This document shows positions 1-64,000 of a DNA stretch of 64,000 nucleotides, piece after piece. The notes beneath the pieces were generated by a model. It saw only the letters and a list, made by a program, of their open reading frames with translations, did not search any database and had not been told where the DNA came from. This stretch comes from Isurus oxyrinchus (lineage: Eukaryota): positions 148,800,001 through 148,864,000 of the forward strand of contig JANJGN010000006.1 in NCBI GenBank assembly GCA_026770705.1. The letters run 5' to 3'. The stretch's first letter is position 1. Every line of letters starts with the position of its first letter. Position numbers and translations under genes: made by a program.

Positions 1-1151
1 ATTTCCAAACTTCACCTCCAGATGATAACCAAAATTAAATGTCAGCCAAGACTGATGCTCAAATTGTGATGTTCAGTATGTGAATACAGCATCCTTCACA
101 ATTAAAGCATGAAATTGTGACCCTGCAGCTGGTAAAGTTAATGCATGACTGAGTCCAGATTCAATTCCCAGTCTGCAATGAGTTAGCTGATCTTAAATGA
201 GAGAAAAGATGCTAAAAGCCGCTCCAGCACCCATCAGCTGAGAGCAAGAGCAGGGGCAGGGGGGTGGGGAGGTGTGGGGTGGGGGGGGGGGGGGGGGGGC
301 ACAGGGGCGAGAATCATCTTGTTATACAACAATCTTTACTGGACAAAATTGGACCTGAATGTAATTATGTCCCTTCCCACCCACATTGCTTAGATAAGCT
401 TGCCAACACACCATCTAAGTTAATATAGGGAAAAGGGTACAGAGGTATTGAGGACAGGGAGAAATAGGCTTCAGAGGAAGTAAATCCTGGATATATTATT
501 ATCTCCAGGAGGGCAAAATTTGAACTGGATTTAAATTTTAAAAGAAGAGGGAATATGATATTGTTTATTCCTTGAACATAAGATATTATGCCTTTCAATG
601 ATATAGCTTATCATGGAACTTGTTTATCTCAGCAAAATTAATACTTAGGAACCTTCTTCAGTAAAGAAGTTTGTGCTCCTATAACGAGTTATCTTTGTAG
701 CTTTTGAACTCCTGTGGGCAAGCATCAACAATGATTTTGGTAACAAGAATCTTGCATTAATATTTAGGAATCATTATTGTTGGAAATTGCAGCTTTAATT
801 AATGGGTCATGACAAGTTCACAAATTTATGCACCTTTTCATGAGGAAAAACTCAAACCTGCAAGTTTTATTACATAAATAATGACATTCATAATGATTTT
901 CACTTTCTTGAATGGCAAATGAAAATCATTTGACAGAACCCACCGAATACAAATTACAAGGCTAGGAGTTCACTGTCACACTATATAAATTCAATATAAT
1001 ATTTTAAACTAGATAGTCTCAGAATTTCTCAAAAGTTATGAAACATCCAACCTGATAGTCAGTAAATGAAACATTTAAAAAAAACACAATTGAATTTTGA
1101 CTTATTCTTGCTGTTTCGTTAGCAGTTCATTCGAATGGAAAATAGTTCACT

Positions 1152-2860
1152 ATGATCGAATATTTCACATCCGTCTTCACCCAAGAGAATGAGGATAAAG
1201 GCATGGAACTCGGGGAGAGAGACTGCGAGGTACCTGAGCAAATTGACATAGGGAGTGACAAGGTATTGGCGGCGTTGGCAGGCTTAGAAGTGGACAAATC
1301 TCCAGGTCCGCATGACTTGTGTCCCAGATTGATGAGGGAGGCAAGGGAGGAGATCGCAGGGGCTCTGACCCAAATTTTTAATTCCTCTCTGGCCACGGGA
1401 GAGGTGCCAGAGGACTGGAGAACAGCTAATGTGGTTCTGCTATTTAAGAAGGGTTGTAAAGATAAGCCAGGCAACTACAGACCAGTGAGTCTCATGTTAG
1501 TGGTAGAGAAACTATTGGAGAAAATTCTGAAGGAGAAAATCTATCTCCACTTGGAGAGGCAAGGTTTGATCAGGGATAGTCAACATGGCGTTGTCAGAGG
1601 GAGGTCATGCCTAACAAATTTGATTGAATTTTTTGAGGTGGTGATCAGGTGTGTAGATGAGGGTAATGCAGTTGATGTAGCTTATATGGATTTCAGCAAA
1701 GCCTTTGACAAGGTCCCACATGGGAGACTTATAAAGAAGGCAAAATGCACATGGGTTACAGGGTAATTTGATAAGGTGGATTCAAAATTGGCTTAGCTGT
1801 AGGAGACAGAGGGTGATGACAGAAGGATGCTTTAGTGACTGGAAGCCAGTGTCCAGTGGTGTACCACAGGGATCTGTGCTCAGACTCCTATTATTTGTCA
1901 TTCATGTAAACAACATAGATGGCTATGTGGTAGGTAGGATTAGTAAGTTTGCAGATGACACAAAGATTGGCCAGGCAGTTAACAGTGAGGTTGAGTGTCT
2001 TGGGCTACAGGAAGATATAGACGGGATGGTCAAATGAGCAGATAAGTGGCAGATGGAATTTAACCCTGAAAAGTGTGAGGTGATATACTTTGGAAGGAGT
2101 AATTTGACAAGGAAGTATTCAATGAATGGCATGACACTAGGAAGTTCTGAGGAACAAAGGGACCTTGGCGTGTGTGTCCATAGATCTCTGAAGGCGGAGG
2201 GGTGATGAAAAAGGCATAAGGGACACTTGTCTTTATCAGTCGAGACATAGATTACAAAAGTAGGGAGGTCATGTTGGACTTGTACAGAACCTTGGTGAGG
2301 CTACAGCTGGAGGACTGTGTGCAGTTCTGATCGCCACATTATAGGAAGGATGTGATTGCATTGGAGGGGGTGCAGAGGGGATTCACCAGGATTTTGCCTG
2401 GGATGAAACATTTAAGTTATGAAGAGAGGTTGGATAGACTTGGGTTGTTTTCATTGGAGCAGAGATGACTGAGGGGCGACCTGATCGAAGTGTACAAGAT
2501 TATGAGGGGCATGGACAGGATGGATAGGGAGCAGCCGTTCCCCTTAGTTAGAGGGTCAGTCACGAGGGGAAACAAGTTGAAGGTGAGGGGCAGGAGGTTT
2601 AGGGGGGATGTGAGGAAAAACTTTTTTACCCAGGGGGTGGTGATGGTCTGGAATGCACTGCCTGGGAGGGTGGTGGAGGTGGGTTGCCTCACATCCTTTA
2701 AAAAGTACCTGGATGAGCACTTGGCACGTCATAACATTCAAGGCTATGGGCCAAATGTTGGTAAATAGGATTAGGCAGGTACGTCAGGTGTTTCTCACTT
2801 GTCGGTGCAGACTCGATTGGCCAAAGGGCCTCTTCTGCACTGTGTGATTCTGTGATTGTA
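1152..2860 (+). mobile_element. 5'-truncated CR1-clade LINE (ORF2 reverse transcriptase + 3'UTR), relatively young, disrupted
   Basis: Consecutive ORFs encode KSPGP, WRTANV, PGNYRPVSL, QHG..RGRSCLTNLIEFF, YMDFSKAFDKVPH, GVPQGSVL, ISKFADDTK and WNALP. Frameshift near 1745, TGA in place of Trp at 2035-2037, short (gattctgt)-type 3' tail. Confidence 0.95.
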
Positions 2861-2910
2861 AAAGAAAATACCTACATTTTAAGTGTTCCTTTTGATTTTT
2901 TTCTGAAAAT

Positions 2911-3958
2911 TCGTTTTGTAGCTGGTAATTCTACATAATAATGACATTAAAATGCCCTTTATTTCCTGTTATCTCTCTGGAATTATGCCATTGCTGCCAT
3001 GAAGTTTTGCTTTGCATCATGTGATCCAAATAAGCTCTGCAACTGGCAGTGTTTAATAAAAAAATCATAATATGATCTTCAATGTTAAACTTAATGTGAT
3101 TTATATACTGTCTCTGTTAATACATTTGAAAAACCTGTTGAAAATTGGGGGCTGAATCTTTTTCTAAGCTATATCTGGACAGTACTTTACAAGCAAGTGT
3201 CTTTTTATGCAGCTAAGAGTTCTCAAGGGATAAAGGGCAATGTTATTTTATGCTGCTAGGTTCTCATAACAAACAAATTAAAATTTCAAAATTGCTGAAA
3301 AAAGAAAGTTTGTATTTCATGAAATATTTTAATCTGTGTTTTTCCTTTCTTACTATATTTACTAAATTTAAACTTTTCTGCTTGCTTTTCAAAAGCATTA
3401 ACTCCAAAGCTTTACGCTTCCCACTATTTTGCTGTAACTTTTGCTTGTGTTTTACCATTGATCCAACACTCATATCTTCTCAATCATCTACCTTATTTTC
3501 CCTCTACCCCGGAGAAAACATTGGTCTTCACAGCCCATGTTCTTCCATCCCAAACTTAATATTTAAAATCTATATAAACAAAACAAATTCACTTTGGATA
3601 ACAAACTCATCCAATACACCAATGTCAACAGCTATAACAGCTGTTGGGTGCCATGTAGCCTCATCTGTGCTAACTTTGTTTTTGCACAACATTGTATATT
3701 GTAAGATGTACTGCAGATGTCTATTCTCAAATGTATTAATAGAGACGGTATATAAATCACATTCAGTTTAACATTGAAGATCATATTATGTTATTGGATT
3801 ATGATTTTTTTTATTAAACACTGCCAGTTGCAGAGCTTATTTGGATCACATGATGCAAAGCAAACTTCAAGGCAGCAATGGCATAATTCCAGAGAGGTAA
3901 CGGGAAGTAAAGAGCATTTTAATGTCACTTATATGTAGAATTACCAGCTACAAAACGA
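2911..3958. repeat. Long inverted repeat: arms 2911-3129 and 3727-3958, ~600-bp spacer
   Basis: tcgttttgtagctggtaattctacata...tacatttga is the reverse complement of tcaaatgta...tatgtagaattaccagctacaaaacga, with few substitutions and a ~13-nt insertion in the right arm. Confidence 0.95.
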
Positions 3959-5550
3959 TAGCGAACGATCAGTGCTGAATGGGAGTGTACTGGACGGCGC
4001 AGGAAGCCAAAGTTTGGAAGCTTTGAAAAGAAATGCAGTTTGGGGGATTTATAAAAAACGTTTTGCATTTGCTAAGACACAAAATATCTGGACAGTGTTG
4101 AGTTGCACAAACATACAAGCAGCAGGGCTCGCCCTTGCACGGCTGTTGGCGGGGAAGCCCCTGTCGAGCTGCATGACGTGTAAGGCAGGGTGAAGTGTGT
4201 GTGACCAGAGTTGGGGATTCCCTCTTGGGCTGCACGGTTGTGGGGTGGCTCGCTCGGCAAAGTTTCGTCTCGAACATTGCCTCTTTCCGCCCTGAACCTG
4301 GCGCTAGCGCTTCAGCAGCGAAGAACACTCAGGCAGGAAGTGAAATAAGTCTCAAAATGACGTACGTAAGGTAAGAGGGAAAGAAATATGTGACCCTCCA
4401 GTTTTACCGGGAGCTCCAAAATCGATCTTGTCCAACCCGTTTACTACGACGCAAGAAGCGCTAAATTGTTAAGCCAAATAAAGCCCCACTATTCCCCCGG
4501 ACAAAGCGTTCACTGTTGTAGCGTCGGACTATCCAGAATTGGAGGAGATTAATGTTCTTCCGGGTTCACTCTTCGCTGTGTGTATATTTTTTCTTTCTCT
4601 ATCTCTCACAATACTTAAAGAGACAGCAATATTTTTTTTAAAAAGTCAAGGAAAATTGGACGCATCCTGGAATTTCACGTTTTCAGGTAAACTGAACGTG
4701 CCAAAAAAAAAAGACGAAATCCCATGAAAGTAGTTTGTGGAATAATATAAGTTCGCACGTGAAAGTTGGTTGATGGCAAAAGGGGAGGGGTGGAAAAGTT
4801 TGCAGGTCTTTTTTTTTATGTTGTTCTGAATGCGGGCTGCTGCTTCTCTTCCATGCTCTCCTGAAGGTGCATGTGTGCGAACCCGGACTCAGTGATTGCT
4901 GTCACCTGGCGGGCTGCGAGCTCGGGTTGCGGGCGCGAGGGGGCGTCGCGCGGACCCGGAGCAAGACCCGGACCCCTCCTCGGGGCTCCCTGCAACGCCT
5001 CGGACTCGGACTCGGACACGGGGGGGGCTGTGTACTTAACCCGGGATATGCTGCTGCGGCTGCGGCGGCGACATTGCTTTAAAAGGCAAACCCGTTAGCT
5101 GCCATTCACTAAATCCACTTCGATGCACCCGTACAGCATTCCCTTTATCTCAGTGATGCAGGGCTGAGTTGGGCATATAAAACATGCACAGGAAGGTGTA
5201 TATTGTATATTATTTTAAACGTATGTTTCTCATTGACTTTTTACTCACGGTAAGATGCTTTGGTGGATACAGCGGCGTGATGATAATGACGAGAAAGTGC
5301 ATTTTTTAATCAATTAAAATTTAGTGTAGTAATACGAACCTATTTAGCACGGTTCGTTCAGTTATTTTGTTTTAAGTCGACGGTGAACTTTGCTATTGTA
5401 ATGTGGTCTGAAAGAGTAAATGATTTCCTTCCGCTCGACTTTAAGTGGATCAGGGAATAGAAAGTCGCCATTTTGATTCGTTGTCATTGGCAGTTTTACA
5501 CGTCCGAGGTACTTAAAAGTAAAGCAAGCATTTCGAGAGCATCTGTTTCC
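3950..5550. promoter_or_regulatory. Orphan CpG island / candidate promoter
   Basis: GC- and CpG-rich core at 4860-5080; ETS motif CAGGAAGTG at ~4334-4342; CACGTG at ~4756; TATAAAA at ~5176; + strand donors AAG|GTAAGA (4370) and ACG|GTAAGA (5249). Confidence 0.55.
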
Positions 5551-8500
5551 TGGATGGTTCATGTGTTTTCTTCATGGTTTTCTATCTGTGTACGGATCTG
5601 AACTGATGTAGGAGCCTTTTAGACAGAAGTTGTACTACCAGAAATCATGTGTGTTTCTGCTTTCGTTGAAAAACACATTGGAATTTGTAGGATATTTGTG
5701 GAGGTTGTGGGGGGGGGGGGGGGGGGTTCGGCACTAAATCTGAACGTTTTGCATCGAGTAGATTTCTCTGGACTCTATTTTGAAGAGTTTATTCCTTGGC
5801 AAAGATTGAATTGTTTGGAGTGAGATGTAAATAAAAAAAGTACATTTTAACTTGTTTTTTTTACTGTAGGACGAGGATTTGTTTCTCATTTTAAAAAGGC
5901 ACAAAAAGCACTTTGAAAGGAATATGTTGATATTGCCCATTGTAACTGTATATACTGGCCATCATCTCAAGCTGAGTTCTCCAAAACTGTCCCACATACA
6001 TTTTAAATTTCAGTTAAAGTTCATCAAGATTTTTTTAAAATGAAAACATTTGTTCTAGCCGCCCCCACAATTGAGACAGAAGCATTTAATTCAGGCCAAT
6101 ATAAGTGTGGTTTGCAATCTAAAGCCATGGGCCACCAGCCTTGCACTTGGCTTCTTTGTCTACATGGTCACAATGACTGCACTTGAGAAACAATTCGATG
6201 TACAACACTTTGAATCATTTAGGTATGAAATGTGCTACATAAATTCAAACATCTTGATCATCCCAAATATAACGTCAGTATATAAAGCATCAGGCCTATA
6301 GAGAAACATATTGGGGGTGATTTAAATTTCTTCAAATATATGGGATTTGAAAGATTAGAAATTCAGTTAATACATTCTTTAACCCCAATCTGTAGATGTG
6401 TTTTTTTTTGGAGGGGAAGGGGAATAAAAATGTCACATTGCAGTTTTGACTCTTGATCTTTCAATTAGTAATCTCTTCCATGCTTCTGTTGAGTTACAAT
6501 CTTCCTTTCAAAAATGCAGTCTGTGTATTTCTGTGAAAACAATAACATATACTAATTATGATCTATGTATGTGATTTTTAAAATGTAAACAAAATTGTAT
6601 TTCATTGTTTGGATTTAATTCTGTTAGTGCAAAATGTGAACTCTTCTTACAAAAGTTTTCGTTGGCTTTAGGGATCATATGTACTGTTTAAAATCTGAAC
6701 CAAATTGTAGCTAATGCTGTCTTTGCGCATGAATTGAACATTAAAACATTTGTGGTATTCATGCTTAGTCTAGCCTTGCTGGACTGCCAAAATGACATTG
6801 TATACAGTTGTATTTATTTTGTTTTCATTACTAATTGAATGCATAAAATTTGGGAATATGAATACTCCTGAATAAGAAATTTGAACGTTCTTTACTTGCC
6901 ATGTATTTGCTAATTATAGAGTTTTGGATAAAATGATATTTTGACATCCAAGACACTATGAACAGGTTTGGAAAAGAAAGAATCAAATAATTTCATGTTT
7001 CTTAGGGTCTATCTATAGAAATGTATTAGTTGCCCTAAAATGTTTTTGAGAGAAGGACATCCCAATATATTTCATTAATGTAATTTTCAGTAAATTGGCT
7101 ATAAATTGAATGGTACTTTTCACATTTTGTTCTCTAGTTGAAGATGGAAAATGTGGGACATGAGATCGACCATAGACTAGAGAGGCAATCATAATGTAAA
7201 TAGCAGACTGAAATATTTGGTGTGGTGTGCAATTCTCATTGATACTAGAAATGTTTACTGAATTTTAATAATTCAGTTAACAATTTTTTTTGCCAATTAA
7301 ATGCATTTTCAAAGAAATAAATGTGAACTAGATAATATAGGGATTCAAATTTTTGATATGCAAAACTATTTTGAAAATGGATGGGGTGGGGGAAAATAAG
7401 AGGATGATTTTTGTTACCAAAAAAATATTGAGCGTTTGGAGTTTGACTTCCAAAGAGTGAGCGACAATTGATGTTCACTATGTCAGCCATCTTATTTTTG
7501 TAAGTTTGTATTGGTTAAAAGTCTAGGTCTATAATTTGTCATTTAATTTTTTAAAATGTATTCAGAATTGGTGGTGTACCAATTCATAAATGTAAAAGAA
7601 GCTATATATAAATCTCCCTTTTAAATGGAGGACATGATGGATATATATTTTGATTGAAAAATAAGGTTAATAATATTCAGTTGTATGTAGAAAATAATTG
7701 CACCTCTGTCAGCTTTAGGTACACTTAGCATAGCAATAATGTTTCACCTTGACTAATAAGAATGTTTGTTTTCTTTATTCAGTTAGACATGTGTTTCTGC
7801 AATTATGTTCTATTTTTTGTGTTCTGATATCCAGCATCAGATATTGTTCTTGATCCAAAAATATTGTGGTAATGAATAGAAGTTGTATGAATATGTTTTA
7901 CACTTCAGTTCATTAACAAACTTCAGTAACCAAGTGATTAGACTTAACTGAAGTAAAATATCATGGAGGTGCATTTGTTATAACTCATTAAATTGACCAT
8001 CTATTAATTGTACAAAACCTGCCATATTATAATTGGTAAATATTGGAGACATATTACCTTATTAATGCAAGTAAATGCATACGTAATAGAAGCATACAAT
8101 TGAACTTAATGAACCAGTTCTAGCTGGATAAACATTTAAGCTTAAATGCTGCACTGTTTTTGTTAATATTTGGTGTAGCAGATGTATTCAAATGACAAGT
8201 TTCACTCCAGGGACAGCAGTATATTTTAGAATGCTAAGATGCTTGTATAGTACCTGGTTTATTTAGAAAGATTAAATCACCAAAGGTAAATGACATGTAG
8301 TATAAAGGTTTGGAAATTTGGAGATGAAGTGTTACCAGAACAGTTGTTGATTACTAAATAGCATTTAATGGTTTATATTAACTGCAATTTTTTATTTGTT
8401 TTATAGAAATCTATAGAAATTCTGATTTAATAATGTGCTCAATGGCAAACTTAAAAAAAAACAAAATTCAATTGCAATAAGGTAAATTTCCCCATGGCTC

Positions 8501-11500
8501 ATTTAGCAACGTCATTTAAGTTTAGGGCCAAAACATGCCATTATTTAATCTAATTTTTCTAACTTTTAAGAACTTTTTTTGCATTAACTAACAAATTATA
8601 CTCAAAGTCCAAATCAGCAAAATCAGTTTGTGAAAACACCATGGGGTTCCTTAGCATAGTTTGTAATTAATTCCTTCAAAAAATTCATTCACTTGTAATG
8701 CTAATATAGAAGAGTGATGTATAGATGAAACATTTTCTAGGTGTAATGAATCTGAAAATTTGACCTTTGATACATTAAATAAAAGAAAGTAATCTGTACA
8801 ATATGAATAGGAAAAAATTGTGTAATTCTTTAAAAATGCAAAATGCTTTATCTAATTAGTGATGCAGATATTGTACCTTATCTACAGTTGTGCATTAAAA
8901 CTAATTTAATTGTGTTTATTAAAAAATACTGTTAACTGATTACTGAAAATAATACATTTTTTAGCTTTATAAACTGAAGAGCAAGATCCCCAACAAGAAT
9001 TCCTTGCAATATGAAATGTTGTGTTGTAAATGTAATTCTGCAGTTAGTTCACTGCATCAAGTGGAAGCTGATTTTGTCGACAAATGGTCTTTGCTGCCTG
9101 TGGGCTATGTTTTCCTGAGGTGGAAAGGAAATGGTGTAGCTCATGAGTGTGGTATCTTGTATAGACTGGCACTATACCATTTTCATTTTGAGCAGTGTAT
9201 TTATCTTCTGAAACGCATCACCTCTAGAAAGTAGTGACTATAGGGTGTGTAACAATTAAAATAATTAAATGCTTGATATTTATTAATATTTGCTAAACTT
9301 ATTTAAACCCCAGAAGTTTATTTATTCTGTCAGGCATGGCAATGCAATGCATTAACCTATCCAGGAGTGCTTGAAAATCCAACTAGCAATGCGTCCATAG
9401 AGGTTGCATCACTGTCCTTTCACACTGTGTATACATTTGATGTCCTTGCAAACATTTGATCACACAAATCCACGGTGCAGAATATGAGGCCTTCTAGAAA
9501 TTTAAATTAAGATTATCCATAGATATAAACAAATGACTTTGAGCCTAACTTAATTTACAAAAGTAAGACAAATATCATGGAGGTGCACTTGCTATGTCTT
9601 AATGATTTTGTATGATGTCGCTGACCGGAGTGCTGAATCAAGACAGCTATATTGATCATTACTGAATCTTGCTTATTAATCCATATTTGGAAGTTCCACA
9701 TAGTGTCTGAGAGATGAAAGAATTCCAGTAAGTTGTTTATTTTCAACAAATGCTTACATTTAATGTGTTTAAAATAATGTGAGAAAACTATGTGCAACCA
9801 AAGACCACTGCGACAACATAAGAGTTGTGAATTTTTATGGGGGTGGGGTGAGGAAAGAGAACAGAAAATAATCCAGGAAATTTTAGAACATGATTATTTT
9901 TATTACAAAAAGTGGTGGGCATATTCATTTGTTAAAAGGAGGAATATCACCAAATGATTGGATATCTTGCTATAACCTATGAAATTGTAGATATTGATCC
10001 TAAATTATCCTTCAATTATTAGCAAAGTTTTAAAATTTACCAAAATTACTTCAGTCTGTTCAGATAACTGCAGAATTCCTCATAACCTTGTGAATTAGAT
10101 TGTGTTTATAGTGCTTCTGCCAGTATCAGCCATGTTGTCCAAGAAATTATAACATAGTTGGAAAGGTGAGAATCCATCAATAATGTTAAATATGATCACA
10201 ATTTGTCATGGAAGAACCACAATCATGAAATGGATTTATACCAAAGTGTATATTTTATTATAATACCAATTATAACAATCTGGAAATTAATTGCTCTTTG
10301 TTTAAAGGTATTTGGATTCTTCTAGAATGATTTTAAAAACTGAAAAAAAATTGTTCAAATTGGTCATTGTGTCCCTTTTTATATTTTGTTAATTTTTATT
10401 CATTGCACTAAATACTGGAATAATCTTGAATTGAAAAACATAAAATTGTGTTCTGAGAAAAGTGCATTATTTTTGCATAATTACATCAAGTTAGAACTAG
10501 GGGGAATCTGTCATTTTTTTTTAAATTGAGACTGCATTTGTCTGCCTTAGTTAAAGCATGTAATGGGTTAGCATAGTTACATGCATGCTGATGTCAGTTG
10601 TCATTGAAAATCAGATAGAGCGGCTTATTGACATTCTGCCTCTAAAAATAGAGTCTGAGGATATATGGGATCATCAAATTAAAGGGCATAGGTGACAAAC
10701 CAGGTGGAAGGTCACTGAGCTCATTTTGAACAGGCCAGCCAGTACCAGTTTTCCCTTAGCTGAACAAAGGCTTAATTATTCAGCTTCGAAGCCTGTGATG
10801 ACCAGTCACTGTGGTCAGTGCAGATTGAACTGGCAGGATACATTTCTGCTGGGAACTAACTAATTGATGTCTTAATCTCTGCCTGCATTTTCAAGCACAA
10901 AAAAGACATTAAAAACTGTCTTTCTTTAAAACACTGAAGATCTAACAAGAACAACAAATTTGTAAAAAATGCAGCTTGGAAACATTGTAATTTACACCAT
11001 TAAATCTTTTTCCATGTTTTGTTTATTATTTAGCAACTATTGTGTATATATAACACTTTTTTTGTTCCATATTTTAGTGGTAGGCAGATAAATGCTGAAA
11101 GAAAAAGCACAAATAAAATATGCAGAGAGCTACTTTTTCAACCACACACATTGCAGGAAGTGCATAATTATTGAAATTAATACAACAATAATTTTTATTT
11201 CCTAAAATTTGGGGGTTTAACGCATTGTATATAATATATAAAATTCTGATCCTGTCTAAACCAAATGGTCAGTCTTTTGGAAAGAGCACTATTTTAATCT
11301 GAAATAGGTACTGGCAAATGAATCATCAGTACTTAACCTTTTCTTACTAGCTTTTGTAAACAGAAGTTTACATTGCACATGCCAAACATTTCATCTTTAG
11401 TGGTAATTGAGAATCAGCATATGAGGTATTTTGAATCCCTTAAGCAAGTTGTTTTATAATGGTAAGACAACATGGACAACTCTTAGCTCATTGAAACTTG

Positions 11501-14500
11501 ATCTTTTTGCAAGACAAGCCAGTTGCTAAAACACTTAATTCCACCATGCCAGAGTAAAGGTTTATTCAATAATTCTACAAATGTGAAGAGTGTTGTAGTA
11601 TAGTGGGTGGTCTCCAAAGATACATAAAACTGAGAATCAAAATGTCCAAATACAGATTTTCATACAGATTTATCCCGTGCAATGAAAAACACATAGCTAA
11701 ATTTTAAAATAAATGTATATTAATTTTCCATTTTGGTTATCAATTGTTACAACTTCCAATGCTGATACATTGTCAAAGAATTTGCAGTTCCATTAAAAAA
11801 GTCACAGAAATGGGAAATAAATGTTTTACTTAACTTATTTGTAAAACCTGACTGTAGAATTATAATACACAGACACAAACATATGCAAGCTGTTCATCTC
11901 ACTATTTTTAAAATTATTTTCTTGCCACTCAATGCACATTTTGAAGTCATGTGTCTATTTAGGAAGAATTAGATGTCTGTATTAGCAAAATGGACCACAC
12001 TAACCCATACATAGCTATAAACAATATGATTTATATGTTTTCAGAATTCATTTACAATAACAATGCATGTAAGTAATAACTAGTTAATCTAAAGTGCCAA
12101 ATTGTTTACTGAGATAGAATGGTACTTTAGAAATTATCAATTTTACTACAGGTAAAAGCAAATTCAGCTTAAATATAGATTGGGAAGTGCATGAAGAACC
12201 AGAGTTTCAAAGTTTACATGAGAACGGCAGATATCTGTGCAATAGTAAATTGAAACTCATTTTTTAAAAATAATATATACTATATCAGCAGATTATTAAA
12301 TTTTCCAAAAGTAGAATTCTGATAGCTATCGATGTATAACCACAAGACCATGAACTAGACAAATTGTGAATTAGTTAAATATATTTGCCAATAAAACACA
12401 CACTGATGCATGACAATTGAATTATTGTATCAATAGGAAGGATATATTTTTGTATATACAAATATATAGTAATGTATTATTTAAAATGTTACTTTTTTTC
12501 TACTGTCTTATGCAAAACCCTATGCGTAGTATGTAATGTTATAATGTATCCACATGTTAATATGTAAGCATGTATGAGATAAAATAAGTAACACATACCA
12601 GAGAAGGTTACCTTTTTTTAAATAAAGCATGTAATTGTTTGAAATGTTTATCTTACTGACTAAATACAGTAACACTAAAGTTTGGGAGCTTTTTGTTTCA
12701 AATAATTAATTCTTCCATAATTATAAGAGAACTCAAAGACAGGGGCACCTCATTAGCCAACAGAGTAAATGTTGGAAAATAATTCATCACAAACAATGCA
12801 AGGAAGTTACATTTTTTAAAATCCCATTTAGAAAATACAATAATCACTGGAAATGTATAGATCAATTATTTAACTGAAAAACCACAATCCTTGGGAAGTT
12901 GCATTATGTATTATCAAATGCATAAGTATTCCAATAGACATTCAGGAATTAGAGTTTAGTTTTCAATGTTAATCAAAGTTAATAGGATTGAAGCAATGAA
13001 TCAGATAATCTCATAGAAATGCATTATGCTTCTGACACCAACAAGATGCATTTGTAGAAAATCAACTAAACAACAGCATGGAACGAGTTAAATATTAAAG
13101 TATTCTGAAACAGCCTGCAAGAAATTATGGGTACTAATCACAATTTCCATTAGACATTGATTCTGCATCAAGCTCTGTTGATTGGGGTAAAAAATTTATA
13201 AAAAGTTTCAAAGCTTAATTATATTTAAGATTTTCACCAGAGTAAAAACAAAAATGTTTTATGAACAACCTAAATGCATGGTATTTGTTTTTTTAACATT
13301 TATTCATTAAGCATGACACATGAAAATTCTTTGACTGATATTTTACCATGTTCCTCTAAGTACTTATCGCCCTTTTGCAGCTTTCTTCAGATAACCTCCT
13401 GTAAACATTTAATGCTGACTCTGTTAAAGTAAGTTCAAGTTCCATAGTCGTGACATTCAATTTCTATTTCCTGCAACTTTAAAGAAACTTCCTATCTTTT
13501 ATGATTTCAATCCTTTTAAAGCATAATTCTACTTTACAGAAATTATACTTTTATATAAAGGTCTATCCCGGTAATCATATTTTACTGTTTGTCCTTCTGA
13601 TTTGTCTTTTTATTTTCGATTCCTCCAAGCTACCCTATAATTTGAAGTACTGATTCTAGGCAATTCACATTTTAGATTGTTTTGCCAACAATTGCAACTT
13701 TGGTTTAAAAATTACTTTAAAATAATGTGAATATTAATACTAGTTCCCAATTTATGTCTTGTTTCAAGATTTCCACATTTGGTTATTTCCCCATAAACTG
13801 CTGGTATAATACAATTATTGCATTTTCTATATAATCACATATGATCCCAAAATCACCCCCAAACAACCAATGGTGCACATACGTGAGATATTTACAGTGT
13901 TATCAATTTTGAACACCCACACAACCTTACAGCAAAATAAAATCTAATTGATAAATTTGTTTGATTTCCTAAGGCATCAAAATTTTTAACATTTAAGCCT
14001 TCAACATCAGTACTGCATCTCAAAGAGTTGAAATGCATGCAAGCAGTTAAAATTGCATAAAAGGAGTGATTTCCAAATACTAGTCTAATCTTTGGGGTCA
14101 GATAATTATCAAGTTAGCATTCACACAATATAATTTATTTGAATACCCATGATTAGATTGCATCACTTAAACTCAGTGCCTACTATTCTCTTTTATTTTA
14201 AAGCAGAAAATATACTACCATCCTCAAAAGCTTGGGATGGGAGGAGGCAGTGAAGCAAGATCAATTTGCCTGATTGGTTTGCAGAATCTGTATTTCACTT
14301 ATGTAACCTCACAGACACATTTTAACTTCTGGTAGGATACATTGCATTGTTGCATTATTTATCTTGCATACCAGCAGTCCTGTAGCATAAGAAAACACAG
14401 AGCAATATCCTTTTACATTACTAGTAGCTTTCAAACCTGACTTGATTTTTTTTTTGTCCACAATTCATCACCTTCCTGTTTGATCCAAGACACACTTCTC

Positions 14501-14769
14501 TAGTTTCTGAAACAATGCAGCTGACATTGGCTAGTTTACCATTTTTTACATATGCACCAACATGTTTGCCCAATTAGTTTACCAGTCAATTGTTGCACAA
14601 GCTGATGTTGAATATTTATAATTAAAATCAGAACTGGGGAATTGTGTACTATGGCAACAATATACATTATCTAAATTAAAACCTTGCTTTCTTTTAGGTT
14701 TGTACACAATGATATGTTATAGTTCAATTACTCCCAAATACAAGATGTTGAATTAAATGTTGCAATGTC

Positions 14770-15110
14770 ATCTAATTCATATGTTGGTTCCTAAGTAGCC
14801 ATGAATCTTATGTTTGAGGTACACAAATAATTCCAGGTTTGATCTCCATCTGTGCTATTAATTAGAATAGTAAGGGAGTTAACATAGCGTTAGTACCCCT
14901 GGCATACTATCCAATGATCACTGCTGGAAGTGAAAATGTGGAGATATCACGTGAAGGTAGTGTCATTATTTGGTTGCAATATCTTCAATGGTTGAATAGT
15001 GGTCAATTCTCCCACCTAACAAATCATCACTTGGTTGAAGTGCAGAAGTGTGACTAGCACCAGTGGAACCATGCTGTATCTGGAAGTCGATGCTTCAAAG
15101 AAGGAAATAA
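14770..15110 (+). repeat. Ancient dispersed SINE-like family (other decayed copies near 130-260, 23250-23780, 30870-31560, 52990-53320, 56995-57390, 61350-61850, 63530-63700)
   Basis: Shared motifs recur on both strands: ggtt.gatccc.gtct.tgctgag.tagctgat, tatccaa.ga.c.ctgctggaa, ggctgtgatg, gtggaacc.ta.cccagcaa. Confidence 0.55.
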
Positions 15111-18100
15111 ATTAATGGGGTTGGGGGAAAGAGTGGTGTTAAATTGCTAGACTAATCTGAAGCAAAGTACATTCAATTACAACTGATTCATCTCAGTAAG
15201 TGTTTACTAGGCAAAAATTAGAACAAAACCATTTGTGAAGTTGCAGCTATCTTTGGTGCCTGTAATGCTTCCTAAAACATTGAACTTGGAATTTGCCCCA
15301 GTTTGATTCAAAGGAATAAATGACAAACATACAAGACATAATGATCAAAAAAACTCCATAGAGTTCTCTGCTCCCTAAATCAGGTTGCATGCATTTTTGT
15401 ATTGTGATAAATTATGTATTCTAATAACATATATTCTTCACCATTATTTCTTAAGTCCAAAGAGTCCATCATTACTGTTTACAATGAATAGTAATTTATT
15501 TCTCACCATGATTAAAATCAATAGCAATTTATTTCTCACCACATGGTCTTTTTGGGGGAAAAGTATGAGATAGGGCTAATGCTCTAAGCCTTGCTTTGTG
15601 ATGTATGGTACTTTTTGACTATTGGCAATTTGCATTGGCACTTGAATTTATAATACGAAATCAGCATATGAATAAGAAATAAAAGTCAGATTCAATAACA
15701 GCTTTTTAAAAATATAGAGAAAACTTTTGAAATTAATCTCTCCTTCACTGTGGCTCAAGCTATTTGGAACTTGAATGGCGGATGTCAAGTTGCTTTGCCA
15801 CACTGAATACAACCAAAAAGCCTCAAACAATATCTGTTTCATTGCAAAGGGGTTCTTTTGAAGTGACCATTTTTAATGTCAGCACAGTAGTTAATTTAAT
15901 ATCCTCGATTTATTTAAGTAACGGTTTCTCTTGGCTCGTCTATTGGATTGTACGGTTACCATTTTGGTATAGTTATACATGTTGGGGCATTTAATAGCAT
16001 GTCGGTAATGTTTATGTAGGAAACAGGCAAGCGCAGTAAAACCACCCTGACACCCGCCCACAGTACAATACTTGTGTATTTATCTCCTTTTACAGAATGG
16101 GTAAACGTCGCCATAGAAACGGGAGCACCAGGATGTAGAAGATTTAAAGGGGCTATAATCTTTAACGCGATAATTGATTTTTTTTTAAAATCGGCTTTTT
16201 GCGGCATTGTTCTGCTGTACAATCGTACTGAATTACTTTGAAGAGTTCATTATGAAAGGATAGTTTAGAATCTGCACAGCAATGTTATGTTTTGCCAAGA
16301 AGATAGTCAAAGGTTCGGGTTTTTGCCTGGGAGACACAGAGAATCAACCCTGGTAGCCACCAAAATAATATTAGAGCCATATAATTGAGAATCGCATTCA
16401 AAAAAAAATGATACTAACAAAGTAACCTTGTCATTTAAAAGCTCGCACATTCAGTAACGGAAACGCCATGTCTCCGTCCTGCCCTCGCATGTTGAATGCT
16501 AAGTTAAATGTGGTAAAATAATGAATCGTTCTTTTACTTCACCATTCACGATTGCAGGTCCAATTCGGTATCTGAATGTCAGAACCTGGGAAAGCTATTT
16601 ACTATTGATGCAACTATTAAAGAACATTTTAAGCATGGTGGATTTAATTTGTGAGGGGGGGGGGGGGGGGGGGGAGGGTAGGGTTTGACTGGGAATAAAA
16701 CCAGCCGGGACTTGCGTACTACGGGGGAGAAGCTGTGCGATAGTCACACTTAATTCCCCCGACCCCTGTGAGGTACCGAGGAAATCGTCAGTGTACTGTT
16801 TTAATAAATATTATCAGATATTTCCAGCATTTCCCCTAAGCAAAATGATGACGCCGCGGGAAAGGGTGTTTCAACACGTTTCGAATTACGTTTCAAGTGC
16901 TCCTCATCTGGTTGCGAATTCGGTAGATGTTTCTTCCCAGTAAATTGGAAGATTTATTTAAATATTATGAAGCTATTTATTGTAACTGATATTAAACGAG
17001 GTCGGCCGTAAACGTGCAAGAGAGGCTGCTTAATGTGCACCGCCCATTGAACCACGGTCTCCCTAGCTGATCTTTAGAGAGCAGGTTAGTTTTCCTTTTT
17101 ACCAATTGTTGTTAAATAGCTTTCGCTCGGCCGAGCTGTGACCCTCCACAACTCGGCCTGGGCTGCCAAATGCCCCGGCCCCCAGCCCCCAAATTACCTG
17201 AGAGCATCAGCAGTGCTGAGTGAGTGTGTTGTGTGTGGGGAGGGGAGAACCCCTTCCTGTATTTGTTCTCAACAGCTGCAAAACTCGATTTGTACACAGG
17301 AAAGTGGAGGTGGGTGCGGGGTGGAAGGCGAAACGATAACCTTCTAAACCGCACCTGACTTGCTTCCGGCTGATCCAATGGCTGTGGAAAAGCAGACGTC
17401 GCTTGTTACCAGGTGAGTTCCTGTATACAGCATTCTTTAAATAGCCCCGCAGAAACCCGAGCCCTCGGACTGATCACACAGCGCCGTCTATCTCGCCAAT
17501 TGCATTGTGGCACTACAGACACTTCACAATGGGCAACAGAATTGCACTGTGGGTTCATACTACAGCTCTTTATAAGCAAGTCCGCTCTTTTGAAGAGTGG
17601 ACTGGCAGTAGACTTTTTTTTTAATGTTGAGATCTGTACAGTTGATCGCTATAGGCAAATTTGTTCATGTATTCGACTTTGACCAGGTACAATCTGGAAA
17701 ACCCAACAAAAAATTATTCTGCCAATATACAATAAAAAGCGGCAACTCAACCATATAAGCAAAATGTATTTGTATATTTAAGAGTATGCTAAGTAAGCAG
17801 ATAAGGGAGAAAGAAATGGGATGTTTTGTAGGGTGCGATGAAGGCGGCACTTGTATGGAGCCTAAACTTGCAAGGACCTGTTGGCCCGAATGATCTGTTC
17901 CTGTGCTGTAAATGCTGCTTTAATACGCACAAATCGTGCGTATGCAAGCCTCTAAGAGACTGGAGTAGTTCAATGGGACCAATGGCATAACCATTGCTTT
18001 TCATGCAAAAATGAGCCCCTTCTGTTCTTTGCACAGAAGAATCGGCTCAAGTCGATGAGTAAGTACTGGAACGCAGGGAGTTCTTGTGTTACACTCTGCT

Positions 18101-18562
18101 GGTAAAACACAATCCATTATTAACAGACTGAAAGAATATACACCTCGCTTTTACAGCAGGGAAACAAATCCGTACTTCTTTCAGTCAAAAATGTGACTGG
18201 AATGTTTGCTACACGGTGTTGTATCGGCAGCGGCCGATAGACACAAGCCACAGCATTAGAATTTACTGCAACAATGAATGGGGAAATGCCTGGCTGTCCT
18301 AGAGACTGCAACCGTGTTTGGGAATGCTCCTGTGAGAAGCTTGATTTGCACTGAACATATTTATTTCTGGTACAGTTTAATCCTTTTGGCTGTCTAGTGA
18401 GAAAGGTAATCGAAACACTCAGAAATCTTTAGGGATGCAATGAGACGATAAGATTCAGTGTCTCCAAACAATGACCACATTTTTTCATTGAAAAAGTTGT
18501 GAACTGTGTACAAATATTTATTGTCCTTTGATGTCAAACTGAGCAGACGTGTTAATTTCCAG

Positions 18563-18614
18563 GTCTCGGAGACGAGGATGAGCTCATTCAAGATGGTTTC
18601 CTGTCCAGGCTCAG
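18563..18614 (+). CDS. LIN28B: Candidate distal alternative LIN28B exon (VSETR-MSSFKMVSCPGS-G|), ATG at 18578
   Basis: Acceptor ttaatttccag| and donor TCAG|gttggt. ATG to donor is 37 nt (phase 1), matching exon 2. The peptide resembles the recalled human alternative LIN28B N-terminus (..KRMRSFNQVSSAPG|GASKG). Confidence 0.6.
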
Positions 18615-20454
18615 GTTGGTTGTTCTCTTTTTTTAAAAAAAAAAGCTTGCGAAATATATGTATATATGTGTTTTTGTGGCATTGAAGCACGGTATAATCT
18701 GCATTTCTTAATTAATGGTGCTAAGACAAAAGCACTGACTTAGCAAAATGTAATGTAATGACCCTTTAAGGAGATAACGAAATTGAGGAATCATAAGTTT
18801 TGCTAAGTAAAATGGAAAAAAAATTTTACCCATTCGGCATCATTGCTCATCACTTTTGCAAAAATGATGTCGTTAGGGACACTTTTGGGAGGGGGGAGGG
18901 GGGGAATGAGTTCTGAAGCCCAGTATAAAACTTCAGCAAACATCACAGTTGTGACAATTGATTCAATCAACTTCTGCGCAGTTGGTAAACTCCTGTGGCT
19001 TCTTGGGGGTCGTTTGTGATTTATTTTAAACAAGCATCTTAGATCCACGAAGATAAAAGCAAAATACTGCGGATGCTGGAAACCTGAAACAAAAACTTTT
19101 TCCCAGCTATTTTTTATCTTAGATCCACAACTGTACCAAGGGATATTGTGTAAGGGCCTTGTGATTGGGAAGCAGTTTCGATTCAACTGAAGATGTTGAC
19201 CAACTACTGTTTGTATGCTTAGGTACTCGACTAAGCTCACCCTCTGAAGGCATAACGTCCTTAATGTTTTTCTTCATTTTTTAAAAAAAAAATTTCGCTG
19301 ATGAAGCTTGAAAATGTGAAGTTCATTTAGGAAACGGCTTGTTAGGGACCGATTTTTGCTACAAATTTGTGCCATCAGCCTGAGCTGTGTCCGCAACCAA
19401 ACATTTGAGGTTACTCTGTTGTTGGGTTATAGCCCGTATCTGGTACCTTTTTAAAAAGAGAAAAAAACAAATCAGCTGTGGAAAACAGCTTTGCCCAGTT
19501 CGACAAACTGAGAGCGGAGACTCGATGGAACATAGCACTTTGCGGAAGAATGTTTCCGATGGGCTGATGTGGTAGCCAAAGTTGGAGAAGAATCTTCTCC
19601 AGCTCATTTTTTATATGATGGACTTGGTGTAGCTTTCGTCCTAATAACTTTCCAATATCACTGTATAGCGGGGGGGGGGGGGGGGGGGGGAGAGGGAGTG
19701 GAACTTGTGGTTCCCTTTAAAAAACCACCCCAGCTTCCCGTCTTCTCTCCCCTCCCGATTCTGCTTTACAATGTTATGATGAGATTCGCATCTTAAGAGT
19801 CAGGTTAAACCGAACGAACTTTGTCCAGCCGTGTGTGTGTTAGAAATCGAGCAAAAAAAAAAAACTGGCAAATAAGCGGAAATGTGAAAACTGGTGTGCA
19901 GGAGTGAAAGTGACCCCCCTCCTCTACAGTGCTCGCTTTTTTTTTTCTTTCTGACACGTATTAACCGCGGCCGCTGATAACGAAAAGGTCAAATCACTGC
20001 GCGGAGTGGAGTTGCTATTACATGTGTGTGTCTGTGGAGCAAGGGCTCGCCGCTCGGTTCGGATATCCTCGACACACACACACACACACACACGAACGGT
20101 CCAAGTCAGCCGGGCCAGCGCTGTTTTAAAAACTCTTAATGCACGGGAGGGAGTTGTATTATTAGTTACCACCCCCCCCCCCCCCAAAAAAAAATATACA
20201 TATACAGAATGAAAACAAATGGGCTTTCCCCACATCCCCACTGTCTGTAGTTTTCTCATCTGTTTCGTGTACGCACAACTGCACGGGTAGTATTCTCAGC
20301 ACTCCGGCTTACTAAGGGATGCGGAACACACAGAAGGTGCCCCTTACTTATCTGACGGTTTGCAGTGGTTTTGCTGCCGGCTGGCCGTGGTCTTCAGTGG
20401 ACACTCGGAGTCCATCGTGTGGGCTCGATTCCAGCAGCATTCACTCGCTCGTCT

Positions 20455-20525
20455 TCTCTCTCTCTCTCCACCCCCCACCCCCCGTGTGTGTGTGTGTGTG
20501 TGTGTGTCTCTCTCTCTCTTTCTCA
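20455..20525 (+). repeat. Compound (CT)n/(GT)n microsatellite; a (CA)n run also lies at ~20072-20093
   Basis: Visible dinucleotide runs inside the CpG-rich domain. Confidence 0.9.
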
Positions 20526-23500
20526 CTGACTCGGTCACTCTCTGCTTCGGCTTCCACCACCAATCGCAGAACACTGACAGCACCACCTGCCAGAAAGGGA
20601 TTTCCTCGAGGCGCGTCATCCGATCGACACAGTCCTAAAGAACCAGGAGCCGTCACACGTCTCACTTTGAACGGCGACGAAGAGTCTCGTTCTACAAGGA
20701 TGATTGGCTGATGGAGGCTTTCACACGGATTGAGGGCAAGCAGGGTTCTCAACTAGTCCCACCCTCTTCTGGGTTTTTTTTCCCTCTCTTTTGGACTAAT
20801 CCCAATGTCAGCAAATCAAAAGCGAAGTGCTTCTGTCTCCTCCACCTCACACACCCCCCCCCCCCCCCCCCCCTCAGCTCCTTTAAGAAAGGTGGAAAAT
20901 ACTATTTTGTGTGTTTAATGTTGGAAATTGGACGGGGGCAGGAGTTATCTTTTGAAATATTCCGAATAATTCAGCCGCCTCAAATTTCTGTAGCGTTAGT
21001 ACAGCTGTTGGTTTATTTTCCTCACTTTTTTTCTTTAAAAATGGTTACCCCTAAATCAAGCCAGCAGAAATTAGTTCATGACCAAGAAGGTCACCAATTT
21101 AGCTTCCATTCCTGCCTGGCACTTTTTGTGCTTTGAAGATAAATTGCCAACCAGGCTCCATGATTTAGGGAACCCCCAGAGATGAATTTCCCAGATGGGC
21201 ATGAAAGCAATATATTAGTACACCACTGTCAGAACTGCAAAACCATGACTAATGTTCACACTTGGGTTTACCCCAGATGGTGAGTTGTTGATCATGCTCT
21301 TCCTATTGACCATCACACCAAACAATTCAAAGATGCCTCCATGATCAAAGGGAGGGAATTGCCTGGCGTTCAACCTTTAACCACTGTTCAGAACCCTGAA
21401 ATGTCCGTGCTGTCTGACGATGGAACAGCATTGATCTTCAGCATCACCCAGATCAATGCACACCTTCCAGCAGAATGCAAATTAAAAAGTTCATTTGAAG
21501 AGGACAGTCTTCTGTTGATGATGGAGCAGCACTGAAGATGATTAATTAATGTGGTGCAATCCTCCTCACCCCACCGAAGGTGACAATAGAAGCTGTCATT
21601 TGTTGAGGTGTTTACCGAGGGAGACAAATATAATTTTGCAGAGTATTTCAGGTATTTGTAACATTTATTTGACTTCCAGTTGTAGATGTAGTCAAAATTT
21701 GGTTTCTAAGCTTTTGGTCGATTTTATAATCCAACAACAGAAATGGCGTTAGTTCAAATGATTCATAAAAAAGTCTGAATTAAGTATTCTAATATGGTAA
21801 TATGATTCTGGATAGTTCCAACAGATTGCTGTTCCGTACAATGAGACATATTTTATGCAAATCCTGGACGAAGACCTCCCAAGACTTGATAGTAATAGAA
21901 AAATTGTGTTTTATTTGTGGTGAAAGTTGTTAAACATTTGACTGTTAGTCTGAAGTACAGCTTCACAAATGCAATAAAATACTGCATATTTCCATAGTCT
22001 GTGTATATTCAATACCTAAACTGGGATAATTAATAGGCCCTAATTTAAATAAAACTACTAGTTGCCTATCAACAGTAATTATTACAGTGTACAATTCAAA
22101 CAGGGGGTGGAGGTAGCTACACCACAGAACATCTATGAAGTGGCAATTTGAAGTGTATATATTAACTGGATTCCAAATCTATACTTGCAAGGTGAAATGG
22201 AATCCTACTTTTAATCTTGATGACTGGACATGTAATTATATTGAGTTAATGTTGACTAAGAATGCAAATATAGTTTAAGTACATTCAGAAACAGGCAAAT
22301 TCAATTAATGAACCTCAGTTTGATATTTCACAAGCAGAGAGAGTATACTTTATATGTGTGTGAGAGATTGCATTTTTAAGAATGTAAACATTGCTCTGCT
22401 GGCTGTTGCTGCACTAACATCCAAGTTTACTGCACATGCTCTGTTGCAAAATGAAGAAGTAGCTGAAGCTCAATGGAACATGTGTATCTGCTCTTTGTAG
22501 AACTTCTCTGCCAACCTGAACCATCCTCTTTTGTCTATTTGTAGTGAAGTGATCAGTTTTGTGGCTAAGTTTGGGTAGTTTCCTAATTCGGATTCAAGTC
22601 TCAATTATGTATAGTTTGGGTCATGTTAATGTTTGCTAATCATTTTTGCTTCTTTTGCGGGTGGGAGTGGGCTCTGGCAGTGGAATTCCAATGATTTATA
22701 CATTTTAAAGTCCAATTATTTCAGTGGATTTTAAAATTATTTCTCCAGACAAATTTGGATTGGTTTTTAGTGGGCCTGTTTTATCCAATGTTTATGTTAA
22801 CCACTTCTCTTTCACTCATATTCTATGGTAGTCACACCCCAGTCACTCACTCTCTGGAAGTGCTGACTCATTGTGACATGGTTGCAAGGGTGTCAGCAAG
22901 CATCTGTCTGGTATCGTTTACCAAAGAGACCATTCTTCCTGTATAAGGTTAAATAGTCATGTCAGCAGTCTGTTTGACCATAGAGTATTTACCTGATGAA
23001 CACTGAGTCAGAAGCAGAGCCAGAAACATTAATTCCATACCTGTTAAGGTTGCTGAGACCAATTTCAGTTTGCTTATGAGAGTTGCAGCTGAGCTGAAGT
23101 AACTCAGCACTAACAAGAGACCATAGTGATCCAAATGGCTCATTATCACACCAGGTGCTGTATTTACCCAGTAGTGGGCTTCCAGATGTTCTTTCACAAC
23201 TTCCACCCATATCATAGCGCATAAATCCAGCTCCTGCTATGTTACTTAGCCCTAAAGACCAAAAAGGTGCATGTTTAATCCTGGTCTATGCTAGCATAGT
23301 TGCTCTCCACTGGGACTCTCTTCAGGGACTGCAGTATTCTCAGGATGGGAAAATATCTAGTGTTGCCACTCCAGATAATTATGCACTAACATCCCACTTG
23401 TATGGAGGTGGCCCAGTATAAAGGAAGCAAAACAAGGCAGTTTCCTCCCTGCTGAATACTATTCTGTAATCTCTGGATACAAGTTAGAAAAGCATAAGGC

Positions 23501-24149
23501 TTGAATGTAACTTGTTACAAGCAACCTGTCAAGACTTAGTAGCAAGACTCAATGTGAAGAATAGCTATTTACTGGAGGGATGTAGTATCATTTTCCAGAA
23601 TAAGTCAATACCTTTAGGAGAGAATGGAATTAGAAAGTTTGTCAAAAAATAAGCAGCTGATGTTCACTGTTTAGGCTGAGATTTGAAGAACAGCTACTTT
23701 GAGATATTGGAAGGCTGCTGAATCTGTGGAACTATACCCCAGCAAGTACTGGCATCCTCAGGAGAGGAGGGACAAAACTGAGATGGTGTTACTGCATGTA
23801 CCATGGGATTTAAAAGCAGAACCATGTTCTGACAGGCAAACATTGGTCTAATTGTTAAATGTTTGTAAAAACTACAAAAATTATAAATCTCAACAAATAA
23901 AAAATATTATAAATACCCAGCAAATCAGTTAGCACTTGCAAAGTGATAAGATTAGTTATGATGTTATAAGTGTGTCCCTTCTTCAGAATTATTTCTGTTT
24001 TGATTTTGAAAACGTATGTGGGAAATTTTTACTTCATTTTTTTTGCCACTGCAAGCCAAATATTTCTACACTATACCAGAACAACATCTGTGGCATTACT
24101 TATACTGAACAAAAGGATATAGAAAACTATTTTTCAGCAGTAGGTGTTT

Positions 24150-26410
24150 TAAAGTGCATTGGTGAAAGTTAAATATTGGAGAGTAGGATCTATTTAGAAA
24201 GTATAACAAAGGGAGAAGGGGAGGTGGAGTACTTGCACAAATTCGAGATAACATAGCAGTAGAAAAAAGGGACATAACTAACACTAAGATAGAAATTGAA
24301 TCCATGCAAATTGAAATAACAGATAAGAAATGTTTGATCCTGCTAATAAAGGTATTCTACTGACCACCTAATAGTGGAATGGAAGTGGTGAAAGAAATAA
24401 GTCAATGTTTGAAATAAGTAAAATGCATGGAATGATTTTCATGGGTGATTTCAAGTACCCCCAAATAAACTTGTAAGACAAGGTAAGGAAAGGGGAATGG
24501 AGATTTATTGTGTGTACAGAACTCCTTGTTTTTTACCCAATACATAAAAATGCCCAACAAAAGAGGAATCACTGCTAGATTTAGTAATGGGAAATGAATT
24601 GGAGCAAATGGGAAAAAAGTAAACATGAGGAAACATCTAGTCAATAGCAATCACAAAAGAATAGGATTAAAATTAATGATCAGAAAAACATAAGTAAATC
24701 AAAAACCAGATTAATAGATTGTAAAAAGTATTTTGAGGAATGTGAATGGAACTAGGGGAAATAAACTAGAAAGGAATACTGACTGACAGGGCAACAATAG
24801 TAAGTATTTTAAAAGGTGATCAATAGAATTCAGGAGAAATATACTTTACTAAAAGAATAAAAACAATCTAATAATTAAAGACTATGGGTGAAGGAAGAGC
24901 TGAAAACAAAATTAAGACTAAAGACAAAGGCAGAAACTAAGTACATAGACCACAAAGGAGAGAATAACAAAAGGGAATCTGAGGTTAGGAAAGCAATAAA
25001 AAGAAAAATTAGGAAAGCAAAGGAAAACTAGGACATGGCAGAATTTTTTTCATATGTCTTGATAGAAATACGGTCACTAAGAGATGTACAAAATAAACTC
25101 ACAAGTAATGACGTGAAATAGCAGACGTATCGAATAATTACTTTGCCCAATCATTTACCAGGGAGATTAACCAGGTGGATATGTCATTAGAAGATGAGAT
25201 TTTTTTTAAAAATTCCGTCATTCAAGATGGAAAGGGGCAATAATAAACTAACCAAACTTGCCAAGGATAAAGTCATGGGTCTCAATGTACTTTAGTTGTA
25301 CATGCTAAAATTCGTTAGACAGTGGAGGCACTATTATATATTTATAAAAATACATTAGAAAAAATATAGTGCCAGTGGGCTGGAAGACAGCTAATGTTGT
25401 TTGTTTATTTAAAAAAGATGAAACAAGTCCAAGCAAATATAAATCAGTTAGTTAACTTAACATTGAGGATAGCAAAGATAATGGAATCTTCATTCAAATT
25501 TCCATTAGAAAAACATCTGGAAACAGAAAATATAATAAACAACTAACATGGATTCCAAAAGGGAAATAGAAACCAGATAATGTTAGAAATACTCAGGTCA
25601 AGCAGTATCTGTGGGAGATGGAAACAAATTTAATGTTTTTGGTGAGTGACCTTTCATCAGTAAGTTCATCAGTTCTGGATTTTTAAAAAGGCCTTTAATA
25701 TGAAGTAGTAAACTCATGACTAAATTAGGGGGACAAGTAGCTGAATGGATAGCTAGCTGGGTAGAAACTGAAAACAAGAGTAGGTGTTCAAGTTAGTTAT
25801 TTAGACTAGTGGTGGTTGGGAAGTGGAATTCCACAAGAATCAGTACTGGGACCACCACTCACCATCTTTTATACCAACAGTTTAGACTCTGGAATCTGAA
25901 GTATAATTTCTAAATTTGGGGTTGATGCCAAATTGAGGGATATAGTTAATACTGAGGAAGATAGCAAGCAATTAAGGGGATATTAATAAACTTGCAGAAT
26001 GGTTGTGTGAATGGTAATTTTAATGTAGATAAGTGTGTGGTTGGTTGGAGGTATAAGGACACCACATACTCCTTTGAAAATAAGATATATTCACAAATTA
26101 TTAAAAATAACAACACAAGTTAACAAGGACATCAAAAAATTTAATTCCAGCTCGGGTTAATTTCTATTGGAACAGAATTGAAAAACAAGCAAATAATAGT
26201 AAATTTATAGAGCCTTGGTTATACCAAATTGGACTACTATGTACAGTCCTTGCTTCTATGTTATACAAAGGATGTATAAACACTGGAGAAGGGCCCAAAA
26301 ATATTTGCAATGATGATACCAGAACTAAAATGTTACAATCATCAGGAGAGACAGAATTGGCTGGGGCTCTTTTCTCCAGAAAAAAGGTGGAGAGATGACC
26401 TCTTGCTCCT
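24150..26410 (+). mobile_element. Old, heavily decayed CR1 LINE ORF2 (endonuclease through RT)
   Basis: Remnants include gggagaaggggaggtggagt (GRRGGGV), tggaagacagctaatgtt (WKTANV), caacatggattc-like sequence (HGF) and ggaattccacaagaatcagtactgggacca (GVPQGSVLGP-like). Many stops. Confidence 0.8.
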
Positions 26411-26589
26411 TCTCTGCTCTGGTGGAAGTAGTCCCAAGTCACTCTTCATAATTGTGTTTTCCATCCTTGGCAAAATCCTCGTAATTGACTCTGTATACTT
26501 TCTGCGGTTTTAATGCCACTTTTATAATCAGGCATTCAAAATGTTATAGCTTGCAGTAATGATGACAGGTCACTTGTTCTCGTGCCAAC

Positions 26590-26930
26590 ATTGGTTCAGT
26601 GGAAGCACTCTTATCTCTCTGAGTTGGAAGGTCATAGGTTCAAGCTCAACTTCAGAGACTTAATCACAGTACTGAGACAATGTTTGGGTTACAAACTTTC
26701 AGGTAAGACATTAAACCATTAAAACTTTAAACCAAGTTCCTATCTGCCTTCCCAGGTATAAGCAGAAGATCTAATGGTGTCGTTAAAAGGAAATCAGGAG
26801 GTATCTTGGCATCCTTCAATTGATTATCTGGTCATCTATCTATCACTCTTTGGGGGACCTTGCCATAGACAAATAGTTACTGTGTTTGCCTGCAATACAA
26901 CAGTGACAGCATATCTAAAGTACTTCAAAT
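26590..26930 (+). mobile_element. Deu-domain SINE copy (decayed)
   Basis: ggttcagtggaagcactc..ggttcaagctcaacttcagagactt..gattatctggtcat..acaacagtgac; similar to 45199-45597. Confidence 0.65.
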
Positions 26931-28084
26931 GACTCCATACCCTTTGCATTCCCCACTCTGGGCATGGTATTTGGCTAAACTAGACTGTCACAATTTCACC
27001 ACCCTATTCAATCCTTAGCTGAGTTTCCAACCTCATCCTATTCCACCTGGTAATATTACCTATTTTCACCACTACTGAAACTCTCATCCATGCCTTTGTC
27101 ATTCCCAGATTAAACTATTCCAAAGATCTCTTCACTGGACTCTTATCCTATGCTCTCAGTAAACATCAGTTCATCTGTATTCTATTCCACACCAAGTCTG
27201 TGACCTTTCACCCTGCTATTGTTAGCTGTGTCATCAGCTGATGTGCTCAGAAGTTTCCTCTCTAATTCCCTCTGCCTTTCCATTACCTCCACCTCCTTTT
27301 AAAATTGCCCTTTGACCAAGGCTTTGGTCAATTCTCCTAATATCATCATCTTTGGCCCCACATTCATTATAAACATTTTATAAGCTGACAGAAACATTTT
27401 TTAATTTCTGAAAAAAATAATTTTAAAAGCTTTTCAAGCACTCAAAGAGACTGTTTCTAACCAGCTGCATTTTCTTAATGATTAGAAAATGTAAACATCC
27501 TGATTAGAAATACCTGTTTGAGAGAGACAAATATGAGTAAGTAGAGAGACGGAGAAGAGATAAACAAGACTGATGCATGTCCTAGAGACCAGAAAGAAAA
27601 CATTCAGTTCACTAATTGCAGAGATCGCTTAGACCCAGGAGACTTGGCCCCAGTTTTGCCAGGTCAGATCCTCCCCCCCCAACCCCATACCCTTCTCCTG
27701 CTGACACCTTGCAGACACCTGGAGTCCACCACTGTGCCACTTCTGCAATCACCAAATTTCTCTGTATGATAACCAAAGTATTCAATCCCACTAATGCTTC
27801 CAACCTCTGCCAATCTTCACTCGCACAACAGCATGCCAAACTCTAGGCTTCCCATCTTCATCCTACTAAATCACAAGATTAACCTTTCACTTTTAAAGAA
27901 GCCAAAGATCATTCCCATTGCTACAAAAAGCCCAGGACTGCCCTGTGATGCAGCTAAACCTCACCTCAATCTCTTGTACTGCTTAATACCAGATATCTAC
28001 TTCCAACAAACATGTCTTGCACACCACCTTGTTATGGATCCCTGGATTTGAAAAAGGGTATGGGGTGAAAAGTAATAAATATGT

Positions 28085-28437
28085 AACTCACTAAGGCTCC
28101 TTAGACAACACTTTCCAAACCCACAACCACTACCATCTAGAAGGACAAGGGCAGCAGACACATGGGAACACAACCACCTGGAAGTTTCCCTCCAAGTCAC
28201 TCACCACCCTGACTTGACAATATATCACCATTCCTTCACTGTCACTGGGTCAAAATCCAGGAACTCCCCTCCCCCCCTCCCCCTCCCCCTCCCCCCAAAC
28301 AGCACTGTGGGTGTACCTACACCATATGTACTGCAGCAGTTCAAGAAGGCAGCTGACCAGCACCTTCTCAAGCAATTAGAGATGGGCAATAAATGCTGGC
28401 CTAGCCAGCGATGCCCACATCCCATGAGTGAATAGAA
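28085..28437 (+). mobile_element. LINE 3' end (CR1/L2-superfamily-like), tail shared with the SINE at 62.5 kb
   Basis: Ends with gggcaataaatgctggcctagccagcgatgcccacatcccatgagtgaat, which matches the reverse complement of ~62514-62560. Confidence 0.7.
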
Positions 28438-29969
28438 AAGATGTATATAAAGGCCACTGACTTAGTTTCCTCAGAATAAGGGACAAAGCTGTGGAAATCC
28501 ATCTCCAAAGCACCAGTTAAAATTCCAGAATCTCATTTATAAGGAACTCGATTTAAGCACTGATATCAAATCTTATATGTCAAAATCATTCTTATGAATA
28601 CAAAATAAGCTGGTCCTCTCACTTACTGTGAGGAATGCCACAAGAGATTTGCTTTTGTGTGCATTTTTTAAAAAGAACAAATGTGTTTAATGTTAGTCTT
28701 ATATTTAACACATACCCTCCACACTTCACACATCAAAATGTGTTACTCAATGCAAAGCAATCCATACAAAAAGAAAACTAGGCATTGCATCCTGCACCCT
28801 TACATTTACAAGCTTTATTGACCTCTAATTGACCAGAGGAATTTACAAGCACCTATAATTATCTGGATTCCCACTGGGAGTCTTCATGCCTTTGCCTTGA
28901 TGGGACAGGCCAGGTTAGCAGTTAAATCACTGCCATGCTCCAGGGCCCAGACTACCCTTAAATAACATTACTGGAAACCTGTTGAGCATTGCTCTGTGTA
29001 ACAATGTTAATTTCACCAAGGATATTAAGGCTTTTTTTTGTGCATACATGAATGTAAAAATATTTGCATATGCATCAAGCAAACTACATAGTATATAGAA
29101 TTATACAGCCCTGATAGTAGATTTCTATTGTGTGAGCAATCAGTGTTTCAGAAGTGTTGTTTGTGAATTCCACTGTGAGCTGGGACAGCAGTGCAATCTG
29201 GAAGACCAGGTGATGGCAGGGTAGCTGGAAATTAAGTCCTATGTGAAGCATGATAAGTGAACCATAAGTAATTTATGAAGTGAATATCTTGTACAGTTAA
29301 ATGGTGACAACTGCTGGAAGATGTTGAGTTCTTGATAGAATTTATGTGTATTGACGATTAATTGCTTAGTAAAGAAAACACAGACTCTGAAGGCCACAGT
29401 ATTACATTGGAAAATTTCAACATAGAAAATACTTGCTTTTATGTGGTGCTCCTTCATAATCAAATTTCTCCATGTTCAATTAATTGATTTTTGAGGTGTA
29501 GCCAGTGTTTTTATATAGGTAACATCCTATTTGTTATTTAATTGAGAGCTGTACCTATGCTGCATGCCATTCCCTGATTGATAGTATCCTGTTCCAGTGC
29601 TGCCCTTATTCTGGCTATTAAGAAGTCCCAAGTGCAGCTGGGAGTGATTCACTTTTTATTTACATGTTTATAATTATCACTCCTTGTTGATGGAGAATAC
29701 AACACAATTGGCATCTTCTTGCCTTCTCATGTTGATGAGTTGGTTAGAGGGTAGAGAATGTTTTGGAAGATCCTGTGTCCTACCAATCTGGTACGTTGCT
29801 GGTGATGAGTGATCAATAAAGCCTTTCAGATTTGACTTTTGTGGGGTTTTCTTTAAGAATGATCTAGCTTATTAATATGTTGCCAAAATGGATTCTAACT
29901 GATGCCACAGTGCTATGATGGACAGCTTTTAGGTTATCACTAGTCACTGATGTCATTAGTGTTTTGATT

Positions 29970-30112
29970 TTCAGAGGTCGATAGATTTCTAGATGTTAAG
30001 GACATCAAGGGATATGGGGAATCATGCAGGAAAATGGCATTGAGGTAGAAGATCAACCATCTAGCTGAATGACAGAACAGGCTTGAGGGGCCGAAGGGCC
30101 CACTCTTTCCTA
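29970..30112 (+). mobile_element. CR1 3'-end fragment
   Basis: gaggtcgatagatttctag..atcaagggatatgggga..gaacaggcttgagggggccgaagggcccactc is a typical CR1 3'UTR, similar to the reverse complement of 57580-57730. Confidence 0.7.
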
Positions 30113-31671
30113 ACTTGATTTATATCACTATTTATCATAACTCTTTGCTTAATATAGTAAACCTAACTAATTGATGTCAGACAATACAAGACAATATCTT
30201 ATAGATTCTTTCCATGTTTGAATCTGAACACATTTAGCACAAACCAAATAGTTTAGAAAGACTGGTATAATTGGCACTGGTCTGATTGTGGATGTTACAA
30301 TCTATTTAGCTGCATTATTAGCATGATCAGCATTGTGAAGAGCCATTTAGAACTCTTGATATAGTTATGGTTGGCACATTTGGGTATTTTCATGGGCACA
30401 GATTAGCTAGGTTTATAATGGTGATGCAGCTTGCAGGAACAGTGCAATAGCAGCAGAGTTGGCATAATTGGAACATTTTGTTCAGCATTAACAGCGACAG
30501 CCACAGATGGGATATTTTTCATTAATAAGGACCTTAACTGCCTGCAGCAAATGATTGCCCTGATTTGGGATCTGACACCAGCAGCATTGCTCATTTATGT
30601 CTAGCTCAGCTGTAGTCACCACATTGAGGTTGCAAGTATTTAATCAAACTTCCATTTAAACTATAGATATGGAGTTACTAGCACCATTGGTACTTAAGTG
30701 ATCATATGGAAGAGCAGGATTGTTTATAGCAGGCAGCCTAAGCTTGGGATAACTGAACGATATTTTGGTTTTCTATGTTCATGAAATCCTGCTGCATCAT
30801 TTTGTACTTTAAACAGAAGGCTCTTGTGTTTTTTTTTATTTCTCCACCTGATTTGTTTCTCTCTCTTTCCAGGACATACCTCGTAATGGTAGGGTTGATT
30901 TTGAGCTAACGAGGACCATATGTGCCCTCAACCTCTGTTTTCCCCATGGCCATGGCCAAAATCAGATCTCTGATGTTGAACTATTTAAGCCCAACCCCCA
31001 CACTTCTCCCACTTCTATCTCATGCTTGTTTCATGAGATTACCAAAAAGTACATTTTTCTCCTCCTTTGTTTTTGTTCATTTACATTCACTATGGCAGTA
31101 TGTTACATAATCTGTACCTCCTCTGCTATTGCTCTTCGTGTATTAAAGAATAAATTCATATGCTTATCTAAAGGTTGTATTGTGTTCATTCCTTTCAAAT
31201 CTCCACTCCTCCATGTTTTTCCATTTTCCTGCTGAGATGCAGTTTCACAGGTGCTGGCTGTCCTCCATGCTTCAGCCAAATGGCTATTCTTCACTGTGAG
31301 TCTAGATGACAAATATTGGGAAGCTATTCAACTATATGGGATGTCACAGTTGATCTTGAGTGTGCCCTTGCCACATTTCCTTGGAGAGGCTGCTTGATGT
31401 GAATATAATTGGGAGCTTTGATTTTTTCCTTCTTTGGCCAGTTGTAGTGCAACCACAGCCACCCTATCTGAGACCACCAAACTTTGAACAGATCAGTGAT
31501 CGAATCTGGAACCTTCCTGGTTTGTGTGACGCTGTACTACATTATGTGATTCATTTGCCCAATACAGCCTTGGGACAGTCCCCCATTCAATTTTTTTTAA
31601 TTATTCAAAAGAAAGCAAGAAAGCAGTTGTGCAAGATCCACCTACTTCTGGCTCAGCCGCTTTTGGATCCA

Positions 31672-32320
31672 AACAACAATGGTTTATATTCACATAGTGC
31701 CTTTAACTTAAAACATGCCAACGTGCTTCACAGAAACTTTATAAAACAATATGACACTGAGCCACATAAAAAGGTATAGGGTCAGATAACCTCTTTGATC
31801 AAGCTTTTGGTCATTTTTAAGGAGTGTCTTAAAGGAGGAAAGGGGGGGTGGAGAGGTGTAGGGAGGAAATTTCAGTCTTAGGGCCTGGGTAACTGAAGGC
31901 ACTGTCACCAACAATGAAGCAATTAAAATCGGGGGTGCTTAAGAGGCTGTAATTCGAGGAGTGCAGATATCTCTGAGGGTTGTAGGCTGGAGGAGCTTAG
32001 AGAGCGAGGAAAGAGTGAAGCCATGGAGGGATATGAAAAGAAGGATGTGAATTTCAAAATCAAGATGTTGCTTGACCAGGAGCTAAAGTATATCAGTGAG
32101 CACAGAGGTGAAGGTGAACAGGACTTGGTTTAGTTAAGAGATGCAGCAGAGTTTTGGATGACCTCAAAGTTTAGCAAAGCTAGAATATGGGAGACTCACC
32201 AGGAATGCATTGGAATAGTCAAGTCATGAAGTTCCAAAGTCATGAATAACAGTTCCAGCTGCAGATGAACTGAAACAGAGGCAAAGTCAAGCCTTGTTAG
32301 GGAGGTGGAAGTAGGCAGCC
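31672..32320 (-). mobile_element. L2-clade LINE 3' fragment
   Basis: Reverse complement is similar to 38800-39385 (e.g. gcagcagagttttggatgacctcaa, gcagatgaactgaaacagaggcaaagtcaa). Confidence 0.8.
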
Positions 32321-33319
32321 ACCCTATTCTTGGATTTGAGCACATAATCTAAACTGGTATTCTCAGTGTCATGCTGAGGGTATGCTCCATTGTTGGAGGC
32401 ACTTTTGAGCAAGACATTGAAATTGAGTTACTATCTACCATGGTTTAAGGCACTATGTGAACTTGGTTAGGCACATAAATGCAGTTGAACTACAGATAAC
32501 CATGATTTAGTAAAAAGGCAGAACAGGCTTGAGGAGCTAAATAGCTTATTATTATTCCTATATTATCCTATTGTCCTGGCTAACAGTTTTCCCTCAATAA
32601 ATTATACCAAGAACCAGATTAACTGGGTTTTCACCCTATTGCTTTCTGTGAGTACATGTTATGCATGAAATGACTGCAGAGTTAGCCTTCATAAGAGCAG
32701 TAGCTGTAGGTCCAAGTGGCTCAGTGTATGCAAAATGTTTGAGATGCCTCTTACCAGATACTAATGCAAATTCTCCTCTTATGCATGAATAATAGTCATT
32801 GTCAAAAATAGTTTTAAAACTGTTAGTTACAATTTGTCTCTTTCCTCTTTCTTGACAGTTTTATCTTCCCTGGAGTATGGTTCCAGGTGCACAAATTGAC
32901 CTCTAGTTTCTCACCATGTAGCAATATTTTTAAAGAATCTTGCCAGTGAGTGCATGCAGCTATTGCATCATGGGGAGCATCACAGCTGAGCCTAATCCTT
33001 TCCTTGAGAAACATTTAGACACGCACTTCCAAAAGTATGGTAATCGGGGAGTGTGGGGGATCTAGTCCAATTTTTTTTAGCCCAAATTTGTTTGCCTCCT
33101 TGTCTTAGGATGCAGAAGCCAATTAAACTATCCATACCACCCTTTTAGCTGAGATCAGTTAACAGCATTGTTTGGTGATTGAACCTCCTTTCTTCATCTA
33201 TATGACTCACTGCATAAATCCCTTGTTTCAATAGATATGTATATACATTGGTGAATTTTAAAACAAAATGTATTATAATAGTAAAATATGAGGTTAGCTG
33301 GAGGAAAAAAGTTGACAGG

Positions 33320-33667
33320 ACAAGAACTTGCATTAAATATACCACCATTTGTAGCCAAGGAAGTGTAGTCACTGCTGTAATGTTGGGAATGAAAGTGGCC
33401 AATCAGCCCAAAGCAAGTTCCCACAAACGGCCATGAGATAAATGAACAATGTGATAACGATTGGCCAGAACATCAGGGCAAATTCCCCCGCTCTCCTACA
33501 AATATTGTACTGTCATGGGATCTTTTACATCCACCTGAGGACTCGATTTAGAACCTCCATCAGTGCAGCATTCCCTCAGTGTTAGCCTACATTACATGCT
33601 CAAGTCTCTCAAGTGGGGTTTGAACCTAAACGATTCTGAGAAGGTGAGAGTTTTACCACTGAACTAT
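33320..33667 (-). mobile_element. Deu-domain SINE copy
   Basis: Reverse complement of the 45.2-kb element (gggatcttttacatccacctgag, cagtgcagcattccctcagt, caagtctctcaagtggggtttgaacc). Confidence 0.7.
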
Positions 33668-33699
33668 GACTGACAAATAAAGTTTATGTTTGTACATGG

Positions 33700-33900
33700 T
33701 ATGGGGGTTAGTTGGCTCAGGGCTAGATGACTAAAATGTGGTACAGAATGATGCCAACAGTGCAGTTTCAATCCTTGTACCAGCTGTGGTAGTTCATGGA
33801 GGTCTGCCCCCTTGCCCCCATGCAGAGTGGTGTCCCTCAAGCTATGCAACTACTTGTCTCTTCCCTGGGCTGCCGTCCCTCGTGGACTATGGCTAATTAC
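33700..33900 (+). mobile_element. Short tRNA-headed SINE (decayed)
   Basis: ggttagttggctcagggctaga..atgatgccaacagtgcagtttcaatccttgtaccagct has degenerate tRNA-like A/B boxes. Confidence 0.5.
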
Positions 33901-34539
33901 TTTATACAGCACACAGATAACATTAACTCGTGTAGTGTCTGATCATTGTTTGCTGAAATGAATCCTATAAATAACAATACCATTAACACTGATCAGAATT
34001 AAGTTTACATTCGACAGATTTTCTTGTAACAAACATCTACATTGTGTCCATGCGTGAAAAGGATCCTGAAGTAGCAAAATAATCAAAAAGACCAAATAAA
34101 ATTGCGAGTTCTCCCCACACACTGGTTAGTACCGTTGTCTCTATATCATGGGTCCAACAGAAATGAAAGAGGTGCAGCAGTGAACACTTTTCATTGACAG
34201 CTTGCAGCATCTTTAAAAAGTGTTGAGCACTGTACATTTTCCCCAAATAGAACGAAAGAACAAGAGTGAGAAAACAGCCTGTCCTGCTTTACAAGAGTGA
34301 CGACATTTCAAAATTTTAGCTGTAAAGAGCTGGACGCCCTGAGGTCATGAAAGGTGCTGCATAAATGCAGGTCGTTTTTTTCTGGAATGATAAAATGCAG
34401 GATTTTCTTCGTGATTCCTGCGAGATGATGTCAGTCTTCATTGTGACGTTTTAAGGTATTTTATTTGCCTCGGGTAGAAGATTATTTCTTCCCTGGTCTG
34501 CTGCCATGTACCTTTTGGAAAGCTGGTTAAAAATAGAAT

Positions 34540-34945
34540 TGGGAGAGCCTTGGAGAGCCTCTTAGCTGGGAAATGGTAACGGAATAGGACAAAATGCAAA
34601 AAGGGAGAGGGAAACAATGCCGTTTTAACACTTTTAAAAGGCTACATAGATATCAAGATATGTAAGGCATATCAAAAGGGCGCTTATTTAAGATGCTAAA
34701 AATTAAAAGGGAAGTGGGAAAACATTTATTTTTGCGGAGAGATCTATAGAATATGCAATTCTCTCCCGTGATCTGCGGTAAAGTCAATAAGCTATTTTAA
34801 AGGGGAATTAGAAAGTTACTTGGCGAAATTAAAGTTTATGGAGAGCCTGCAAATAAAACGGTGAGATTGGGTGAGGGGCTCATGTGGAGAAAAAGACCAG
34901 TAATGATTGGATGGGCCAAATGGTCTGTTTCTTTGCTATAGCGTA
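34540..34945 (+). mobile_element. Decayed CR1-like 3' fragment
   Basis: Ends in gggctcatgtggagaaaaagaccag..gatgggccaaatggtctgtttctttgcta, a CR1-type tail. Confidence 0.5.
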
Positions 34946-34949
34946 TGAC

Positions 34950-36200
34950 AAGTTCTGGGATTTACTAATAAATCCGGTTTAGCTAAAAACGATGTAACTA
35001 TCAGAGTTTGAATGTTTCAGGCTGTGGTTCACTGTTTTGTGAGCTTGGTGCAGCGCAGTTGAAATCATACAGCAATCCGTCAGCTGTCTGGTATCGCTTC
35101 TGAACTGAGAACCACTCACTTCCCAGTTCTTTATCCGCGTTCTCTGGCACATGTAACCCGTTTCTCAGAGGGAGGCGACCAGTTTGATTTTTTTTTTTAC
35201 ACTCGTTTTCTCGCTGCCTTTGTGGGAATCCTTTTGTGTATGTTTCACACAAAACGGCCAAGATCAGGGAATCGCTGGCAGGCTGCCGCGTACTCTCACG
35301 TCAGCCTTCAGGGTGTCGGGCACGCCCAGGTAGGAACAGCTTCGCGCCCATCTAATTGATAAAGAGCTGGCGCAACATAATCAAACTATGAAGACTTAGG
35401 AAAAATACGTTCCCTTTCGTTCACTGGACGACGATTGCACACTGTGCTCCGAAGTCCCCCAAGCCTGGAAGCTCCCAGGTTTGTTTTTAATCCGTGCTGA
35501 ATTAGCCAATACTCGAGGCAACGACGAGGACCTGAAAGGGTCTTTGGTGGCTCAAGACGAGGGAAGAAGGAAATCCGTTCCTGCTCTTAATTGCTGTCCA
35601 AATGGGAACCACCCCCCTCCCCCCATCCTAATGTTTGTGGTGCATTCTACAGTCAAACATCGAACTCAACAGGCTAAGACGTAAACGGTACATATTAGGG
35701 GACTGTTAATGTGAGAGTTATAACTTTTGGGAGAGGATGATCGAGTAACAACTGTTGGGGGGAGGGGGGAGAGGGGGGAGGAGGTTGGGAATCAGCATTT
35801 TGTTGGAGTGGTGTTGCAAATGCTTTCCTCAGGTCTCTGTCTGTGAATATCCTTTGCGTCATTTCCTGATTTCCCAGTAAGAAACGAACTTTTTTTTTAA
35901 ATAAAAAGACACAAACACATGAAAATCTTCTGTTTCACGTATGTTATAAATCATTTAAAAATAATAATGCCGACAGACTCGTTCGCTTCTGGAAACATTC
36001 AAATAATTGGTGCAGAAGAAAGGCAAATCGATTTGCTTTATTGTACCCAAACCCTGGAGTTAATTGTAACTTCTGACACACACAGTTATGCTTCGTTAAA
36101 CACAAACAAAAACTATCGCAGTAAAATTTGACAGTTCTTGTTACTATGTTATAACTAGGGCGGAGTTATCCGCCCCGTTCTCTTTTTATCTCTATAGTTA
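34950..36200. promoter_or_regulatory. Small CpG-rich island, candidate enhancer or alternative promoter
   Basis: Local CpG enrichment, CRE-like TCACGTCA at ~35296, donor-like CAG|GTAGGA at 35329. Confidence 0.35.
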
Positions 36201-37099
36201 AACATAAACATGTAAGATATTGCAGAACATGTCTTCTTTCACCCAAGGTGGATTTCATAACTATCACCTACCTTCATGGATAATTATGGCTCCTCGTTGC
36301 TCATTCTCAAAAAGACTTTTATTTCACATGCATCTTATTACTGCACAACGAATTATTTTGATTTGAAGGCGGCTGTCTAAACTTATCCTCGTTCAAAAAA
36401 CAGCAATTGGTATGGATTATTTTCATATTGGTAGGTACATTAGTATCAGTGTTAGATTTATATGCACAAAAGGGCCGAAACATACAGGAGACCCATCTCC
36501 ACTAACACCACTGTACTGCAAGACCAAAGGCATCCAGCTCAAGTTGCCAACTCTGTACTGAAGCTTCCAATCCATTCCCCGTCCCCAGCTACTTGCTTGG
36601 ACAGAACCCTATGATCTGACACGCTGGTGTCCTCTTTGATCATAAACTGAGCTTCAACCTAATTTTATAAAATGTAGCTTGCTCTTTCCATCTCCTATGA
36701 CATCATACTCATCTGCCCTGATCTCATCCCCAACACTATTTAAGCCCTTATCCATATCTTCATAATCTCTAACATGCTTAACGTTCTCTCCAGCTCCATT
36801 GTACACAACTTTATACTTGCCCAAAATGTCACCACTTTGTCCCCATTCTATGAATAATGCTTGTGAGACTACATTTATTGCTCATTCCTAGCTGCCCTGA
36901 GAAGCTAGTGATGGACTTCCTTGAATTGATTGGATTATAGTGCTCTCATGATGGTTAGCTAAGACCAGCAATGATGAAGAATAATTATATGCACAAGGGA
37001 AGATAGTGAGTAATTTACAGGGAAACTTGAAGGCAATAATGGATTATAACATTTTCTGGGCTTGTCCTTGAAGAAGTTACAACAAAGACAGAGGTATAT

Positions 37100-37715
37100 T
37101 AAAGTAACTTGGGTGAGTTTCTATAATCTACCCTGCAGCCACAATGCAGTGGTGCCTAGGTTGAGAACTGGAGAAGCATCACCAGTGGTTCCTTCACAAG
37201 ATCCTCCAAATCCAGTGGAAGAAAGGTGGTCCAACAGCAGCATCCACTCCCAAGCCAACATACCCAGCATTGAGGAGCTAATCACTCAAAATCAGCTCTT
37301 CCAGGAGGGATATATTCACACACCCGACACCAGACCACTGAAGCAACTGTTCTGCTCAGAACTCTTTACAGGAGACTCTCAGAAGGACAATGGTAGCACT
37401 TTAGGGATGTCCCAAAAGCATCCCTGAAGTGATCAAACATCCCAATTGACTCATGGGACTCCCTGGCTTTTGACTGACCAAAATGGAGAAGGTTCATTCG
37501 GGAAGGCACCAAACACATCATGACACTTTGTTGAGAACATGTAGAGACAAAGGCGAGGTTTCAGGGAGAGCGCACAAGTCTACCAACAACTTATCTACCT
37601 GACCCTTCAAGCATGCGGTAGCTTGCAGATTGCACATTGGACTTAACAGCCATCTCAAAACCCCGTGAACTAGAGTGCAAGCAAGTCATCCATAGTCCCG
37701 AGCAACTGCCTAAGA
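37100..37715 (+). mobile_element. RTE-clade LINE 3' fragment nested in an older minus-strand LINE (~36865-38030)
   Basis: Translation ..KILQIQW..WSNSSIHSQANIPSIEELITQNQL..PDTRPLKQLFCSEL matches the RTE/BovB-like C-terminal pattern (IL.I.W.D...N..VL...QLRW.GH..RM.D.R.PKQ.FY.EL). Confidence 0.75.
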
Positions 37716-38409
37716 TGTTGATTGAGTCCAGTGATTTAGGCACAGATCAGAGTAAGCAGCCCTTGCTTGTGCAAAGTATCCTGAGTATTTGCAGAAAGCA
37801 AGGTGATTGAAGAGTGCTGCATCACAATCCGGAAGCCTTGTAAATTTTGGAGAAGCTCAGAATGAGGGTGTGATTCAGGTATTAGTGTTCTCAGCCTCTG
37901 CTGTGCACTTGTAGCCAAAGTTTTGTTATGCTGGACCAGATAAGCTTCAGGTCAGTGATGACTCCAATATGTTGATACTGGGGGCTTCAATAATGGCACC
38001 ATTGAAGGTTGCAGAGAAGCTTGGGCTTCCCCTTATGAGGGAACAGGCTTTACAATGCACTCTCAGTCTTGGCCTTGCTCTCTTTCAGTGGCTCTCTATC
38101 ACTCAGCACATTCAATCCAAATTTGTTCCTACATGTGCAACCTCTTCCAGGTCATTATTTTATTTTCTACTTTTTCATCTCTGACCTCCTTGGCATCTTT
38201 TCCCGTCACATTTAGTGAGAAACTTTTCACCCCTTTTGGGCCTAAGCTCCGGGATTTTCTCAAGTTTCTACAACTGGATACTTCTTACCCCACTTTTTAT
38301 AGGCTCCTCAAAACCTATCTAATCATAGCCAGAGAATCGCTTGCAATGGCTTCTCTTCCTGTTCCCCTCGGTACACCCCCCCCCCCCCCCCCCCCGGATC
38401 TTTCCTTAG

Positions 38410-39385
38410 TCCCTCCTATTTCTCATCTAAATGCCGCCCCTCAGTGACATCATCCAAAAACATAACATCAGTTTCCACATGAATACTGACAACACCCAGC
38501 TCTACCTCACGACCACCTCTCTCAATTCTTCTATTGTTTTGAAAAAATCAGACTACTCGTCTAACATCCAGTACTGGGTGAGCAGAAAAGTCTTCCTTGT
38601 GAATGTGGGGAAGACTGAAGCTAATGGATTTGGTCCCCACCACAAACTCTGCTGTCTTGCTGCCAGCTTCCACCCTCCCTCCCCCAGGTAAATGTCTGAT
38701 GCTCTTCGCAAACTTACTTCACATTTGACCCCGAGGTGAGCATCCGGTCACATATTCACACCATAACTAAGCCCACTTATTTTCATTTACTGTAATATCA
38801 TTGGACTCTGCTCCTGCCTCAGCTCATCTGCTGCTGAAACCCTCGTCCACACTTTGTCACTTTTAGTCTTGACTTCTATTGAGAGCTCCTGGCTGTTCTC
38901 CCATGTTCTTTCCTCTGAAAACTTGATGTCATCCAAAACTCTGCTGCCCATGTCCTTATTCACACCAAGTTCCATTCAACCATCATCCCTGAGGTCATTG
39001 TCCTACATTGGCTCCTGGTTTTAAAATTCCCACCCTTGTTTTCAACTTCCTCCAAGACCTTGCCCCTCTGGATCTCTGTAATCTCCTCCAGCCCCTCAAC
39101 CCTCGAGATATCAGCCTCTTAATTCTTGCCTCTTAAACATCCCTGACTTTAAACATTCAACCATTGATGTTCCCACTTTTAGCTGTTTGGACCCTAAGCT
39201 CTGGAATTCCCTCCCTACACCTCTTCACCTTGCTTTCTTGCTTTGCTTCTTAAAGCCCCACCTCTTTGATCAAGCCTTTGGTCATTTGTCCTAATATCTC
39301 CATGTGGCTTGGTGTCATTTGTTTTGCTTTATAAGGAATCACCTTTGGACGTTTTATTACATCAAAGGTGCTATATAAATATGTC
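38410..39385 (+). mobile_element. L2-clade LINE 3' portion (RT remnant + 3'UTR)
   Basis: ORF PLSDIIQKHNISFHMNTDNTQLYLTT is a degenerate L2 FH.YADDTQLY motif; ends in aaaggtgctatataaat, a tail shared with Deu-type SINEs. Confidence 0.85.
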
Positions 39386-41549
39386 ATTGTGATTACCTTC
39401 CATGATGAATGTTTTAATGCATTGTATTTACTGTGTTAAAAGTGTTATAAATGGAAGTTGTACCAATTTATTGAAAGATAAGAAAATTTGTCTGTTGCCT
39501 GTGATAATGAGATGTTCAGCATTTCACACAGTACGAATGTATGCAGGACACGAATCTGTATCCTGTGGGGGGAAAAAACGTTTGGATTAAACATTTAACT
39601 GAGACGACAAAATCGCTAACGGGTAGATTAAGCAAAAGTCGGTAGTAAATACATTTTTAATCAAAATTATAAAGCAATTTCTTGTCCCGCGAGAAATAGT
39701 GTGTTATTTCTAATATCTTGTTTTGAAACCTGATTTTTGTCTCGGTTGTGAACAGAAAGTGATCATTGTGGGGAAAATTCATGGTCACTGCGGAGATGAA
39801 GGCTTATGATACAAGGAAGAGGCAACAGTGTACATTCTAGGCACAGGACATTTTACAGCAGCTCCGGTTAACAGTTCACAAAGTTACGAAATGTTTATAG
39901 GGACACGATTACCAAGTTGATTCTGCAGTTCAGAGCCGTGATAAACTCGGATCACTTTCCAGACCGAACTAATCGTCAATCCATTTCCCAGATGCTCGGC
40001 AGCTCCCGCTATGAATGAAACTGTTGGGAGTTTGGAAGTGGCCGCCCACAATGAATGAATGTTTTTCATTCAAGACAGATTCGCCGCGTATTAGCACAGA
40101 CGGACATCAATTACTTTTTATACAGTTTAGCCGCCAAGTCAAATAATTATGCTTTACCTTCGGTGTAGTTGTTGGACCTTAAATTCTTAAAATTAGTGAA
40201 ATTTACCTACTCCAACCGATGATACTAAAATTCACCTATAATGAACTGCGACATGTAATGGGTTCCAACAAAATGTGAAATTCGTTCTTCGTATAACTGC
40301 AAATGGCCAATAGAGTTGTTATATAAATCGAAGTTATTGCTGCGATACCATAGGCAGTCTGAGGTTGTGTAGAAGTATTTTATTAAACATTCGCGACATG
40401 AAATCAATATTAAACCCTACGGGCTTTGTAACCCTCCAAGGACAGCTTCTTATGGGAGGGGGAGCGGGGTTGGGGGGGGGGGGGGGGGGGCGGTGGTCAG
40501 AGAGACCCGGAAAGTGAGCAGCCAAATTAAGGCGGATGTCTTAGTTTAATACAGGTAAAGGATCTTCCCCTTCACGGAATTAAGACAACGAGAAACTAAC
40601 AAAAAATAAACCCGGTATTGCCGTGTTTATCAGGTTATTTTTGTTAACCCCAGGTTAGAATCTCTAACCAAGCGGGCTATCGGCAGATGTTGCACTGGGT
40701 ACTAATTTGTAAAACTCCCAGGAACCGTCCTGGGAACAATATTTACCTGCTCTCGGTGCAAGGTTCCTGATGTTCAATGATTCCCTTCCCCCGCCGCCGC
40801 CCCCCCCCCCACCCCACCCACGCCAAGGAAACCTGAACACAGGCCGAATAGCCGGCCGGCCTCCTCCCTCTTTTGGGTTTTCCTGGGAATCTGCACAGTC
40901 TGATACCGTCATCGAAAGCCCAGTAAGAAAAGGGAAACGAGCGCGTTAACACCGTGTAATTTGGTGTTACAGGTGACTCCAAACCCTGGCGTCCATTGCA
41001 CATGTTTGTCGGCCTCTGTCTTCCATTCAAGGAGCTGCTCGGTTTGGGTCATCCGTGTACCTCTTTGGAGGTGTGTTTTTATTCGCCAGAATGGTGCGTG
41101 GTGATAACTAGTTTAAGCCCGGCCCTGCGGATGAAGGACGAGTCCCTGGCGTTGCCAAGCTCACGGTTTAGAGCTCCCGTAAACTCAATTCAAGATCGCA
41201 ATTGTGACACCCATGAGGGTCAGTGTTTGAAGTAACATTTCAGATGCGGTTCGTTTCAAACCCATGTCACAGCGAAATCTAAATGCAGCAGAGGGGGCCA
41301 GGTTGCGGGATAATGGTTGGGTCGGGGAAAATTCATCATTGCCTGCATGCCCTGAGAAAACGGGTCGAAGGCTGACGCTGAGAGCAAGAAATAATCAGAA
41401 GTAATCCACGGTAGTCTGCTGCTGCAGGAGTAAAATGCAGCCAGCGAGCTTTCCTCACGGCGCTCCGCTGCGCCGACCCAGGCGACGATCCGACGAAATT
41501 CTCAAGTTCCTGCTGCGGAGATAATTTTCCCAACAGAATTAATCTTTTA

Positions 41550-41660
41550 CAAAAACAGAAACAGAAATACCTGGAAAAACTCAGCAGCTCTGGCAGCATC
41601 GGTGGAAAAGAGCACAATTGACGTTTCGAGTCCTCATGACCCTTCAACAGAACTAAGTAA
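41550..41660 (-). mobile_element. Penelope-like-element-derived short repeat with minimal hammerhead core
   Basis: Minus strand reads tagtt-CTGTTGA-a-gggtc-atgag-gactc-GAAAC-GTC-aattg. Same family as the copies at 25.6, 56.3 and 59.4 kb. Confidence 0.65.
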
Positions 41661-42129
41661 AAATAGGAAAGGGGTGAAATATAAGCTGGTTTAAGTGGAG
41701 GGGGTTGAATTAATCTTTTATCCGGGGAATTAGTTGTTTGAGGGACAGATGCTGGGATCCAGAATTACATTTCTACTTTCAATCCCTATCGCACTGATGC
41801 CGACAAATTGGAAGATTTTGTCCCCCCCCCCCCCCCCCCCCCCCCGAAACCACGGTTTCCAGGTGCCAGTTTGGAAATTGAATCATGCCTGGCCTGTGTC
41901 CTCGGGGCTCAGCCTTACACTGCAGCTACCTTCTCCGGCCCATTCCCCAAGTGTGATCGGCAGACCGGGGTTATACTGCTGGTTACTATGTCCAGATGGC
42001 GCAAAAGGTCAGGCACAAAGGAGTAAGAATGTTTCCTCGGGGGTGGGGTGCAGATATCCTCTTCCTGGGACATTCATTGCTCCGGAACCAATATAAATAT
42101 CCCATGCACGTTTTTCGAAATTTCCACCT

Positions 42130-42700
42130 GGCCCCTGTACCAAATATCAACACGACAGCTCATGTTACATGAGAAAGACGCTAGTGTCAGGAAAATAGAT
42201 CGGAATTGTTGGTGTAAAGGACAGGGTAACGGGAATACACTGAAACTATAAGTGACATCTGTTTTAGCTTCTTGAGTTCGTGTGTAAACCATATTGGAAA
42301 CCTTGTGTTTATATTGGCTATTTAATTACAGTTTTGTACATGGTGTGTGTCACTGGGGTATGAGGCGTTGTAAATTGACATGGATAAACTGCAACCTAGC
42401 GCCCACAGTCCAGAGTACCGTCTCGCTGAAACGAAGGACACTGTGGCTGGTCCTACACTTGCCCTCAGTATTGTTCTCATCGATATGGAGCTCCCCCCAG
42501 TTTGCCGTTTCGGCCCGTTCATTGGGTCATTTCTTCATCAGGCCAACGTGCCCGAAAAGGGCAGCATGGAGGCCGGCTTGTAATCACCATACGGCGTATT
42601 GTGGAAGGCGTTTTATGCAATTCGCTCTGGATTCGGCTCAAATAAAAAAAAATCGCAAAACGTTTACCAACTTTGTTCTAAACTGTGATGTGACTGCTAC
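42130..42700 (+). mobile_element. Very ancient CR1-like reverse-transcriptase relic
   Basis: ORF 42294-42800 contains HWGMRRCKLTWINCNL..QSTV, SSPQFAVSARSLGHFFI and FMQFALDSAQI, collinear with CR1 HGIRG.LL.WI.NWL..RQRV, GVPQGSVLGPLLF.IFI and ISKFADDTKI. Upstream gacagctcatgttaca resembles KTANVT. Confidence 0.5.
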
Positions 42701-43849
42701 ATCACTGATCTTAGAGATCGTTATTTTACAGTGGCTTTGTGCTCTAGGGATCCGAGTTTCAACATTGGAAACTGCGAGATTTGAAGGTCAGAAGCACTAA
42801 CTGTACGGTAGGATCAAGCCAATGTGGTATTGAGTAAAACAGAGGTGTTAATTTATACCCAATATATCAATAATTCATCACTTCCTGACCAGAGTCCTGA
42901 TTTTAATGGAATCCACACTGTATGTCAAATAAAGTTGTATTTGATTTTCCTCTGGCAGTTTTCAATATAAAAAATACACTTCTATGCGCTTATCACTGCC
43001 CTAAAGGTAGAATCATCGAACAAACAACATACCACCTGAAATCGCGCTTTATTTAAACACAGGCGTACAACTTCTATTTCGATGGAACGAAATCTGTTGT
43101 CTTGACCCACAATTTTAAAGCCTCGTCGGCTTCTTGTGACGTTTGGAGGGGGGGTGGGGGGGGGGGGAGGAAATCCAGGAATTCCGGAGCGGGATCGCCA
43201 CCTATCTGATCGCACTAAAACTGGCACTGAGTTACACTGAAAACGTGTAACTGTGGACTCGCCCCACGCCCATCACTGCAAACAAACCCGAGCAAGTCTG
43301 ATGGCAAACGGTGTGCCGAGCCGCTGCAGGCGCCTCCATATCACGAAAGGTTGGTCAGGTCCTTTTGACTCCCCTTCCACCACCACTCCACCCCCATCCC
43401 GGCCACCCCCGATCCCAATTTAAAAACGAACACAACCATCACTTTTCACTTGGCATCTCTGGTTAAACCCCCCTCAAACGACGATTCCAAACTTGCTTTC
43501 CTGAGACCCACTGGGATATGTTACAATCTCATTTTTTGGCTCGGGAGGAGGAGGTCGGGAGCAATTCCTTGTCCGTATGCTTGAAACAAACGTTCATGTT
43601 TAATCCATGACCAATCATCAATGGGCAGTGCAGTGGCGGTTTAGATCTCAGATTTCTCATTTCCAGCCTATGGGGGCAGATAGAAACTTTACTTGGGCTT
43701 TCTCAGCAATAAGTGGGCCACCCAAGCCTTATCACCTGGCAAAATTTTTCATACGAACTTAAATAGGGAAACCTGTAAACATGGCTGACACATTATACAC
43801 AAAATATAGAAACCCTGCTCTTATCTTTCGAGTCTGCAAGTAAAGATGG

Positions 43850-44250
43850 CGACAAGCCTAGAGCTGGTGGACCCATGGTGTCCATTATCCGAATGACTTG
43901 AGATTTCAAATGGGAAATTCCATATTCAGTGGACAGTACGGTGAGAAACGAACAACTCTCCGCCCACACACCACAGTCGGGGCTGTGCACGAATATACTG
44001 CTGCCAGTTTTGGAATCGCATTGCATTCAGTGGTCACCTCACTGTATACAACTGCCCTATCTCTCTATTTCTACTGGCACCCCACGATTCAAGCGAGGAG
44101 CGCGGGTTTCGGTGGAGCCCACCAAATCAATTTATGAATGAGTTCCACGCATCGACGCCAGGCCTTGGCGTGAGCACACTGATGAAAGATGGGTCACTGA
44201 TCGATGTAGTCTTTTCAGAATTCATGAATATTGCGGTTAATGTTGTTATT
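43850..44250 (+). mobile_element. Second very ancient CR1-like RT relic
   Basis: KDGSLIDVVFSEFMNIAVNV resembles DEG.AVDVVYMDFSKAFDKV; upstream aactgccctatctctct resembles the NYRPISL coding sequence. Confidence 0.4.
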
Positions 44251-45198
44251 GTTTGCTCATGTACGGTTCCTGATCAACCGAGTGTTGGTTTGCTACAGGG
44301 ATGCGGGGAGCTCCGGCTCCTGCGAGCTGGCCAATAATGAATGTGCGGTGCTCAGGTCCGGCTGCTATGAGGAAGTTACCCCCTCCCCCCCAAAAGCCTA
44401 GTTTGGAAGAATTTCCGCTGCAAGAGTTACCGGCGTTAACAGCTAGTTTCTGCTGTATAAAGGGCACCTCAACCCCTTGTCCAGTTCCCTCAAAAGACAG
44501 CCCTATGTACCCGGGTGGGGGGTGAAAAGCAAAGCATCTCTCGCACAGGAGATGGCAGGGAAAGTTGCTGCAGGCCCTCTTTCTCACGTGGAGAGCGGGG
44601 GGAGGAGAGTCTATCGTCCATCAGCCCCCCTGATGACTTTCGGGGGGTGGGGAGATATAAAACAAAATATTGACACAATAGTAATGCTCCTCACGTCACG
44701 CATTCAGCTGGTCTTCAGGGGGAGACCCGTTTTGAAAGGACTCGTTCCGGCTTAATTAGCAACACTAATGAATCACTTGTTAACATCGACTGATGACTCA
44801 ATGCCGCGCTTTGAGATTTTTTTAATAATTCGAGTTTAGCGGTTAGACATTCCTAACGTAACTTTTCTTAAATTATGACAATAATTGAAACAAATCCCCC
44901 ACGCATGTATTTCGATCATATTATGCAAATATATTTCCGAAATAGAACGTCAATATTTCCATCTATACTTTTATAAATATGTTTCTTTGAAACTTTCGCT
45001 TAAACCGAGAATGTAGCAATCCTAACGAAATGCCTACAAATACACATGTTGGGTGTTGTTGAGATTAAATCTGCATATGTGTCTTCCCAAATTCGGAAAA
45101 TATCCTCATTGAATGATTAAGTGCCAAGGTGCTTAAGGGTTATTAGATGTATCAGTATTTTTAAAAAAATACAAATTTTACACACTGTCTTTGGGTGT

Positions 45199-45597
45199 CC
45201 TTGGCTCACTCATAACTGAATCATTAGGTGGTGGGTTGAAGCCCCACTCCAGAGATTTGAGAACGTCCTCTAAACTGACACTGCAATGCAGTACTAAGGG
45301 AGTGCTGCTCTGCCCCAGTTGCCTCCCTCTGGATCAATCACTCCAGGGTCTATTTTGAAGAAGAGCAGGGGAGTTCTCCCTGGTTCTCTGGTCAATATTC
45401 GTTCCTCGACCAACACCACTAAAGCAGATTATCTGGTTATTATCTCCCTGTTGTCTGAGAGTGCTGGATGGGGGTCGGGCAGGGGGCTTTTTTGCATCAC
45501 GGCAAGTGCCCATCCTTCAAAAGTGTTCGGTTAGCTTTAAAGCGCGTTGGGGCTTCCCGAGGTCAGGAAAGATGCTTTATAAATGCTATTTCTTTAT
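45199..45597 (+). mobile_element. Deu-domain (SacSINE1/AmnSINE-like) SINE
   Basis: tRNA-like head (gtgggttgaagccccactccagagatttgag), body gcagtactaagggagtgctgc..gaagaagagcaggggagttctccctgg..cagattatctggttatt, L2-like tail gaaagatgctttataaatgc. Family name from recall. Confidence 0.7.
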
Positions 45598-48419
45598 ACA
45601 TAAAGAAATGGCACAAGACGCATTTTAGAATAGAAAGTACACGTGCGAAAATATTGAAACGCGGAGTAGGCTTCTTTAACACGAAAAAAAAACCCAAGTC
45701 TGATCTGGCGACTTGCCTTTTGGAGTTTAATTGTGTCCACAATGTTGAGTGCGATAGAGAGAAAATCTACATTTTCCCATTCTCATCAGAACCGTCGAAA
45801 TGCGATGCTGACGAGTCAAAGCAAACTTGCACTGACGGGCCAGTTCTAAAATGTAAAGTTTTAGTTGTATGCGTGTGTGTTTGGGGGCGAAACATTTTAG
45901 CGCGAATTCGAACTTATCTTCGAGTTGCATCTTTCAGGGAAAGGCGCCAGTCCGTGCGAATTGGGAAATAAAGACTTAAAAAGCTATTTTCCAGCAAACA
46001 CAGTAATGCGCCCTGGGAAACTTGGTTAAATTCCCCAAGCTGTCTTTTTTTTGTACTTTCTTTTCTTTACAAAGAACAACTTAGCTGATTCTTTCTGAAT
46101 GGGCTAAAGCTGGAATGTGGGCTACCCAACTGACCAAAGCTATACCTTTGCATGACTTGAAAGGCTGGTGTCCTCTCACAGGATATGAATGACTCGATAA
46201 CATCTGACACCAGTGACCACTCTGCTGACCCGATCTTAATTCTCCTAATACGAGGAATAGCCAGAAACAGCCACTTCTGTCGGCCGGAGTCAGAGGACCA
46301 AGTATTAAAGGAGAAATTGGGATAAATGAGCGGTGCTTGTTATAACTGAGTTTCTCCATTTGCATTTGGGTGTTGGGGGCTCATTTATGAGTATGGGAAG
46401 CTAGTGAAAGCTTACCACCCTTTTTCCCCTTAAAAAAAAACTATACGGTAGTTTTGTTAACGGGGACTTGAAGAATCTCAGGAATTTAGAAGTATCCTTA
46501 ACTCGTCCGAGGTGCTCGTCACAATTCGAAACAGTTCACATAGTTACTACACGAATAAGTTGATTAAAACTAAGGCAACACTTGCACCCCCCACCCCCCA
46601 TACTATTGGGCGTCCGCAAAGAAACGGATGCCTTTCAACTGCATGTACTTACAGCTTTTAAGAAAACAGCTATACATATATATGGTAACAATGGGACTTT
46701 GGGGCTTTTGTTGGGTGCGTGTGTTTTCGTACGAAAACAATCTTTGCCAAAATGAACGGCCATTTGTAAAACGTGTAGAAGGTTTTTTTTAAAAAAAAGA
46801 TTTGATGTTTTTTTAAATGTAATCGATGGACTGGTACAAAGCAGCGCTGGCGAGAAACAGAGTGATCACAGAGCCAACAAAGTCAACCATTTTAGGTCGG
46901 CTTGGGGATTGGACCTCAACTCACGCTCTGTTGAAATAACCTATAGGAAATTTACGGTTGAAGACTTCAAAGGAATTTCAGGACAGAGCTTCGACTTTGG
47001 TTGCTTTCTTTCTCTCTCTCTCACTCTCTCTCTCCCCTACCTCCTCCAAACCGTTTTTCTTTTTTTTTAAAAAATGCCCCACACCGCTGGCAAAGCTTGA
47101 CCAGCACACACTTTGGGGACAAAAGCGTAGAGGTACGAAAACAAATTTTGCTTTTGAGACGCTGGATGTTAGAGCAGCAAACAAACCATTTAAGTGCAAA
47201 CTGCCCCTTACAATTGGTCAGACTGGTTGGCGCCGACGCGTCAGGCCAGTTTTTTGGAGCAAAACGCATGGTAGCCGACAATGCATGGCCAGCTATGTAA
47301 AATCGGCCAACCTTCCTCCTCTACTTCACCTCAGATAGGACGTTTTACACAGCCCGCCTTTTTCCCTGTCTTATTCCGGAGAGCCTTGCACCTTCCTCCA
47401 GCAGGCTCCCAATGTTAAAGGTATTACAAAATGACAACAGAGGCACTGAACCAAATACTTGACCTTTGAACCCCTTCGGAGGGGAATTTCCTTTCAACCA
47501 AAAGTGAGGGGAAAGTCGCATGTGGGAGAACAGTAATCATCTTTAGTGCTAAACCCTCGTGTTGGAGGCCTTGCCGTCCCCAGGTACACGTGTCCTGCAG
47601 GAGAACAATGCTAACACACTTGAAAAAAAAGGCACCGGCTTCTCTGTCGTTGCACCCGTCGCTGGCACCCTCTCCCTAAAATAAAGGCATCATGTACGGC
47701 TTGCGTGGTTGATGAACCGTTTTATAGTTTAAACGGAGATCATTTGAAAATGACATCTTAAATTCGGATGATATCACCTTGCTTGTGGCGGGGAGGGGGA
47801 GGGGGACGGGCGGAGAAAGGCGGCAAACAACCGTGCCCCGATGAAAGATGAAACTATTTAATTATCTTTGTGAAATCTTTGATTTCTTTTAGGCGAAGGT
47901 TTTTTCCTGAATGTGACTAAAATGAAACAACGTAGCCCGCAGTCCAAGGCCCTTTTTGCACATTTTTTCTTTAAAAACAGCTGCCCTTTCCATACTGAGC
48001 CTAATATATTGGTATCGGGACATTACATTCAAGGAAGTCTCTCCACTGCTTTAATTGCGCACAAATTATTTACATATTTCACCAAATACACCGGATTTTT
48101 TGCTGGCGAGTATTTACTGTCGCTTTTCTTGAAGAGATCGTCACAGCATTAGCGGACACTCTATAATCGTGTTTATCATAATAGTCGATCTGCGATTAGT
48201 TTATATATATATATGTGTGTGTGTGTGTTTATGTATTTGGGTTGTGTAGGTTTCCGACAGAAAGCGGAACAACGGGAGGAGGGACCCTGTAGCTTTAAGT
48301 CTATGGAGCTGACCGGCTCGTCAAAAATGTCGGACAAATTAGCTGGATAAAAAAAAACTGGATGATTTTTTTTTGTGAGGGGGGGGGGGGGTGGGTGGGG
48401 GGTGCGGTGTGGAATCATC

Positions 48420-48600
48420 GATTATTGCGGTGACAGGTTAGAGGAGAGGCCGATTGGCTCTGTTCTGCCTCTCTAAAGACTGCGATGTGTAATTAGCGGC
48501 AAGAAAGCATGTAATTGACGAGTCACGTGTGTGCCAGGGCCAGGAAAAAGGAGGGGGTGGGGGCTAACGAGGGAAAGCACGTTAGACCATGCGAGCATTG
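48420..48600 (+). promoter_or_regulatory. LIN28B proximal promoter / 5'UTR start: inverted CCAAT box, TAATT motifs, E-box
   Basis: ATTGG at 48453-48457; gtaattag and gtaattga; GTCACGTG (CACGTG at 48524-48529). MYC-family activation of LIN28B is established. Confidence 0.65.
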
Positions 48601-48714
48601 GCGATTGCTAAATTTTTGATCCCTCAATCCTATGACGCTAGATTGATGCAGAAGATTACCCATTCCGAGGGAAAAGTTCTCATCGGGCGGTTTTGGACAC
48701 AGGGGCCTGTGTGA
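48589..48714 (+). CDS. Upstream ORF (41 aa) in the LIN28B 5'UTR: MRALAIAKFLIPQSYDARLMQKITHSEGKVLIGRFWTQGPV*
   Basis: gaccATGc at 48589 (A at -3) opens a frame to TGA at 48712-48714, 4 nt before the main ATG. A second in-frame ATG is at 48646. Too short for the supplied ORF track. Confidence 0.6.
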   Translation: MRALAIAKFLIPQSYDARLMQKITHSEGKVLIGRFWTQGPV

Positions 48715-48718
48715 CAAC

Positions 48719-48728
48719 ATGGCCGAAG
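48719..48728 (+). CDS. LIN28B: LIN28B coding exon 1 (M-A-E + first base of Gly; phase-1 donor GTTTAC)
   Basis: caacATGGCCGAAG|gt: strong Kozak context (A at -3, G at +4). MAEG is the vertebrate LIN28B N-terminus and splices in frame to the exon at 49574. The upstream 5'UTR resembles the human LIN28B 5'UTR as recalled. Confidence 0.9.
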
Positions 48729-49538
48729 GTTTACTTTTTTTTTCTCTCTTTTTTGTAACAAAAAATCCTTTTTGTTTGTTTGCATACTTTTTTAAGAGAT
48801 CGCAGAGGGAGCTTTTCCAAACCTATTGTTGTAGATCTCCCAAAAAATGTATGTACCCGCCTCCCCCCCCCCCCCCCCCATTTATTCACAACTTCAAAGG
48901 CTTTCTGAAGGGCTATTGTGTGGACTTGGTGTGCGATTCAGCACAGTTCCCCCCCCCCCCCCCCCCCCCCACCTCTCTCTCTCAGTTTGTGTGTGTGTGT
49001 GGAAGGCAACACTACACCTGCCCCTTAAGTTTGATTGGAGTACAGTTAACGCACGTTGGATGCTACCGTGGTTCTCTTCAGTATCATACGAACCTTATTT
49101 TAGTGGAACATTATTTTTTTTAAAAGCTCTCGCGATCGACGCTGTTGAATGTTGATTACGATTTGCAGAAAGAGTGGAGGAAGAAAAAGCCGGGCTTGTG
49201 TGATAGTGGTTTCTGCGGGAGATGGGCTCCGTTTTAAACCAGCCGCATTCCAGTTACGTACGGTTTTGCTAATCTCAATTTGCTGCTCCAAACATGGAGT
49301 AAAGGAGCAATCTGGGCAGCCTTGCACATGGATCCAGATCGACATTGCAAGGGCTTTTCCACATCGGCTTCAGCCAGTGTCCTTTAGCATTGCGAAGTGC
49401 TTTCTCCGCGCACCCCCCCCCCCCCCCATCTCCCCTCCCCCCACCCCAGAAGCTTATTTTTAAAATGTACTTTGTTAATGTTTTCTCCCTTTTTCTAACG
49501 TCAGATAAATTGAACATTTTTTTCCCCTCTCTCTTCCC

Positions 49539-49562
49539 TGTGTGTGTGTGTGTGTGTGTGTG
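49539..49562 (+). repeat. (TG)12 immediately upstream of the LIN28B exon 2 acceptor
   Basis: ccc(tg)12caactgtccag|. Confidence 0.95.
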
Positions 49563-49573
49563 CAACTGTCCAG

Positions 49574-49755
49574 GAGGGGCGGGTAAAGGTGCTGGAGACG
49601 AAAAAGGAAAACTGACAGAGAAAGAAGAATCTCAAATCCAGCAGGGAGCAGGCCACTGTAAATGGTTCAACGTTAGAATGGGATTCGGATTTATCTCCAT
49701 GACCTCTCGGGAAGGTACCCCCTTGGAAACGCCAGTGGATGTTTTCGTACATCAA
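49574..49755 (+). CDS. LIN28B: LIN28B coding exon 2, N-terminal half of cold-shock domain
   Basis: ccag|GA...CATCAA|gtaagt translates (G)GAGKGAGDEKGKLTEKEESQIQQGAGHCKWFNVRMGFGFISMTSREGTPLETPVDVFVHQ. GHCKWFNVRMGFGFISM and PVDVFVHQ are LIN28 CSD motifs; GHC, FIS and the MAEGG start indicate the B paralogue. Exon 3 (SKLFMEGFRSL...) was not found in the window, implying intron 2 is longer than 14 kb. Confidence 0.97.
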
Positions 49756-52700
49756 GTAAGTTTGCATAATTCCGCCTATTTCATTCAATAATTTTTAAAA
49801 AAAATGTTTTACCTTTTGATGGGGGTTGGGGGTTGGGGGTTTGGGGGGGAGGGTGGAGGGAGGGAGTTTGTTTGTAGAAAAAACAGTTAAAAGTTCCATT
49901 GCAAAAGCTGCCACTTGCACATGCGATTGGTGTAAACTGGGATGCTGGGACTGTGCACGGGCTGAGCTGGAGCCGGCTCCCACCGCGCGCATAATTTTAA
50001 ACCGGTGCGAGCAAGGGTTTGTTTTTTAATGTTGCTCTCACCAATCTCGAGCGATGTAAGCTCTGCTGGGAAGGAGATGCCGAGGCGAAGGGGTTGGAAA
50101 CGTTTTCATGAATATGCGTGACAGAATAATTTTGTACAAAACGCTGGTCACTCTGCAGCGAGGGTATGCGATAGCTCTTCTAAAAAAGCGACGGAGAAAG
50201 TCTGCGGAATGAATGAAGTTAAAAGGAAAAGGCACACGCTTTGCCAATTGGCGTGCTCTGCCGGTGCAAATATCAAAATAACGATCTGCTTGTCAAGGTC
50301 AGAGGTGAAACCCGGAAATGCTAGGCTCAGACTGTTGTAGGTTTTAAATGGGGAAGGATTGAGAGAGGCGGATATTGTAATACGCAGTCCCCTTTCTGAA
50401 GACTCAAATCTTTCAAAGCACGACTGTTTAACGGCATATTCTTGTAAGTCTGGGGGAGTGAAAGAGAAATTCCCATTTCTTTTTGCATCGCTTTATTGTG
50501 CGGCGATTGGCTTCGGAAGATTTCTGGAGGAGTAGTTTATATTAAAGGAAACTTGAATCATTGCAACAGCATGTAGAACTGTGCGAGGTGTCCGTCCACT
50601 GTTGTATCGATGAGTGATTTAAAATAGAATTAGATACACAGAAAGATATACACGTGGGACTGGATACACTTGGCAGCACCCCCCCCCCCCCCCTCCCAAT
50701 CACAGTTGGCAGATCTAAAGGTGTAAAATATCATTGGCGGGGGGGGGGGGGGGGAGGCGAAGAGAATCGAACTCGTAATTGGGTTGTGGCCACATCGCGC
50801 TTTTTGCCCTTGAGTTGTCTCTGGTCTTCTAGCGGTCTCCTCCCATGTTTGGCAATCTGTCTGCATTTGGAAATTCTTATTTCTTCAACCTCCCCCCCCC
50901 CCCCCCCCCCATCTGCCTTGTTCTCTAAACCTTTCTTGGGTCGTTAAGTAGGGGTTTACGACCTCGTAAGATTGCTTTATAGACGTATACAGCGACAAGA
51001 CAACAGAGGGAAGGGTTTTCGGTTGAGCTACTAGCACCCTTCTGCTACTGTAGCATGGATCGTTCAGAACTGTTGCCACCGATAGAAGCAGCTGAAATCC
51101 CGATAAAAATCTTACTTAGGTTAATGTTTCTTCTCCAATTTAATCACAGCGCGTAAAATTTGCATTTATTTAAAAAAAGATCTTTGTCTGCTTCTCGCCC
51201 AGGCACAGCGTGTGTTTTGTGTTTATTGGAATGGCTCAACCATGTTTGAATGGAAAGCTCGCGGTTTATAAGACAGCAAATCGCTTTTTGCAGGCATGTA
51301 ATTATTTGTTGGCAATGATTTGAATCATTATTATAAATATAAAAGTAACTAAAGATTCGACTCCGATATTATCCCTTTCTGGTTATGCTGCCCATGTATT
51401 TTAAGCGTTGTGTTTCCCTCGCCATGTGTTCCAATGGACTTTAGTTGGAATTTGTTGCACGTGTTCAGTAAATTAAATAAGTTGCACTAACGAGAGTGTT
51501 CTGTGAATTTATATTTATCTGCTTGCCCTTTGAGATGGATAACGCAATGCAATATACATTTTTACAAGTGCATTAAGAGCATCCACTTGTTCAGACAATT
51601 CTGTGCTGGTGTAAAACAAAAGTGCATCGTTTATGCCACTTCTTGGTAATTGTCATTACTGTAAGGCTTCTGTTGAGCTGTCATTTTGTATTCTTGGGCA
51701 TTTATTCCAAATTAGAGTGATCGAAAGGGGCAGTTTTTAAAGCAAAGTTACATTTTCGAATTAGGAACTGTTTAATGCATCTTGATAGTTTCAAAGGAAA
51801 AATCACATTTAGGAATTTTAAGTTATCCCCTTAACAAATGTTTCTTCATGAAAATTAAATAACTCCTAGTTCTCGACACCCATTTGTGCAACCGCCTTTC
51901 ACAACACTTAAACCGAATCTATAATCAACAAATCACGTGTAGTTAGACATTGTGTTCATATCTTAAAATTGATGGGAGTAAAATAATGCATTATTTATGT
52001 GAATTTCTCAGTTGCACTATAAACTAGAAAAGAGGTTGAGGAATGGGATGTTGTATTGAAAGTCACCTATTACATAAAACTGTATTTTAAAATATAAATT
52101 GTTTCACAACCTGCATTAGTTAAAAAAAGCTATTGTAAGAGGTAAACAGCCAGAAAAAATCTCAGCTGCATGTATTGTGGTGTAGCTGCAACTATTTGTA
52201 TTTCTTTGGCACATCCCTAATCATTATGGTCATAAACGCAAATTAGTTTAAAGTAATTAATGTAAACCCGGTTTGCTTATGTTCATTTTCACTTAAGTTG
52301 TGTGGATGAACCAGATTTTGCTTTTGAACATTTACTTTATACACTTGTTCTGCTCTTGCTCAAGGTTTGATGTTAAAACTTGCATTATTTCTCTAGGAAA
52401 TGGTCTAGAAAGGGGAATGGACCAACTATTTATCAAAAGCTTTTAATGTTTGTAGTAGCTGTCTTTAAATCATGTACTGATATTTAGCTTTTTCTTTTTT
52501 TAAAAAAAAACTTAACATTTTTTAGTATTTTGGTGTTAGGGCATAAAGAATGATTAAATTTATTTGTGCATTGAATAAGTATGCTGAAATATAACTGAAT
52601 GAAACCTACAGAATTAAGCTTCCAAGAAGCATTCAAATACAGAAAAATAAGGTGTAGTTACAACTTGCCAAAATGTATTTTAACTTGATTTATTTTTCAA

Positions 52701-54347
52701 CTTTTCAATTCTACATTTAAAGGTTATTAATCCGCCTTGAAGAACGCTAACATAATGCCTTGATAATATGCAAATATGACATGAAGCACAAAGAGAGATG
52801 TTCCATAAAATAAAAGCAAGAAACATGATACAAAATTTGGCTACAAAACGACATTTCATGCACCATTATTTCTAAAGATGTTAATATTAAGAATATAAAC
52901 AAAACAATTGGTTTAAAAAGTAATAATGGAAACATCCATTTCAGATACCTAGTTTTCCCTTACTAACTACTTTCCAATTTAACTTCCTGCCCCTCCTTTC
53001 TCAGCCCCTGAAGGCATTGACCCCTTGCTGTGGTATGGATCCCCTGGTGCAAGGGACCCGCTGATGTCTCACCAAAATGACTATTGCACTTGTTTAGACA
53101 TAGAGAACCAACAGGCTATCCAACAATGGAAGACATCATAGCCGACTCCACACCTGTTCTTCTAAAAGCAGAACTCCAGCAGGGGTTATTGGATAGTGAT
53201 GAGGAATGAGACAATTTTCTCTGTGCTCTTCAACATTACCTTTCAACCAAAAGGTGGCTTAGGCCATTTCCAGCTCTATCCTAGCTGACATAAACTAATC
53301 CAGCTCAGCCCAGGAAAGAGAATTCTAAAAATAGAATTTGGCTATTTCCAACAATTCTGCAATATTACATTGTAATATTGAATGCAACAAGTAAATACTG
53401 ATAATTTAACAGCAGCCTTTAAAATACAACAAGGAATGTATAATCAAATATGATGTACAAAGGATCGTAATACTGTAAATGATTACATTTTATCGGCCAG
53501 TCTTTAGTATATTTATATAATCTGATGACTCTTATATTTGTTTTTTTACATTTGATTATCATTTTTATTGTATAAATATTGTAAGTTATGAAGTAAGATA
53601 ATTGACCAGATAATTGACCTGTGAGTGAGCTATCTGTGAGTGAACTAGTAATAGATTATTTACAGCTTTGTCATACTTGGAGATGTTTAAAATATTATCT
53701 GGCTAACCACAACATATTCATAACATGTAGTAATTAAACTGGAAAATAAATTTTAAGGGCTTACTTTTTAAAATTCTTCAATCTGTTGAATCATTTGTGA
53801 TGTGACATGGCCACAGAGAGATCTTTCCACTGGTATTTCTATATAAGTCATAGAAATGTAAATATTTGAATTTGATGCATTAATGTTGAGACATGTGGCT
53901 CTCTCACTTCAGTAATATATAAGCATGGATCATGACCTACTTAATTCAGTTTAAAGCCAATAATTGAAAAAACCAAGAAATGCAGAGATCTATAAAGAGC
54001 ACCACTGTTTCACAATGTAGTAAAGGTTTGTACACAATGATTAATTTTCATTTTGCTGCAGCTCCTGGCATTGATAAATTTGATTAAATTGTTTAAAACC
54101 TCAAATGTGACTATGCTGAATTCTAAAACATATCAAATGTGCTTTTGTTTTCAAAAAGAAAAATTAATTGTGTGATCATTAGTTAACTCAAATTTGCATT
54201 AATTATAAGGATTGATTTTACATCTCAATGTGTAAAAAATGAGGGCATTTTATGTTTTTAAAAAAGCTGAAAGATTACATTTATTTCTTATAATATTTAC
54301 TAAAAAAATGGAAAATTAATCACAGATTTATTGGTAGTGTTGCTGAA

Positions 54348-54440
54348 TGTGCGTTACTACTAGGTTTGGTATGGCAGATTTTTGCGTTACTACTGGTATG
54401 GCAGATTTGTGCGTTACTACCAGTTTTGGCATATTGATTT
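54348..54440 (+). repeat. Short imperfect tandem repeat (3 units, tgcgttactac..ggtatggcagattt)
   Basis: Directly visible: three copies of tgcgttactac about 26-34 nt apart. Confidence 0.85.
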
Positions 54441-56319
54441 TTTTGTGTGTGTGCAGAACATTGGTCCTTCTGTGTTGCCTTAACACTGGTGGTTTTTGTA
54501 AGATAAACTACAGGAAACTGTAAATCACAATTTAATTTGTAGATCTGGCATAGTCAGCTCATAAAATGTCATATTTTGCAATGACGTTTTGATAACTGTT
54601 ATTTGATCAGCACAGTCAGCTGTTTGAATATGTGTAAACTGCTTCTAAAAATATTGAATTTGTAAATCTGTTTAGCCATCTCAAAAACTGTTAGTCATTT
54701 TTATTGGATGTAGTCTTTTGTGGAAATTAACATTGCTAGTGGGGAAAAGATAAATCGAGCTGCGTATATTTTGGCATACCTTGAATCTTTTGTCCATTTT
54801 TAAAGTAATATTCTGAAATAAATTACTATCAGAGCAAGAAAGCACAATGATATGGTCATAAATGTGATGTTTTAAGCCTACAAATAATGCTTTTAAATAT
54901 GAAAATGCATAACTGGGGATGGGGAGCAGTATGTACCTGAAATAAAAATTGTCAATGGCTGTGAATTGAACTAAATTAAATGCAGCTTTTTGAAACCTTG
55001 AATAATAATATGATCTGTCCATCTGCAGCACTTGTTTCCATTACAGTGTGTGGACAATCTGATGGCCTTAAAACAGGTTATTGAGTCACTGTTTAAAAAT
55101 GCAAGAAAATATATCCCTACAGACAGAATGTTTAGTGCATGCATATCTCCCTTATTTGAAACAAGTTCACATGATTCATTATTGTTGCTTAAATTGTTCT
55201 TTTTTCCTCTCCTTTTGGTTGAAGACATTTGAGTCTATGCCTCTTCTATTTTAAAGCTGATTTTCGACTATTTAGAAACAAAATGCTGCTTGGTCATTAA
55301 TTTAAAGCTTTGTTCTCAGGGTTTTCTATTTACCTAAAACAAATGAAGCTTCAGTTCATTGCATGTAAACCCTGGTTCAGGAAGATCCTGTGAAGCTTTC
55401 AAAGTAGATGCAATTTAACTTAATGTCTTATTTATCAGAAAAGACTTGTTACACTAAATTCTTTTTTATATAGAATGTTGTACATAAAACATATATCAAG
55501 CTCTTGAAAGATTAACTTGGTTCTACTTAAAAGTTGCAAGTATTTGGGGAATGCCATTTTTTTTAGAAAGTATGTTTAACTGATCCTGGATCAGATCTGG
55601 TTGACACTATCATTCTTTGAAGATCTGGGCATTTGGCTTCCCACAGAGCATCCAACTAAACTGTCAGCCTCCTTTGATGAGATAAAATGGATAAAGCTCC
55701 CATGCTGATAAGACATTTGGAGCTGTTCCTGTCATAAAATGATTTAAATATTTGCTCTACACTTTGTCAAAGGTCTAGCTTCATTGAGTATTTGCATATG
55801 TTAATCGTGTTCTGTTAACACAGGCTCCGTAGTGCTTCTTCAACCCTCTCTTTTGATTGTGGTCCTTTTTGGCTTAAAGTTATTCATTGTTTTAAATGCC
55901 TTTCTTCACAGGTAGTCTTGAAAAAAAAGCTTGAAAAAAAAGTTCCATTTAAATTCCATTTAAATTCGGGCAACATGAAACATTTTCATGTTAAAGATCC
56001 TGAAAATGTTTACTAACCTTTTAACATTTTATAAGTGCCCATTTGACAGTATTTAACAACATCAATCACAACTGTAATGCAGAGAAATTGCCTGCATTTT
56101 TAAATGCATTTTAATTCCTATTTTCTTCAATTGAGACATACTATTTAAGAATGGAGTGTTATTACTCAGACTCGACCACCTGAGCATTTCATTGCACAGT
56201 TAAAGTTGTCCCTCAAAAAGTAACTGATAGACAACATAAAATGATACCTTGATGTACAAGTTGTAGGCCATTATTAGTAGCATCTGTACTCACAAATAAC
56301 CCCAAAATATTTTAAAATG

Positions 56320-56525
56320 AAAGCAAAATACCATGGATGCTAGAATTCTGAAACAAAAATAGAAAATGCCGGAAAAGCTCCTCAGATCTGCCAGCATCTG
56401 TACAGAGACAAATGGAGTCAACATGTTTTGAGTCGATGACTCTTCTTCAGAAATGTTAATTCTCTTTCTCTCTCCACCAATGCTGCCAGACCTGATGAGT
56501 TTTTCCAGCATTTTGTTTTTGTTCC
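56320..56525. mobile_element. Penelope-derived repeat with inverted halves (fold-back)
   Basis: gaaaatgccggaaaagctc..cagcatctg..gagtcaacat is an imperfect reverse complement of atgttaattc..atgctgccagacc..gagtttttccagcattttg. A degenerate hammerhead core (CTGAAGA-a-gagtc-atc-gactc-AAAA) lies on the minus strand. Confidence 0.7.
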
Positions 56526-57574
56526 AAAATATTCTAGTTTATAGCTGTAGTGACATAGCAAATCACTTTTTGTAATGCTCATCATAATTTTAAAAATAGT
56601 TTGATATTTTCTCCCATCCTTTTCTAATGAGGCTCCCTATCCAATTTTTTTCTTTGCTGCATTATGTATGTATCATTCACTAGAACACACACCTAAATAT
56701 ATAAGGTAAAAAATGGTCAGCTTCTACAAAGCATTTTATAATGAGGGAACAATGTGTTTTCATTGTAAGTATAGTTGCATTTGCCTTTATATGCAAGATT
56801 TTAACAGCAGGATGTTGGGTTCTCCTGATGGAAACATTCAACATCAATAACAAATTCAAGCTTTGCTGGCAGCTACCCTCCAAAACTTGCTCCATCTTGA
56901 AACGTGGTTTACTGGAGTGTTCTTTTAACGACAAATGCAGTAAGAATATTGAATGCAAATGTAGAGATATTATTAACAATGCTTCACCACTACCTCGCTG
57001 AGTATCTCAACCACACAGACTAAGAACATCACAGGTTAGATCCCAAGTCTATGCTGAGATAACTAATGGGGCTGTGCCCTGACTGCTTTTTGGATCAGCT
57101 TATTAATATAACCCCTGTAACCACTGCTGGAAAGCCAGATTGCAGGCACGTAGATTTGGAGTGCTGTTCAAGTGGATAATATATGCTAACATGGATTGCT
57201 TGTGCTGCAAGATCTGTTTTGTGTTGTAATTTCTATGAATGGATATAGGTGAGAAGGGCACAATTGGTCTTGGCTGTGATCAAATATTCTACTTATGCTC
57301 ATTATTCAAGCATGAATAATGGTGACTGGGCGATCCATGTCAATTGAGCTGTACTCCAGCTTGTCAATGATTCCAAAAGAACTGTGGGCAAGAAATAAAC
57401 AAGAATTTTTTTTTTGAACTTCAAAGATATGGGGAGAACTGAAAGTATTTAGTAAGATTTTCTACATGATAGTGAAAATAGTCCATTTTTGCAAGGAAAA
57501 TTCAATCTAAATTTGTCATTGGGAGTAAGGCAATAATGTATATTAAGAAATATATTAAGAAATAATATATTTCT

Positions 57575-59850
57575 CATAAGAAATAAGAGCAGAATTAGAC
57601 CATATTGGCTTGAGAGTCTGCTCTGCCATTCAATAAGATCATGGCTGATCAGATCATGCCTTCAAGTCCACATTCCTGCCTGTTCCCCATAATCCTTGAC
57701 TCCCTTATATTTCAAAAGTTTGTCTTATCTCAACCTTAAAAATATTGAATGATCCAGCTTCCACATCTCTCTGAGGAAGAGAATCCCAAAGATTCATGAG
57801 CCTCTGAGAGAAGAAATTCATCCCCATCTTCATCTTAAATGGGCAATCCCTTATTCTGGAAGTGTGCTCTCTAGTTCTTGACTCCCTCGTGAAAAGAAAT
57901 ACCCTCTCATTATCTACCCTGTCAAACTCCCTCCATATACGTTTCAATAATAACCACCTCTCATTCTTCTAAACTCCATTGAATATAAAACCAATTTAGT
58001 CAACCTTTGCTCATAAGACAATCCCATCATCCCAGGAATCAACGTAGTGAACCTTCTCGGAACTGCCTCCAATGCAGGTATATCCCTGCCTAAATAAGGT
58101 GTCCAAAATTGTATGCAGTACACTTCGGAGTGGTCTCAACAATGCCCTGTATCATTGTGGTAATGCTTACCCGCTTCTATACTCCATCTTCCTTACAATA
58201 AAGACCAACATTCTACTGCCTTCCTATTCACTTGCTGTACCTGCTAGCTAACTTTTTGTGATTCATGTCCAAGGACACCTAGATCCCTCTATACGGCAGA
58301 ATTCTGTAGTCTCTCTCTATTTAAATAATAGTTTGTATTTCTATTCTTCCCACCAAAGTGAATATCTTCTTGTTTTCCCACATTATATAATATATGCCAA
58401 TATTTTGCACACTCACTTAACCTTGTTATATCCCTTTGTAGAATCTGTGTTTTCTCCTCACAGCTTGCTTTCCTACATAATTTTTGTGTCAGCAAATTTG
58501 GCTGCAATACACTTGATCCCTTCAATTAACTCATTAATACGAGACTCATGGAGTCATTTACGGCACTGAAGCAGGCCATTAGGCCCATCGAGTACATGCC
58601 CGTTCTCTACAGAAAAAATCCAGTCAGTCCCAATCCCCAGCTCGCTCCTGGTAGAGGTGGTCAACACAGGTTTATTTCCTTCAAGTGTCCATCCAGTTTA
58701 CTTTTGAAATCATTGATTGTTTCAGCTTCCACATCCCCATGGGCAGTGTTCCAGGTCATTATCACTCGATACAGAAAAAAGCTCTTTCACACATTGCCCC
58801 TGCATCAGTTGCCCAACACCTTATATTTGTTCCCAAGTTCCTGTACTATTAGCTAGGAGGAACAGTATTTTTCCTTGTCTAGCTTATCCAAACCTGTCAT
58901 AATATTGTACACTTGAATAAAAACTCTCCATAATATCCTTCTTTTCAAAGGAGAAAACCCCAAATATTGAAGGCCCTAGCACTGATTCCTGTGGAACCCC
59001 ATAGTTTGCCATCCTGAGCATGACCTATTTGTCTTCGTTCTTTGTTTTCCTGTTAGTTGGCCATCCTCTATCCATGCTAATAGATTGCCCAACACCTTTG
59101 AATGTTTGCCTAGCTTAGTAATCTTTTATGTGGCATTATCAAAAGCCTTTTGGAAATCCAAATACACTACATTTCCTGGTTACCCTTTATTCACCCAGCT
59201 CATTACACCCTCAAAGAACTACAATAAATTCTGTCAGGCATGATTTCTCAAAACCATGTTCACTTTACTTGATTGTATGGTGATTTGATAAATGTTCTGC
59301 TATTGGTTCCTTAATTATGGATTCCAGCACTTTCCCAATGACTTTTAGGCTGGCTGATCTAAATATTTCCAGTTTATGTAAAGATGGAAAATGCTGGAAA
59401 TACTCAGCAGGTCAGGCAGCATCAATGGAGAGAGAAACAGAGTTAACATTTCAGATCAAGGACCTTTCATCAGAACTTTTGCGTATTTCCAGTATTTTCT
59501 GTTTATATTTCAGATTCGCAGCATCCATATTCTTTTGGTTCTTTTTTAAATAGGGGCTTTGCATTTGCAGTTTTCCAGTCTACTGGGACCTTTCCAGAAT
59601 CTAAGGAATTTTGGAAGATTACAAACAATGCATCCACTCTCTCTGCAGCCACTTCTTTTAAGACCCTACAATACAGGCCCTCGGGCTCAGAGGGCTTGTT
59701 AGCCTTTGTCCCATAAGTTTGCCTAGTAGTACTTGTGATAGTTGTTTTACATTTCCTCCCTTTTCCCCCCTCATTTTCTATTATTATCGGGATGAGTTTA
59801 TTGTCTTCCACTGAACAGGTCAACTTTATACATTCATGATTGAATTTTGA
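57575..59850 (-). mobile_element. Decayed CR1 LINE with nested insertions (second CR1 3' fragment ~58545-58950; Penelope-derived repeat ~59385-59530)
   Basis: Minus-strand ORF pieces FFSQRLMNLWDSLPQ, LQRDITRLSECAKYW and IFQNSLDSGKVPVDWKTANAKPLFKK; CR1 3'UTR at the left end. Confidence 0.88.
59385..59530 (-). mobile_element. Penelope-like-element-derived short repeat with minimal hammerhead core
   Basis: Minus strand of 59441-59477 reads agtt-CTGATGA-a-aggtc-ctt-gatct-GAAAT-GTT-aact. Confidence 0.7.
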
Positions 59851-59969
59851 CACATTTTATTGTTCATTGATAATTTTAAATTTTATTTTTGAAAATTTTC
59901 AAACCTTATATAAATAATAACCAGATATATAAGATTTAGTTCTTAAATTGTCATTGGTTGCTCTTCGAT

Positions 59970-60400
59970 TTGTACATGACATCTACTCAGGGTCTTGAGT
60001 TTCTGCCATGGTTCTTCCTGTGACTGAGCAGACCCACTGATCTTTGTCCTGAAGAGGACTACTCAAGTCACGGATGCTGTTGTCCAATGCCACCTCTGTC
60101 TCAACAGTGGTGTTCAGCAATCTTAATGCATCTGCCACCTATGTGCAAATTCTTGAATGGGGACTTACCAATCCTCCATCACCAATGGATTTTGCAGATG
60201 GAGCCTGCTAGAAGCCTTTGACGGTGCCTCCGAGTCCCCATGTTTAAACATTGGCCACACAATCTGGACTGCACTTTGTCTGACAACCAACACCCTGCTC
60301 CTGCGCCCACCAACCTTGGTGCAAGGAAACCCTGTTGGCATCAGGCAAGGAATCATTGAAATGCACAAGCCTTTCCACCATGCCAAATGGCGATCCACAG
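59970..60400 (-). mobile_element. Possible RTE-type 5'UTR fragment
   Basis: Minus strand cgccatttggcatggtggaaaggcttgtgcatttcaatgattcc..gatgcc resembles recalled RTE/BovB 5' ends (gccttgtcgtgg..ggcttg.gt..caatga..ctatgcc). Confidence 0.35.
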
Positions 60401-62511
60401 TGTGACTTTTACATAGTATTTTCAAGATAATAGTTGGCTTTAGAAGCAATTGGGTAAGTCTCAGGATGCACTAATATTCTTTTCGCCACCAGTAGCAAAT
60501 TGTATAACTTGACTGATAACGAAATGCTACACCAGAGCAGTGAACAGTAAATAACAAACAATTTTCTTCATTAGATGAAAACATCATACCAAGGCTGAGA
60601 AGAGTAAAGGAAATCAAATGAACTGGGAAGAAGTATTGAGGTGATGTTGAGCTTGTGTTTTAAAGCCTGAAGATTATGGAGGGAGGAAGGGGGGACTAAG
60701 AGATAAAAGGAGTTCCATGGCTCTTGAGTTTATGGGAAAGAGTGAAATGCAAATCTTAATTTCAACACAGGCGGGTTAAAGTTAGAAGAAGAAGGAGAAA
60801 TATGTAAGACAGTATCTTAAAAAGGAGCTTAGAAGGAACTTGAGTGGCTTACTTAGTGGACCACAAACCATAGTGATATTGACATAAATGACACGGTACT
60901 TTGCAATAAGAGGGAGAGGAGAGAAAGGTATCTGGGACAAAAAAGAAAACTACAAAGCCACCTTTGCAGATAAAATGTCATTTTACGCAGTAAATGAATT
61001 AATAAGCATGAATGGGCAATCGATAATGGCTCAGTGTATTTGAATGTAAGTTGGAACACAAGCAATCATTTTCTTTCTCAGGCTGGTAACAGAGGGCCCT
61101 TATTCCTTAAGAGACTTTGAGAATTGAAGAATCATTACTCTGTTATATTCAAATTTGTTGGTCTCCCCAATTTCATGATCCCCGATGAGCCAAAGGGCCT
61201 GCTTCTGTGCTGTATAACTCTATGACTAGCTAAGTTTAGCGTACTAATGCCTTGTACCATCCAGTTCCCTCTAAAAAGAAGAATCAGCAATCAAACCTAA
61301 CTACAGAATATTCTGCCTTAAAATTATGGCTGCTCTTTATTACCGGCTGTTTCCCAATGGGTAAAGTAGTGAGTGGCTGACCTATCCAAACTAAAATGGG
61401 TGGAAGATTGATCTTTAGTCTGTATGGAATTAGCTGATTCCAGCCAGAACAACCTCCCTTAGCTTTGGAGCCACTGTTGCTCTAGATCATAATCCAAGGA
61501 CCCCTGCTGGAAAATATCTTCGTAGATACCAAGGGGAGGATCAGACTTGTTGTGATGTCCTCCAGAAATGGAGTGCCTTTCTGTATCTTTCTGAATTAGC
61601 CATTCTTTGAGTGTGAGCCCAGACAATACATGTTGGTGGGATATTCAACCACAGGAGGACCTGACCTTGTCTCTCGACTGACGTCCACACGAACGAGCTT
61701 CCAATCAGGGTTATTGAATTGCAGTAGAGAACAGGAACATGGGCTCTTTTTATTTTTGCCTCCCATCTCTAACAAGACCAGGGGTCAAACCTGGGTTCTT
61801 GCTAGTGCTTAAGTCCAGCCATTCATGATCCTAACTTGCTGAGCCATTGAAGGCGCAGGTGATACTTTTTTAAACAATGATTTCACTGCCTTCTCATTTT
61901 TCTTCAGTTAATTTACCCAAGATTATACATTAATCAATATATACATCATGTATACCCTGGTGATTTTCTTGAAATTTACAATAAGTCTTTTACCATGTAC
62001 TGTCTTTAAAAACAATATTTAATGCAGCTGCAGTACCTTATAAAGAACAGCTACTTCAAACTGTTGTGTATTAATCCATTCAGTTCTGACATCAGATACT
62101 AAAGAGATGGATCAGATCAGGAGTTAGCAGAGTGTCCTCAAAAATATCGTTTACCTGAAAGAGAAGAACAGAAAAGTTAAGGCCAAGCAGCTGAGTACAT
62201 TTGGTAGCATGTAAACTTAATATTAAAAGGGTTTACTACAAGTCCATATGTCATGGAAAGTCAGGATAAAGTTAACTTCCCTTGAAGTGCTTGCATCAGT
62301 GATGCCGCAGGTGGGAGGTATGGGAATCTAGAGCTTATTAAACTCCACCTAGTGGTGGCAGTATGTGGCAGAAAGCACGATAATTGCATTGAAAATGGAG
62401 TGCGCAACACACAACTTTAATATTACCTGTATAGCAATTTTAGTGTTACAGTTCTTATAACTTTTATGTTAAAGCCCTGTTAATTCTGATTTACATTTGT
62501 TTCCATTTTTT

Positions 62512-62860
62512 TTATTCGTTCATGGGATGTGGGCATCGCTGGCTAGGCCAGCGTTTAAAGCCAACCCCTAATTGCCCTTACTCAGGGGACATTTACATGT
62601 CAACCAGGTTGGTGTGGGCCTGAGTCACATGTAGGCCAGACCAGGTAAAGGCAGCAGATTTTCTTCTCTAAAGGACATTAGTGAACCAGATGGGTTTTTA
62701 CGACAATCGGCAATAACTTTGTTGTCACCATCAGACTTTTAATATCAGATTTTTATTGAATTCAAATTCCACCATCTGCCGTGGTGGGATTCGAACCTGG
62801 GTCCCCAAAGCATTACCCTGGGTCTCAGGAATACTAGTCCAGTGACAATACGACCTCCCC
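62512..62860 (-). mobile_element. tRNA-derived SINE
   Basis: Minus strand carries a Pol III B-box GGTTCGAATCC (plus strand ggattcgaacc, ~62788-62798) in a tRNA-like head, and a LINE-derived 3' tail matching 28385-28437. Confidence 0.8.
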
Positions 62861-63009
62861 CATGCAGGTCAACTAAATCATGACATGATGTAAGCCTTAT
62901 TTAACACATTTCTGACTGATTTGCTACAAATTTATGGAAATCTTTTAGCCATAAAAGACCGGTATCAAAAGATAATTCAGCAGCAATAACAAATGAATGG
63001 CGGAACACT

Positions 63010-63362
63010 TCAGAGGCTTGAGTTCAAAAATCTAGGCCGATATTTCAGCACAGTACAAAGGGAATGCTCAAGGAACCAGAATTAAAGGAGCACCAATATC
63101 TCGGAGGGTTGTAAGGCTTGAGGAGATTACAGAGATAGAGAGGGGCATTGTTGGTGCCGCAGTCTTTCAGCTGAGGTGTTGAGTCATAGTTCCATCTAAT
63201 CTCTCAAATGGATGGCCCAAGGTTTTGCTGTGTGCGAACTAGCTTCTGTGAATCCTACATTACAGCCATGGCTATACTTTAAAAGTACCTCATTGGGTTT
63301 AAATAGTTTTCAGACAAGTTGAGATTGTGAAAGGTGCTGTAATTGCAAGTTATTTTCTTTTT
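63010..63362 (+). mobile_element. Deu-domain SINE copy (decayed, with short L2 fragment inside)
   Basis: cagaggcttgag..tctaggccga..cagtacaaagggaatgct..cctacattacagcc..gtgaaaggtgctgtaattgcaagt. Confidence 0.6.
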
Positions 63363-64000
63363 GTTTGGTATCAAAAGGGAGACAAATTAATGCATGCCAG
63401 CTGCAGTAGAATATTTTAACATAAAAGGCCAGCTGAGATTTTAATATTTATAAGATTTTTAATTTTAAAACAATTTTGCTAATACTTTTTTCTTTAGAAC
63501 CCCTTTTGCTAATACTTATTTCTCCCACCCCCACCTCTCTTCAAAGTGTTGATTGATTTGCTGCTCTTTTATTCCACAGGCACCAGTAACCCTCCAGTAC
63601 CTAATTTAGTCAATACTCCTGTGAGTGCAGGTGGGCTGTTTGACTACAAGGAGCATCACAGCTGAGCCTGATCCTGTCAGTTACAATCTCTCCACAATTT
63701 CCTCTATATCTTAGTGTAGTAATCTGATGTGTAATATACCTTTAAGACAAATGTTGTAATGTAACATCACATGATCTTCATACCCAATAGCAGAGTAGCG
63801 TGGGCTACCTCTGTAGTCAGTAGACTTGAGTTAAAGTTTGAAGAGTAAAGATGAGAGTTTTGAGTTGTAAGCACACAAGTGTAGCTGCTGAGTTCCTTTT
63901 GTAAATAAACAGAATGCGTTTCTTCTAAGATTGCTTTACAGATCTTCTCTGTCTTGGTACCAACTCGGTCACCCTGAAACAAGCATGCAACTTGGATCCT

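Follow-up and report, generated by a model that had tools for sequence, protein, structure and literature searches.

LIN28B acts on developmental timing via let-7 and is an oncogene, and the human distal LIN28B transcript is regarded as a textbook example of a cancer isoform made by a transposon. The question raised by this locus of Isurus oxyrinchus is whether a 52-nt segment located 31 kb upstream of LIN28B exon 2 is an exon of a distal transcript in a shark, and whether it is the same exon that mammals possess. All positions refer to the window, i.e., the whole 64-kb stretch of DNA that was analysed. We consider it highly probable that the segment at 18563-18614 (+) forms the second exon in a distal LIN28B transcript, which is joined upstream to an exon ending at 4370, as the transcripts of a relative indicate, is likely joined downstream to exon 2, and likely supplies an in-frame start codon for a protein with the whole cold-shock domain.

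The identity of the gene is provided by the common exon 2 (49574-49755, +), which contains the start of the cold-shock domain. Its peptide is identical at 60 of 60 residues to the LIN28B of Cetorhinus maximus and Carcharodon carcharias and at 54-57 of 60 to two further shark LIN28B proteins, compared with 29-32 of 60 for three shark LIN28A proteins; therefore, the locus is LIN28B, from a shark of the lamniform group. Exons 3 and 4 produced no tblastn match in the 64-kb window and are located beyond it. Two proximal first exons precede exon 2, and both end in phase 1: the canonical exon of the MAE type, whose 10-nt coding part lies at 48719-48728 (+), and a third start exon of the MGSV type, with a LIN28A-like start, at 49222-49252 (+), which matches catshark models (10/10, E 1.5e-7). 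Because starts of the MAE and MGSV types are common to LIN28A and LIN28B, the pair likely predates the duplication of these genes. The CpG-rich domain around the canonical promoter spans 12 kb, and a stretch at 48589-48660 (+), which contains an upstream ATG above the canonical start, matches the extension of a lemur model (E 6e-8); models of loris, moray and perch-like fish have similar extensions, and the stretch may represent a conserved 5′ UTR element or uORF.

The 52-nt segment is preceded by TTTCCAG and followed by GTTGGT, and it contains five codons, an ATG at 18578-18580, 11 further codons and one base, which leaves a phase-1 donor. This phase is identical to that of the coding part of the canonical first exon, and joining the segment to the acceptor at 49574 places it in frame with exon 2. 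A second in-frame ATG, at 18593, has A at -3 and G at +4. The first-pass annotation had described a 52-nt segment bounded by AG and GT, with a phase-1 donor, the phase of canonical exon 1 and a frame that fits 49574, and all of these features were confirmed in the sequence. A search of the + strand from 1 to 48500 found 545 segments of 40-70 nt with the same AG..GT boundaries, an open ATG and phase 1, and nine of the 545 were at least as strong as the 52-nt exon when pyrimidines and donor matches were roughly counted. Therefore, the pattern by itself proves nothing, and homology carries the case. The same annotation had placed the exon in a separate CpG-rich domain, which is broadly accurate for 16001-21000 (observed/expected CpG of 0.81 at 16001-17500 and 0.72 at 19501-21000), but the exon itself lies in a weaker part (18301-18900; GC 0.37, CpG o/e 0.55). 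This domain may contain more first exons, with the candidate 9/9 donor after 17412 as an example. Further CpG-rich domains occur between the exon and exon 2 at 34001-36500 (o/e 0.70) and 39501-51500 (o/e 0.74), and a short, very high-copy repeat fragment is located at 19046-19096, 430 nt 3′ of the exon.

Evidence for use of the segment as an internal coding exon is provided by an acceptor joint in contigs, by tblastn matches and by a peptide profile. A search with exon 2 returned 253 proteins, of which the best 120 were taken, with cluster members added; all models of the relatives are predictions. Among the 21 named cartilaginous fish species retrieved, nine have LIN28B models in which a distal N-terminus is joined to exon 2, namely Heterodontus, two Chiloscyllium, Rhincodon, two Scyliorhinus, Pristiophorus, Rhinoraja and the chimaera Callorhinchus. 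Among the models retrieved, the other 12 species have no distal form; these species include the closest two, Cetorhinus and Carcharodon, whose retrieved models comprise the 250-aa MAE form alone, unlike the 259-aa isoforms of the former group. The N-termini of the relatives map by tblastn to 18533-18616 with E values from 1e-11 to 2e-4. The 259-aa isoforms in RefSeq and UniRef, for example those of Heterodontus (XP_067875238.1), Scyliorhinus torazame (XP_072355960.1), Chiloscyllium punctatum (XP_072409010.1) and Callorhinchus (XP_042189369.1), have the same 12-residue N-terminus joined to exon 2, and the peptide of the window exon is identical to those of Heterodontus and Scyliorhinus at 11 of the 12 residues. 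The distal isoform is thus already present in the RefSeq models of many sharks, and the exon is not new to the databases.

The upstream side of the exon was examined by mapping contigs over 4000-21500. Runs X1-X3, which were guessed to be RNA (share 0.05-0.07), represent one sample of one relative, about 90% alike, available as contigs only and without a tissue record; run X4 is of the DNA type. The contigs of two of the three RNA-type runs, X1 and X2, join 4368 to 18561 with a GT..AG cut at +2, which corresponds to a joint between 4370 and 18563, and the short side of this joint measures 31 nt. The joint is absent from the contigs of X3 and from those of X4, and the latter are unbroken across 4000-5717 and 18100-19069, i.e., across both splice sites. 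The spliced contigs extend upstream to 4197 in X1 (4197-4368) and to 4122 in X2 (4122-4368), and the intron between the two exons is 14,192 nt (14.2 kb) in length. Furthermore, model P0137 of the bamboo shark has an upstream extension that matches 4173-4356 (E 4e-18), and the model then enters the 52-nt exon. The joint in the transcript contigs therefore makes the 52-nt exon internal and places a first exon within a CpG island at 4.0-5.5 kb. The description of the segment in the first-pass annotation as a distal alternative N-terminal exon is accurate in that it is a real alternative N-terminal coding exon, but it is not the first exon, and the exon upstream of it ends at 4370.

This distal first exon (4122-4370, +) extends at least as far upstream as 4122 and has a donor, AAG/GTAAGA, after 4370; it is single copy in the window and conserved with the bamboo shark. 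The surrounding CpG island (4001-5500) has a GC content of 0.47 and a CpG o/e of 0.96 vs. 0.15 in 6001-15500. Judging from the position of the contigs, the CpG content and a TATA-like element, we consider this island to be likely the distal promoter, 45 kb above exon 2. The putative TATA element (4050-4056, +) lies about 70 nt above the longest contig end and is the only TATAAA in 3900-4200, and 49 such motifs occur on the + strand of the whole window. About 90 nt above this element is the end (3958) of an inverted repeat (2911-3132 / 3724-3958) of about 236 nt with arms 88% alike, which resembles a miniature DNA transposon, and the stretch at about 1170-2850 appears by eye to be LINE-like and decayed. 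The segment at 4552-4569 (+) matches six of six residues of the N-terminus of the gar LIN28B model P0195 (E 0.005 with 145 queries); this model runs on into the distal exon, X2 and X3 contigs cover 4351-4591, and the segment is a candidate for another conserved start exon of this island. Finally, a 74-nt piece at 20563-20636, which adjoins a CCAAT at 20560 within the CpG-rich domain around the 52-nt exon, is found under longer X1 and X2 contigs and could be part of an antisense or other transcript, or a repeat.

A comparable N-terminus was found in placentals, marsupials, echidna, birds, turtles, lizards, frogs, a caecilian and lungfish, and also in gar, bichir, eel and a mormyrid. The distance between the Met and exon 2 amounts to 11 residues in bony vertebrates and to 12 in cartilaginous fish; exon boundaries outside the window were read from proteins. 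Five comparable residues precede the Met in all nine taxa whose models reach upstream (four cartilaginous taxa and five further bony lineages, with turtle/bird/lizard, Xenopus, gar and bichir counted), and the lead codons read ILQK in the chimaera vs. VLQK in Xenopus and human. The likeness between the shark and bony-vertebrate peptides is weak. A profile was constructed from 21 bony-vertebrate peptides; of the 24 chosen, those of tinamou, caecilian and sterlet were omitted because the exon-2 boundary was not found or was shifted. In a six-frame scan, the 52-nt exon ranked second among 127,894 positions and first on the + strand, and the match begins precisely at the acceptor at 18563. The top match, at 61901 on the minus strand in intron 2 (21.1 vs. 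16.4), was without support and was taken as chance. When 396 splice-bounded candidates of 49-70 nt were compared, the exon came first with a score of 16.4, which is also held by a longer candidate with the same donor, and the next unrelated candidate scored 7.2. The 11-mer of the exon scored 12.9; of 20,000 random Met peptides, 0.11% scored as high (P about 0.001). The peptides of sterlet and perch-like fish score at or below zero on this profile, which indicates that the peptide sequence itself is loosely constrained. Metagenomes were also scanned for the exon in host DNA of birds or reptiles; the 130 pattern matches came down to a single locus, on the reverse strand of a bacterial gene, and this was discarded.

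No convincing distal-type start was found among 115 proteins from a LIN28A search (106 new and nine earlier, a few of them LIN28B) and 13 cartilaginous-fish LIN28A proteins. The top profile score in the LIN28A search, 10.3, is that of an unrelated lizard extension, and 5.8% of random peptides reach a score of 5; the alternative basic N-termini of LIN28A in bamboo shark and skates (P0408, P0394, P0414 and P0416, one of 11 residues) score 0.1-6.9, including 4.1 and 6.9. With the exon present in holocephalans, elasmobranchs, sarcopterygians and actinopterygians, its origin would predate the split of cartilaginous and bony fish, and on these sequence comparisons we consider it likely that the exon is the same as the mammalian one and as old as jawed vertebrates. 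The comparison of ages covers jawed vertebrates, the protein set containing no lamprey or hagfish protein. The suggestion of the first-pass annotation that the exon matches the human one and may be older than this split is accordingly supported by the models of relatives, the profile ranks and the VLQK match.

According to the mechanism that we propose, the promoter in the 4.0-5.5 kb island would start the RNA, and the 14,192-nt intron would be removed, as seen in the contigs of the relative. The 31-kb intron would then be removed, skipping both proximal first exons; the gene models of relatives, the fitting phase and frame and human peptides make this splice, from 18614 to 49574, likely. Translation from 18578 would replace three residues with 12 and produce the protein that is 259 aa in relatives. 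Skipping of the exon would leave 49678, inside the cold-shock domain, as the first in-frame ATG and would generate a 212-aa form; 212-aa models that start at this Met exist in three sharks (Stegostoma and two Scyliorhinus). An additional ATG at 4357 in the first exon is predicted to act in either of two ways. With the donor after 4370, it would start an overlapping uORF (4357-4370, +) of 10 codons that would dampen translation; frame analysis gives this ATG an A at -3, and its stop codon, TGA at 18579-18581, overlaps the main ATG. If a tandem donor after 4365, 5 nt upstream of the observed one, were used instead, the same ATG would be in frame and would extend the protein by eight residues, and exactly such an eight-residue extension is found in the whale-shark model P0141. 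In human, an Alu provides a new start and an AUG ahead of the likely orthologous exon.

Several other explanations of these data should be considered. A chance AG..GT segment could have been propagated through the databases by annotation transfer, since gene models can be copied across species and 545 such segments exist in 1-48500. However, the spliced GT..AG joint in the transcript contigs hits precisely its acceptor and is absent from the DNA-type run, and the peptide is preserved from chimaera through skate to sharks; this explanation is largely refuted, and we regard it as extremely improbable. It is also very unlikely, if somewhat less so, that the shark and bony-vertebrate exons have independent origins and resemble each other through chance and composition. 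The peptides are short and Ser-rich, their lengths differ by one codon, and the six-frame scan ranked one chance site above the exon, but the gene, the side, the phase and the five-codon lead are all identical, and both the ILQK/VLQK correspondence and the first rank among 396 candidates argue for a common origin. A promoter within the surrounding 16-21 kb CpG domain, for example with a first exon ending at 17412, is a possibility that we hold tentatively, and as an additional start rather than the sole one. The CpG content at 16001-17500 is high, within 3500-48700 a 9/9 donor occurs only after 17412, where a CCAAT lies at 17375, and both contigs end 31 nt into the exon, as if at a branch point. 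Moreover, Heterodontus, Chiloscyllium and Scyliorhinus have several transcripts per identical protein (at least four in several sharks), which suggests several 5′ UTRs. Against this additional start, the sole joint into 18563, among the 15 of 43 joints listed, comes from 4370, and the upstream part of the bamboo-shark model matches 4173-4356. The contigs of X1-X3 cover zero positions in the bin 16848-17431, which holds the donor after 17412; this gap carries no weight, and divergence of the relative may account for it.

The role of the exon in translation has also been weighed. If the uORF from 4357 captured the ribosomes, the 52-nt exon would serve as 5′ UTR in sharks, with little protein from 18578. 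The A at -3 of this uORF and the overlap of its TGA with the main ATG, given the 4370 donor, would favor such an outcome. Nevertheless, we find it unlikely: the Met and the open frame are kept in all taxa retrieved, the second ATG at 18593 is in frame and has A at -3 and G at +4, other 5′ exons may be without the uORF, and mass-spectrometry support for some peptide of the human transcript is reported (PMC13405042). A different proposal is that the added peptide itself is functional, for example in protein stability, in localisation or as a phosphorylation site, and that the exon was retained for this reason. According to a review citing Guo 2018, the added N-terminal residues raise the stability of human LIN28B-TST, the start of which is located about 20 kb upstream (PMC10296230); in addition, the peptide is rich in Ser, Lys and Arg in most taxa and is near-invariant across placental mammals. 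Conservation across jawed vertebrates, however, is limited to the Met, the length and the composition, leave-one-out scores are 5.7-18.6 in ray-finned fish peptides and -0.2 in sterlet, and the stability data concern the human protein, possibly with Alu-derived residues. We therefore regard an own function of the peptide as conceivable but rather doubtful. The idea of a mitochondrial-targeting peptide was dropped because acidic residues are present in the shark, bichir, lizard and frog peptides. Our preferred reading remains that of a coding exon whose main contribution is an in-frame start codon.

The human transcript named LIN28B-TST, AluJb-LIN28B or LIN28B-neoTST resembles the shark transcript in its distal start, an intron of about 13.3 kb, an exon reading VLQK...QVSSAP, the joint to exon 2 and a longer N-terminus, and the human isoform is described as restricted to tumours or placenta (PMC10363060, PMC13405042, PMC10760525). 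The difference is that in human a primate Alu contains both the start and the first AUG, whereas the shark gene is without an Alu and its first-exon ATG is out of frame with the observed donor. We compared the human sequence by means of the junction and epitopes in a published Table S1. This table lists the LIN28B-neoTST junction from chr6:104937116 to 104950461 (+) and four HLA-A*11:01 epitopes, one of which has six residues followed by VLQK and three of which span QVSSAP-GGASK (PMC13405042). The six residues and the 16 codons of the bony-vertebrate exon add up to 22, on the inference that the acceptor precedes the V, and the 14,192-nt shark intron is similar in length to the human one, which may be a chance likeness. 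The primer of Guo in the TE exon reads M-S-H-R, as does the first epitope, which places the first human AUG on the Alu side (PMC10363060). Of the 457 proteins compared, the 11-mer QVSSAP-GGASK is unchanged in 18 and the 9-mer in 22, all of them non-primate mammals. It is likely that the 52-nt exon is orthologous to the exon read by LIN28B-TST/AluJb-LIN28B, and 16 of the 22 "unannotated" human tumour residues and three of the four listed epitopes probably derive from the old exon.

Published descriptions of the human isoform differ. A 258-aa isoform has been assigned to the Alu start in a preprint that is self-contradictory on cell state (10.1101/2025.04.29.651292), and 258 aa is the length of mammalian distal-type proteins; LIN28B-TST has also been listed as full-length with a TE-derived 5′ UTR, i.e., with an unchanged N-terminus (PMC13709765). 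No AluJb was reported in the LIN28B transcripts of pluripotent cells (PMC8450112), and the tumour-specific TE interpretation is repeated elsewhere (PMC7779070, PMC12963367). Our search of the N-terminal region returned no human protein, and no human 258-aa member is among the cluster members listed (40 of 161 in the likely cluster). Distal-type N-termini are present in the rodent models of rat (P0078) and wood mouse (P0104). Mouse has no Alu. The mouse isoform Lin28b-202 (ENSMUST00000214555.1) likewise carries additional exons upstream and uses an alternative promoter, with no AluJb in this species; this long isoform from an upstream promoter rises in the ageing hippocampus (10.1101/2023.10.17.562606), an adult tissue, and presumably contains the orthologous exon. 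The view of the first-pass annotation that the isoform occurs mainly in tumour and fetal contexts does not agree with the transcript in human placenta (PMC10363060) or the long isoform in adult mouse hippocampus (10.1101/2023.10.17.562606). The short LIN28B isoform, which binds pre-let-7 without blocking its processing (PMC6029494), is N-terminally shortened, and skipping of the 52-nt exon would similarly force a start within the cold-shock domain; the 212-aa shark models or an exon-skipped RNA may correspond to this isoform.

The presence of the exon in public gene models and the human distal isoform are already known. Our literature search found no paper stating that the exon is conserved to sharks or where most of the "unannotated" residues originate, most subscription papers being outside this search; Guo 2018, Jang 2019 and supplements may discuss conservation. 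The available text of one description of the human and placental transcript contains no wording on conservation ("conserv-") (PMC10363060). As a speculative model, and one that we consider less likely than not to hold in full, we suggest that AluJb-LIN28B arose when an Alu inserted into a distal transcription unit of the age of jawed vertebrates. Already in place would have been the coding exon with its AUG and, 13-14 kb upstream of it, the position of the first exon, and 16 of the 22 residues and three of the four HLA-A*11:01 epitopes would be ancient self. The original control would have been a splice switch, consisting of the tandem donors 5 nt apart and of exon skipping, with three alternative products: the full protein damped by the uORF, the extended protein, and a form truncated in the cold-shock domain that antagonises let-7 blocking.

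Sharks and bony fish split more than 400 million years ago. If most of the distal N-terminus is ancient, then a normal role of the isoform in many vertebrates follows. The human distal transcript is under test as a source of vaccine epitopes (PMC13405042), and the epitopes at the junction of this exon with exon 2 would likely be self peptides wherever the distal LIN28B transcript is made, with the new part limited to the residues on the Alu side. The isoform would thereby become testable in mouse, chick, frog and catshark.

Follow-up and report, generated by a model that had tools for sequence, protein, structure and literature searches.

The window analysed here, a stretch of 64,000 nucleotides from the shark Isurus oxyrinchus (assembly GCA_026770705.1, contig JANJGN010000006.1, positions 148,800,001 to 148,864,000), carries the start of LIN28B on its plus strand. 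A first exon of the MAEG type supplies ten coding nucleotides, the start codon included (48719 to 48728), with the splice donor at 48729. Exon 2, where the cold-shock domain starts, lies at 49574 to 49755 and is matched by the Pfam CSD family. The N-terminus read from these two exons is identical, over the 64 available residues, to the RefSeq LIN28B models of Cetorhinus and Carcharodon, as befits a lamniform-like shark, and the main ATG, with A at -3 and G at +4, stands in a strong context; this start codon is real.

Upstream of it lies an open reading frame (uORF) of 41 sense codons plus TGA (48589 to 48714, plus strand), out of frame with LIN28B, whose AUG (uAUG) is located 130 nt 5' of the main ATG. 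The stop codon (48712 to 48714) is followed by CAAC and then by the LIN28B ATG at 48719 to 48721. The original prediction had described this ORF, its translation and a TGA 4 nt before the main ATG, and all of this was confirmed. It had also called the start context good; the uORF start codon (48589 to 48591) reads TAGACC-ATG-C, with A at -3 and C at +4, and the context is adequate rather than optimal. A second AUG in the same frame, in weak context, is present at 48646 to 48648 (plus strand), and the lemur, loris, hamster and Goodea protein models, as well as the mouse guide RNA discussed below, have a Met at the corresponding position. A 4-codon ORF in the main frame, opened by a weak AUG, lies inside the uORF at 48632 to 48646.

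When the 170-nt leader was shuffled 20000 times by mononucleotide, 11.3% of the shuffles contained an AUG ORF, out of frame, that was 41 codons or longer, and 5.1% contained one of 20 codons or more whose end lay no further than 10 nt from the main ATG. Since an ORF of such size is no rarity by chance, the case for this element rests on conservation: it is conservation, and not the geometry by itself, that goes beyond chance.

Transcripts and alternative first exons

The uORF was found in a transcript-like context in a relative of this shark (organism C), where one 362-nt contig of run X20 spans 48564 to 48726 and continues at 49572 to 49755, reproducing the exon 1-exon 2 splice. The uORF therefore lies in a spliced mRNA-type contig, 5' of the main ORF, in a run whose type is only guessed to be RNA and which represents one sample; its contigs give no start site, strand or level. 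Together with 15 more unaligned bases, this contig begins about 40 nt 5' of the uAUG. In run X19, from the same sample, the two exons are on separate contigs. Among the 24 runs listed, those that contain the stretch are in no case recorded as RNA, and run X23 of organism B does not cover the exon, which counts neither for nor against the transcript. The RNA-type contigs of organism C and a DNA contig of another organism (organism B) cover the uORF with no indel listed within it, and because of this the uORF is not an assembly error.

The shark LIN28B gene has three alternative first coding exons, and the uORF is found only on the middle one (48719 to 48728). The distal exon, of the MSSFK type (18578 to 18614, plus strand), matches the shark RefSeq isoforms P0004-P0006, and transcripts starting there would skip the uORF exon. 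The third, of the MGSVLNQ type (49222 to 49252, plus strand), is intronic, lies 3' of the uORF exon and matches the shark RefSeq isoforms P0152 and P0164. Corresponding isoform types occur across vertebrates: by a rough pattern count, the 468 LIN28 proteins retrieved include 155 of the MAE type, 105 of the distal type and 44 of the MGSV type. An ATG at 49149 opens a putative in-frame extension of the MGSV exon by 24-25 codons (49149 to 49221), and the catshark model P0171 begins with an MLIT peptide similar to this extension. Far from the leader, at 1146 to 1763, there is an open stretch of 206 residues, which resembles a fragment of a LINE (CR1-like) reverse transcriptase. Directly 5' of the leader, promoter-like motifs of putative function occupy 48453 to 48529 (plus strand), presumably a reverse CCAAT box at 48453 to 48457 and an E-box, CACGTG, at 48524 to 48529. 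Just 5' of the E-box, the segment from 48485 to 48514 holds an ORF of three codons and a start-stop (ATG TAA), their transcription depending on the start site.

A distal start is also used in human: in LIN28B-TST (Guo et al. 2018), as presented in passages of a later article, it lies about 20 kb upstream, adds N-terminal residues and is driven by a distal promoter in tumours (PMC10296230). In the window, too, a first coding exon lies at a distance, 30 kb upstream. The same passages credit the higher output of LIN28B-TST to protein stability (PMC10296230), whereas escape of the distal transcript from the uORF is suggested here.

In six of the 468 proteins, namely those of a lemur, a slow loris, the Chinese hamster and three teleosts, the N-terminus is a uORF-type peptide that leads into exon 2. 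Like all mammalian and teleost peptides used below, these are predicted gene models and not orthologous DNA. In Lemur catta (XP_045398190.1, P0057), Nycticebus coucang (XP_053446574.1, P0130) and Cricetulus griseus (XP_003509716.1, P0405), the first 36 uORF residues continue in frame into exon 2 through one common junction, which suggests either that the leader has an alternative donor or that the gene finder makes this choice repeatedly. In the shark, none of the four GT sites inside the ORF is in the phase needed for such in-frame splicing onto exon 2. The teleost lin28b models of Goodea (P0113), Centropristis (P0272) and Centroberyx (P0276) also open with a uORF-type peptide (MRAKL...), the uAUG being present; their joins to exon 2 differ from one another, and these fusions may be artefacts of prediction.

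The shark uORF and its mammalian counterpart

A translated, repressive and functional Lin28b uORF is already in print, and the core element is not new. Hao et al. 2025, in the passages that bear on it, describe a mouse Lin28b uORF with an AUG start in partial Kozak context, encoding an 85-aa protein, PLUM, whose ORF runs over Lin28b exons 1-2 in another frame; PLUM was detected by antibody and mass spectrometry, and conservation is claimed there among mammals only (PMC12657964). According to passages of the article and its peer-review file, this uORF suppresses Lin28b, and the suppression is lost on mutation of the uAUG and strengthened by an added Kozak sequence (PMC12657964). Frameshift PLUM knockouts are described there as leaving the Lin28b level unchanged, with phenotypes that are rescued by PLUM expression in trans, and PLUM as binding L1td1 and controlling L1td1 condensates (PMC12657964). 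In passages of Popa et al. 2016, the lin28b uORF is translated, with footprints in mouse ES cells, and "highly conserved in vertebrates"; sharks, the frame and the peptide are absent from these text passages (PMC4712605). Among the titles listed in literature searches, none dealt with a shark or fish LIN28B uORF, and Figure S11 of Popa et al. and the supplement of PMC7530721 might bear on novelty.

The start of the shark uORF was compared with a human LIN28B primer that appears in two papers and, one base longer, in a third. The primer is identical at 19 of 20 positions to 48577 to 48596 (plus strand), the ATG included, while the next best plus-strand site in the window reaches 14/20. Shark and human have the uAUG and the A at -3 in common, bearing out what the original prediction had said of the start in the human 5'UTR. 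Downstream of the start, the shark has four extra codons relative to the mammalian models P0057, P0130 and P0405 (48595 to 48609, plus strand; placement ambiguous by one codon). Codons 8-24 (48610 to 48660, plus strand) form the half that is in frame with mammals, with 12 of 17 residues identical to the lemur model, and the alignment score of the shark and lemur N-termini was reached by none of 5000 shuffles. Inside this half, the guide RNA used for the mouse PLUM knockout matches 48642 to 48661 (plus strand) at 16/20, reading LMLKITP where the shark uORF frame reads LMQKITH. Because the window has another 16/20 site for this guide (minus strand, 21448), the match is supporting evidence only, to be taken alongside the rest. 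The RLMQKIT core, said earlier to be kept, turned out to vary: it is RRMLKIT in the hamster, LMLKIT in the mouse guide and GLMVTTA in a teleost model.

The second half of the ORF departs from this pattern. The product of the human primer pair is 117 bp long, and this places the end of the reverse primer at codon 35, where it reads TSLELR, as do residues 30-35 of the lemur model. The same span measures 128 nt in the shark and 117 in human, and the net 11 nt are made up of the shark's four additional codons near the start and a deficit of one base near codon 24. As the reverse primer matches its inferred shark position at only 10/20, and a different position at 12/20, its placement is weak alone and depends on the peptide match. 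The 1-nt difference in frame that sets the shark apart from bony vertebrates maps to approximately 48655 to 48663 (plus strand), with the best fit at codon 24. Beyond codon 24, the shark's own frame agrees with the lemur model at none of 16 residues, against 6/16 in the shifted frame (0.001 by shuffling, n=5000), and the frame equivalent to that of mammals reaches a stop 16 codons into the shark LIN28B coding sequence. The lemur and Goodea models share one frame across the shift site, with a score reached by 1 of 5000 shuffles, and the similarity of shark to Goodea is at chance (3390 of 5000). Once the 14 bases that separate the matching shark position from the main ATG are added, the implied distance between the mammalian uAUG and main ATG is 119 nt, or 40 codons. 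The +1 frame then has 45 codons up to a TGA at Met46-Ile47 of mouse Lin28b, and 40 plus 45 makes 85, the length of PLUM; this derived figure assumes that the mouse and human leaders are of the same length and that the 14 bases up to the main ATG are free of indels.

These comparisons modify two parts of the original prediction. Its frame-preserving 12-nt indel stands as the four-codon difference near the start, but an extra 1-nt shift near codon 24 brings the net to 11 nt. Of its conserved peptide, the uAUG and a first half in frame were retained, but not the second half (0/16), nor the position of the stop, since the mouse ORF overlaps the coding sequence.

By these alignments, the shark uORF is the counterpart of the mouse Lin28b uORF (PLUM). 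The two lie in the same gene and the same leader exon, start with a partial-Kozak AUG out of frame with the main ORF, and share the start site, the N-terminal frame and the first half of the peptide, the knockout guide mapping inside the shark ORF. They differ in extent: PLUM has 85 aa and overlaps Lin28b exons 1-2, whereas the shark ORF has only 41 codons and a stop, ending at 48714, that leaves 4 nt to the main ATG, so that both the overlap with exons 1-2 and the length of about 85 aa are absent from it; from about codon 25 it also runs in another frame than PLUM. The cut made with the knockout guide presumably falls within a few bases of the shark/bony-vertebrate frame difference (48655 to 48663), taking the cut position that we assume for Cas9.

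Peptide and nucleotide constraint

Organism C differs from the window at 4 of 166 bases of the leader exon and at 23 of 244 bases in a piece of the intron (Fisher p=0.004), and because of this we regard the leader exon as constrained. The four changes within the organism C uORF are all non-synonymous (Q13E, G28E, F35V and T37I), which has a probability of 0.35 under neutrality, the count being small; three of the four lie 3' of the frame-shift site. The single uORF change in organism B is G28E, the same as in organism C. We set aside a comparison of synonymous changes between the uORF (0/4) and exon 2 (4/4; Fisher p=0.029), the tally of the exon-2 contig being 4 of 8 differences.

Shark and mouse have four differences in the guide stretch, three of them synonymous when read in the uORF frame (simulated probability, 0.023). 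The 12/17 identity with lemur would be reached, with no selection on the peptide, with probabilities of 0.56 and 0.27 at 15-20% nucleotide divergence and of 0.029 at 30% or more, and as such fits nucleotide conservation. The synonymous bias in the guide stretch and the 12/17 identity give a hint of peptide-level constraint on the first half, while for the second half the sequence comparison is negative.

In a different reading, the first ~20-24 residues would be an active peptide conserved across jawed vertebrates, either a nascent-chain regulator or the trans-acting core of PLUM, and the tail would be dispensable. The 12/17 identity in a single frame, the frame-keeping difference of four codons upstream of it, the synonymous differences in the guide region and the lemur-Goodea similarity would all fit such a peptide, as would the peptide-dependent phenotypes of mouse PLUM rescued in trans in the passages cited (PMC12657964). 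However, a nucleotide divergence of 15-20%, at which this identity is expected, is about that of the guide (16/20) and primer (19/20) matches; the shark-Goodea similarity is at chance; the hamster alters the core; and organism C carries Q13E and no synonymous changes. Moreover, if Cas9 cuts where we assume, the guide cuts at about mammalian codon 20, and the knockouts lose function although most of the first half is likely retained in them; this puts PLUM activity in the portion that is absent from the shark. Repression dependent on the peptide is also opposed by the unchanged Lin28b of the mouse frameshift knockouts, as these are described in the article (PMC12657964), and the PLUM partner L1TD1 is eutherian according to the passages on its origin (PMC4161310). 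We consider an active peptide of this kind unlikely.

Conserved-peptide uORFs (CPuORFs) are defined by a place in spliced mRNA 5' of the main ORF, low dN/dS, a conserved C-terminus and stop, and peptide-dependent repression. The shark uORF resembles CPuORFs (animal survey, PMC7530721) in that it opens with AUG, belongs to a regulatory gene and encodes a peptide with similarity between distant taxa. It differs from them in that neither the C-terminal half nor the place of the stop is conserved (0/16 after codon 24, and the mouse ORF overlaps the coding sequence); on codon-level selection, the synonymous counts are mixed (0/4 in organism C, 3/4 in the mouse guide stretch).

Searches with the 41-aa peptide gave no homologue. 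A word-index protein search found none among proteins of near lengths and, among longer ones, two candidates, none at E<=10; no Pfam family was matched. A full HMMER search returned three matches (E 8e-6 to 5e-4) in proteins of 1190-1577 aa, which looked unrelated and were rejected. These blank results are no sign of novelty, because uORFs are seldom called as genes and the true relatives surfaced through the LIN28B models. A metagenome scan for vertebrate contigs found no match to a gapped pattern, and a 15-nt pattern gave 118 loci, with alignments of at most 27 bases, none of which was a LIN28B leader.

Another explanation gives translation little part: the exon could be kept for nucleotide-level reasons, such as core promoter or downstream elements, protein-binding sites or the need to splice a coding exon of 10 nt; the shark ORF would then be a by-product with little translational effect. 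Conservation of the leader exon about four times that of the intron, with no synonymous bias, fits this explanation, and the similarity to mammals extends beyond the frame shift; ORFs of such size appear in 11.3% of shuffles, and the E-box and CCAAT motifs lie directly upstream. Against it, shark and human share both the AUG and the A at -3, the leader RNA fold shows nothing unusual (z=-0.67), and no Rfam family matched the leader at threshold, the one match (E 0.95) being far below it. In mouse, the passages cited report AUG-dependent repression in reporters (PMC12657964) and footprints on the uORF (PMC4712605), which also oppose it. We judge this explanation to be improbable, and more so than an active peptide.

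A proposed start-codon-dependent brake on LIN28B

We propose that the shark uORF, as the PLUM counterpart, is likely to act as a brake on LIN28B that depends on the start codon, the 85-aa PLUM likely being a later mammalian elaboration; on balance, we think this reading probable. Translation and start-codon-dependent repression are taken from mouse. Demonstrated here are the ORF itself, its place in a relative's spliced contig, the common start context and first-half frame, and the frame difference near codon 24.

Part of the scanning ribosomes would start at 48589, on an AUG of adequate context, and would likely be lost to LIN28B. Passages of two articles indicate that reinitiation declines with uORF length and works best about 78 nt after the stop (PMC5389480, PMC6614817), and with 41 codons translated and a gap of 4 nt, reinitiation would be expected only seldom. 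LIN28B would mainly be made by ribosomes leaking past the uAUG. An ORF ending just before the main ATG, as in the shark, or overlapping it, as in mouse, would repress to a similar extent, and since either stop arrangement would do so, the start could be kept while frame, length and stop drift. As only one of the three alternative first exons carries the brake, the choice of promoter would turn it on or off. The original prediction had argued from the short spacing to a repressive uORF; the repression is reported in mouse, in the passages cited (PMC12657964), but the 4-nt spacing is not conserved, the mouse ORF overlapping the coding sequence.

The same spacing could be read the other way, as stop-start coupling, with ribosomes that finish the uORF reinitiating at once on LIN28B, so that the uORF would feed rather than brake it. 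Termination-reinitiation of the viral type involves an overlapping or abutting stop and start with an upstream UGGGA motif. The gap of only 4 nt is compatible with coupling, but in the shark the stop and start do not overlap and UGGGA is absent from 48589 to 48718; mouse is without such an arrangement, its uORF overlapping the coding sequence. Coupling of this kind is very improbable. A trans mechanism like that of PLUM is also unlikely in sharks, because L1TD1, its required partner, arose in the eutherian ancestor, as stated in passages on its origin (PMC4161310); binding of L1td1 and a role in condensates are unlikely to apply to the shark ORF.

Beyond the brake itself, we put forward a wider scenario as possible, though we would not call it likely. 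The LIN28B uAUG may be a jawed-vertebrate-wide brake that served as raw material for a new protein: a 1-nt difference would split the short shark ORF from the PLUM frame of bony vertebrates, PLUM would have acquired its trans function only after the eutherian L1TD1, and the same frame would be spliced as a LIN28B N-terminus in some lineages (strepsirrhines, hamster, some teleosts).

The value added to the published work on the Lin28b uORF is evolutionary and modest, and carries the caution that a 'conserved uORF' is not equal to a 'conserved peptide'. The Lin28b uAUG is dated to at least the split of sharks and bony vertebrates, and its two proposed jobs are separated, that of an old start codon and that of an 85-aa microprotein unshared with this shark. 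This offers a natural test of whether microproteins of the PLUM kind start out as cis brakes. If the scenario is true, sharks would be natural carriers of a frameshift like that of the PLUM knockout, almost at the mouse guide cut site.
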